From a virus (lineage: Duplodnaviria; Caudoviricetes): a stretch of 42,513 nt of DNA. The notes below the pieces were generated by a model. It was not told the DNA's origin, did not search any database, and saw only the letters and a list, made by a program, of their open reading frames with translations. A program made the position numbers and the translations under genes. How positions within the stretch are numbered: the stretch's first letter is position 1; every line of letters begins with the position of its first letter. Shown here piece after piece: positions 1-42,513 of this stretch. Location of the stretch: positions 1 through 42,513 of IMG/VR virus record IMGVR_UViG_3300049139_000057. One strand, written 5' to 3'.

Positions 1-66
1 TGATCGCCTAGGAGGTGACCGCCATGTTCAAGCGCCGACACGCCTCCATCACATGCGGGCTCGGCA
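1..66 (+). repeat. Terminal direct repeat, left copy (probable circular assembly overlap)
   Basis: Identical to 42448-42513. Confidence 0.95.
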
Positions 67-272
67 CGGGCCGCATCGAGATCGACGGCCAGCGCCTCCA
101 GGGCGTCAAGGGCTTCACGCTCACCGCTGACACCAACGGCCTGCCGCGCCTCACTGTTGACCTCTCCGTGCACGAAATCGAACTCGACGGCGACACGACC
201 TTCGCGATCTCCGACCGCGCCCGGGACACGCTCATCAAGCTCGGCTGGACGCCCCCGAAGGACGACGCCTGA
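24..272 (+). CDS. Small hypothetical protein between terL and portal
   Basis: GGAGG RBS at 11-15, ATG 24; TGATG overlap with portal start. Confidence 0.75.
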   Translation: MFKRRHASITCGLGTGRIEIDGQRLQGVKGFTLTADTNGLPRLTVDLSVHEIELDGDTTFAISDRARDTLIKLGWTPPKDDA

Positions 273-1840
273 TGCCGCTCCCCGACCCCAACGCCCCGTG
301 GCCGCCTCCCGCGCAAGCCGACGCCCTCGCGCGCATGGCCGACTACGACGCCTGGTGGTCCGGCGACCCCGACCGGCTCGGGAAGCGATACACGTCAAGG
401 ACGAACGCCCCCTCGAACCGGCCCTCGCAGTACCGCGGCGGCCTCGTGGGCACCATGAGCCGATGGTTCTGGGGCCGTCCTGTCCCCTTCGGGGAGAAGA
501 GGACTGGCGTCCACATGCCCTTGCCGGCGGACATCGCCACCGCCTCAGCGGACCTCCTGTTCGCCGAACCGCCCCGGTACGTGTTCGAGAAGCCCGAGAC
601 GCGCGAGAAGTGGGAGCTCCTGGACGACCAGATGCGGCTCACCTCCCGCCTCCACGAGGCCGCGGAGGTCTGCGCGCCGTTCGGCGGCGTCTACCTCAGG
701 ACCACGTTCGACAAGGACCTCTGGAACCACCCGATCACCTCCGCTGTCCACGCCGACAATGCGATCCCGACGTTCAAGTGGGGACGGCTCACCGCTGTCA
801 CCTTCGTGCGCGAGCTCGAGCGCGACGGCAACACCGTCATCCGCTACCTCGAGCGGTACGAACTCGCCGGCACGCCCCGCGCGCGCAAGGCATGGGCCTT
901 CAATGGCGTCTACCGCGGCACTGCCGAAAAGCTCGGCACCCTGGGCAAGCTCGACGACTTCGAGGACACCAGAGGCCTTCCAGAGGTCCTGGACCTCCAG
1001 ATGCCCGTCCTGCCCGTTGCCTACATCCCCAACATGCTCCCCTCCAGGGAAGACCGAGGGAGCGACCTCGGGCGAAGCGACTTCGAAGGGTCCCTCGGGC
1101 TGTTCGACGCGCTAGACCTCACCGCCTCCTCCCTCCTTCGGGACGTCCGCCTGGGCAAAGCGCGCGCATTCATCCCCGAAGCGTTCCTCCAGTCCATGGG
1201 CCGCGGCGCAGGTGCCATGTGGGACCCCGACAACGAGATATACGCGACGCTGGACATCCCACCGACCTCCGGGGCTGCTGAGATCAACGTGCAGCAGTTC
1301 GCGATCCGTGTGACCGACCACGTCGCCACCATGACCCAATGGGCCCGCTCGGCAGTGGAGACCGCGGGCTACTCCGCTTCGACGTTCGGGCTCGAGCGCG
1401 ACGGTGGCGACCCCACCGCGACCGAGGTCAACGACCGCAAGTCCAGGAGCTCCAGGACCCGCCGCAAGAAGACCGGGTACTGGGGTGAAGGTATGAGGGA
1501 CCACGCCGCCGCTGTGCTGTGGACCGCGAAGACGCAGTTCCAGCTGGATGTGGACCCCGCGGACCTGCCTCGCATCGACTGGCCCGAACTGGCCGAACCC
1601 GATCCCCTCGTCGAAGCCCAGACGATCCAGGCGCTCCGCGCTGCGGGCGTGCTCTCCCGCTATCTGGCGGTGAAGGCCCAGCACGAGGACTGGGACGACG
1701 ACGAGATTGAGAAGGAAGTCGACCGGATCACCGCCGAGCAGCCCGAAGCGCCCGACGAGTTCGCGTTCGGCGGAGATCCCAACCGTGGGGAACAGCCCAC
1801 AGTTGGCGACCAGGACGAGGAGTCCGGGGACGAGGCCTAA
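272..1840 (+). CDS. Portal protein (SPP1 gp6-like actinophage type)
   Basis: 522 aa after terL; HMPLPADIATASADLLF and LGRSDF motifs of actinophage portals. Confidence 0.9.
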   Translation: MPLPDPNAPWPPPAQADALARMADYDAWWSGDPDRLGKRYTSRTNAPSNRPSQYRGGLVGTMSRWFWGRPVPFGEKRTGVHMPLPADIATASADLLFAEPPRYVFEKPETREKWELLDDQMRLTSRLHEAAEVCAPFGGVYLRTTFDKDLWNHPITSAVHADNAIPTFKWGRLTAVTFVRELERDGNTVIRYLERYELAGTPRARKAWAFNGVYRGTAEKLGTLGKLDDFEDTRGLPEVLDLQMPVLPVAYIPNMLPSREDRGSDLGRSDFEGSLGLFDALDLTASSLLRDVRLGKARAFIPEAFLQSMGRGAGAMWDPDNEIYATLDIPPTSGAAEINVQQFAIRVTDHVATMTQWARSAVETAGYSASTFGLERDGGDPTATEVNDRKSRSSRTRRKKTGYWGEGMRDHAAAVLWTAKTQFQLDVDPADLPRIDWPELAEPDPLVEAQTIQALRAAGVLSRYLAVKAQHEDWDDDEIEKEVDRITAEQPEAPDEFAFGGDPNRGEQPTVGDQDEESGDEA

Positions 1841-3040
1841 GTGCCCGTTGACCGATCCCTCGCTGTAGATCTCGCCGCGAACCTCGCGGACCTCTACCGA
1901 GACGCCGAGACCCGTCTCGCCCAGAACCTCGCCCGGCGAATCCGCACCGACATCACCTCAGGCAACCAGGACCGCCTGGCCGCGCTCACTGCGCTACGGC
2001 AGCAAGCCGAAGCCGTCCTGAACGCACTCAATGGGCCCCGACGTCTCCTCGTCGAGCAGGCCCTCATGGATGCCTACGCGAGGGGCGCACGCGCCGCTGT
2101 GGACGAGATGGCTCGGCTCTCCGGCGACCGGTGGATCGACTGGCTCGCCAGACGTTCACGCATCATCGCGGCCATCACGAGACTCCTCGGGTACGCGCGC
2201 AGAAGAGACACCCGCCTCGAGGAAGCCGTGACCGCGCTCCGCTCCGACCTTCCCGGCATCGACGCACTCATGGGGCTCGCGCAGGAGCTCACCCAGCGCA
2301 TGTCCTCCACCCACCTGCACGTGCTGCGCTGGCAGGACGACGCCTACCGCGAGGTCATGGCCCAACCCGCTGCTGATGTCCTCATCGGCACCAAGACCCG
2401 CCTGAGGGCCGCTCAAGTGGCCTGGGAGCACCTGCTGTCCAAAGGCGTCACGGGATTCACCGATCGCCGCGGACGCAACTGGGAGCTGGCCTCATATACG
2501 GAGATGGCGACTCGCACCACCGTCGCCCATGCTGCCGTCGAAGGGGCCCTGGATCGCTTCCGTGAGGCCGGGATCAACCTCGTGATCGTCTCCAACGCCC
2601 CGCAGGAATGCGAGCGCTGCCGTCCCTTCGAGGGCAAGGTCCTCGCCATCGCCGGACCCGCAGGAACGCGCGTGCTCGAGCACGGCATTCACGACGGCTT
2701 CATGGTCACCGTCGACGTCGTCGCAACGGTCGCCCAGGCGATCACCGCAGGCCTGATGCACCCGAACTGTAGGCACTCCCTGTCCGCCTACCTCCCCGGC
2801 GTCACGAAGTCGCCGGTGCACACCCAGGATCCGCAGGGCGACAAGGACCGCCAGCGCCTCCGATACCTCGAACGGCAGCTGCGCAAGGCGAAGCTCAAGG
2901 AAGCCGCGCTCGTCGACCCCGAAGCGAAGGCCGCCGCCGCGGCGAAGGTCCGCGCCTGGCAGGCCAAGATCCGCCAGCACGTCAAGGACACCGGGCTCCT
3001 TCGCCAATCCCAGCGTGAGCAGATCGGCTCCGCACGGTAG
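1841..3040 (+). CDS. Minor capsid / head morphogenesis protein (MuF-like)
   Basis: After portal; RNWELASYTEMATRT, CxxCRPFEG and HPNCRH motifs. Confidence 0.85.
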   Translation: MPVDRSLAVDLAANLADLYRDAETRLAQNLARRIRTDITSGNQDRLAALTALRQQAEAVLNALNGPRRLLVEQALMDAYARGARAAVDEMARLSGDRWIDWLARRSRIIAAITRLLGYARRRDTRLEEAVTALRSDLPGIDALMGLAQELTQRMSSTHLHVLRWQDDAYREVMAQPAADVLIGTKTRLRAAQVAWEHLLSKGVTGFTDRRGRNWELASYTEMATRTTVAHAAVEGALDRFREAGINLVIVSNAPQECERCRPFEGKVLAIAGPAGTRVLEHGIHDGFMVTVDVVATVAQAITAGLMHPNCRHSLSAYLPGVTKSPVHTQDPQGDKDRQRLRYLERQLRKAKLKEAALVDPEAKAAAAAKVRAWQAKIRQHVKDTGLLRQSQREQIGSAR

Positions 3041-3149
3041 GTCACCCACTGACCTAACCCCTATGGACGTCCTCCGCATGGAGGCTGCACCACCCATTCA
3101 CCGCCTGAGTCGCACGACGACGGCACGATCCCGCACGGGAGCGCAACAC

Positions 3150-3680
3150 ATGTCCGACAACACCAACGAGGCACCCACCGAGGACGCCGAACCCACGCAG
3201 CAGCCTGAGCAGCCAGCCGCCGAGCCCGACAAGGGCGACGACACCGACTGGAAGGCCATGGCCCGCCAGTGGGAGAAGCGCGCCAAGGAGAACGCCAAAG
3301 CCGCCGAAGAGCGCGACAAGCTCAAGGCCGCTTCCATGTCCGAGCAGGAGAAGGCCGTCGCCGCCGCGAAAGCGGAAGGCATCGCCGAGGCCGCCAAGAC
3401 GTACGGGTCGAAGTACGCCGCCGCGAAGCTCGAAGCCGCAGCCGCCGCGAAGGGCCTCAACCTCGCCGACGTGACCGACCTGATCAACGTCGCCCAGTTC
3501 ATCGACGACAAGGGCGAAGTCGACGAGAAGGCCATTCAGAAGGCCGTCGACAAGCTCGCCAAGATCGCCCCCGCTCCGGCGCCGGGCAAGTCGGGTGCGC
3601 AGATCCCCGGAGGCACCGGGGGCCGCACCAACACCACACCCACACTCGACGACGCCGTGGCTGCACGCTACGGCATGTAG
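3150..3680 (+). CDS. Capsid scaffolding protein
   Basis: DWKAMARQWEKRAKEN and MSEQEKA helical motifs; precedes MCP; GGGAG RBS. Confidence 0.85.
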   Translation: MSDNTNEAPTEDAEPTQQPEQPAAEPDKGDDTDWKAMARQWEKRAKENAKAAEERDKLKAASMSEQEKAVAAAKAEGIAEAAKTYGSKYAAAKLEAAAAAKGLNLADVTDLINVAQFIDDKGEVDEKAIQKAVDKLAKIAPAPAPGKSGAQIPGGTGGRTNTTPTLDDAVAARYGM

Positions 3681-3695
3681 CCATAGGAGAACCCA

Positions 3696-4655
3696 ATGCC
3701 GGTCACACTGGCCCAAGCCAAGCTGAACACCCTCGACGACGTCGACATGGCGGTCATCGACGAGTTCCGCAAGTCCAGCTGGCTGCTGGACAACCTCACC
3801 TTCGACGACGTCGTCAACCCCGCCGGCGGGGGCGCGACCCTCACCTACGGGTACACGCGCCTGGTCACCCAGGCCACTGCCGCGTTCCGCGCGATCAACG
3901 CCGAGTACACGCCGCAGGAAGCCACCCGTGCGCGGTACACCACGGACCTGAAGGTCCTGGGTGGCAGCTTCCAGATCGACCGTGTGCTGGCGAACATCGG
4001 CCCCACCCTCTCCGGTGAGGTCGTCAACCAGATGCGCCAGAAGGTGAAGGCGACCCAGGCGACGTTCAGCGACGCCGTCATCAACGGCGACACCGCCGTC
4101 AACGCCAACGCGTTCGACGGCCTCTCGAAGGCCCTGACCGGCTCCAACACCGAGATCGACGGCACCGGCACCGACTGGACCACCGTCAACTCGCAGGCGA
4201 CCGCCGTCGCTGCGCAGTCGCTGCTGCGCCGGCTCATCGCCGTCATGGACGGCCGCCCGGACGCGCTCCTGATGAACGCCGACGCCCTCGCCGCCCTCGA
4301 AACGGTCGGCGACTTCGCGTCCAGCCTCGACAGCCGCGAGTTCTTCGGCCGCACCATCACCACCTGGCGGGGCATCGCCCTGGTCGACGTGGGCGACAAG
4401 GCCGGCTCCACCGACCCGATCATCCCGACCGACGCCGTCGCCGGCACCACCGACATCTACGCCGTCCGCCTCGGGCTCGACGGGTTCCACGGCATCTCCA
4501 CTGTCGGCGGGAACCTGATCACCCAGTTCATGCCCGACTTCACCACCCCTGGTGCCGTGAAAACGGGCGAGGTCGAAATGGGGCCCGTGGGCGTCGCCCT
4601 CAAGGCCACCAAGGCGGCGGCGGTGCTGCGCGACGTCAAGGTCGTGACGCCGTGA
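3696..4655 (+). CDS. Major capsid protein
   Basis: 319 aa; MPVTLAQAK start, FRAINAEY, LGGSFQIDRV, FDGL motifs; AGGAG RBS. Confidence 0.9.
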   Translation: MPVTLAQAKLNTLDDVDMAVIDEFRKSSWLLDNLTFDDVVNPAGGGATLTYGYTRLVTQATAAFRAINAEYTPQEATRARYTTDLKVLGGSFQIDRVLANIGPTLSGEVVNQMRQKVKATQATFSDAVINGDTAVNANAFDGLSKALTGSNTEIDGTGTDWTTVNSQATAVAAQSLLRRLIAVMDGRPDALLMNADALAALETVGDFASSLDSREFFGRTITTWRGIALVDVGDKAGSTDPIIPTDAVAGTTDIYAVRLGLDGFHGISTVGGNLITQFMPDFTTPGAVKTGEVEMGPVGVALKATKAAAVLRDVKVVTP

Positions 4656-5257
4656 CCGTGATCCACAGCCCCGAGAAGGGGTTCACAGGCCCCGGAGTGG
4701 GCGGCCTCCAGTTCGAGGACGGCCGCGCCGAGACCGACGACAAGGCCATCATCCGCTACGCCCGCAAGGCCGGGTACGGCATCGACGGCCAAGCCACCGC
4801 GCCCGAGGCCCCGGTCCAGCCCGACTCCCGCGAAGTCGGGGGCGAGCAGGTCGTGGGCACGCGCCTGCGTGACGCCGCCGTCGATCCGCGACCGGAGGAC
4901 TTCCTGCCGCCGACGAACGCAGGCGAAGCGGACCCGCACGGGCCGCTCGTCGTCGCACCCGGCATCCATGCCTCCGAGACCGGACCGATTCACCCTGGTG
5001 ACGTCCACGTCGACGACACCGCGAAGCAGGAGGCGCAGGAGACTGCGCTGGCGGAGGCCGTGTTCGTCCGCAACGAGGACGTCACCGAGGCCACCCGGGC
5101 CGCGGCGGAAGGCGAAGAGGCACAGCAGGAACACCGCCCGGCGCAGTCCGCACCGAAGGCCGAATGGGTCGACTACGCGATCCTCCGCGGGGTCTCCCGC
5201 GAGGACGCCGAGTCGATGACGAAGGCCGACCTCATCGCCGCCTACACGGAGGAGTGA
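4652..5257 (+). CDS. Head-associated hypothetical protein with C-terminal KAEWVDYA...TKADLI helical domain
   Basis: GTGA overlap with MCP; position after MCP. Confidence 0.7.
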   Translation: MTVIHSPEKGFTGPGVGGLQFEDGRAETDDKAIIRYARKAGYGIDGQATAPEAPVQPDSREVGGEQVVGTRLRDAAVDPRPEDFLPPTNAGEADPHGPLVVAPGIHASETGPIHPGDVHVDDTAKQEAQETALAEAVFVRNEDVTEATRAAAEGEEAQQEHRPAQSAPKAEWVDYAILRGVSREDAESMTKADLIAAYTEE

Positions 5258-5260
5258 CCG

Positions 5261-5656
5261 GTGCCGGTGTACGCCACACAGGCCGAATACGAGTCGAGCC
5301 CGTACGGGACGTCACCGGCACCGGCCGACATCACCAAGCGCCTCGCTGTGGCATCCGGGGACGTCGACTCGATGATCCTGACCGCGGTGTACGACGTGGA
5401 CGGGTCCGACCTCCCAACCGACACGAAGATCCGCGAAGCGCTACGGCAGGCGACGATCGCGCAGGCGAAGCACACCATCGACCGCGACGCGGCGACCGCA
5501 CGAGTAGCGACTGAGGTCGCCATCGGCTCCGCCCGCGTCAAGTACGGCACCAACAGCGGCGAAGTGGCCGTCGAGGGGCCGTTGTCGTCGGAGGCGCGCA
5601 CGATCCTGCACAACGCCGGGCTCACGCCCGCGGTCGTGTACCGGCCGGGGGGCTGA
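5261..5656 (+). CDS. Head-to-tail adaptor
   Basis: YAT N-terminus, AT..Q motif, LSSEARTILHNAGL C-terminus; synteny. Confidence 0.75.
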   Translation: MPVYATQAEYESSPYGTSPAPADITKRLAVASGDVDSMILTAVYDVDGSDLPTDTKIREALRQATIAQAKHTIDRDAATARVATEVAIGSARVKYGTNSGEVAVEGPLSSEARTILHNAGLTPAVVYRPGG

Positions 5657-5657
5657 G

Positions 5658-5972
5658 ATGGCACTCGATCCGATCCTGATTCAACACGAGGTCACCGTCC
5701 ACCCCTACGCGGGCACGGACGGGTACGGGCGGGACACGTTCGGGACCCCGTTCCAGGTGCCGTGCTTCTTGGAGGACGTCCGCCAGACCGTGCTCGACAA
5801 GGACGGGTCCGAGGTGGTCTCGGAGTCGACGTTCTACGCCGACCCCGGGCCCACCATCCCGAACAAGTCCAAGGTCATCCTGCCGTCGCGGGAGACGCGC
5901 GTGATCCTCGTGAAGGACCACGACCTGGGCTCCATTGAGGGCCCTTCCCACCTCGAAGTCAACTGCAAGTAG
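5658..5972 (+). CDS. Head-to-tail stopper / head closure protein
   Basis: Size, synteny, VLDKDGSEVVS and HLEV motifs. Confidence 0.7.
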   Translation: MALDPILIQHEVTVHPYAGTDGYGRDTFGTPFQVPCFLEDVRQTVLDKDGSEVVSESTFYADPGPTIPNKSKVILPSRETRVILVKDHDLGSIEGPSHLEVNCK

Positions 5973-5980
5973 GGGGTGGC

Positions 5981-6325
5981 ATGGGGCAGGTCAAGTTCAC
6001 CTGGAACGGCGAAGAGGTCAAGAAGCGCCAGCGCGAAGGCCGCAACAAGGGCCTGCGGATGGCAGTGGAGCACCTACTGGGGGAGGCGATCCCGCTGACA
6101 CCCATCCGCGACAACCCGCTCCGCAACTCCGGCACGACCAGCGTGGACAAGGCTACGGGCACGGCGGCGGTCTCCTTCGACACGCCGTATGCAGTTCGGC
6201 AGCACGAGGAGCTGACCTGGAGGCACGAGGAAGGCCAGGCCAAGTACCTCGAGCAGCCGTTCAACACCGAGAAGGCGACGATGCTCGCGCTCATCGCTGC
6301 TGAGGAACGCCGGGCCCTGCGATGA
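5981..6325 (+). CDS. Neck / tail completion protein (HK97 gp10-like)
   Basis: LRNSG, FDTPYAVRQHE, GQAKYLE motifs. Confidence 0.75.
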   Translation: MGQVKFTWNGEEVKKRQREGRNKGLRMAVEHLLGEAIPLTPIRDNPLRNSGTTSVDKATGTAAVSFDTPYAVRQHEELTWRHEEGQAKYLEQPFNTEKATMLALIAAEERRALR

Positions 6326-6777
6326 GCTGGACTTCCGACCTCCTCATTGGCCTCGCTGAACGCCTCGCCGCGCAAGGCGTCGGGGCATGGAACCCCGCGG
6401 GGGTCTACGCCGCGGGGCAGGCCGGGATCTACATCGCGGTCATGCCTCCCGGGAACGAAGCGGATTCGGGGCGGGACCGCGCGATCGTCCTTACCGACTA
6501 CGACCCGAACGGCGGCAACTCGTCCGGGGACGTCGCGCCCCGTGTGCAGGTCCGCTGCCGCGGACTGCGGAACGACCCGTTCTCCGCGATCGATCTAGCC
6601 GCGGCGGTCCGTGACGCCATCGACGGCCTCGCGCACGTCACCTTCGGATCAGTCGAGGTCTCCGGCGTCAACCACATCTCCGGCGTCCCCATGGGGATCG
6701 ACGGCAACCACCGGCATGAACGGTCCGACAACTACGACATCCAGGCGCGGCGAGTGACCGCGCTGCGCACTGAATAG
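6322..6777 (+). CDS. Tail terminator
   Basis: VQVRCRG and GIDGNHRHERSDNY motifs; precedes major tail gene. Confidence 0.75.
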   Translation: MSWTSDLLIGLAERLAAQGVGAWNPAGVYAAGQAGIYIAVMPPGNEADSGRDRAIVLTDYDPNGGNSSGDVAPRVQVRCRGLRNDPFSAIDLAAAVRDAIDGLAHVTFGSVEVSGVNHISGVPMGIDGNHRHERSDNYDIQARRVTALRTE

Positions 6778-6788
6778 GAGCAGGTCAC

Positions 6789-7523
6789 ATGACCGAAGCA
6801 ACAGCCTTGCAGCGCAAGTGGGTCTGGCAGATCAACATGGGCACCCTCGCGGTCCCCGACTGGCAGAACGTCCCCGGCCTCCAGGAGTTCACCCCGAACG
6901 TCGAGCCCACCGACCAGGAGGACAACGACTACGACTCCGACGGCTGGGGCGGCTCGACCCGCACCATGCGCGTGTGGGGCCTGGAAGCCAACATCTCCCA
7001 CCGGCAGGACAACGCGACGTTCGTCGAGAACGCAGTCCAGAAGAAGCTCCGCCTCGCCTCGATGGCGATCGACACCGCAGACGGTGTCATCCACCAGCGC
7101 TGGTACGACCGCAACGGCTCCGACGAAGCGTACGAAGGCTACGGCCTGATCACGTGGGCGCCTGACGGCGGCGGCGTGGCCGACCTCGAGCGCGTCGGGA
7201 TCACCGTCACGCCCTCCGCGACCTCCCCGGCCCTGGCGACCATCGCGAACCCGATCAACGCGACTCCGGTCCCGGTCGTCTCCTCGGTCTCCCCGTCCTC
7301 GGGCGACGACGCGGGCGGCACGCTGGTCACCATCACGGGGGCGCACTTCACTGGCGCGACCGATGTCGAGTTCGACGACGTCGACGCCACGTCGTTCCAG
7401 GTCATCTCGGCCACGAAGATCTCCGCGGTCGTCCCTGCGGGCACTGCGGGCCCGGCCAACGTGGACGTGACCACCCCGAACGGTACCGGTACCGGTACCG
7501 CCGTCTTCACGTACACGGCGTAG
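6789..7523 (+). CDS. Major tail protein with C-terminal IPT/TIG (Ig-like) domain
   Basis: YDSDGW motif; C-terminal PVVSSVSPSSG..AGGTLVTITG..F...VTTPNG IPT signature. Confidence 0.85.
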   Translation: MTEATALQRKWVWQINMGTLAVPDWQNVPGLQEFTPNVEPTDQEDNDYDSDGWGGSTRTMRVWGLEANISHRQDNATFVENAVQKKLRLASMAIDTADGVIHQRWYDRNGSDEAYEGYGLITWAPDGGGVADLERVGITVTPSATSPALATIANPINATPVPVVSSVSPSSGDDAGGTLVTITGAHFTGATDVEFDDVDATSFQVISATKISAVVPAGTAGPANVDVTTPNGTGTGTAVFTYTA

Positions 7524-7526
7524 CGC

Positions 7527-8027
7527 ATGACCGACGCAGAGAAGCACGTGTGGGAGAACGGCGACGGCGACCTTGTCGTCCTCGTCGGCTCCCGCGAGTA
7601 CGTCATCGAAGACGTTGACGCCGCCACGGGCCTGTGGGTCCAGGAGGTCAGCGAGCAGACCCGCAAGGCCAAGGCCCGGCTGGACGCCGGCGAAGACGTC
7701 GAAGCGGTCGCCGCGGATCTTCACCTGGACGACGACGAGGAGCGGAACTTCTATCAGACCCTCCTCGGGGGGACGCTGGACGAACTCGTGGCGGCCGGTG
7801 TGAAGTGGCGGCAGGTCCGCATCCTCGGGCAGATCGCTTACGCCTGGATCACCCGCGGCCTCGAAGGGGCCCGGAAGATGTGGGAGGCCGACGGCGAGGC
7901 CCCAAAAGCGAACCGGGCCCAGCGCAGGGCGAAGCCCGCGTCTGGCTCGAAGACCAAAACCGGTGGGGCGTCGGCGAGTACGACGAAGCGTCCGGCCTCT
8001 ACGAGGGGTACCAAGACCCGGACCTGA
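7527..8027 (+). CDS. Tail assembly chaperone (gpG-like)
   Basis: Between major tail and tape measure; contains slippery site CCCAAAA. Confidence 0.8.
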   Translation: MTDAEKHVWENGDGDLVVLVGSREYVIEDVDAATGLWVQEVSEQTRKAKARLDAGEDVEAVAADLHLDDDEERNFYQTLLGGTLDELVAAGVKWRQVRILGQIAYAWITRGLEGARKMWEADGEAPKANRAQRRAKPASGSKTKTGGASASTTKRPASTRGTKTRT

Positions 8028-8248
8028 GCGTCTGGTTCTTGTGGCGGGGCCACCGGGACCTCGTCGAAGCCGACCTGCACCAGGTGTACGGCATCGACAC
8101 CGGCTCCGGGATCCTCTCCGAGCGGCCGTGGAAGTGGTTCCAGCGCCGCGTATCGGGACTGCTCACCTGCGAATGCCGTATCCAGCGCAAGTTCGCGCCA
8201 CCAGAGAAACCCAAGACCCCATCCGTCCCGCACGTCCGAAGGAGGTGA
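7527..8248 (+). CDS. Tail assembly chaperone, -1 frameshifted form (gpGT-like)
   Basis: C CCA AAA at 7901-7907 shifts into the frame ending 8248, which encodes the VEADLHQVYGID...PWKWFQRRVSGLL motif. Confidence 0.75.
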
Positions 8249-8251
8249 CGG

Positions 8252-10522
8252 GTGGCCCTCAATCTCGGGGAACTCAACGCGATCATCGACGCCGACGACC
8301 GCGGCTTCAACAGGACCATCGAACGCGTCCACGATCGCATGGAGAAGGTCTCCAAGAAGATGGGTGGCCTCACTGGCCTGCTGAGCGTCTTGGGCAAGGC
8401 TACCGCGTTCTCCGCTCTAGCGGCTGGCGCCGCGAGCGCCGCCTCATCCATGGGCCCCCTGGTGGGCCTCGTGGGGGTTCTGGCGGTCGCCGTCGGCACC
8501 CTTGGGGCGGCGATCCCAGCGTTCCTCGCGGGCGCGGGCGTAGCGGTAGCGACATTGACCATCGGATTCTCCAACATGGCCGATGCGATCAAGGGCGACG
8601 AAGATGCCCTGGAGAAGCTGGCCCCGGCCGCGCGCGAAGTCGTCGGAGTCCTCTCTGATCTGGAGGACGAGTGGCAGTCCGTCACCAAGTCCATCCAGCA
8701 GAAGCTCTTCGAAGGCCTCGCCGACGATGTCTCCGCCCTCGCTAAGACCTGGCTGCCTCTCCTGGACAAGGGGCTCGGCAAAGTAGCCGGCGGGTTCAAC
8801 TCAGTTGCCCAGTCGGCCGCTGAGGCCCTGACGCAGTCCGCGGTGATCGAGGGCTTCAACGCCGTCGTGGACAACACCGCGAAGGGGTTGCAGAACTTCT
8901 CACGCGGCGTCGCGCCCTGGCTTGAGGGCATCGGGGTGCTCCTCAGTGCGTTCGCGCCGCTCCTGGCCGAGGCCGGGACGTGGGCCGCGAACCTCGGCGA
9001 ACGGTTCCGGGACTTCATCATCGAAGCCGAAGCCACCGGCCGCATCACCGAATACATCGAGCAGATGAAGGACACCCTCTCCACGCTCGCGGGCATCGCC
9101 GGGAACGTCGGCTCCATCCTCGGGAGCGTGTTCGCGGCGACCGCCGAGTCCGGCGGGGGCCTCCTGGGCACCATCGAGGACCTTACCGGGCGGCTGGCGG
9201 ACTTTCTCGACTCCGCCGAGGGTTCGGAGGCCCTGAACTCGTTCTTCACCGCCCTCGCGGCAGTGGGGGCGGCCGTCGTCCCGATCGTCCTCGCCCTGGC
9301 TGAGGCGTTCGGGGACGACCTCGCGCCGCAGATCGGCGAGATCGCCACAGGAGTGGGGCCCGCCCTCGCTGACCTGGTCACCGCGATCGGCGACGCCATC
9401 GGCAACATCGACGTCGCCACCCTCGCCGCCGGATTCGCGGACGTCCTGAACGCCATCGTCCCCCTCGTCGGGCCGCTGGGGGAATTCCTCTCCTGGGTCT
9501 CCAGCATCGAAGGGCTCGTCCCCGTCGTCGTCATCGCATTGGCGGCCTGGACGGTTGCCCAATGGGCCTTGAACGCCGCGATGTACGCCAACCCGATCGT
9601 GTGGATCATCGGCCTGGTCATCGCCCTGATCGCCGTGTTCGTGCTGGTCGCAATGAACTGGGAGCAGATCTCCGCGGTCATCATCATCTACTGGGAGCTG
9701 CTGAAGGCTAAAGCGTCCGAAATCTGGTCGTCCATAGCCGACTTTTTCGTCGGCATCTGGGACTCGATCGTCTCCTATGCCCAGACGAAGATCGCCGAGT
9801 TCCTGGCGGTCGTCGGGTGGATCGGGCGACTCCCCCAGATGGTCGCGTCCTGGCTGACGGACATGATCAACCGCGCGACCGAACGGTTCCAGGCGTTCCT
9901 ATCGGCCGCGAACCAGAAGATCGACGGCGTCCTGAACGCCATCCAGCGCATGGGCGGTATCCCCGGCAAGATCGCGGGGTTCATCCAGGCCGCCAAGGAC
10001 GCAGCGGTTGCCAAGTTCAACTCCATTGTGGAATTCGTGCGGAGTGTCCCCGGCAGAATCGAGGATGCACTGGGCGACCTCGGAGGCCTCCTGAAGGACG
10101 CCGGACGGGACATCATCCAAGGCCTCCTGGACGGCCTGGACTCCATGATCGACTCCGTCCAAGACAAGCTCTCGAGCCTCACTGGGATGATCCCGGACTG
10201 GAAAGGCCCCGAAGCGGTCGACAAGAAACTCCTGTTTAAACCCGGCACGTGGGTGATCGGGGGCCTCATCGAGGGCCTGGATTCGATGATCCCCCAGGTG
10301 CAGCGGACCCTCCAGGGACTCACGACCGACATCGGCCTGCAAGTGGACGGTGCCGCGGCCCCGAATGGGTCGACGATGCGCGTCGAAGCGGTCACGTCCC
10401 TCTCCGACGAGGACCGGGCCCTCTTGCGGGAACTCGCCGAGGCACGCAACCGCTTTGACATCCGGCTCGGCGCGAACCTCACCGCGGCGGCGACCCGCGA
10501 GAACGCGATGGTGCCGGCGTAA
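8252..10522 (+). CDS. Tape measure protein
   Basis: 756 aa Ala/Gly/Leu-rich helical protein; hydrophobic segments, ANPIVWII, periodic aromatics, IPDWKGP motif. Confidence 0.92.
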   Translation: MALNLGELNAIIDADDRGFNRTIERVHDRMEKVSKKMGGLTGLLSVLGKATAFSALAAGAASAASSMGPLVGLVGVLAVAVGTLGAAIPAFLAGAGVAVATLTIGFSNMADAIKGDEDALEKLAPAAREVVGVLSDLEDEWQSVTKSIQQKLFEGLADDVSALAKTWLPLLDKGLGKVAGGFNSVAQSAAEALTQSAVIEGFNAVVDNTAKGLQNFSRGVAPWLEGIGVLLSAFAPLLAEAGTWAANLGERFRDFIIEAEATGRITEYIEQMKDTLSTLAGIAGNVGSILGSVFAATAESGGGLLGTIEDLTGRLADFLDSAEGSEALNSFFTALAAVGAAVVPIVLALAEAFGDDLAPQIGEIATGVGPALADLVTAIGDAIGNIDVATLAAGFADVLNAIVPLVGPLGEFLSWVSSIEGLVPVVVIALAAWTVAQWALNAAMYANPIVWIIGLVIALIAVFVLVAMNWEQISAVIIIYWELLKAKASEIWSSIADFFVGIWDSIVSYAQTKIAEFLAVVGWIGRLPQMVASWLTDMINRATERFQAFLSAANQKIDGVLNAIQRMGGIPGKIAGFIQAAKDAAVAKFNSIVEFVRSVPGRIEDALGDLGGLLKDAGRDIIQGLLDGLDSMIDSVQDKLSSLTGMIPDWKGPEAVDKKLLFKPGTWVIGGLIEGLDSMIPQVQRTLQGLTTDIGLQVDGAAAPNGSTMRVEAVTSLSDEDRALLRELAEARNRFDIRLGANLTAAATRENAMVPA

Positions 10523-11373
10523 TGGAACCCGGACAGATCCAGATCACCCGCGACGACGGATCCACCCTCCTCTTGCACCACGGGACCGTGTACCGCGTCA
10601 ACGAATGGGAGCCGTTCAACCGCGGCGTCCGCGCCGACCAGACCGGCACCGTCCCCTGGGGCGACGGCGACTGGTCCGGCGCCGAATGGCGCGCCGGTGC
10701 CACCATCCCCCTGAGGCTCGGCATCCACACGTCCTCCTGGTCCGACCTCATGGCCGCCTGGTGGGCCCTGGACGCAGCCCTGGCGCCCGTGCGCACGGGC
10801 GGGGACGTCGAGATTCGATGGAACGCGGCGGGCACGGAGTACTTGATGTACGCCCGGCCCCGCGGGGCCTCTTTGAAGAACGAGCGCGGTCGCACTGGGA
10901 AGGCGTGGGTCAACGCTTCACTGGCGTGCCCGGACCCGTCCATCTATTCGGCTCTGGAGCACTCCACCGAGATCGGACTCTTGCACCGCATCGGCGGGCT
11001 CTCGACGCCGTTCGGGCTGCCGACGTCGATCTACTCCGTCGTGGCCGATGGCGAAGCAACCCTTGTCAACGCCGGGACGGCACCGGCTCGTCTGTTGCTG
11101 CGGATCACCGGGCCCGTCTCCGCGCCGCGGATCACAGTCATCCACGGCACCAGCGTGGAGACGCTCTATCTCGACACGCTCCTCGGTCCTGACGACGTCC
11201 TCGACATCGACACGAAGGACAAGCTCGTCGTCCTCAACGGTTCGGTAACGCGCCTGCCCGACCACTGGGGCGCTTGGCCGCTCCTGCCGCCCGGCGAATC
11301 ACTCCTGCGGTTCGAGTCGGACGTGTACGAGTCCGCGGCCCGCCTCATCATCCGCCACCGAGACACCTGGTAG
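10522..11373 (+). CDS. Distal tail protein (Dit-like)
   Basis: Directly after TMP; CPDPSIY, NAGTAPA, ITGP, LLPPGE motifs. Confidence 0.8.
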   Translation: MEPGQIQITRDDGSTLLLHHGTVYRVNEWEPFNRGVRADQTGTVPWGDGDWSGAEWRAGATIPLRLGIHTSSWSDLMAAWWALDAALAPVRTGGDVEIRWNAAGTEYLMYARPRGASLKNERGRTGKAWVNASLACPDPSIYSALEHSTEIGLLHRIGGLSTPFGLPTSIYSVVADGEATLVNAGTAPARLLLRITGPVSAPRITVIHGTSVETLYLDTLLGPDDVLDIDTKDKLVVLNGSVTRLPDHWGAWPLLPPGESLLRFESDVYESAARLIIRHRDTW

Positions 11374-11380
11374 GAGCACC

Positions 11381-12679
11381 ATGTCCACTCCCTTGTGGGT
11401 CACCACGACCCGCGGCGCCTCTGTCGGGACCGCGACGATCGAAGAGTCTGACGACACGTTCACCAAGGCCGCGCACGGCCTCGTGGACGGCCAGCAGGTC
11501 ATGGTCGCGTCCCTGTCCGGCGGGGCCGTGGGCGTACTCGTGGTGGATGCGCCGTATTTCGTGGCGAACTCCACCGCAAGCACGTTCCAGCTTCGGCCCT
11601 CGCCAGGCGCGCCGGTCATGACGTTTTCCGCCGACGGCGGGTGCGACGTGTACCAGACCGCAGGCTTGTTCGATCCGCAGACGCTCCGCAACGGATTCTC
11701 GGGGCTCCTGGCCCGCGGGGATTTCTCCGGCGGGTTCCAGGCGCGGCCGGGCGTGTTCCCGAACTCTGACGAGACCGTCCATGTCACCACGGCCGGGATG
11801 ACCTGGACCGTGGCCGACCTGGTCGCGGTGGTCCGGCACTCCACCGGCGGCGTCTACATCGTCCCCCACCCCTCCGAGGGCGGTTCCATTACGGCCGCTG
11901 ACCCGTCTCAGCCCCGCATCGACGCGATCGACCTCCAGATTCAGGACCACGCGATCGACTCCTCGGGGTTCGCGCGGGGCCGGATCGTCTACACCGCGGG
12001 TACGCCCAGCGCGACCCCGGTCGCCCCTGCCGCCACCCCCAACTCGGAGCGGCTGTCGACCTGGAGGATCGAAGCTAACGCTACGTCGACGAACACGCCG
12101 ACCCTGCCGCGGTTCACCGTGACCCGCGGTGGCGTGATCCCCGTGGCGAACTCCAGCTCCTACCCTGGGTCAGGGGGCCGGTACAAGGGCCTTCCGGTGT
12201 GGGACATGTCCACGAACACGCTGGTCGTGAACACCAACGGCGGCAGCGTGTACCAGCCGATCGCCAGCGTCGACTCCTACAAGTCGGTCCGCAGGATCGC
12301 GATCACCAACCGCACCACGAACTCGAGCACGTTCACCTCCGAAGCGGTCATCACCTCGGTTACTGCCGCGTTGGAGTCGGGCAAGACCTACCGGCTCACG
12401 TGGGTCGTGGACGTGGCCTCCACCGTCCTGGGGGACACCGCCCGTTGGCGCATCCGTGAGGACAACATCGCCGGAGCCACTCGCCAGCTCACCCACACGT
12501 ACATGAGCATGGCGAACAACGACTTCGGCGCGATCCTCCAGGCCGACTACACGGCCGTCGCCACCGGCAACAAGACGTTCGTGGGTACCTGCCACCGGTC
12601 ACTGGGCACCGGCACGTTCTCCTGCAACGCCAACGCCAACGAGCCGTCCTCGTTCACCGTGGACTACGTGAGCGGCTGA
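11381..12679 (+). CDS. Minor tail / baseplate protein with extra N-terminal beta domain
   Basis: ADPSQPRIDAI and GTPSATPVAP motifs of actinophage minor tail proteins. Confidence 0.75.
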   Translation: MSTPLWVTTTRGASVGTATIEESDDTFTKAAHGLVDGQQVMVASLSGGAVGVLVVDAPYFVANSTASTFQLRPSPGAPVMTFSADGGCDVYQTAGLFDPQTLRNGFSGLLARGDFSGGFQARPGVFPNSDETVHVTTAGMTWTVADLVAVVRHSTGGVYIVPHPSEGGSITAADPSQPRIDAIDLQIQDHAIDSSGFARGRIVYTAGTPSATPVAPAATPNSERLSTWRIEANATSTNTPTLPRFTVTRGGVIPVANSSSYPGSGGRYKGLPVWDMSTNTLVVNTNGGSVYQPIASVDSYKSVRRIAITNRTTNSSTFTSEAVITSVTAALESGKTYRLTWVVDVASTVLGDTARWRIREDNIAGATRQLTHTYMSMANNDFGAILQADYTAVATGNKTFVGTCHRSLGTGTFSCNANANEPSSFTVDYVSG

Positions 12680-14739
12680 TGGCCCTCCCCGACCCGACAC
12701 AGGTTACTGGGCCTGTCGGCGCGCACCTGCTCATCCCGACCCCAACTGACGCCGTCGACGGCCAAGCGACCCACCCGGCGGTCGTCTACACCCAGGATGA
12801 GTTCGGCGGGTACGCGTACTGGATGGCCATGACCCCCTACCCGGGGTCCGATGACGCACAGGAAGACCCGTGCATCGTCGCCTCCCACGACGGCATCAAC
12901 TGGGTCGTCCCTTCAGGGTTGACGAACCCCATCGACGACATGCCCGGGTCTCCTGGGGCCTACAACTCCGATGTCGACCTGAGGTACTACGACGGCACCC
13001 TGCACCTGTTCTGGCGGTACTACGACGGCTCCGGAGCCAGTGCGGGCACGGAGGAGCGGATCTACTACTCCACGTCGATCGACGGCCGCACCTGGTCTAC
13101 CAAGGCATTGATCTACTCCTCCGACCACACCGTCCGCAGGCTCCTGTCCCCCTGCATTCTGCGGGAGAACGGCCTGTGGGTCATGTGGGCCGTGGACATC
13201 ACCCCCTCCCCCAACCAGGTCGTCAGACTCCAAGGATCCGCCTTGCCGACAGGTGCCTGGGGGGACCCCGTGGGTGTCGACATGGGCCCCATGCAAGCCG
13301 ACCGCGAAGCCTGGCACCTCGGTATCACCCCTGTCGCTGATGGGTATGTGGGGTTGCTCAACGACCGCCTCATCGGGGGCGCCGAGGGCGACCTCCTCAT
13401 GGTCGTCTCCGCGAACGGGCTCACCTGGACCAACTCCGGCAGAACCGTGATCCCCCGGGAGCAGGTCGGCGAGCACACCGCCCTGTATCGGGCCGTCCTC
13501 CTCCCTGATGTCGACGGGCTGATCAGCGGCTGGCGGGTCTGGTACGGCGCGTTCCGCACCGAGGCGGATGCGATCTGGCACATCTACCGGACGTTCATCA
13601 ACGCCCCCTACGTCCCGAACATCCCCGAAGCCGCACCGCAAGTGGGCAGGGCGATCCTCCGCTCCGCGGTGGAGTGGATCGCCTGCGACGTCACCACCGG
13701 CAACAAAGTGGCGTATCTGGGCGGCGTCCAAGGGACGATCTCCCGGGCGTTGGGCGCGTACACCTCGGACACCCTCACCATCCCCGCACCCCTCGCGGGT
13801 CCCCTGGCCCTGGGGGGGATCCTCGAGCAGGCCGTGGGACCGGATCAGCTCCCCACTCGCATGATCGTGTGCGTCGTCAACGATCTCCCGGCGTGGGCGG
13901 GGATCATCTGGAAAGTCCGCGGGGGAACTTCGGCGACCATTGAACTCGGCTGTGCCACACCTGAGTCGTACTTGGACCGGCGGTTCATCGGCGACTTCGC
14001 GTTCACGCAGACCGACCAGGCCACCCTCGCCGCCTCGCTCATCCAAGCCGTGAACGAAGAAGGCATCGGACTTGAGATCGACGCGCCCGCAACGGGCATC
14101 CTGCGGGACCGCTCGTACTTCGACGACGAGAACGCCACCTACTACCAGCGGCTACAGGAACTCATGGACGTCGAGTCGGGTCTTGAGTGGACCATCGACC
14201 TCGACTGGAAGACCGACCGACAGCAGGCAGTGCGGATGATCTTCCGGGCCGCGAACCGCATCGGCTCTTCCGTCCCCCGCGGCCCCCTGGCGACTGAATC
14301 GCAGGCGGTCACCCGCTACGAGGTCACGCACGACTACGGCAAGGGCATGGGCGCCAACGACGTCCTTGCGTACTCCTCCGGTGAAGGCACCGACCGCCCC
14401 ACCTCGCAGCACATCCGCAACAACATCGCCATCGCCGCCGGCGTCCCCCGAGTGGAGCACCGGTGGCAGCCCTCCTCATCCATCAAGAACACCGCGATCT
14501 TGAACGACCACGCCACGTCGATGCTGTACCGCCTCGACGGCGGCACCACCTCCCTCGCCATCACGTCGAGATGGAACATCGAACCGGCGCGCTTGGGGAT
14601 CGACCTGAACCTGGGGGACGACATCGAATACAACCTCGTCGGCCACATGCACCCGCTCGGATTGACCGGGACCGCTCGGATGATCGGCTACCGCCTCGAT
14701 CCCCTCGCGGGGACGTTCGAACCCGTCCTGGGAGGCTGA
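12679..14739 (+). CDS. Tail hub (Tal-like) protein fused to an N-terminal beta-propeller glycoside-hydrolase-like domain
   Basis: N-term HPAVVY...YWMAMTPYP...EDPCI and Asp-box-like S.DG..W repeats; C-term WAGIIW, SYLDRRFI, LRDRSY, LGDDI hub motifs. Confidence 0.75.
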   Translation: MALPDPTQVTGPVGAHLLIPTPTDAVDGQATHPAVVYTQDEFGGYAYWMAMTPYPGSDDAQEDPCIVASHDGINWVVPSGLTNPIDDMPGSPGAYNSDVDLRYYDGTLHLFWRYYDGSGASAGTEERIYYSTSIDGRTWSTKALIYSSDHTVRRLLSPCILRENGLWVMWAVDITPSPNQVVRLQGSALPTGAWGDPVGVDMGPMQADREAWHLGITPVADGYVGLLNDRLIGGAEGDLLMVVSANGLTWTNSGRTVIPREQVGEHTALYRAVLLPDVDGLISGWRVWYGAFRTEADAIWHIYRTFINAPYVPNIPEAAPQVGRAILRSAVEWIACDVTTGNKVAYLGGVQGTISRALGAYTSDTLTIPAPLAGPLALGGILEQAVGPDQLPTRMIVCVVNDLPAWAGIIWKVRGGTSATIELGCATPESYLDRRFIGDFAFTQTDQATLAASLIQAVNEEGIGLEIDAPATGILRDRSYFDDENATYYQRLQELMDVESGLEWTIDLDWKTDRQQAVRMIFRAANRIGSSVPRGPLATESQAVTRYEVTHDYGKGMGANDVLAYSSGEGTDRPTSQHIRNNIAIAAGVPRVEHRWQPSSSIKNTAILNDHATSMLYRLDGGTTSLAITSRWNIEPARLGIDLNLGDDIEYNLVGHMHPLGLTGTARMIGYRLDPLAGTFEPVLGG

Positions 14740-14740
14740 C

Positions 14741-15487
14741 GTGGGCATCTCCGACGGCATGTTCACCGGCGACATCCAAAGAGCCATCGAGGACATCCGC
14801 AAGCAGCTCAGAGACTTGACCTCGGGTCGCCGCTTGGAGGACGCCTCCATCGGCGCCCGCGGACTCCGACTGCTCGACGGCGGATCGCTGACCATCTCCG
14901 GCGGCACCATCGTCATGAACGACGAGACTGGCAGTGTGGGCCTGTTGTACTTCGGGCCCGGCGCGGACGGGAACCCAACGTGGCTGTTCTCCTTCGACGA
15001 CGGCGAGATCGCCGGAGGCTTGCTCGGAGCGCCGGGGTCGACGTACTGGACCTGGCGGGACCGCCAAGGGACTTCGATCCTCGCCAGCGACGGCCAGACC
15101 GGCATCGGCCTCTCCAGGCCGTACCTGAACATCCCCATGGTCCCCTCCTCCGGCACGTCAGTGGTGGTCGGCGGTCCGTTCTGGCCGGCGTTCACCAACA
15201 CCTCCTACCAGGAGGTGTTCCACTGCATCACGACGCTGTGGCATCCCCGGATCGCCATCGGCGTCGGCACGAACAACGGCGGTTCCGGCACCGTCGAGTG
15301 GCAGCTGCGCGTGGACGGCGTCACCGCGGGATCCGGGTCGGGTGACAACGCGGCCGAGTTCAACGTCCCCGGATGGGGCACGACCACGGTCCCCGGGAGC
15401 CAGCGAAGCGTGCAGCTGTGGGCCCGCAACACCTCGGGTGTGCAGTCGCGCGTCATCGTCGACCGCTGCTACGGACTCCAGTCCTAA
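14741..15487 (+). CDS. Minor tail protein (possible receptor-binding)
   Basis: N-terminal coiled coil IEDIRKQLRDL, GLSRPYL motif; last tail gene. Confidence 0.7.
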   Translation: MGISDGMFTGDIQRAIEDIRKQLRDLTSGRRLEDASIGARGLRLLDGGSLTISGGTIVMNDETGSVGLLYFGPGADGNPTWLFSFDDGEIAGGLLGAPGSTYWTWRDRQGTSILASDGQTGIGLSRPYLNIPMVPSSGTSVVVGGPFWPAFTNTSYQEVFHCITTLWHPRIAIGVGTNNGGSGTVEWQLRVDGVTAGSGSGDNAAEFNVPGWGTTTVPGSQRSVQLWARNTSGVQSRVIVDRCYGLQS

Positions 15488-15511
15488 CCCTCTCAACTTT
15501 CACCCGCCAGC

Positions 15512-15533
15512 GCGGGCACGCGAGCGTGCCCGC
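15512..15533 (+). promoter_or_regulatory. Hairpin upstream of endolysin RBS
   Basis: GCGGGCACGC-GA-GCGTGCCCGC inverted repeat. Confidence 0.45.
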
Positions 15534-15548
15534 AGACAGGAGGACATC

Positions 15549-16250
15549 ATGGCCTGGAGACTGGCCCGCAGCCTCAGCACACTCCGATCCGAAATCCTCG
15601 CGAAGCATCCCGGCACGACCGTGTGGACGATCGGCGACACCAGCCACCAGTCCGGCTACTCCGACCACAACCCCAACGCCGACCGTGTCGTGTGCGCGAT
15701 CGACGTCAAGGGCGATAAGGGCTTGAACCTCTCGGCGTTCGTTGCGCACCTGATCGCGTTCCCGCACCCGAACCTGCGCTACGTCATCTACAACCGCAAG
15801 ATCTACCAGCGCCGCAACGGCTTCGCGGCGCAGGACTACAACGGCGCGAACGCGCACCGGGACCACGTGCACGTGTCGGTGGGCAACGGCCCGGACGGGC
15901 GCAGCACCACCAACTACGACAACACCTCGTCATGGGGGCTAGTGAACCTCGGTACGCCTAAGCCCTCAAACCCGACCTCCCCCTCGAAGCCGACCGCGCC
16001 CAAGCCCTCCACTTCCGACTGGACTCAGGAGCTCATCATGTCCCTGCCCACTCTCCGCCGCGGCTCCGAAGGGGGCTCCGTGAAGCGCCTTCAGGGACTC
16101 CTGCACGCCGCCGGCCAGCGCGACTCTGCGATCGACGGCGACTTCGGGCCCGGCACCGAACGCGCCGTGAAGGATTTCCAGCGCGCCAAGAAACTGGGCG
16201 TCGACGGGATCGTCGGGCGCAACACCTGGACCAAGCTCATCAAGGGCTGA
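15549..16250 (+). CDS. Endolysin: putative Zn-peptidase domain plus C-terminal peptidoglycan-binding domain
   Basis: IGD..H...SDHNP...AIDV...HRDHVHVS; C-term LRRGSEG..VKRLQ...DGDFGPGTERAVKDFQ...DGIVG; AGGAGG RBS. Confidence 0.9.
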   Translation: MAWRLARSLSTLRSEILAKHPGTTVWTIGDTSHQSGYSDHNPNADRVVCAIDVKGDKGLNLSAFVAHLIAFPHPNLRYVIYNRKIYQRRNGFAAQDYNGANAHRDHVHVSVGNGPDGRSTTNYDNTSSWGLVNLGTPKPSNPTSPSKPTAPKPSTSDWTQELIMSLPTLRRGSEGGSVKRLQGLLHAAGQRDSAIDGDFGPGTERAVKDFQRAKKLGVDGIVGRNTWTKLIKG

Positions 16251-16281
16251 CTCACCAGCGATGCCGGTACAGGGGGTGATC

Positions 16282-16551
16282 GTGGCCGATGACGCACTCG
16301 GGCGCGAGATCAAGCAGCTGCGGGACGACACGAAGTCGGGGATCTCGGACATCAAGGCCGGCTTGGAGAAGCTCCTCCCGCGCGAGGTGTACGAGGCGCG
16401 CCATGACGCCCTCGTCCGCCGCGTGGACTCCCTCGAGAAGGACGTCGAGCGGGCCGAGGCCGACCGGACCACCATGCGGCGTTGGCTCATCTCAGCGGTG
16501 GTGCTGCCCGTGGCGTCCCTGATCGTGACGATCATTCTGGCTGTCACATGA
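16282..16551 (+). CDS. Lysis-cassette membrane protein (coiled coil plus C-terminal TM)
   Basis: Hydrophobic C-terminus WLISAVVLPVASLIVTIILAV; start uncertain (16261/16276/16282). Confidence 0.7.
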   Translation: MADDALGREIKQLRDDTKSGISDIKAGLEKLLPREVYEARHDALVRRVDSLEKDVERAEADRTTMRRWLISAVVLPVASLIVTIILAVT

Positions 16552-17261
16552 GCAGGGACGGCAGACGCAAGCTCGGCGACTGGGCGGTCGCCATGGTGGT
16601 GGCCCTGATCGCCATCGTGGTCACATGGGGCGCGGCCGAAGTCCGCCGCCAAGGCGACCAGTTGAACCGCCAGTCCGAGACGGTCGACGTCCTCGCGCAG
16701 GCTCTTGGGGATGAGCAGTCCGCCGCCGAGGCCCGCGGGGATGAACCCGTCGCCCCCAGCGCCGAAGACCTCATCGAAGACCCCGAGTACGCAGGCCCAC
16801 AGGGGCCTCCCGGGCCCGGCCCCACCGACGCCCAGGTGTACGCCGCGGTCGCCGACTACCTCCGGGACCACCCCGTCACCGCCGAGGGTCCTTCGGCTGC
16901 GGAGATCGCCGCGGCGGTCGCGGACTACCTCGCCGAGTACCCGCCCGGCCCCACCGCCGAGCAGGTCTCGTCCGCTGTCGCCGCCTACCTGACCGCCAAC
17001 CCGCCCGCGGATGGGCAGGACGGCGCGGACGGCGCTGATGGAGCTGACGGCGCGCCCGGCCCTCCCGGTCCCCAGGGGGAGCAAGGCGAGCAAGGGCGGC
17101 CCCCGACTGCCGAGGAGGTCGCCGCCGCCGTCCAGGAGTACATGGAGGCTCACCCCCTCCCGGTCTGCCCCGAAGGCAGTGCCCCCGAAGCGCACACCGT
17201 GCTGACCGGCTCAGGCCCGATCGACGCCGTGATCTGCGTCGAAACCGAATCCACCGAATAG
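16548..17261 (+). CDS. Membrane-anchored collagen-like repeat protein
   Basis: ATGA overlap; N-terminal TM, G-X-Y runs, four AAVA.YL..xP repeats. Confidence 0.8.
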   Translation: MSRDGRRKLGDWAVAMVVALIAIVVTWGAAEVRRQGDQLNRQSETVDVLAQALGDEQSAAEARGDEPVAPSAEDLIEDPEYAGPQGPPGPGPTDAQVYAAVADYLRDHPVTAEGPSAAEIAAAVADYLAEYPPGPTAEQVSSAVAAYLTANPPADGQDGADGADGADGAPGPPGPQGEQGEQGRPPTAEEVAAAVQEYMEAHPLPVCPEGSAPEAHTVLTGSGPIDAVICVETESTE

Positions 17262-17270
17262 AGGAGCACC

Positions 17271-17492
17271 ATGTTCAAGAAGATGTTCTGGAAGGACGCC
17301 TCCGAGCGCGCCGTGAAGACGGCCGCGCAGACGTCCGTGGCCCTGCTGACCGCCGACGGCGTGCTCGGCGTGCTCGACGTCGACTGGGGCCAGGGCGCCT
17401 CGGTTGTCGGACTGGCCACGCTCGTCAGCCTCCTGACCTCCGTGGCCTCCGCCCCTGCGGGCACCCCGGGGAATGCGTCGCTCACCAAGTAG
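17271..17492 (+). CDS. Holin (r1t-like)
   Basis: FWKDASERAVKTAAQT...SLLTSVAS signature, two TMs. Confidence 0.88.
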   Translation: MFKKMFWKDASERAVKTAAQTSVALLTADGVLGVLDVDWGQGASVVGLATLVSLLTSVASAPAGTPGNASLTK

Positions 17493-17507
17493 CCCACCGC
17501 ACTGACG

Positions 17508-17541
17508 CCCCCGTTCGCCTCACGGTGAGCGGGGGACTTTT
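17508..17541 (+). terminator. Intrinsic terminator ending the late operon
   Basis: CCCCCGTTCGCC-TCAC-GGTGAGCGGGGG stem (with G-U pairs) followed by ACTTTT. Confidence 0.7.
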
Positions 17542-17645
17542 CGCGTGCCCGCTTCACCCGTTCGGGTACACCCGTGCACGCGTCGCAACCGGATGGATAC
17601 GCACGACGTGTAGGCCTCGTTCCGCCCCCGAACGAAAGGCCCATC

Positions 17646-18323
17646 ATGAGCACCACGATCCGCCCTGCCCACTGGACCGCCATAGCCGTAGCGGCCCTCG
17701 TCGCCCTCGCCTGCTCCGCCCCCAGCACCGACGACTCCGGGGAGGACGGGAAGGCTCCCCAAGACGCCGGCGAGTACTTCGCCGAGGCCTACCCGCAGTT
17801 CGACCCGGTCGAGCACTCCGGGAACGGTGACGGGGTGATCGACCTCCCGGAGGGTGTCACGCAAGCGATGGTCACCGCCTCCTCCACCAGTGACTCCCAC
17901 TTCTCCATCAGTGCCCTGGACGCCAGCAACGAGTCCACCGGGGACCTCCTGGTGAACTCCATCGGCGCCTACGAGGGAGTCACCGCCCTGGGGATGCACG
18001 AGATCGGCGGGGAGCCCGTCCGACTCGAGATCGCCGCAGGAGGGGACTGGACGCTGACCCTCGCCCCGCTCTCCACTGCACCCGAACTGCCCGAGTCCGG
18101 CAAGGGTGATGGAGTGTTCCGGTACGAGGGGGATGCCGCCACGTGGGCGATCACCCACGACGGGGAGAACCATTTCGGGGTCAGCTACCATACCGACGCC
18201 GATTTCGAGATGGCCTTGCTGGTCAACGAGACCGGGGCCTACGAGGGTGAAGTGGCCGCGAGCGCCGGCCCTGGTCTGGTCACGGTCACCGCTGACGGGG
18301 CCTGGACGATCACCGCGAAGTAG
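17646..18323 (+). CDS. Lipoprotein (moron-like)
   Basis: GAAAGG RBS; signal peptide with lipobox LAC; internal duplication SGNGDGV / SGKGDGV. Confidence 0.8.
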   Translation: MSTTIRPAHWTAIAVAALVALACSAPSTDDSGEDGKAPQDAGEYFAEAYPQFDPVEHSGNGDGVIDLPEGVTQAMVTASSTSDSHFSISALDASNESTGDLLVNSIGAYEGVTALGMHEIGGEPVRLEIAAGGDWTLTLAPLSTAPELPESGKGDGVFRYEGDAATWAITHDGENHFGVSYHTDADFEMALLVNETGAYEGEVAASAGPGLVTVTADGAWTITAK

Positions 18324-18333
18324 ATCAAGCGCG

Positions 18334-18363
18334 ACGCCCCCGCTCCACTCGGAGCGGGGGCGT
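18334..18363. terminator. Bidirectional terminator between convergent genes
   Basis: Perfect 13-bp stem ACGCCCCCGCTCC-ACTC-GGAGCGGGGGCGT. Confidence 0.85.
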
Positions 18364-18373
18364 TTCGTCGTGC

Positions 18374-19159
18374 CTACTCGTCGGCGCGGACCATGTGGGC
18401 GAGTGCCGCGCCCATCCCGAGCACTGCCACCGGCAGACAAGCCACGCCAGCGGTGATCCACCACGGCGCGACACCGACTCCCGCGGCGGCCATCACGTGG
18501 TAGGCGATCTGCCCGGCAGCGCCAACAATCAGTGCGGCAATCGCTGAGGTTCGCGCCATCCTCCGTGCCTTGCCGCGGGCTTTACCGGACAGCCACACGT
18601 AGAGGGCGTAGGCGGCGTACACCTCCATGCCGATGGGCAACGTGATCGCGGTGTTGATGACGACCTGGTCAGCGATGCCGGGGAGGAGCCGGACGGGCCC
18701 GAACCCGGCGAGCTCCCCGAGGCCGACCCAGCCGCCCCAGATGGCGACGGCGGCGGGGGCCATGAGGAGCCACACCGGCCAGACCCTCACGGGCCGGAGC
18801 GACGCCTGCGGGTCCACGTCTGCCGTTGCGGGTTCCGCAATCGGGGCGCTCGGCTCTGCGATTTCCGCATACGGAGTTCGGGTCTCGGGGAGGCTGGGCG
18901 GGGTGGTCGCGGGGGGCAGGCTGCGCGCCTCAGCGTCGTCGGGCAGTCGCACGGTGACCGGGCTGGATCCTTCGGCGATCATCTTGCGGGCCTCTCGGAT
19001 GCGCAGCTGGCCCCAGCCCTCCTTGAGGCCGTACTTCGCGGCCAGCTTGGCGCCGGAGAGGGGCTTGCCGGATCGGTAGCTGCGGAGCCAGTCGTTGCGG
19101 GCTTTGGCCTGCCGCTGCTGTGCGGTGATGGCGGGCGTGCGGGTAGCAGTGTCTACCAT
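18374..19159 (-). CDS. DUF2637/SpdA-like membrane protein with N-terminal HTH-like segment
   Basis: AGGAG RBS; AIWGGWVGLG...INTAITLPIGMEVYAAYAL TM block. Confidence 0.7.
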   Translation of the reverse strand: MVDTATRTPAITAQQRQAKARNDWLRSYRSGKPLSGAKLAAKYGLKEGWGQLRIREARKMIAEGSSPVTVRLPDDAEARSLPPATTPPSLPETRTPYAEIAEPSAPIAEPATADVDPQASLRPVRVWPVWLLMAPAAVAIWGGWVGLGELAGFGPVRLLPGIADQVVINTAITLPIGMEVYAAYALYVWLSGKARGKARRMARTSAIAALIVGAAGQIAYHVMAAAGVGVAPWWITAGVACLPVAVLGMGAALAHMVRADE

Positions 19160-19186
19160 TGGCTTACTCCTGTTTCGGATGGGAGA

Positions 19187-19226
19187 GGGCGGCCCGGGGA
19201 TCTGTGGAAGGTGACCCGGGCCGCCC
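19187..19226 (-). promoter_or_regulatory. Intergenic stem-loop upstream of the DUF2637-like gene
   Basis: GGGCGGCCCGGG ... CCCGGGCCGCCC 12-bp inverted repeat. Confidence 0.55.
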
Positions 19227-19230
19227 GTTG

Positions 19231-19614
19231 CTATTCGGCGGCGGTCTTGGTGATGCGGTAGTAGCGACCGCCGATGGCGAGCACGTGGCCGATCGGCGCG
19301 CCCATGACTGCGGCCCTGGTGTCCTCGTCGGCGTCCACGATGTCGCAGAGGGCCTTGCGGGCGTCGTCGAGCGTCGCGACAGCGAGCCTCTCGGTGTAAT
19401 CGGTGAGAGCCGGTTCGCCGTCGTCGTCCGTGTCGGGCGCGCAGTACTCGATCCGATACGGCTTGGGCTTCAGGGAATCCAGGAACCGCTCGTGCTCGTA
19501 GACGGCACTGAGGCCGTAGCGCACGAGGGTGGCCACGGCGTCATCGAAAGTCGTGCCCTCGCGTTCGGCGTATGCGCGGATATCGGCAGTGATGGTTTCG
19601 GAGAAGGTCGTCAT
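19231..19614 (-). CDS. Hypothetical protein with RHH/CopG-like N-terminus
   Basis: GAAAGGA RBS; ITADIRAYAEREGTTFDDAVATLVRYGL. Confidence 0.7.
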   Translation of the reverse strand: MTTFSETITADIRAYAEREGTTFDDAVATLVRYGLSAVYEHERFLDSLKPKPYRIEYCAPDTDDDGEPALTDYTERLAVATLDDARKALCDIVDADEDTRAAVMGAPIGHVLAIGGRYYRITKTAAE

Positions 19615-19627
19615 GGTGGTCCTTTCG

Positions 19628-19649
19628 GGGCCCCGGTTGCCCGGGGCCC
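19628..19649 (-). promoter_or_regulatory. GCAA-tetraloop hairpin between genes
   Basis: Minus strand GGGCCCCGG-GCAA-CCGGGGCCC next to the RBS of the 19614 gene. Confidence 0.5.
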
Positions 19650-19656
19650 GGTGGCG

Positions 19657-20055
19657 CTATCGGTTGATCGAGAGGAGGTGCCTCGGTTCGCCGCCGACGA
19701 CGATCGCGGCGGCCCGGTCTTCGGGGGTGATGCTGCGGCGGTTCTCCTCGGGGATGAGGGTGAGGTCCTGGGCGACGTGCAGCCGGAGGATTTCGGCGTC
19801 CAGAACCTTGCGGTTGATTCCGGCGAGGAGGGGGCGGAGGTCGGTGAGCGACACCCAGCGTCCCATGGCGGGGGTGACCTGGAGGTAGGCGTCACGGATG
19901 CGGCCGGCGAGGTCCTGGGGGGCACTGCTCTGGTCGCTGGCCTCAAGGGCTTCGGTGAGGAGGCGTTCGACGGCGGCGGCCGGGTCCATGCCTCGCGCGG
20001 CGGCGTAGGCGTTGATGGTGGTGGTGAGGTTCTGGGGGATTTCGATGGCGGTCAT
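19657..20055 (-). CDS. Hypothetical protein with RHH-like N-terminus and winged-helix-like C-terminus
   Basis: GGAAGGAG RBS before ATG 20055; WVSLTDLRPLL...PEENRRSITPEDRAAA..GG domain. Confidence 0.7.
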   Translation of the reverse strand: MTAIEIPQNLTTTINAYAAARGMDPAAAVERLLTEALEASDQSSAPQDLAGRIRDAYLQVTPAMGRWVSLTDLRPLLAGINRKVLDAEILRLHVAQDLTLIPEENRRSITPEDRAAAIVVGGEPRHLLSINR

Positions 20056-20083
20056 GGGGGGGCTCCTTCCGGGGTACGCCATA

Positions 20084-20196
20084 AGCGTATCCCCTTGGTT
20101 GTCAATTAGCAACTCATGGCGGCATGGAACTGGAAATTCATCCGTTCGGATGAGGCGACCCTGATGGTTGCCAAACGACAACTGTAGCCATAGACT
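20084..20196. promoter_or_regulatory. Divergent promoters, each overlapped by a GTTG-N8-CAAC operator
   Basis: Minus TTGCTA-N17-TACGCT; plus TTGCCA-N17-TAGACT; boxes at 20098-20113 and 20167-20182. Confidence 0.65.
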
Positions 20197-20202
20197 GAGT
20201 AC

Positions 20203-20394
20203 ATGCCGAACATCCCACACGACCCCGAACTCCCGCCGCTCATGTCCGTCACCGAGGCCGCCGCCGAACTCGGCGTCACCCGGCAGGCGATCCTCAAGAT
20301 GGCCGCCAATGGGCAACTCCTCGGCCGGAAGGCTGGCAACACCTGGGTGTTCCGATCGGTCACCGTGAGAGCAGCCAAGCGCGCACGGGGGTGA
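20203..20394 (+). CDS. Small HTH DNA-binding protein (excisionase/HTH_17-like)
   Basis: LMSVTEAAAELGVTRQAILKM...G..WVF. Confidence 0.85.
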   Translation: MPNIPHDPELPPLMSVTEAAAELGVTRQAILKMAANGQLLGRKAGNTWVFRSVTVRAAKRARG

Positions 20395-20400
20395 ACACGA

Positions 20401-20430
20401 AGCGGCTCCCGGTTGTCACCGAGAGCCGCT
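20401..20430. terminator. Terminator hairpin between convergent HTH and DUF397 genes
   Basis: AGCGGCTC...GAGCCGCT stem. Confidence 0.6.
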
Positions 20431-20492
20431 ACGATCGTTACGGATGCGTCTCTAAGCGTCGTCCAGTGCCGTTCTGCCGGGTCGTAGACAGG

Positions 20493-20672
20493 TCAGCGCT
20501 GGGCGGCGCGCAACACGCTCACGAACTCTTCAGGCGCGAGATCGAACACCGGGGATTCTTCCCCCAGCTTCGAGTCGCGCACCTGGAATCCGCCTTCAGA
20601 GGCTCGGGCCTCGACGCAGTCGCCGTTGCCCTGGCTGCTCGAGCGGCTCGACTTCCGCCACTCTGTGTTCAT
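20493..20672 (-). CDS. DUF397 (BldB-like) protein
   Basis: WRKSSRS...CVE...VRDSK signature; ATGA overlap with XRE gene. Confidence 0.92.
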   Translation of the reverse strand: MNTEWRKSSRSSSQGNGDCVEARASEGGFQVRDSKLGEESPVFDLAPEEFVSVLRAAQR

Positions 20673-21499
20673 CTCAGGTACTCCTCTATCGGAATGGACA
20701 TGTCGCGAGCCGATTCGAAGATCTGCTCGTACATAGACACTAGGCGCGGCTGCTCGATGTAGCGACACCCATCCGCCCCATCAGTGAAGACGAAGGGTTC
20801 GCCGTCGTCACCGGGGTAGAGGAGGTTGAAGGCACCCGCCGTGGCGGCGTGGATCCTCGTGAGCACCCGGATCGACGCGCCGGCCATGCCGGCGACCTCG
20901 AGCAGGCGGGCGCACTGCTCGTCCCGAACGGCCGCGGGCATGGCCTCGAGGTAGTCGACGGCGGCCTTGCCGATCAGGAACTCTAGCCGCGGCAGCGGGC
21001 TGCGCGAATAGAGGAGCTGCTGCCGGTGCGTGCGCAAGCGCCGCCAGGACTCGGAGACTTCCTCTCGCATCGCGAGCTGCACCGACTGGAGCTGGCGGAG
21101 GTACTCCGGGGTCTGGAGGAGGCCGGGGATCACCTCGGTCTCGAGCACCCAGATCTGGCGGGCGGCCTGCTCGGTCTCGAGGAACAGCGGGATCCGGGGC
21201 CTGGAGGTCTCTCCGACAGAGATGTCGAAGTACGGCTCCCACCAGCCCCGTTCCTTTCCTCGAGCCGCCAGCGAGGTCAGGTGGCTCATCTCGGCGGAGT
21301 CGATGCCGTACAGCTCGCAGAGCTTCTCGACAACGATGGACCTGGTGGCCTGGGTCCCCTCTTCGATGCGTTGGATGGTTTGGCCCGAGTACCCGATAGC
21401 ACGGCCGGCCTCTGCGCGGGATAGTCCGCGGTCCTCGCGGTGCCGCTCGAAGGTCCGGCCCATGGTCTTGCGGGCGATGGTGGGCTGTGATTCTGACAT
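20669..21499 (-). CDS. XRE-family HTH + DUF5753 regulator (WhiJ/Scr1-like)
   Basis: N-terminal HTH (GLSRAEAG..IG.S..TIQRIEEG), RGWW, E.EVIPGLLQTPEY. Confidence 0.92.
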   Translation of the reverse strand: MSESQPTIARKTMGRTFERHREDRGLSRAEAGRAIGYSGQTIQRIEEGTQATRSIVVEKLCELYGIDSAEMSHLTSLAARGKERGWWEPYFDISVGETSRPRIPLFLETEQAARQIWVLETEVIPGLLQTPEYLRQLQSVQLAMREEVSESWRRLRTHRQQLLYSRSPLPRLEFLIGKAAVDYLEAMPAAVRDEQCARLLEVAGMAGASIRVLTRIHAATAGAFNLLYPGDDGEPFVFTDGADGCRYIEQPRLVSMYEQIFESARDMSIPIEEYLR

Positions 21500-21722
21500 G
21501 TGTCTAGCGTCGCATGACGGCTTCCATATTTCAAGCTCCACGACGGAGGCTCCAAAACGGATTGCGCGTTTCCTCTTCCCTAGCAGGTGGTTGACGCCTT
21601 ACCGTCGAACTAGGGCCGCCGACCACGACGCATCCAGTCATCCCGGTCGGCGGCCCGCACAACGAAGGCCCCGCCAGACGTGACTCTGCGGGGCCCTCGC
21701 AACACCAGAGATGGAGCCTCTG

Positions 21723-22034
21723 ATGAGCACACCCAGCGTACGAGAAACCAGCCCACCGGATCAAGACCCGAGCCCTGTGATCGCCTCATGGCGGACCGAG
21801 GGCTACCTGATGGCCCTCGAGGACACCGGCGACCGCGGAGCCCGCATCGTCGTTACCCCCCACGGGAAGCCGCCCAAGGAGTACGGGAGCATCCGCTACG
21901 ACGAGTCCCAATCCAGGCACCTCATCGACTGGAATCGGTCTGGGTGCCTCGCGCTCGAGCAGTACAAACGCGACCACTGGGACACGAAGTTCTATACGGC
22001 CATGGCGCGGCCGAAGATGGAGACCGGGTCATGA
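21723..22034 (+). CDS. Hypothetical protein divergent from the XRE gene
   Basis: GGAG RBS, coupled to next ORF. Confidence 0.6.
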   Translation: MSTPSVRETSPPDQDPSPVIASWRTEGYLMALEDTGDRGARIVVTPHGKPPKEYGSIRYDESQSRHLIDWNRSGCLALEQYKRDHWDTKFYTAMARPKMETGS

Positions 22035-22162
22035 TCCGTCGCTTGCTGTACCGTCTCCGCCGCCGCTCGAAGCAGCCGGCCACGTTCGAGGAGTGGCGGG
22101 CTTGGCAGGAGCGGGAGTTCCGCGAGAGGCTCCGCAGATACCACCAGGAGCCGCTGCCGTGA
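22031..22162 (+). CDS. Small basic hypothetical protein (43 aa)
   Basis: ATGA and GTGA overlaps on both sides. Confidence 0.5.
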   Translation: MIRRLLYRLRRRSKQPATFEEWRAWQEREFRERLRRYHQEPLP

Positions 22163-22365
22163 ACGCCGCCGAGGAAACCCAGATGATGCACGCCGCGGAT
22201 GAAGACGGGTGGTGCGGGTTCCATCTCCGCCACTACGGGCTCCACATCCCGGCCGGCACATGCGCGCCGTTCCTGCTGGCGACCGCGGTCCTCCGTGCCC
22301 GCAGGCAGGCTCAGGCGAAACGGATTCGGCCGGCGTACTTGCGGCCGTCGTCCCGGTCCTCCTAG
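22159..22365 (+). CDS. Small His/Cys hypothetical protein
   Basis: GTGA overlap; H...WCGFH..H...C possible metal site. Confidence 0.55.
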   Translation: MNAAEETQMMHAADEDGWCGFHLRHYGLHIPAGTCAPFLLATAVLRARRQAQAKRIRPAYLRPSSRSS

Positions 22366-22379
22366 GCCTGCCTCCCGAG

Positions 22380-22664
22380 GGGCCGCCGCACCGATGAGGG
22401 GGCGGCGGCCCACTCCCGGCCCCGCGTGGTGGACGAGCCCCCAGGCTCGTGCGGGGCCGGGAATCACTCACAAGGGGGATGCCGCCGCCTCAAGTCGATC
22501 TTGGGCGGGTATCCCGAATAGTCGTCCGTCGCCGAGTGGCGCGGATGGAGCGGCCCGGCGCTGATGGGGGTTGGTCAGCCGGGCCGCTTTCCTACAGTGC
22601 ACAATGGAGAGGGGAACCTGCTACGGCAGGAACAAGGCCGCCGCCCGGTCTCGTCCGGGCGGCG
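22380..22664. other. Non-coding array of about seven tandem hairpins (possible structured RNA plus terminators)
   Basis: Consecutive inverted repeats between convergent operon and integrase. Confidence 0.5.
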
Positions 22665-22667
22665 TGT

Positions 22668-24206
22668 CTATGCCCACACGATCTTGATGCGGGTCGTGTC
22701 GAACCGCTGATAGGGCGGGGCTGCACGCTTGATGACGACTTGCTTCACGAACAGCCGCAGGAACGCGCGCTGCTCCTGGATCTCCATCAGCGACCAGGCC
22801 CGCGGGTCCTTCAGGGCCTCGGCGTCGAACCCCTCTGGCGGCGGCGGGGTCGACGCCAGCTCGGCCCGGGCGCGCGCCTCGTCCTGCTCCAACCCGGCGC
22901 GCATCGCCTTCCACTCCTCGGTGGTCACCTCGCGAGCGCCCCACATCTCCGCCAGCTCCGCCCGGCGTACGTCGATCGCACCCAGTTCGTCTGACAGCTC
23001 CTTACGACGCTCGGCGTAGTCGTCCCTGAGGAACGCATCAAGGCGACCCGGCTTCGAAATCTCCTCGAACAGCAACTCCACCACCCGGTCCTCCAGGGGT
23101 TGCCCCTGGATGCCGACGCATCCCTTTCCGCCGCGGTTGGGATGGCACGTGTAGTAGGGAATGACGTCGCCCTTCCTGGTCTTGCGCTGGGCCGCCGTCA
23201 ACGGTGCGCTGCAAACCGCGCAGACGGCGAGCCCGGCCGACAGCAGGTATCGCCGCACGGACCTGCCGGTGTGGCGATCGGGGTCCATCGGGTAGATGCG
23301 GCCGTCTGACCCCTGAAGGAGGCGAGGGGCCCCGAAGTGCGCGCGGAGCCGGTGGTGGGTCTCTTCGGAGAAGATGGGGTCCCAGTTCCCCTTCCCGACG
23401 ACTTCGCCCCGGTAGATCCGTAGCCCGGCATTGGTGGGGCTGAGCAGCGCCTTGCGGATTGTGGCCGCGGTGAGGGCGGTGTCTTCGGTCATCGGCTCGC
23501 CGGTGGCGATGTCAATGACCGGCTCACCACTGATGGGGTCAACGATCTTGCGGCGCCGCACCCCCGTGAATCCCCGGGCCTTGAACTCGGTGAGGACCCG
23601 CGCGAGCCCCCACCCCGAGTTCAGGACCATGTCCGCTGCCCACCGGAGCGCTTCGGCCCGCTCGGGGATGATCTCGTATGTCCGCGGCTTCCCGGGCGGG
23701 TGGACGTGCCGGTAGGCGAACGGCACTGCCGCCGGCGGGAGCCCGCGCATCGCATCGTCGCGGACGCGGTTGTTGACCCGCCTCTTGACGCGGCGGACCT
23801 CCCCTGCGCCGAGTACCGCTTTCAGGCCAGCCACGTCGTCGTCGACGCGGACGATGCCGTCGTTGCGGGTGTGGATCTCGTGGATTCCAGCGTCGTCGAG
23901 CTCGATGGCGACGGTGAACCACTCCAGTTCCTGGCGCACGAACCGGTACTGCTCGATGCACCAGATATGGGCGACCATGCCGTCGCGCAGCCATCTGCGC
24001 AGGCGTTCGAACTCGGGCCTGACCACCTTGGGGTCGGCGGCGGTGATGTGGTTGTCGGCGAAGACCTCGACGGGCATCCCAGGCCAGTGCTGCGCGGCGT
24101 AGGCGCGGCCGTAGCGCTCCTGAACTTCAACGCCTTCGCGGCGTCCGGACTTGTCGATGGTGATGCGGCAGTAGATCGCCACCACGGCATTGGGGGACGG
24201 GCTCAT
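22668..24206 (-). CDS. int: Large serine-family recombinase (integrase) with Thr at the catalytic Ser position
   Basis: YCRIT.D catalytic motif, RP.F motif, PFAY recombinase domain start, CxxC...YxC...C zinc ribbon, coiled coil. Confidence 0.9.
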   Translation of the reverse strand: MSPSPNAVVAIYCRITIDKSGRREGVEVQERYGRAYAAQHWPGMPVEVFADNHITAADPKVVRPEFERLRRWLRDGMVAHIWCIEQYRFVRQELEWFTVAIELDDAGIHEIHTRNDGIVRVDDDVAGLKAVLGAGEVRRVKRRVNNRVRDDAMRGLPPAAVPFAYRHVHPPGKPRTYEIIPERAEALRWAADMVLNSGWGLARVLTEFKARGFTGVRRRKIVDPISGEPVIDIATGEPMTEDTALTAATIRKALLSPTNAGLRIYRGEVVGKGNWDPIFSEETHHRLRAHFGAPRLLQGSDGRIYPMDPDRHTGRSVRRYLLSAGLAVCAVCSAPLTAAQRKTRKGDVIPYYTCHPNRGGKGCVGIQGQPLEDRVVELLFEEISKPGRLDAFLRDDYAERRKELSDELGAIDVRRAELAEMWGAREVTTEEWKAMRAGLEQDEARARAELASTPPPPEGFDAEALKDPRAWSLMEIQEQRAFLRLFVKQVVIKRAAPPYQRFDTTRIKIVWA

Positions 24207-24212
24207 GGAGTG

Positions 24213-24254
24213 ATCCTAGCCCATGCTTTGTTCTTAAAACAACATGTGGCAGGA
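24213..24254. promoter_or_regulatory. Candidate attP overlapping the int promoter
   Basis: AT-rich imperfect inverted repeat just upstream of int; minus-strand TTGTTT-N18-TAGGAT. Confidence 0.5.
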
Positions 24255-24318
24255 CATTGACCGTCAAGCAGTAAGCGAGCGCGGCGACCCCGGAATGAAC
24301 GTTTCCCCAGTGTACGGC

Positions 24319-24353
24319 AGAGGCCCCGTTCCCTGATTGGGAACGGGGCCTCT
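24319..24353. terminator. Terminator of the repressor-side leftward transcript
   Basis: 15-bp perfect stem AGAGGCCCCGTTCCC-TGATT-GGGAACGGGGCCTCT. Confidence 0.85.
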
Positions 24354-24359
24354 CGATGT

Positions 24360-24854
24360 CTACTCCGGCTCGCCCGGTGGTTCCTCCGGGTGGCCGTCCT
24401 TCATGTACAGGTCTTGCAGTGCCTCGACCGCTCCGGCCAACTCCTCGACCGCCCGGACGACTTCTTCGAGCCGGTCGGCGAGATCCTTGATGGCCCCGCG
24501 ATTCTCACCGATCTCTTCGCTCAGTTCGGAGAGCCGGTTTCCGATCTCCTCGAACGCGGCGAGGACTCGTTCTTGGCGCTGTTGAGCCTCGCCTCGGGCT
24601 TCGGCGATGGCTTCCACGAGCGATTTCTGCGACGATCGGATGCCCTGCAAGACGCACCACAGCCAGTAGGCCATGGTGGTGCAGGCTGCGACGATGGATA
24701 CGGTTGCGGTGGTGCTGCGGTGGTGGGAGCCTCCTGGGAGTTGGGAGTGGATGATGAAGACCGTCGCTGCGGTGGCGGCGAGGCAGATGCCGATGATGGT
24801 GTGCCATGCGGCGGGCACTGGGATTGTTACGGTCAGTTTCTCGGGTGCAGTCAT
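24360..24854 (-). CDS. Membrane protein (2 TM plus coiled coil) in immunity region
   Basis: Two hydrophobic helices then heptad repeats. Confidence 0.65.
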   Translation of the reverse strand: MTAPEKLTVTIPVPAAWHTIIGICLAATAATVFIIHSQLPGGSHHRSTTATVSIVAACTTMAYWLWCVLQGIRSSQKSLVEAIAEARGEAQQRQERVLAAFEEIGNRLSELSEEIGENRGAIKDLADRLEEVVRAVEELAGAVEALQDLYMKDGHPEEPPGEPE

Positions 24855-25019
24855 GGCGGGAACCTTGCTTTTGCACGACAGGACGTGGGGGTCAGTCAGT
24901 GCCGGATTACCCAGTGTAGCCATAACATGTGACGTATGCCATCATCCGAACGGATAGCACGTCTGCCCGCCGCGTTGCAACCTCGCACCCGATAGTTGAC
25001 CTGTCGGGTTCCCGACACC

Positions 25020-25673
25020 TCAGTGTCCCAACTCTTCGTCGCTCTCTTCGAAGACTTGCCGCAACAGGGCCTCGGCGGCGCGCTCCATCTGCTGAGCAGT
25101 GAGGCGGTTGCTGGCGGCCATCCGCAGGGACTGCTCCGCGGCCTCCACCCGCTCCAGGAGCTCGCGACGACGACGCTCAGAGGTCCCCTCATGCTCTGCC
25201 AGCTCACGAGTCCGGCGGATGTACTCCCCTAGGTCCTTTGTGGCAGGCGTGCCGGCTGTGGAGCCGTCCTTGCCCCAGCCGAGCTTCTCAGTGGCGACGG
25301 CGTAGTCGACCTTCAAACCTTCGCAGATCCTTCGGATCGTCGCGGAGCGGGGCGATTTCGGCGCCTGCGCGGGATCGAGGTAGCGATAGAAGTCCTTCCG
25401 TGACAGCCCCGCCTTATCGGCGATCTTCGATCGCGACCAGCCCTGGGCTTCCTTCTCCTCGACGACTCCGCCGAACCACTGCGCCACCCGCGTCTGTTCG
25501 AGTGTGGGGGCGGCCTCCGGCTCCGGAGTGTCACGTTTATGTGTCACCACCACATGGTATGAGCGGGAGCCCTTGGTTCGCTGTCGGGTAGGCGACGTGT
25601 CACGTTTACGTCTCTCCTCAGCGGCCCTCCATCGCTCTCGACGACGGACTTCGCTGTGCCGGGGTTTAGCCAT
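25020..25673 (-). CDS. Immunity repressor (XRE HTH)
   Basis: GWSRSKIADKAGLSRKDFYRYL...TIRRICEGL HTH; divergent from Cro-like gene; start uncertain. Confidence 0.75.
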   Translation of the reverse strand: MAKPRHSEVRRRERWRAAEERRKRDTSPTRQRTKGSRSYHVVVTHKRDTPEPEAAPTLEQTRVAQWFGGVVEEKEAQGWSRSKIADKAGLSRKDFYRYLDPAQAPKSPRSATIRRICEGLKVDYAVATEKLGWGKDGSTAGTPATKDLGEYIRRTRELAEHEGTSERRRRELLERVEAAEQSLRMAASNRLTAQQMERAAEALLRQVFEESDEELGH

Positions 25674-25794
25674 CGCACCATGATATGACACATTCATGTG
25701 ACACCAACTCATACGAACGGTTGGCACAACCTGACCGTTCGGTGGATGTCACATTCATGTCACACCCTCCTAAGGTTGTGACATGAATGCCACA
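25529..25794. promoter_or_regulatory. Five 18-bp operator-like repeats and divergent promoters of the genetic switch
   Basis: Copies at 25529, 25598, 25686, 25747 and 25777 (reverse); -10 boxes TATCAT (minus) and TAAGGT (plus). Confidence 0.75.
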
Positions 25795-25989
25795 GCCAAC
25801 GGCCGGTCGACCTATACCGATGAGGCCGGCCGAGTGCACGTTCCTCTCAGGGAAGCCCAGCGCCGGCTGGGCATCTGCCGGAAGACCGCCTACCGCTGGC
25901 GGGACAAGGGATGGCTGACGTTCGTCAAGCACGACAGCCGCATTTGGTGCCCGGAATCTGAGCTGGAGGCCAGCAATGACCGCAGTTGA
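25783..25989 (+). CDS. Cro/excisionase-like HTH protein
   Basis: LREAQRRLGICRKTAYRW..KG.L; first rightward early gene. Confidence 0.8.
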   Translation: MNATANGRSTYTDEAGRVHVPLREAQRRLGICRKTAYRWRDKGWLTFVKHDSRIWCPESELEASNDRS

Positions 25990-26167
25990 CGGCGACCGCC
26001 CCGCCGCCCCGCCGCGACCGACGAACCCTTCCGACGGACCTCCGAGGCTCGGTCTCGACGACCCGGTACGCCTCTCCCGCGCCTCCCACATCCTCCAGAC
26101 GGCGCTCGCTCGCCACGGCCTCACCGTCTCCGATCTCCGGCCTCCCAAGCACGTCCGCGCCGCCTAG
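25976..26167 (+). CDS. Small hypothetical protein
   Basis: GGAGG RBS; overlaps upstream gene. Confidence 0.55.
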   Translation: MTAVDGDRPAAPPRPTNPSDGPPRLGLDDPVRLSRASHILQTALARHGLTVSDLRPPKHVRAA

Positions 26168-26349
26168 AACTCCCGCCGGCATGGCCCGGCCGGGTGCGTC
26201 GCGATCGGGGGACGCGGCGACAACTTCATAGGCCCCTCCGGCCACGGGGGACGGAGGGGCACCACAAGCCAGAAACGAGAGATGCCCCAGCCGCTACCAC
26301 GGCTGAGGCGCGATCTCCCGGGACACATGCAGAAAGAAGGAGTCCCAAA

Positions 26350-26628
26350 GTGATCACCTACCAGCCTACCGACACCGCAGAGGCACAGCAAGATCCGGCC
26401 CCGGTGACCCGCGTCTACGGCCACCCGCTCGAGCAGGTCGCCCGCGTCGACGCCCTGGACTGCCAGGCCGCCGCGACGTACCGGATCGGCGACCGCCTCG
26501 TGTGCGACTACCACCGACTCGAGGTCGCCCACGCCCTGTGGGAGGCCGACGCCCGCCAGCCCATGTTCGACGTGGAAGCGAGCCTGGGCCACCGCTGCGG
26601 CGAGACCTTCCCGGAGGTGGCGCGATGA
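26350..26628 (+). CDS. Hypothetical protein (Cys/His)
   Basis: AAGGAG RBS, GTG start. Confidence 0.6.
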   Translation: MITYQPTDTAEAQQDPAPVTRVYGHPLEQVARVDALDCQAAATYRIGDRLVCDYHRLEVAHALWEADARQPMFDVEASLGHRCGETFPEVAR

Positions 26629-26924
26629 ACCAGCACTCGATGCAGGACCTCGAGGACCTGCTGGCGTCCGCGAAACGGCACGCCGCGGCGTGGGAATCGC
26701 GCGACCTCACCACCGAGCAGGGCCGGTCCGAAGCGTACGACCACCTCGCGCACACCTTCGGGGCGCTGGAGCGCCTGTCGGCCGCCGCGAACGGCGTCCG
26801 CAGCCAGTATGCCTCGCAGCTGGTGGAGCACCAGACCGACCGGGCCGATGCCCTCAGGGGCGTCTGGGACGAGGCCGTCGGCGACCGCGAGTACGGGTTC
26901 AACCCGGACGGGGGTGCGCGATGA
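26625..26924 (+). CDS. Hypothetical protein
   Basis: GGAGG RBS, ATGA coupling. Confidence 0.65.
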   Translation: MNQHSMQDLEDLLASAKRHAAAWESRDLTTEQGRSEAYDHLAHTFGALERLSAAANGVRSQYASQLVEHQTDRADALRGVWDEAVGDREYGFNPDGGAR

Positions 26925-27109
26925 GCACCGTGATCTCGCGCTTCCTGTTCATCGGCCTGATGGTCCTCACCGTCGCCTCGGCTGTCGCCCTGGCGGGTCG
27001 CATCGACGGGTTGCCCCTGATGGCCACCGCCGTCCTTCGGGTCGCCCTGGTCCTGCTCACCGCCTACCTGTGGGTCGAGTGGTACCGGGCTGATCGGAGG
27101 GCGTCGTGA
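26921..27109 (+). CDS. Small 2-TM membrane protein
   Basis: ATGA coupling; two hydrophobic segments. Confidence 0.65.
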   Translation: MSTVISRFLFIGLMVLTVASAVALAGRIDGLPLMATAVLRVALVLLTAYLWVEWYRADRRAS

Positions 27110-27411
27110 CCGACCTCCACATGATCCTCGCCGCTTCCGTCGTCTCCACCGTGATCGTCCTGACGGCCATCGCGGTCGCCGCGAAGCGCTCCCGGTCCCG
27201 CTGGGCCGATGAACCCACTGACCTCCTGCCGCTGCTGGAGGACCCGCTGGGTCTGCACTTCGACGAGGCCGAGCGTCTGCTGCGCGGCGAGACGGATCCC
27301 GACATCGCGGCGATCTACGACCGCCGGGCCCTCCGCCCGTACGAGGACGAGCTCCAGACGCTCTCCATCCGACGACTCACGCGCCGCCTCGCGCGGCTCG
27401 ACCAGACCTGA
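27106..27411 (+). CDS. Membrane-anchored hypothetical protein
   Basis: GGAGG RBS, GTGA coupling, N-terminal TM. Confidence 0.65.
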   Translation: MTDLHMILAASVVSTVIVLTAIAVAAKRSRSRWADEPTDLLPLLEDPLGLHFDEAERLLRGETDPDIAAIYDRRALRPYEDELQTLSIRRLTRRLARLDQT

Positions 27412-27471
27412 AACCGCGCGGGGTCGCGCCAGCTGCTCGGCGCGACCCCGCGGCCACAGAAGGAGACCGAC

Positions 27472-27597
27472 ATGAACAACGACCACTGGACGTACGACGA
27501 CTGCGAGAGCTGCGACCAGCCTCTGAGCCGAGACGAGGCCCGCTCGGGCATCTGCGACGACTGCTGGCAGGCCCGCGACGAGGCAGGAGAGGAGTAG
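27472..27597 (+). CDS. 41-aa zinc-ribbon microprotein (not in ORF track)
   Basis: AAGGAG RBS; CESC...CDDC. Confidence 0.65.
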   Translation: MNNDHWTYDDCESCDQPLSRDEARSGICDDCWQARDEAGEE

Positions 27598-27697
27598 TGA
27601 CCCCGCCTCGCCGCCGCCGTCCCGGCCGCCGCGGAGGACGTAAGCACACGCCTCCCCCGCCGCCGCCCGAACCCACCGACACCCAGCAGGAGGACCA

Positions 27698-28474
27698 GTG
27701 AGCACCGACAATCTCGCGCAGTTCAAGTTCCCCGAGACGTCCCAGGACATCCGCTCCTTCGCCGCTGGCGGCGAGCACTGGTTCGTCAACGGGGACGTGT
27801 GCGCCGCGATCGGCATCAAGAAGCCGCGCGACGCGTTCGCCCAGCTCGACGACGACGAGAAGGCGTCCATGGCCGTGGACACGAATCGCGGACCCCGGAA
27901 GATGGCCGTCGTCAGCGAGGCCGGCCTCTACGCGCTGATGCTGATCAGCCGCTCCGAGAAAGTGAAGCCGTTCCGGCGGTGGATCACCCACGAGGTCATC
28001 CCCGCGCTCCGCCGCGACGGGATGGTCGTCAACGAGAAGGCGATCACCGACGAGCAGATCGAAGCTGGTCGGGAGAAGCTGTCCGCGCTCGCGCAGCGCC
28101 GCTTGGAAGAGCGGATGGACTACAAAGCCATCCTGCACTCCCTCAAGCTCGGCGGGGCCGTCGCCGACGAGTACCGCATGGTCCAGAACACGCTGTACGT
28201 CCGCCTGTTCGGCGCTACGGCCTCCCGCATCCGCGAGACCCGCGAACAGCTCACCGGCGACCGGCTCAAGCGGTCCGAGGGGTTCACGAAGGAGTCCTCG
28301 AAGGTCGCGAAGAACTACCTCACCGAGGACGAGCTGAAGACCCTCAACTCGACCGTGCTGGCGACGTTCGCGCAGATCCAGCTGCACTACCCGAACGGCG
28401 CCAACGCGGGCCAGATGATCGCCGCGATCAACCGCGCCGCCGACCTCATGGACGTTCGGGCGGTGGCGGCATGA
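27698..28474 (+). CDS. Bro-N antirepressor-like protein with RhuM-like C-terminus
   Basis: WFVNGDVC, VSEAGLY.L...SR, FRRWITHEVIPALRRDG; C-term VAKNYLTEDELKTLN. Confidence 0.88.
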   Translation: MSTDNLAQFKFPETSQDIRSFAAGGEHWFVNGDVCAAIGIKKPRDAFAQLDDDEKASMAVDTNRGPRKMAVVSEAGLYALMLISRSEKVKPFRRWITHEVIPALRRDGMVVNEKAITDEQIEAGREKLSALAQRRLEERMDYKAILHSLKLGGAVADEYRMVQNTLYVRLFGATASRIRETREQLTGDRLKRSEGFTKESSKVAKNYLTEDELKTLNSTVLATFAQIQLHYPNGANAGQMIAAINRAADLMDVRAVAA

Positions 28475-28812
28475 GGACCATCCGCATCTACGAGCTCGAC
28501 ATCACTTATCCCGAAGGGGCGGACAAGGACTGCGACGGCGACTGGGAAGACAGCGGGACCCGCGAACCCGACGGCTCTCCCGGCTCCTACTGGGTCCGCC
28601 GGTTCCCCGCCGAGCGCCGGTTCCTGTCCCGCTCAGGCGCCGAGGCCCGCGCCCGCCGCCTGGCCGCGCTCGGCTGCACCGTCGAAGTCTGCCGCTCCGA
28701 GCCGATCGAGTTCAAGACCGAGCCGATCGCGCACTTCGACGCCCTCCCCCCGGCCGATCCCGAGCCGGAATCCACCGTCCCGTGGGACGACCCGAACTTC
28801 AAGCCCTTCTAG
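28471..28812 (+). CDS. Hypothetical protein
   Basis: ATGA coupling. Confidence 0.65.
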   Translation: MRTIRIYELDITYPEGADKDCDGDWEDSGTREPDGSPGSYWVRRFPAERRFLSRSGAEARARRLAALGCTVEVCRSEPIEFKTEPIAHFDALPPADPEPESTVPWDDPNFKPF

Positions 28813-28821
28813 GAGACAGCC

Positions 28822-29169
28822 ATGACCGACATCCTGAACGCCCCCAAGTGGCACACCACCGCCGAGGACGAGACCACCGAACTCCGCCGCCGCCTGGCCG
28901 ACGCCGAGCTGCGCGCGATGAACGCCATCGCCGCTGAAGACGTCGCCCAGTTCGCGTTCGAGACCGCGAAGCGCCGCGCCGACACCCTCGAGACCGTCCT
29001 GCAATCCGTCCTCGTGGAGTTCGTCATCGAACCCATCACCGGCGAAGCCCCAGAGTCCGTCCTGGACTCGATCGTGGACGGCCTCCTGGACGACCTCGAC
29101 AGCGGCCTGGCCGTCGACGAACTCCCCGAGGTGGCCCGCCGGCTCCTGAACGGAGCGCAGGAGCGGTGA
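28822..29169 (+). CDS. Hypothetical protein
   Basis: AGGAG RBS. Confidence 0.65.
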   Translation: MTDILNAPKWHTTAEDETTELRRRLADAELRAMNAIAAEDVAQFAFETAKRRADTLETVLQSVLVEFVIEPITGEAPESVLDSIVDGLLDDLDSGLAVDELPEVARRLLNGAQER

Positions 29170-29258
29170 ACGAGGACGAGCAGGAGAACCCGCCCGAGGA
29201 GCCCGTGATCTACGGGCCCGACGGATTCACGCCCATCAACCAGAAAGCGCCGTTCTGA
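29166..29258 (+). CDS. 30-aa microprotein
   Basis: GTGA overlap upstream, TGATG overlap with ATPase gene. Confidence 0.45.
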   Translation: MNEDEQENPPEEPVIYGPDGFTPINQKAPF

Positions 29259-30172
29259 TGACCAACCCGTTCGCACCCGCCACCCGCGAAGCCGCGAAGG
29301 CCCGGATCGCCCTGTGCGGCCCCGCAGGTTCGGGGAAGACGTACACCGCCCTGACCCTCGCTACCGCGCTCGCCGACAAGGTCGCCCTCGTCGACACCGA
29401 GCACGGCTCCGCGTCGAAGTACGCGCCCGGCAAGTCCGGCGACGGGTTCGTGTTCGACACCGTCACGCCCGCCAAGTTCGACCCCCGCGGCCTCGCCGAG
29501 ATCCTCGGGCACGCCGCGGCGGCCGGCTACGGCGCGGTCGTCGTCGACTCCCTCACCCACTACTGGTCTGGCCTCGGCGGGATCTTGGAGCTGGTCGACC
29601 AGTCCAACTCCGGCGGTGCCAACCGCAACCAGTTCGCCGGGTGGAAGACCGTCCGCCCCTGGGAGCGGGCCCTGATCGAAGCGCTCCTGGCGTTCCCTGG
29701 GCACGTCATCGTCACCATGCGCACCAAGACGGAGTGGGTGATCGAGGAGAACGACCGCGGGAAGAAGACCCCCCGGAAGGTCGGCATGAAGCCCGAGCAG
29801 CGCGAAGGCATCGAGTACGAGTTCGACATCGTCGGCGACCTGGACCAGGAGAACACCCTGGTCGTCACCAAGTCCCGCTGCGTCGACCTCTCCAATGCCG
29901 TCATCCCGCGGCCGGATGCCGACCTGGCGAAGCAGATCCAGGACTGGCTGGACGGCGGTGTGGAGCTGCCCGACGCCAACGAGTACCGCGACAAGGCCGT
30001 GGAAGCCGCCGCCGACGTCGACGCCCTCCGTGCCCTGCACGCCGAGGTGAAGCGCCGCCAGATGCTCGGCGCGCAGATCGAGAACGAGAACGGCGACATC
30101 GAATCCCTCGGCGAACTCATCACCCGCTACGGCGCCGAGGCGCGCGCCGCCAAGAACGGAGCCACCGAATGA
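29258..30172 (+). CDS. Sak4-like AAA ATPase (single-strand annealing recombinase)
   Basis: GPAGSGKT Walker A, DTE, VVVDSLTH, QREGIEYEFD motifs. Confidence 0.88.
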   Translation: MTNPFAPATREAAKARIALCGPAGSGKTYTALTLATALADKVALVDTEHGSASKYAPGKSGDGFVFDTVTPAKFDPRGLAEILGHAAAAGYGAVVVDSLTHYWSGLGGILELVDQSNSGGANRNQFAGWKTVRPWERALIEALLAFPGHVIVTMRTKTEWVIEENDRGKKTPRKVGMKPEQREGIEYEFDIVGDLDQENTLVVTKSRCVDLSNAVIPRPDADLAKQIQDWLDGGVELPDANEYRDKAVEAAADVDALRALHAEVKRRQMLGAQIENENGDIESLGELITRYGAEARAAKNGATE

Positions 30173-30657
30173 CCGAAATCCAGGACCTCGCCCGCCGCAC
30201 CGTCGCCGTCGGGCTCGTCGCCAACCAGACCAAGGACATCGAGAAGGAACTCAAGGCCGAGCTGCTGGAGGAGTGCAAGCGGACTGGCACCCGCACGCTC
30301 GACGTGGTCGACGAGGACGGCACGAAACTCGCCACCGTCTCCAAGGCCGTGGGGAAGGCGAAGGCCGCCGTGGTCGACGCGGACGCGTTCGAGGCGTGGG
30401 TGACCAAGAACTACCCCGACGCGGTCACCACCATCACCGTCATCGACTCGGACTTGAAACTGCGCCTCCTGAACGCCGCCACGGCCGCCGGCGACCCTGT
30501 CGACGTCGCCACCGGCGAGGTCATCCCGGGAGTGGAGATCGCGCAGGGCTCGACGTACATCACGGCCCGGCCCACGCCTGAGGCGAAGGCCAAGATGCGC
30601 GGCCTCCTCGCGGGTTCGCCCCTGCTGGAGCTGGCCGGGGGTGAGACCGGTGAGTGA
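30169..30657 (+). CDS. Recombination-module hypothetical protein
   Basis: ATGA coupling; TGEVIPGVE motif. Confidence 0.7.
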   Translation: MTEIQDLARRTVAVGLVANQTKDIEKELKAELLEECKRTGTRTLDVVDEDGTKLATVSKAVGKAKAAVVDADAFEAWVTKNYPDAVTTITVIDSDLKLRLLNAATAAGDPVDVATGEVIPGVEIAQGSTYITARPTPEAKAKMRGLLAGSPLLELAGGETGE

Positions 30658-30835
30658 GCCGAAGATGTCCCTCCGCCGCACCGCCGACGTCTCCGCCTCT
30701 GGCGTCATCGACACCATGTGGACCGCCTGCTGCCCGCCGCCGTGCGGGCTCACCTACCGGTGCATCAACTCCCGGAACACGTACGCCTGGACCTCCCGCC
30801 ACATCGACCGCTACCACCCGAGGGAGGCGCAGTGA
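30650..30835 (+). CDS. Small Cys/His hypothetical protein
   Basis: Fills gap between coupled genes. Confidence 0.5.
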   Translation: MSEPKMSLRRTADVSASGVIDTMWTACCPPPCGLTYRCINSRNTYAWTSRHIDRYHPREAQ

Positions 30836-31158
30836 AGAAGGACGAGAAGACCGCGCGCCGGCTGGTTCGTGAACGCTCCGGGGACGTCTGCGAGGTCTGC
30901 GGAGCCAGTCGGGCCACCAACTTCCAGCACCGCGTCAACCGGTCCCAGGGCGGCCAATGGTCGGCCTCCAATGGACTGCACGTGTGCGGCTCGGGGACCA
31001 CTGGTTGTCATGGGCGTATCCACCACAGCCCTGAGGAGGCGTACGCCCTCGGGTGGTCCGTGAAGGGCGCTTTCGACCCCGCCGAGACTCCGGTGCGGAC
31101 CTGCTACGGGTGGGTCCTCCTGGACGACGAAGGCGGCCGGACGGTGGTGGCGTCATGA
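30832..31158 (+). CDS. HNH endonuclease
   Basis: CEVC...HR.NRSQGG...N..HVC...CH..IH. Confidence 0.85.
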   Translation: MKKDEKTARRLVRERSGDVCEVCGASRATNFQHRVNRSQGGQWSASNGLHVCGSGTTGCHGRIHHSPEEAYALGWSVKGAFDPAETPVRTCYGWVLLDDEGGRTVVAS

Positions 31159-31670
31159 ACCGCGACGAGCTCGCCGAGGACACCCTCCAGCAGTACTGCC
31201 TGCCGCTGATCCGCAGAGTCCATGAGGAACCCCCAGGGCAGTGGGGGCCGTGGCTGGCGTCCCTGCCTGAGGACCGGGTCCGGGTGATGGCGGTCCTCCT
31301 CGCCGCCCTCGTCCCCGTCGACGAGCCCGTGTCGGCCCTGACCGCGTGGACCCGCCTGGGTGTCCCGCAGCCGGTCGAGACCGAGACCGTCGCCGCAACC
31401 CTGGCGACCTGGCTCGTCAACGGTGGCGCCCCGCCGGTTCAGAGCGCCGTGGAGATCGACGGGAACCTCATCGACCTCGTGGCCGTCCGCCAGGCCCTCC
31501 AAGGGCAGGAAGCGCACCTGACGTCCGCTGAGCGTCGCCTGGCGATCCTCGCCGGCACCAGAGCCGGGCTTTCCTCGGCTGACATCGCGAAGCGGATCCG
31601 CATCACGCAGCGGTCGGTCGTCCGCACTCGGAGTGCGCTCCAGTGCGGGCGCAGGGAGGTGGCGGCATGA
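31155..31670 (+). CDS. HTH DNA-binding protein
   Basis: IDLVAV...LTSAERR...GLSSADIAKRIRITQRSVVR C-terminal HTH. Confidence 0.7.
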   Translation: MNRDELAEDTLQQYCLPLIRRVHEEPPGQWGPWLASLPEDRVRVMAVLLAALVPVDEPVSALTAWTRLGVPQPVETETVAATLATWLVNGGAPPVQSAVEIDGNLIDLVAVRQALQGQEAHLTSAERRLAILAGTRAGLSSADIAKRIRITQRSVVRTRSALQCGRREVAA

Positions 31671-32122
31671 TGCGCAAGACCGTCTCCTCGATCACCGACA
31701 TCGAACTGTCGGCCCTGTACGACCTCCTGGAGGGGCGCGGCCGGTCCTACACCGTGGCTGTGCCGGCCCCGGCCAAGTGGCTGAACGCGAACGACCGGCA
31801 CGGGCACTGGGCTGAACGCTCCGGCCCCACCCGCGACTGGCGGCAGGCCGCCGCCTGGGCGGCCAAGGCTGCGAAGGTCCCCGCGCTCAAGCGGGCCTCC
31901 ATCACCGCGGTCGTGCACCGCGCCGACCGCCGCACCGACACGGACGCCCAGAACCGCTACCCGACCATCAAGGCCGCCGTCGACGGCGTGGTCGACGCGG
32001 GCGTGCTCCCCAACGACACGGACAGGTTCCTGCTGTCGCTGACGATCCGGCCCGGCAAGCCCGTTTCGCGGAGCGACTACCCGCGGGGCGTGCTCGAAAT
32101 GATCATCACCGAGGAGGGCTGA
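31667..32122 (+). CDS. RusA-like Holliday junction resolvase
   Basis: LNAN.R.HW and D..N..PTIKAAVDG.VDAGVL.ND motifs. Confidence 0.75.
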   Translation: MMRKTVSSITDIELSALYDLLEGRGRSYTVAVPAPAKWLNANDRHGHWAERSGPTRDWRQAAAWAAKAAKVPALKRASITAVVHRADRRTDTDAQNRYPTIKAAVDGVVDAGVLPNDTDRFLLSLTIRPGKPVSRSDYPRGVLEMIITEEG

Positions 32123-33000
32123 TGTCCCGTATCCGCACACTGAAGCCGACCCGGTTCACGTCCCGGTCGCTGGCGAAGTGCCCCAGGGATGCCCGGACCA
32201 CGTTCGAGGGGATGTGGTGCGAGGCCGACGACCACGGCCGCGGCATCGCCGACGCGAGGCTCCTGAAGGGGGCGATCTGGCCCCTGGACGACGACATCAC
32301 TTTCTTGCACGTTTCTGCATTCATCGACGTGCTGGCTGCGACAGGACACATCCGCCTCTATGCAGTCGACGGCGAGGCCTACTACGAGGTCACGAACTGG
32401 GAGAAGCACCAAGCCGCGGCCTACCGGAGAGGCGACGCCAAGTACCCGCCCTTTTCCGCAGGTCAGCCCCTCGAAAGCCTGTCTGCACACGAAACCATGC
32501 AAGAAAGTGCAGCGGGCACGCAGATGGGTGCTGGAACAGGGAACAGGGAACAGGGAACAGGGATAACCCCTGACACGTCGTCGGCTTCGCCGCCGCCATC
32601 GCAGGAACCCCTCATCGACGTTCCCGAGCAGCACTCCACGGACGTCGCGGTCGTCGACAACGTCATTGACATCCGTCGCGACGACGCCGGCGCGATCCTC
32701 GGCGAACTCATCGACAAGTGCACCGCCCGCAAGGTCACCCTCACCGGGAGGGTGAAGGGCCACTTCGCCCGCGAGATCAAGACCGCCCTCGACGAGAACA
32801 CCGAACCCGACATCATCCGGTCCGCCCTCGCGTCGATGGTCGCCGACAACGTCCTGGACAAGCCCTCGTGGCTGCCGAATCGGATCGTCAAGGCCCAGAC
32901 CGGGTCCGAGGTGTACCGCCGCGGCACGTCCACGTCGGTCACCGACGAACGCGCCGCCGGATGGATCGTGCTCGGCGCGCAGATGGGAGCGGCGTCGTGA
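32122..33000 (+). CDS. Phage replication initiator protein
   Basis: RIRTLKP..F, W..ADD.GR, NWEKHQ, GTGNREQGTG motifs. Confidence 0.8.
   Translation: MSRIRTLKPTRFTSRSLAKCPRDARTTFEGMWCEADDHGRGIADARLLKGAIWPLDDDITFLHVSAFIDVLAATGHIRLYAVDGEAYYEVTNWEKHQAAAYRRGDAKYPPFSAGQPLESLSAHETMQESAAGTQMGAGTGNREQGTGITPDTSSASPPPSQEPLIDVPEQHSTDVAVVDNVIDIRRDDAGAILGELIDKCTARKVTLTGRVKGHFAREIKTALDENTEPDIIRSALASMVADNVLDKPSWLPNRIVKAQTGSEVYRRGTSTSVTDERAAGWIVLGAQMGAAS
32533..32563 (+). repeat. (GGAACAG)x4 tandem repeat inside the rep gene
   Basis: Read directly; encodes GTGNREQGTG. Confidence 0.85.
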
Positions 33001-33656
33001 ACATCGAGGAAGCCGGATACGTGCTCGCGGTCGCCGCGGCCTACGACAACCGCCCGCCGTCGCAGGCGGTCGCCACGACTTGGGCGTACGACCTCAAGGA
33101 CATCACGCAGGCCGACGCCATCGACGCCGTGCGCGAGCACTACCGCAACAACCCGGACGTCTGGATCAAGCCCGGGCACGTCGTCGAGATCGTGAAGCGC
33201 CACCGCAGCAAGGGACTCGCGAACGCCTCCCGCGTGGAGAACGCCGTCATCGAGGCCTTGGACCCCGACGACCCGGACTACCTCCGGAAGTACCAGGAGG
33301 CCATCCAGAACGCCCGCCGGATCGCCGCGGAACGCCCCGATGTGATCCCCGCCCGGGTCGCGGTCGGCGGCCGGGTTCCGACCGCCGAGGAGTGGGTCGA
33401 GAAGGCCGCCCGCGGCAAGGCCATCGTGCAGCCCGTCCTCGACAGCATCGCCGAGAAGAAGGTCACCGAAGACCCGCACCAAGCCGACATCCCCGACAAC
33501 CTGCGACGAGCCCGCGAGGTCGCCCGCCAGTACAAGCGGGACCGCGACAAGCGCCCCGAGCAACAGGCGAAGCCGCTCGCCGGCGCCGTCGGCGATGACC
33601 CGACCCGACTCGTCTCGCAGTTCAAGCAGATCCCTGAGAAAGCAACGACCGAATGA
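32997..33656 (+). CDS. Helicase loader/inhibitor-like protein
   Basis: AAAYDNR...W...L...DA..AVREHY...WI.PGHV; follows rep. Confidence 0.65.
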   Translation: MNIEEAGYVLAVAAAYDNRPPSQAVATTWAYDLKDITQADAIDAVREHYRNNPDVWIKPGHVVEIVKRHRSKGLANASRVENAVIEALDPDDPDYLRKYQEAIQNARRIAAERPDVIPARVAVGGRVPTAEEWVEKAARGKAIVQPVLDSIAEKKVTEDPHQADIPDNLRRAREVARQYKRDRDKRPEQQAKPLAGAVGDDPTRLVSQFKQIPEKATTE

Positions 33657-33706
33657 CCTGGCGGTCAGGTCCTCTCCCAGATCAACCAGAACCGAAAGCA
33701 GGAAGC

Positions 33707-34000
33707 ATGAGCACGCGATTCCGCAAGAAGCCCGTCGAGATCGAAGCCGTCCAGTGGACCGGCGACAACGAGGACGAGCTGCACACCTTCACCGAGGGGC
33801 AGTTCTACGCAACCAGCGGTGATGACCGCGCCAACAGCGAGGACCCCGAAGCGACCGCGTCGGTGTTCGACGTCCTGCACTCCACGTGGGTGTTGGTCTA
33901 CACCGGGCAGTGGGTGATCCGTGGCGTGAAGGGCGAGTTCTATCCGATCGCTGAGGACGTCCTCGCGGAGACGTACGAGCGCATCGGGGAGTCCCGCTGA
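33707..34000 (+). CDS. Conserved phage protein (FRKKPVEIEAVQW family)
   Basis: FRKKPVEIEAVQW...WVIRGVKGEFYP...TYE. Confidence 0.75.
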   Translation: MSTRFRKKPVEIEAVQWTGDNEDELHTFTEGQFYATSGDDRANSEDPEATASVFDVLHSTWVLVYTGQWVIRGVKGEFYPIAEDVLAETYERIGESR

Positions 34001-34461
34001 TGTCCCCCGAACCCACCGCGCTGCCGGACGGCTACTACGCCGTGCCGGACCCCGACGCCCCGGCGCTCATGACGCTCTGGCACGTCAAGGACGGCAAGAC
34101 GAATGCGCGCCCGCCGAAGGGCACCCGCTACGGCCCGCAGGCCCGTCGTGGAGATGTCCCCGGCCGCCCCGGCGACGACGAGTACATCGCCTGGATGCGG
34201 AAGTACTTCGACGCCGTTACCGAGTGGCACGGCCGCGTCCGCGCCGCGATCGCTGCCAACCCGCAGGCCGCGATGCGCGCCTACGCGGCGCTCACCAATC
34301 ACTGCTGCAACTGCGGCCGGTTCCTCCGCGACGGGACGTCGAGGGCGATCGGTATCGGCCCGGACTGCCGGGAGCGGATGCCGCAGGACCTCATGCGGGC
34401 GTACCTCGCCGAGATCGACCGCGCCCGCTCCCTCAACGCCACACCTCCTGAGGAGTCCTGA
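34000..34461 (+). CDS. DUF6011-like zinc-finger protein
   Basis: CCNCGR.L.D..S...GIGPDC. Confidence 0.75.
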   Translation: MSPEPTALPDGYYAVPDPDAPALMTLWHVKDGKTNARPPKGTRYGPQARRGDVPGRPGDDEYIAWMRKYFDAVTEWHGRVRAAIAANPQAAMRAYAALTNHCCNCGRFLRDGTSRAIGIGPDCRERMPQDLMRAYLAEIDRARSLNATPPEES

Positions 34462-34787
34462 TGTCCGAACCCACCGATCTGACCGAAGCCGAACAGGCGA
34501 TCCACGTTGCGATCTGCGAAGGCTCACCGGAGGACTGCAAGGCCTGGCGTGGCCGTTGCGTCAAAGCCGCCGAAGCTGTCCGCCCAGTCATCGCCGCCGA
34601 AGCGCTGACGGCCGCCCGCCGCGACATCTCGGACTACCGCATCGGGCTCGGCCGCAACCGGACCCACGTGGACGCGCGATTCCAGGGACGGCTCCGGGGC
34701 CTCGAAGAAGCCGCGGGACAGCTGACTGCCCTGATCAAGTCCTTGCGCGCCAATGAGCCTGGAATCGAGGCCCCCGATGAGCACTGA
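34461..34787 (+). CDS. Hypothetical protein
   Basis: GAGGAG RBS, TGATG coupling. Confidence 0.6.
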   Translation: MSEPTDLTEAEQAIHVAICEGSPEDCKAWRGRCVKAAEAVRPVIAAEALTAARRDISDYRIGLGRNRTHVDARFQGRLRGLEEAAGQLTALIKSLRANEPGIEAPDEH

Positions 34788-35310
34788 GCCGACGCTGTTC
34801 ACGGCCACACTTACGCCAGCGGCTCGGAAGAACTACGGCCGAGACCGCATCAACCCCGGCGTCTTCGCCTCTGATGTCGACGCCTGGGAGACCCCGCAGG
34901 AACTGTACGACGAACTCGACGCCGAGTTCGGTTTCACGCTGGACCCATGCGCGTCCGATGCGACCGCCAAATGCGCGCGCTATTTCACTGCCGTCGACGA
35001 CGGTCTCGCACAGCCGTGGGACGGGGTCGTGTTCATGAACCCGCCCTATGGAAGGGAAATCGGCCGCTGGGTCAAGAAGGCGTACGACGAGTCCCGCCGT
35101 GGCGCGGTGGTGGTCTGCCTGATCCCAGCTCGCACCGACACCGCCTACTGGCACGACTACGTGATGCGCGCCGACGAAATCCGGTTCATCAGAGGCCGAC
35201 TGCATTTCGGCGGCCAGCACGAGCGCACCGCACACAACGCGCCGTTCCCGTCCGCTGTCGTCGTGTTCGGCGTGGGGCGCCCGCCGCTGATGAAGGGCAT
35301 GAGCCGATGA
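34777..35310 (+). CDS. Phage DNA N6-adenine methyltransferase (Dam-like)
   Basis: WETP, FTLDPCA, MNPPY, PARTDT, APFPS motifs. Confidence 0.9.
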   Translation: MSTEPTLFTATLTPAARKNYGRDRINPGVFASDVDAWETPQELYDELDAEFGFTLDPCASDATAKCARYFTAVDDGLAQPWDGVVFMNPPYGREIGRWVKKAYDESRRGAVVVCLIPARTDTAYWHDYVMRADEIRFIRGRLHFGGQHERTAHNAPFPSAVVVFGVGRPPLMKGMSR

Positions 35311-36044
35311 GCACTGAGCCGACGCGCGCCGAGCCGTACTACGAGGACGAATTCGTGACCCTCTACCACGGAGACTGCCGGGAGGTCGCCGCCTGGGCGG
35401 AAGCCGATGTGCTCGTTACCGACCCGCCCTACGGGTACTCACATCGAAGCGGTGGCGGCCCTCGCGGCAACGCCACATGGAAGAACACGATGATTGCCAA
35501 CGATGACAGCACCCAAGCCAGGGATGCCGTACTGGACCTGTGGGGTGATCGCCCCGCCCTTGTGTTCGGGACATGGAAGCGGCCTCGTCCCGCCTCAACG
35601 CGGACGTTGCTTGTCTGGGACAAGGGCGGCCACGCCGGGATGGGAGACCTCTCGCTTCCGTGGAAGCCCAACTTCGAAGAGATCTACGTCATCGGGTCGG
35701 GATTTTCGGGTGCCCGCGGGAGCGGTGTCCTCACCGGCTACCACGTTCCCGCCAGCGAGAGCGCGGGACGAACGCACCCACACCAAAAGCCCGTAAGCCT
35801 GATGGAGTCGCTGATCGCGAAGTGCCCAGCCGGCACCCTTGCCGATCCCTTTGCCGGTTCCGGGTCCACCCTCGTCGCCGCCCGCATCCTCGGTCGCCAC
35901 TCAATCGGCGTTGAGATTGACGAACGTTATTGCGAACTTGTTGCCAAGCGCCTCGAACAGGCCCCCCTGTTCACGGGAACGGGTATGGCCGCGGCCACCC
36001 CCAGCCAATCCTCGCTCCTCGACGAACTGGAGGCCGCATCATGA
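35307..36044 (+). CDS. DNA N4-cytosine/N6-adenine methyltransferase (beta class)
   Basis: TDPPY before HPHQKP and DPFAGSGST. Confidence 0.9.
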   Translation: MSTEPTRAEPYYEDEFVTLYHGDCREVAAWAEADVLVTDPPYGYSHRSGGGPRGNATWKNTMIANDDSTQARDAVLDLWGDRPALVFGTWKRPRPASTRTLLVWDKGGHAGMGDLSLPWKPNFEEIYVIGSGFSGARGSGVLTGYHVPASESAGRTHPHQKPVSLMESLIAKCPAGTLADPFAGSGSTLVAARILGRHSIGVEIDERYCELVAKRLEQAPLFTGTGMAAATPSQSSLLDELEAAS

Positions 36045-36571
36045 CCCGGGAAACATCCCGCCCGCCCGCTGAGGCCCACACTGGAGCCCCGAACACCGCC
36101 GGGACGGGTTCGGATAGGGGTACGGGTGAGCCAGAGACGCACAGAGGCGCACAGGCGGCCGGGCTGATCCCCGCCGACCTCATCGAGTCCAACCCGGACA
36201 TCCGCGGCGGCGAACCGTGCATGAAGGGCACCCGCGTCCCCGCTGCTGAAGTTGAGAGCCTCCTCGCCGACGGCCTCGGCTGGCACCAGGTCCACGAGTA
36301 CTGGCCCTCCGTGCCCGTCCCCGAAGGCACCGTGTGCACCGGGCGGGCCTGCGACTGCCGTTGGGGCCCCGCCGAGAAAGCCGTGGACCACTACCTCCAC
36401 GGCAAGGGCGGATCCACCCAGCTCTACAACATCGAGATCGCCGACATCACCAGGATCGTTACCCGACACGCCTACATCGAGGTCGCTGCTTCCCTCGACA
36501 ACCTCGGACACCACGACGCCGCCAGAGCCGTCCGGTCCACCGCGAAAGACCTGGAGGGCGGGGATGCGTAA
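36041..36571 (+). CDS. DUF433-containing protein
   Basis: IESNPDIRGGEPCMKGTRVP. Confidence 0.75.
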   Translation: MTRETSRPPAEAHTGAPNTAGTGSDRGTGEPETHRGAQAAGLIPADLIESNPDIRGGEPCMKGTRVPAAEVESLLADGLGWHQVHEYWPSVPVPEGTVCTGRACDCRWGPAEKAVDHYLHGKGGSTQLYNIEIADITRIVTRHAYIEVAASLDNLGHHDAARAVRSTAKDLEGGDA

Positions 36572-37253
36572 GCCGCGGCTGCTTGACCTCTACTCGTGCG
36601 CCGGCGGGGCGGGCATGGGCTACCACCTCGCCGGGTTCGACGTGGTCGGTGTGGACATCACGCCGCAACCGAACTACCCGTTCGAACACCACGTCGGGGA
36701 CGCGGTCGAATTCCTGCTCGAGCACGGGCACGAGTTCGACGCGATCCACGCCTCCCCGCCGTGCCAGGCGCACACCACCCTCACGAAAGGGAACGTCCAC
36801 CGGGGTATCGGGCTCGATCACGTCGATCTGATCCCCGCCACCAGAGAAGCCCTGGAGACAGTGGGCCGGCCGTACGTGATCGAGAACGTCAAGGGCGCAC
36901 CGCTGCGGGCGGACGTGGAGTTGTGCGGGCTCATGTTCGGCCTCAAGGTGTTCCGTCACCGGCTGTTCGAACTCGGCGGCTGGGGGATGCTCCAGCCCCA
37001 CCACCCCACGCACCGCGGCCACCGCGTCGCGGGCTGGCGCCACGGGAAGCGCTACGACGGCGACATGTTCGCGGTCTACGGCGACGGCGGCGGCAAGGGC
37101 TCAGTCCCCGAATGGCAGCAGGCCATGGGCATCGACTGGACCACTGAACGGTCCGAGATCGCCGAAGCCATCCCGCCGGCCTACACCAGGTTCATCGGCG
37201 CCCAGCTCATCAACCACCTGACCGCGACGACTGAACTGGAGTCCACCTCATGA
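36564..37253 (+). CDS. DNA cytosine-C5 methyltransferase (short phage type)
   Basis: LLDLYSCAGG, HASPPCQ, VIENV, EAIPPAY. Confidence 0.88.
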   Translation: MRKPRLLDLYSCAGGAGMGYHLAGFDVVGVDITPQPNYPFEHHVGDAVEFLLEHGHEFDAIHASPPCQAHTTLTKGNVHRGIGLDHVDLIPATREALETVGRPYVIENVKGAPLRADVELCGLMFGLKVFRHRLFELGGWGMLQPHHPTHRGHRVAGWRHGKRYDGDMFAVYGDGGGKGSVPEWQQAMGIDWTTERSEIAEAIPPAYTRFIGAQLINHLTATTELESTS

Positions 37254-37624
37254 CCATCACGCCGCCCACAGACGACACGCCACTCACCGACGAGGAGTTC
37301 GCCAACATCCGCGACAACCTCGCCAACGCCGACAAGAGCGCCGACCCGTGGGAGATCGTCCCGAACTACCGGGCCGTCCGGGGCCTGCTCGCCGAGGTCG
37401 ACCGGCTCCGGGCCGAGCTGGCCGAGACCCGCCGTGTCGCCGACGAAGAGCGGGCTGAACTCATGGAGGCGCTGAACCATGCATCCACCGAAAACGGCCT
37501 CCTTGCCAGGCAGGCCGACGAGGTCGACGGCCGACTTCAAGCGCTGTATGTCGGCCTCGGGATCACGAAAGCTGATGTGGCCCACGTCCGCGCCGCCCTC
37601 GGCGAAACCGGAGGCACCGAATGA
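37250..37624 (+). CDS. Coiled-coil hypothetical protein
   Basis: ATGA coupling; LLAEVDRLRAEL. Confidence 0.65.
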   Translation: MTITPPTDDTPLTDEEFANIRDNLANADKSADPWEIVPNYRAVRGLLAEVDRLRAELAETRRVADEERAELMEALNHASTENGLLARQADEVDGRLQALYVGLGITKADVAHVRAALGETGGTE

Positions 37625-37848
37625 ACCGCGCTGACAACAAGAAGTGGGTTCGCCGAGAGGCCCGATACCGCATCGTCGACCTCGTCGCGTCCGCCATCGC
37701 AGGCGCCGACCTCCTCGCCCACGACCACGGCTACTCCGACGAGGAGTACAACGAAATCACGGCCGAGATCCGCCGAGTCCTCGCCCGACACGAGCGCTAT
37801 GCATCGGCCCTCGTTGGCTCCGATGAGTTCCCCGGGGAGCAGCGATGA
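37621..37848 (+). CDS. Hypothetical protein
   Basis: GGAGG RBS, ATGA coupling. Confidence 0.6.
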   Translation: MNRADNKKWVRREARYRIVDLVASAIAGADLLAHDHGYSDEEYNEITAEIRRVLARHERYASALVGSDEFPGEQR

Positions 37849-38297
37849 GCACCGAACCGACCGCCGAGGACCGACGACTCGACCGACCGGGGCCGATATC
37901 GGAACCGTGGCTGGCCCAGATCATCCGGCCGTTCCTGCGTCACCAGTCCGAGGCATGGAAGGACGGCGCGGCCGCCGAGTGCGCCCAGACGATCAACTTC
38001 TATCTCGCCGAGCACCAACTCGACTGGGCTGACGTCCGCGAAGCCGCCAGGAAAGCCGGGCTGGACATCGTCCTGCGCTTCGGAAGGCTCAAGCGCGGCC
38101 AGATCCGGCACGGCATGTGGACCTGGCGGTCACACACGCCCGCAGGTGACATCGCCGCAACCTACCGCGGCCGGGTTCTGGGCACCTCCATCGAATTGAT
38201 CGGGGTGCGCGGCTCGATGCACCTAAACGACCCGACGCCCGCCGAAGTCCTGTCGGCCGCCCGCCTCGTCGGCCTCGGAGGAGACAGCGATGCCTGA
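37845..38297 (+). CDS. Hypothetical protein
   Basis: ATGA coupling, GGAG RBS. Confidence 0.6.
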   Translation: MSTEPTAEDRRLDRPGPISEPWLAQIIRPFLRHQSEAWKDGAAAECAQTINFYLAEHQLDWADVREAARKAGLDIVLRFGRLKRGQIRHGMWTWRSHTPAGDIAATYRGRVLGTSIELIGVRGSMHLNDPTPAEVLSAARLVGLGGDSDA

Positions 38298-38613
38298 GCA
38301 GAACGAGACCCAGCGCCTCGTGCGCGACGCCATCAGCAAGGCCGCACGCGAGCTTTACGAAAAGTCGAAGGCGATCCCGGCTCCGTGCGGGTGCACGCCC
38401 AAGGCCCGATGTGACGCCCACTGCCGCGTCAAGATCCGACGCGCCTACGACGACGGGGGATACCGAGGCTGGTTCGCCAAGTGCAACGGGACGAGCGAGG
38501 TCATGTTCTGCACCGCCGGATCGGCGAGTCTGTGGGAGCTTCACGACTGGGCCACTGAACACGTCACCAAGCACCGTCAGTCCCGCTTCAGAGGAGCCCG
38601 CGATGCCGACTGA
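38290..38613 (+). CDS. Cys-containing hypothetical protein
   Basis: GGAGG RBS; overlap coupling. Confidence 0.6.
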   Translation: MPEQNETQRLVRDAISKAARELYEKSKAIPAPCGCTPKARCDAHCRVKIRRAYDDGGYRGWFAKCNGTSEVMFCTAGSASLWELHDWATEHVTKHRQSRFRGARDAD

Positions 38614-38935
38614 CCTCTGCCGTGTCTGCGACCACCCCCGAGAGGGCCACGGCCGCCGCTACGCCGCACTGACCGGCCTGCACGAGTGGGTCCCCGACGA
38701 CATGCCGCGACTCGACGAGGTCCCCACGGCTACCGGCGTCCGCTGGTGCCCGTGCGGACCGGGCGAGACCTGCGCATGGTGCGCACCCCCCGTTACCGAA
38801 GAGCGCGAGTGGACACCCGAGATGGGCCACCCGCTCCCGCCCGCCCGGGACATTGACCGCGAATGCACCGACACCGACCCATGCGGCTATTGCAAGCCCG
38901 CAGGTGGGCCGAACTACGGAAGGAGCAGGGCATGA
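38603..38935 (+). CDS. Cys-rich (multi zinc-finger-like) hypothetical protein
   Basis: GAGGAG RBS; CRVC, CPC...CAWC, C...CGYC. Confidence 0.6.
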   Translation: MPTDLCRVCDHPREGHGRRYAALTGLHEWVPDDMPRLDEVPTATGVRWCPCGPGETCAWCAPPVTEEREWTPEMGHPLPPARDIDRECTDTDPCGYCKPAGGPNYGRSRA

Positions 38936-39174
38936 CCTCTGGCACCTGGAAGCCCGTCCCGCAGCAGCCCTGCGCGTGCGTCGTCTGCGACGAGGAGAAG
39001 CGGTCCCAGCAGTTCAAGGGGAGCGTCGAGCTCCTTGCTCAAGCCTTCCGCGACATCGTGGCGGAACTCAATCCCGCCTTCAAGGCGCTCGCCGACGCGC
39101 TCACCGGTCCCGAGGAGAAACCGCCGACGACCGGACCGCAACGCCGCTACACCGGCAACCCGAAGCACCACTAG
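38932..39174 (+). CDS. Hypothetical protein
   Basis: AAGGAG RBS, ATGA coupling. Confidence 0.6.
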   Translation: MTSGTWKPVPQQPCACVVCDEEKRSQQFKGSVELLAQAFRDIVAELNPAFKALADALTGPEEKPPTTGPQRRYTGNPKHH

Positions 39175-39175
39175 C

Positions 39176-39240
39176 GCGGCGCGGGCACGGCACCCGCGCC
39201 GCCGGATTTGCGACCTCATCCGCTGGGGTCGCAAACCCGG
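39176..39240 (+). terminator. Twin hairpins ending the early operon
   Basis: GCGGCGCGGG/CCCGCGCCGC and TTTGCGACC/GGTCGCAAA stems. Confidence 0.55.
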
Positions 39241-39307
39241 CCACCGACTTAGACGCTCACGCATGAACCTCTCGACCCAGTACCATCGATCGTCCACGGG
39301 GGACACC

Positions 39308-40255
39308 ATGAACGACACCTGCCACCGCTGCGGAAGGCCCGTCGCCGATTCAGCGCCGTGCTGCTCGGCCTGCGTCGAACAGACGCGGGACAACCTCCAG
39401 TTCGTCGCCCTGCACGCCGGCGACCTGGAGACCACCCTCACCCGCCAGGACCGCGTCTCCTCCGGCACCGGAGGCCGGGCGAGTGCCGAGACGCCGCTCC
39501 CACTCAACCTCTACGCGAGCGACGTCGGGCAGCGGCTCCGCAACACGCTCACGACGTGGACGCGACTCGTCGCCGACGAACGCGGGGTCTCCATTGCGGA
39601 AGCCTTCCCCGACGCCCACCCGGTCTGGTACGGGCCCACCTGCCCTAGCGGTGGGGGATCTTGGTGTACGCACGCCTCCTGCCGGACCATCCTCCTCGCC
39701 GGGCCCCGCGAGGTCGCCAACGCGGAGATGGCCTCCTGGCTCTCCGACCGCCTCGGGTGGATCGCCCACCGCGAATGGGGCCCCGAGTGCTTCGACGAGC
39801 TCTCCCGCTGCGCGGTGGACCTTCAGCGGGCCATCGACTCCCCGCCGCCCATGATCTCCCTCGGCAGGTGCGACCGGGAGAACTGCAAGGGCGAGCTGCG
39901 AGCCCACCAGGAGGCCGCCTTCGTGAAGTGCCCCGAATGCCGGGACCCGTACGACGTCGCCAAGCGCAAGATCGTGCTCCTTGACCGCGCCAACCACATC
40001 CAGCGAGGCGCGGCGAGCCTCGCGCGCATCCTCACCGCCCTCAGCGACCGCGACCCCTACGGGCAGTTGATTGTCCGCGACGCGAAGTGGATCGCCAACC
40101 GCGTGCAGCGCAAGCAGCTCCTCGCCGTCGGCAAGGACGCGTCCGGGCGGCCCCTCTACAGCCTCGGTGCGGCCCGACGCCTCCACGACCAGGACATCCA
40201 GCAAGCCATACTGAAGGCCGCACGCGCGGCAGAGAAGGAGACCCAGGCAGCATGA
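39308..40255 (+). CDS. Zinc-binding protein with C-terminal winged-helix-like motif (putative late regulator)
   Basis: Several Cys clusters, PLNLYASD, GRPLYSLG; position just before the terminase region. Confidence 0.65.
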   Translation: MNDTCHRCGRPVADSAPCCSACVEQTRDNLQFVALHAGDLETTLTRQDRVSSGTGGRASAETPLPLNLYASDVGQRLRNTLTTWTRLVADERGVSIAEAFPDAHPVWYGPTCPSGGGSWCTHASCRTILLAGPREVANAEMASWLSDRLGWIAHREWGPECFDELSRCAVDLQRAIDSPPPMISLGRCDRENCKGELRAHQEAAFVKCPECRDPYDVAKRKIVLLDRANHIQRGAASLARILTALSDRDPYGQLIVRDAKWIANRVQRKQLLAVGKDASGRPLYSLGAARRLHDQDIQQAILKAARAAEKETQAA

Positions 40256-40539
40256 GCGACGCAGAGGAGGACCAGCACTGGACCGCTCACTTCCACCGCT
40301 GGCACGCCCCCGAGGTTCAAGAGTGCGATTCGCCCGCGGAGGCGTTCTCGGCCCTGATGTGGGGTGAGGAGAGCTTCAGTCTCTCCGCTGACCGGATCAC
40401 CAACCCGGACGGAAGCACGCTCATCGAGGGCGACGAACTGGACCGGCTCATCAGCTCGGGCAGCCCCGAAGCGTTCGACGCGTGGCTGAAGGAGCATCCT
40501 CATGACCCTCTCCATCGTCGATCGACAATCGCGAAGTAG
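40252..40539 (+). CDS. Hypothetical protein
   Basis: AAGGAG RBS, ATGA coupling. Confidence 0.6.
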   Translation: MSDAEEDQHWTAHFHRWHAPEVQECDSPAEAFSALMWGEESFSLSADRITNPDGSTLIEGDELDRLISSGSPEAFDAWLKEHPHDPLHRRSTIAK

Positions 40540-40549
40540 CGACCCCGCC

Positions 40550-40578
40550 TTGACACAATAAGTTCGGGGTGAGAACAT
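40550..40578 (+). promoter_or_regulatory. Candidate late promoter
   Basis: TTGACA-N17-GAACAT in AT-rich intergenic DNA upstream of terS. Confidence 0.55.
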
Positions 40579-40692
40579 AACGTTCATAGGGTCGAGAGCA
40601 CTGTCTCCCGGCCCCTCAGCATTTCTCCGGGGGTAGCAGCGGGGAGGCCCTGGGCCTCCCCGCTTCCTCGTCTGAACCCACGGGAGGTGCAC

Positions 40693-41172
40693 ATGCCCTC
40701 CCCGATCCCTGAAGCGACCCGAGCAGCAGTCCTCGAAGACATCGCCTCCGAAGAGGAACTGTCCACCCGCACGATCGCCGACCGACACGGCGTCTCCGAA
40801 TCAACCGTCCGCAAGATCGCCAAGGACAACGGATTCACCGACGCGTTCACGCGCGCGAACACCGAAAACGCGACCCGCGCGCGTGTGGCCGACATGGCCT
40901 CCCGCCGCGCCGAGCTCGCCGCCGGCCTCCTGGAAGACGCCGAGAAGCTCCGTAAGCGCGCCTGGTCGAAGTACGTCCACGTCGCCAACGGCTCCGAAGG
41001 CCTGGAATCCATCGAGCTCGAGCTCCCTCCGCTGTCTGAGGTGCGCAACGCCTATGCGGCGCTGGGGATCTCGGTGGACAAGCATTTGCAGTTGGTGAAG
41101 CACGACACCGACACGAACGGCATGGCCGCCGTCGACGAGTGGATCGTGTACATGCGAGGCGGCTCCGAGTGA
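40693..41172 (+). CDS. terS: Terminase small subunit (HTH type)
   Basis: GGAGG RBS; N-terminal HTH STRTIADRHGVSESTVRKIA; GTGA coupling to terL. Confidence 0.8.
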   Translation: MPSPIPEATRAAVLEDIASEEELSTRTIADRHGVSESTVRKIAKDNGFTDAFTRANTENATRARVADMASRRAELAAGLLEDAEKLRKRAWSKYVHVANGSEGLESIELELPPLSEVRNAYAALGISVDKHLQLVKHDTDTNGMAAVDEWIVYMRGGSE

Positions 41173-42458
41173 GGTTCCGGCCCCTGGCCGGGAAGCAGCT
41201 CGAGGCCGTGCAACTGTCGACCGCTCGGGAGAACATCTTCGAAGGGGCCGTGCGCTCCTCGAAGACGATCTCCTCGATCGTGAAGTGGCTGGAGTTCGTC
41301 CGCCTCGGGCCCTCGGGCCCGCTGCTGATGGTCGGGAAGACCGAACGGACCCTGAAGCGGAACATCATCGACCCGATCACGGAGATGGTGGGATCGAAGC
41401 GGTGCCGGTTCAAGGTCGGCGCCGGCGAAGTCGACCTCCTCGGCAGAACCATCTACGTCGCCGGCGCACACGATGAGTCGTCGGCGGACAAGATCCGCGG
41501 CATGACCCTCGCCGGAGCCTACGGCGACGAGCTCACCGTCTGGCCTGAGTCGTTCTACGACATGCTCGGCACCCGCTTGAGCGTCCCGGGGGCGCAGTTC
41601 TTCGGCACCACCAACCCGGCGGCCCCGACGCACTGGCTGATGAAGAAGTACCTCAAGCGCGCCAAGCTGCACCTCGACCGCGACGGCGTCATCCATCGCA
41701 ATGCCGACCCCAAAGCGCTGAACATGCACCGGTTCTCGTTCAAGCTCGCCGACAACCCGAGCCTGACCGACGAGTACACCAAGGAACTCTCCACGAAGTA
41801 CACGGGCCTGTTCTACCGCCGGTACATCCTCGGGGAATGGGTCCTCGCCGAAGGTGCCGTGTACGAGCACTGGGACCCCTCGAAGCACGTCGTGCAAGAC
41901 CTGCCCCGCATCGACACCTGGCTGGGCGTCGGCATCGACTACGGCGCGACGAACCCGTTCTCCGCGATCCTCGCCGGCATCGGAACCAGCCCTGACGGCA
42001 TCCGCCGCGTGTACCTCACGCACGAGTACCGCTACGACGCCTCGAGCGCGGGCCGCCAGATGGCCCCGTCCGAATACTCCGAAGCCGTCCAGCACTGGCT
42101 GGCGAACGCCCAAGTGCCGGGCGAGAACCGCAAGGGCATCAAGCCCCCGTGGATCTTCATCGACCCCGCAGCGGACTTCGACAACCAGCTGTTCCACGAC
42201 GGCGTCCTGAATGTCGCCGACGCCGACAACGCCGTCCTCCCGGGAATCCAGACCGTCTCCTCGCTGATCGCCTCCGACCGGCTCAGAGTCCACGAGTCCT
42301 GCACAGGCTGGACTGATGAAGCCCCCGGCTACTCGTGGGACCCCAAGGCGACTGAGCGCGGCGAGGACAAGCCCCTCAAGGTGAACGACCACTCGATGGA
42401 CGCCGGCCGGTACATCCTCCACACCAACGCCCACAAGATCAGCCGACTGATCGCCTAG
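41169..42458 (+). CDS. terL: Terminase large subunit (PBSX-like)
   Basis: EGAVRSSKT, IRGMT, YGDE, TTNP, GIDYG, DHSMDAGRY motifs. Confidence 0.93.
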   Translation: MRFRPLAGKQLEAVQLSTARENIFEGAVRSSKTISSIVKWLEFVRLGPSGPLLMVGKTERTLKRNIIDPITEMVGSKRCRFKVGAGEVDLLGRTIYVAGAHDESSADKIRGMTLAGAYGDELTVWPESFYDMLGTRLSVPGAQFFGTTNPAAPTHWLMKKYLKRAKLHLDRDGVIHRNADPKALNMHRFSFKLADNPSLTDEYTKELSTKYTGLFYRRYILGEWVLAEGAVYEHWDPSKHVVQDLPRIDTWLGVGIDYGATNPFSAILAGIGTSPDGIRRVYLTHEYRYDASSAGRQMAPSEYSEAVQHWLANAQVPGENRKGIKPPWIFIDPAADFDNQLFHDGVLNVADADNAVLPGIQTVSSLIASDRLRVHESCTGWTDEAPGYSWDPKATERGEDKPLKVNDHSMDAGRYILHTNAHKISRLIA

Positions 42459-42513
42459 GAGGTGACCGCCATGTTCAAGCGCCGACACGCCTCCATCACA
42501 TGCGGGCTCGGCA
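42448..42513 (+). repeat. Terminal direct repeat, right copy
   Basis: Identical to 1-66; contains terL stop and start of gene 1. Confidence 0.95.

Follow-up and report, generated by a model that had tools for sequence, protein, structure and literature searches.

Site-specific recombinases are classed by their nucleophile, tyrosine or serine. A conservative change of Ser9 in Gin is reported to be inactive. The serine enzymes cleave all four strands, form covalent links to the 5' ends, rotate and re-ligate, with the nucleophile carried on an exposed surface loop (PMC2794168, excerpt). Residues Y6, R8, S10, D36, R68 and R71 are essential in Tn3 resolvase, whereas S39 and D67 are not; the general acid-base chemistry of the family is called unconfirmed (PMC2794168, excerpt). 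The large serine integrases of phages, such as Bxb1, phiC31, SPbeta SprA and Listeria LI/A118 (PHROG 95), place a catalytic domain, a recombinase domain, a zinc ribbon and a coiled coil in this order. In serine-integrase attP sites the zinc-domain motif lies at arm positions 16–24, and in attB the motif is shifted 5 bp inward (PMC3783163, excerpt).

A threonine bonded to DNA is known from an unrelated protein, the Streptomyces terminal protein Tpg, in which T114 carries the nucleotide (Thr114-dCMP) and threonine and serine are interchangeable (PMC3572947, excerpt). Tpg is a precedent for a phosphodiester bond between a threonine hydroxyl and DNA, although this bond, unlike that of an integrase, is made through polymerase priming and not by reversible transesterification of duplex DNA. 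No report of a recombinase with a threonine nucleophile was found in the literature searched, which was full text and thin for subscription papers and old scans. The excerpts of PMC3029335, PMC6007550 and PMC11722253 contain nothing on threonine, and the main text of PMC10083194, as excerpted, is without the words 'threonine' and 'catalytic'; the recombinase tables of that paper could hold threonine members.

The stretch of DNA analysed here (the window, 42,513 bp) carries phage genes for head, tail, lysis, anti-repressor, replication and terminase functions, and one integrase among the 65 ORFs scanned (Table 1). An earlier note on this DNA had drawn attention to the integrase, in which threonine stands at the nucleophile position, and had offered two readings, namely an integrase that forms phosphothreonine or a catalytically dead recombinase reused as a DNA-binding factor.

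Results

The window integrase and its two threonines

The gene is unbroken over 512 codons, without a stop or frameshift, and both motifs described in the earlier note, YCRIT with Thr16 and DNHIT with Thr55, are present with ACC as the threonine codon. The protein scores 31.1 bits against PF00239 (cut-off 23.3) and matches the phrog_95 integrase family with an E value of 3.6e-58. In its predicted structure (mean pLDDT 90.6, from a 141-row alignment) the resolvase-type catalytic domain matches the folds of 3bvp, 3g13 and 1zr2, and the top matches to the full-length model are the serine integrases 9dxf, phiC31 (9rah), Bxb1 (9iu2) and 4kis. Domain order and fold are those of the phage integrases named above; sequence identity is 12–17% to solved integrases and, among annotated phages, about 30% to the nearest ones, the integrases of Gordonia phages Utz and CarolAnn. 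The zinc ribbon with four cysteines and the coiled coil, previously read from the letters, are both recovered. The recombinase domain, said to be preserved on account of its PFAY motif, is indeed seen in the predicted structure, but it deviates in having Ala164 where 74 of 79 homologues have glycine (the alanine is private to the window protein within its clade), and PF07508, the Pfam Recombinase family, gives no score on the window protein (P0001) or on P0004. This family is on record for six of the seven clusters closest to these two.

Table 1. Features of the window, with positions counted from its first letter
Feature	Position	Strand	Basis
Circular (66-bp terminal repeat) genome of a temperate long-tailed phage	1..42513	.	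Gene content
Large serine recombinase (integrase) gene, 512 aa	22668..24206	-	PF00239, PF13408, phrog_95, fold matches
Coiled coil, two predicted helices (aa 398-452)	22851..23015	-	Structure model
Zinc ribbon (aa 324-379; C329, C332, C354, C363)	23070..23237	-	PF13408, four Cys
Catalytic domain and helix E (aa 8-153), with Y12, R14, Q29, D51, R63, R88, R91	23748..24185	-	Pfam, model, conservation
Thr55 (ACC), second conserved Ser of the D-x-x-x-S motif, S39-type by motif position	24042..24044	-	Alignment
Thr16 (ACC), aligned to the nucleophile Ser (Tn3/gamma-delta S10); likely nucleophile	24159..24161	-	Alignment
Predicted attP, imperfect inverted repeat around CA/TG at 24250-24251	24220..24281	.	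Match to Glycomyces arms
Repressor-like gene beyond attP	25020..25727	-	Homologue 38% identical at the opposite end of the Glycomyces prophage

Thr16 aligns without a gap with the serine of YCRVS in the solved recombinase 3g13 (clade profile, E = 0.0011), and among the 79 proteins of the first search, query included, this position is serine in 70, threonine in 7 and a gap in 2. By motif position, residues Y6, R8, D36, R68, R71, Q19 and R45 of Tn3/gamma-delta resolvase correspond to Y12, R14, D51, R88, R91, Q29 and R63 of the window protein. Unlike in these resolvases, S10 and the S39-type serine are replaced by threonine, the latter change falling where the Tn3 residue is non-catalytic, and the D67 position is tyrosine or phenylalanine. 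Because the namesake serine of the family (Y-x-R-x-S) is absent, the window protein is a variant of the large serine recombinase family and not an ordinary member.

The letters themselves are sound. Between 24000 and 24500 no alternative letter occurs in the contigs of two soil runs, with depths of about 200 and 25, either of which may have yielded the window. Other ACC codons of the gene, at positions 113, 283 and 258, align to threonine in 78, 67 and 50% of the serine-type rows, so that ACC is not recoded to serine here.

Distribution of threonine at positions 16 and 55

The seven threonine rows of the first search comprise the query itself plus six of the seven clusters nearest to it; P0002 (69% identity), the remaining one, has serine at both places. 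All seven further cluster members read also carry both threonines, and this lineage (lineage 1) comprises 14 proteins in 7 clusters at 90% identity, 61–67% identical to the window protein and some of them near-identical to one another. The co-occurrence of YxRxT and DxxxT, for which the earlier note had proposed a clade-wide check, holds in 14 of 14, and the worry that threonine might be private to this phage or a sequencing error is answered by its presence throughout the clade and in the contigs of both runs. With columns 16 and 55 removed, the threonine proteins and P0002 form one branch (bootstrap 98–100), in which P0002 is nested among the threonine proteins (bootstrap 95–99); a clade of threonine proteins only is not rejected (p-AU 0.107). 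The position of P0002 suggests a double return to serine.

Sampling was widened with a profile search (best 150 of 6,911) and a search with P0126 (33 hits). Lineage 2, with the motifs YTRET...DNDIT, consists of P0126, P0143, P0236 and P0244, which are 43–72% identical among themselves and 32–38% identical to the window protein. A single origin of the two lineages is rejected (p-AU 1.3e-55, 30 rows), and by these trees the threonine pair was gained independently at least twice, in keeping with the view that a diverged lineage, and not random decay, is at hand.

Among 219 proteins of 430–600 residues (42 of 261 were dropped for length), positions 16 and 55 read Thr/Thr in 18, Ser/Thr in 26, Ser/Ser in 155, Thr/Ser in none and otherwise in 20. 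Thr16 is never seen without Thr55, and Thr55 alone is common. As the association amounts to three independent contrasts (sign test, p = 0.25), a coupling of the two residues is a lead only. Position 16 changes state 3 times among 210 rows and position 55 changes 20 times; the rarity of threonine at position 16 suggests a cost. P0166, nested in the whole-protein tree, was considered as a second reversion and rejected, since it is the sister of lineage 2 in the catalytic-domain tree. A repeat search with alignment A1 added no protein. We also note that a sister lineage of the threonine clade (L100, at G556:C362, and P0009) combines Ser16 with Thr55, possibly an intermediate state, and that the residue between the motif arginine and the nucleophile position, mostly hydrophobic in relatives, is glutamate in P0091 (R-E-S) and in all four proteins of lineage 2 (R-E-T).

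The remaining active site

Residues Y12, R14, Q29, D51, R63, R88 and R91 are invariant in 18 of 18 threonine proteins of both lineages and, by motif position, match five of the six essential Tn3 resolvase residues (Y6, R8, D36, R68 and R71). Each of these alone is weak evidence, since about half of the catalytic-domain columns are invariant anyway (76 of 143 in lineage 1 and 89 of 143 in the other group). The motif arginine and the glutamine of VEVQ, R14 and Q29, are kept as described before, and so is the arginine pair of YRFVR, R88 and R91; what does not stand is the pair's setting as a peculiarity of this protein. The serine-type actinobacterial subfamily around it (P0002, Streptomyces P0011, Stackebrandtia P0015, Amycolatopsis P0014 and the prophage integrase of the Glycomyces genome G028; 44–69% identity) has the same motifs, with serine in place of threonine at position 16, and reads EQ[YFST]RxxR, so that EQxRxxR for the DRxxR of other phage serine integrases is a subfamily trait. 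Asp occurs at position 87 in only 15 of 79 homologues.

Ser20, four residues from Thr16 and a nucleophile candidate of the earlier note, is not conserved: in lineage 1 the position is serine in 11 proteins, phenylalanine in 2, one of them the integrated Glycomyces protein described below, and glycine in P0008, and lineage 2 has no residue aligned to it. The only Ser, Thr or Tyr columns kept in the lineage 1 catalytic domain are Y12, T16, Y32, T55 and T113, among which we see no alternative nucleophile. The proposed dN/dS check gives 0.35 (Nei-Gojobori) for the sole DNA pair, which is probably an overestimate because fourfold sites are near saturation (49% identical, versus 40% at saturation). 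Conservation along the protein is highest in the catalytic domain (79%, versus 70–73%).

An integrated relative in Glycomyces artemisiae

A scan of species-representative genomes gave 12 loci, one of them close, in Glycomyces artemisiae (G001:C9). The protein at this locus, WP_106365828.1, is 66% identical to the window protein and carries both threonines (YARIT and DNNIT), encoded in this isolate genome by the same codons as in the window gene. It belongs to a prophage of 65,235 bp, in which a scan of 58 ORFs shows genes for head, tail, lysis and replication, and which splits a host S8 peptidase (subtilase) gene; the 5' part of the peptidase gene lies directly upstream of the Thr/Thr gene, whose start lies 40 bp in from the junction. 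Only the 2 bp CA are common to both junctions (G001:C9 48229-30 and 113464-65), and removal of the prophage in silico restores an 808-aa peptidase frame. Reconstructed from the junctions, attB comprises G001:C9 48199-48230 and 113466-113495, and attP comprises 113434-113465 and 48231-48260. The 5' part of the peptidase gene has a long match in 25 other genomes of the 33 searched in the genus, with open frames of 805–1335 aa, and in all 19 of these that were read the gene runs uninterrupted across the break point. The conservation of CA at the break carries no information on selection acting at this site, because CA begins a conserved Gln codon. The prophage ends form an imperfect inverted repeat centred on CA (15 of 30 arm positions), and a 2-bp overlap centred in an inverted repeat is the signature of a serine integrase.

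The G. artemisiae genome has five resolvase, three recombinase and three tyrosine-integrase family matches, of which only the Thr gene lies inside the element. At the other four resolvase-family loci, similarity to the Thr gene is marginal or absent (best E = 2e-5 over 61 aa), and the clade profile finds a single match in this genome. A tyrosine integrase was rejected as the agent of the insertion, given that PF00589 matches lie on other contigs only and that the shared core is just 2 bp; assignment to a class of catalytically dead homologues was rejected likewise, as the catalytic residues other than T16 are invariant and the gene adjoins a precise junction. From the arrangement we infer that the Thr/Thr protein itself made this insertion. 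Since the nearest empty site is still 95% identical in DNA, this insertion probably happened long after threonine had spread through the clade.

The suggestion that the threonine clade might flank integrated prophages is borne out by this one case; a further integrated example, for the window phage, lineage 2 or any other Thr protein, was not found. Matches occur in 22 of 101 genomes sampled at the family level, 5 of 33 at the genus level, 2 of 401 at the order level and 12 of 401 at the class level. Of 33 loci read from these samples, 30 gave a motif and 3 did not, and Thr16 is found in the G001 locus only. Viral contigs searched with P0001, A1, P0126 and two degenerate patterns gave no loci, and with alignment A3 two distant ones; metagenome contigs searched with A1 and a pattern gave none. 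Annotated phages (146 records, all below 60% identity) and plasmids (6 records) hold no close relative. A tblastx comparison of the window with the Glycomyces prophage was dominated by GC-rich noise and disregarded. The Glycomyces prophage also carries an RtcB-type RNA ligase (L017:10934-12388), and an FtsK/SpoIIIE-like gene (L015:15361-17622) lies in a 16-kb block beside its integrase.

The genome G028, of the same genus, provides a serine-type control. A 41.6-kb prophage in it (G028:C6:30970-72608) has a Ser/Ser integrase (46% identity) some 80 bp away from the junction. The junctions have a core of 6 bp in common, and the symmetry of the arms is highest about TG, which reads CA along the gene (12 of 30). 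The gene beside the junction and the CA/TG-centred site of the threonine enzymes are both found here, and the serine and threonine versions show the same layout. The portal, tape measure and terminase of the G028 prophage are 33–47% identical to those of the window.

A predicted attP beside the window gene

When the two Glycomyces arms are compared with all 84,902 window positions, the top position is 24250-24251, which precedes the integrase start codon by 43 bp, scores 32 of 60 with the core unscored and has CA at its centre; the next unrelated site scores 30 of 60, just 2 below. Symmetry within the intergenic gap also peaks at this dinucleotide (15 of 30). As this gap takes up 153 of 42,513 bp, and CA or TG stands at 11% of positions, the match in both place and core is unlikely to arise by chance (about 4 in 10,000). 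The four attP arms of window and Glycomyces share AT at positions 5-6, AA at 15-16 and AAG at 22-24. Of the two attB arms, one has AAG at 17-19 and the other has it at 14-16. Read in the direction of the integrase gene, the core dinucleotide is TG in the window and CA in Glycomyces.

The predicted site resembles those of phage serine integrases in lying next to the gene as an inverted repeat of about 50–60 bp and in having conserved bases within arm positions 14-24, a span that takes in the zinc-domain motif positions 16–24 (PMC3783163, excerpt). The Glycomyces relative resembles them in its 2-bp crossover core and insertion inside a host gene; what sets the enzymes apart is the threonine in place of the nucleophile serine. 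The window and the Glycomyces prophage have the gene order repressor, att, integrase in common. The contigs of the two runs (X1 and X2) pass through the predicted attP without a break, and neither a joint nor a loose end is seen at 24250, although contigs drop rare variants; a third run (X3), with only a small share, was left out. A scan of 22300-26300 for sigma-70-type promoters found none. Between the predicted attP and the stop of the ORF at 24360-24923 lies a perfect 14-bp hairpin (24320-24352), possibly a terminator; a similar hairpin arm precedes the right junction in Glycomyces, and the window hairpin is absent from the list of a consensus scan.

Discussion

We place at roughly 0.8 the probability that the window protein is an active integrase, which would likely bond to DNA as phosphothreonine through Thr16. 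Of the two readings in the earlier note, this is the one favoured by the precise Glycomyces insertion and by the predicted att site beside the window gene. The enzyme would attack DNA with the Thr16 hydroxyl, pass through a phosphothreonine–DNA intermediate and integrate the phage. To judge from the sequence, dimers would bind the inverted repeat upstream of the gene and the host attB. By the family mechanism, a tetramer would then cut four strands around CA with a 2-nt stagger, each Thr16 becoming joined to a 5' phosphate with activation by R14, R88 and R91, and subunit rotation and re-ligation would yield attL and attR. The CA shared by the junctions of the relative would be the footprint of such an integration, with the Thr/Thr protein as its presumed agent. 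An exposed nucleophile loop could leave room for the additional methyl group of threonine. As Thr16 has never been seen without Thr55, we speculate that Thr55 may help the site to hold this methyl group. The main weakness of the active reading is its single integrated example; the private Ala164 of the window protein also counts against it, and the conserved arginines could be kept for DNA-phosphate binding alone.

Several explanations compete with an active Thr16. The threonine proteins could be inactive or nearly so, their prophages being integrated in trans, at the same att sites, by the serine-bearing sister of a co-infecting phage. A sister of this kind exists in P0002, a single integrated threonine case is known, and the S10-equivalent mutants of characterised serine recombinases are reported to be all inactive (PMC2794168, excerpt). 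No such helper is present in the lysogen genome, however, where the other recombinases are unrelated to the one clade-profile match, and threonine clusters outnumber serine sisters seven to one, at 61–67% identity, with intact frames and under a dN/dS of 0.35; reliance on a rare helper is not expected to preserve them, and we regard this explanation as unlikely. More unlikely still is a dead recombinase kept as an autoregulator, or as an inhibitor of related integrases, at its own upstream repeat. The DNA-binding domains are intact, and binding so close to the start codon could repress the gene. Against a dead binder stands that the only changed catalytic residue became another hydroxyl residue, twice independently, that the central dinucleotide is conserved, which serves strand exchange and not binding, and that the window has no second high-scoring copy of the site; the 2-bp-core insertion and the agent that integrated the prophage would also be left unexplained. 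Mutants such as S10A and S12A likewise have no serine at the nucleophile position, but the threonine enzymes differ from them in keeping a hydroxyl, an invariant remaining site and, in a relative, an integration footprint.

Were the enzyme active through another residue (Ser20, Thr55 or a tyrosine), Thr16 would be structural. Ser20 lies near in the window protein and T55 accompanies T16 in 18 of 18, yet the former is replaced or unaligned as described above, most tellingly by phenylalanine in the integrated protein, and the S39-type residue has no catalytic part in Tn3 resolvase and is itself threonine in the 26 Ser/Thr rows; we consider this very improbable. That the threonine stems from sequencing error, from ACC being recoded or from a recent private mutation is hardly credible with the same codons in the contigs of two runs and in an isolate genome, threonine in 14 proteins, and ACC matching conserved threonine elsewhere in the gene.

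A working natural threonine enzyme, if true, would break both the serine/tyrosine rule and the reported inactivity of serine mutants. More broadly, and with odds that we set slightly short of even, natural threonine recombinases may constitute a third nucleophile class besides tyrosine and serine, having evolved at least twice in actinobacterial phage integrases, enabled each time by threonine at the S39-type position and revertible to serine. The secondary-alcohol nucleophile might alter the rates of cleavage and re-ligation. Natural threonine/serine pairs (69% identity) would then offer material for the unconfirmed acid-base chemistry of the family, and a testable set is in hand with WP_106365828.1 and the attB and attP read from the isolate genome. 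Integrases with threonine here should not be dismissed as dead in annotation or in the mining of genome-engineering tools.

Other features of the phage

Further downstream on the integrase strand, an ORF at 20669-21541 (-) resembles a Sco1979-like HTH regulator (NF058600, below cut-off), with a 46%-identical homologue in the Glycomyces prophage, and is followed by a small ORF at 20493-20768 (-) with a WRKSSRSS motif, which we take to be DUF397-like. A tail assembly chaperone gene and an overlapping ORF at 7527-8658 (+), which may be the usual frameshifted pair, precede the tape measure gene. Three adjoining ORFs at 34753-37253 (+) resemble DNA methyltransferases (phrog_111, phrog_67 and phrog_363).
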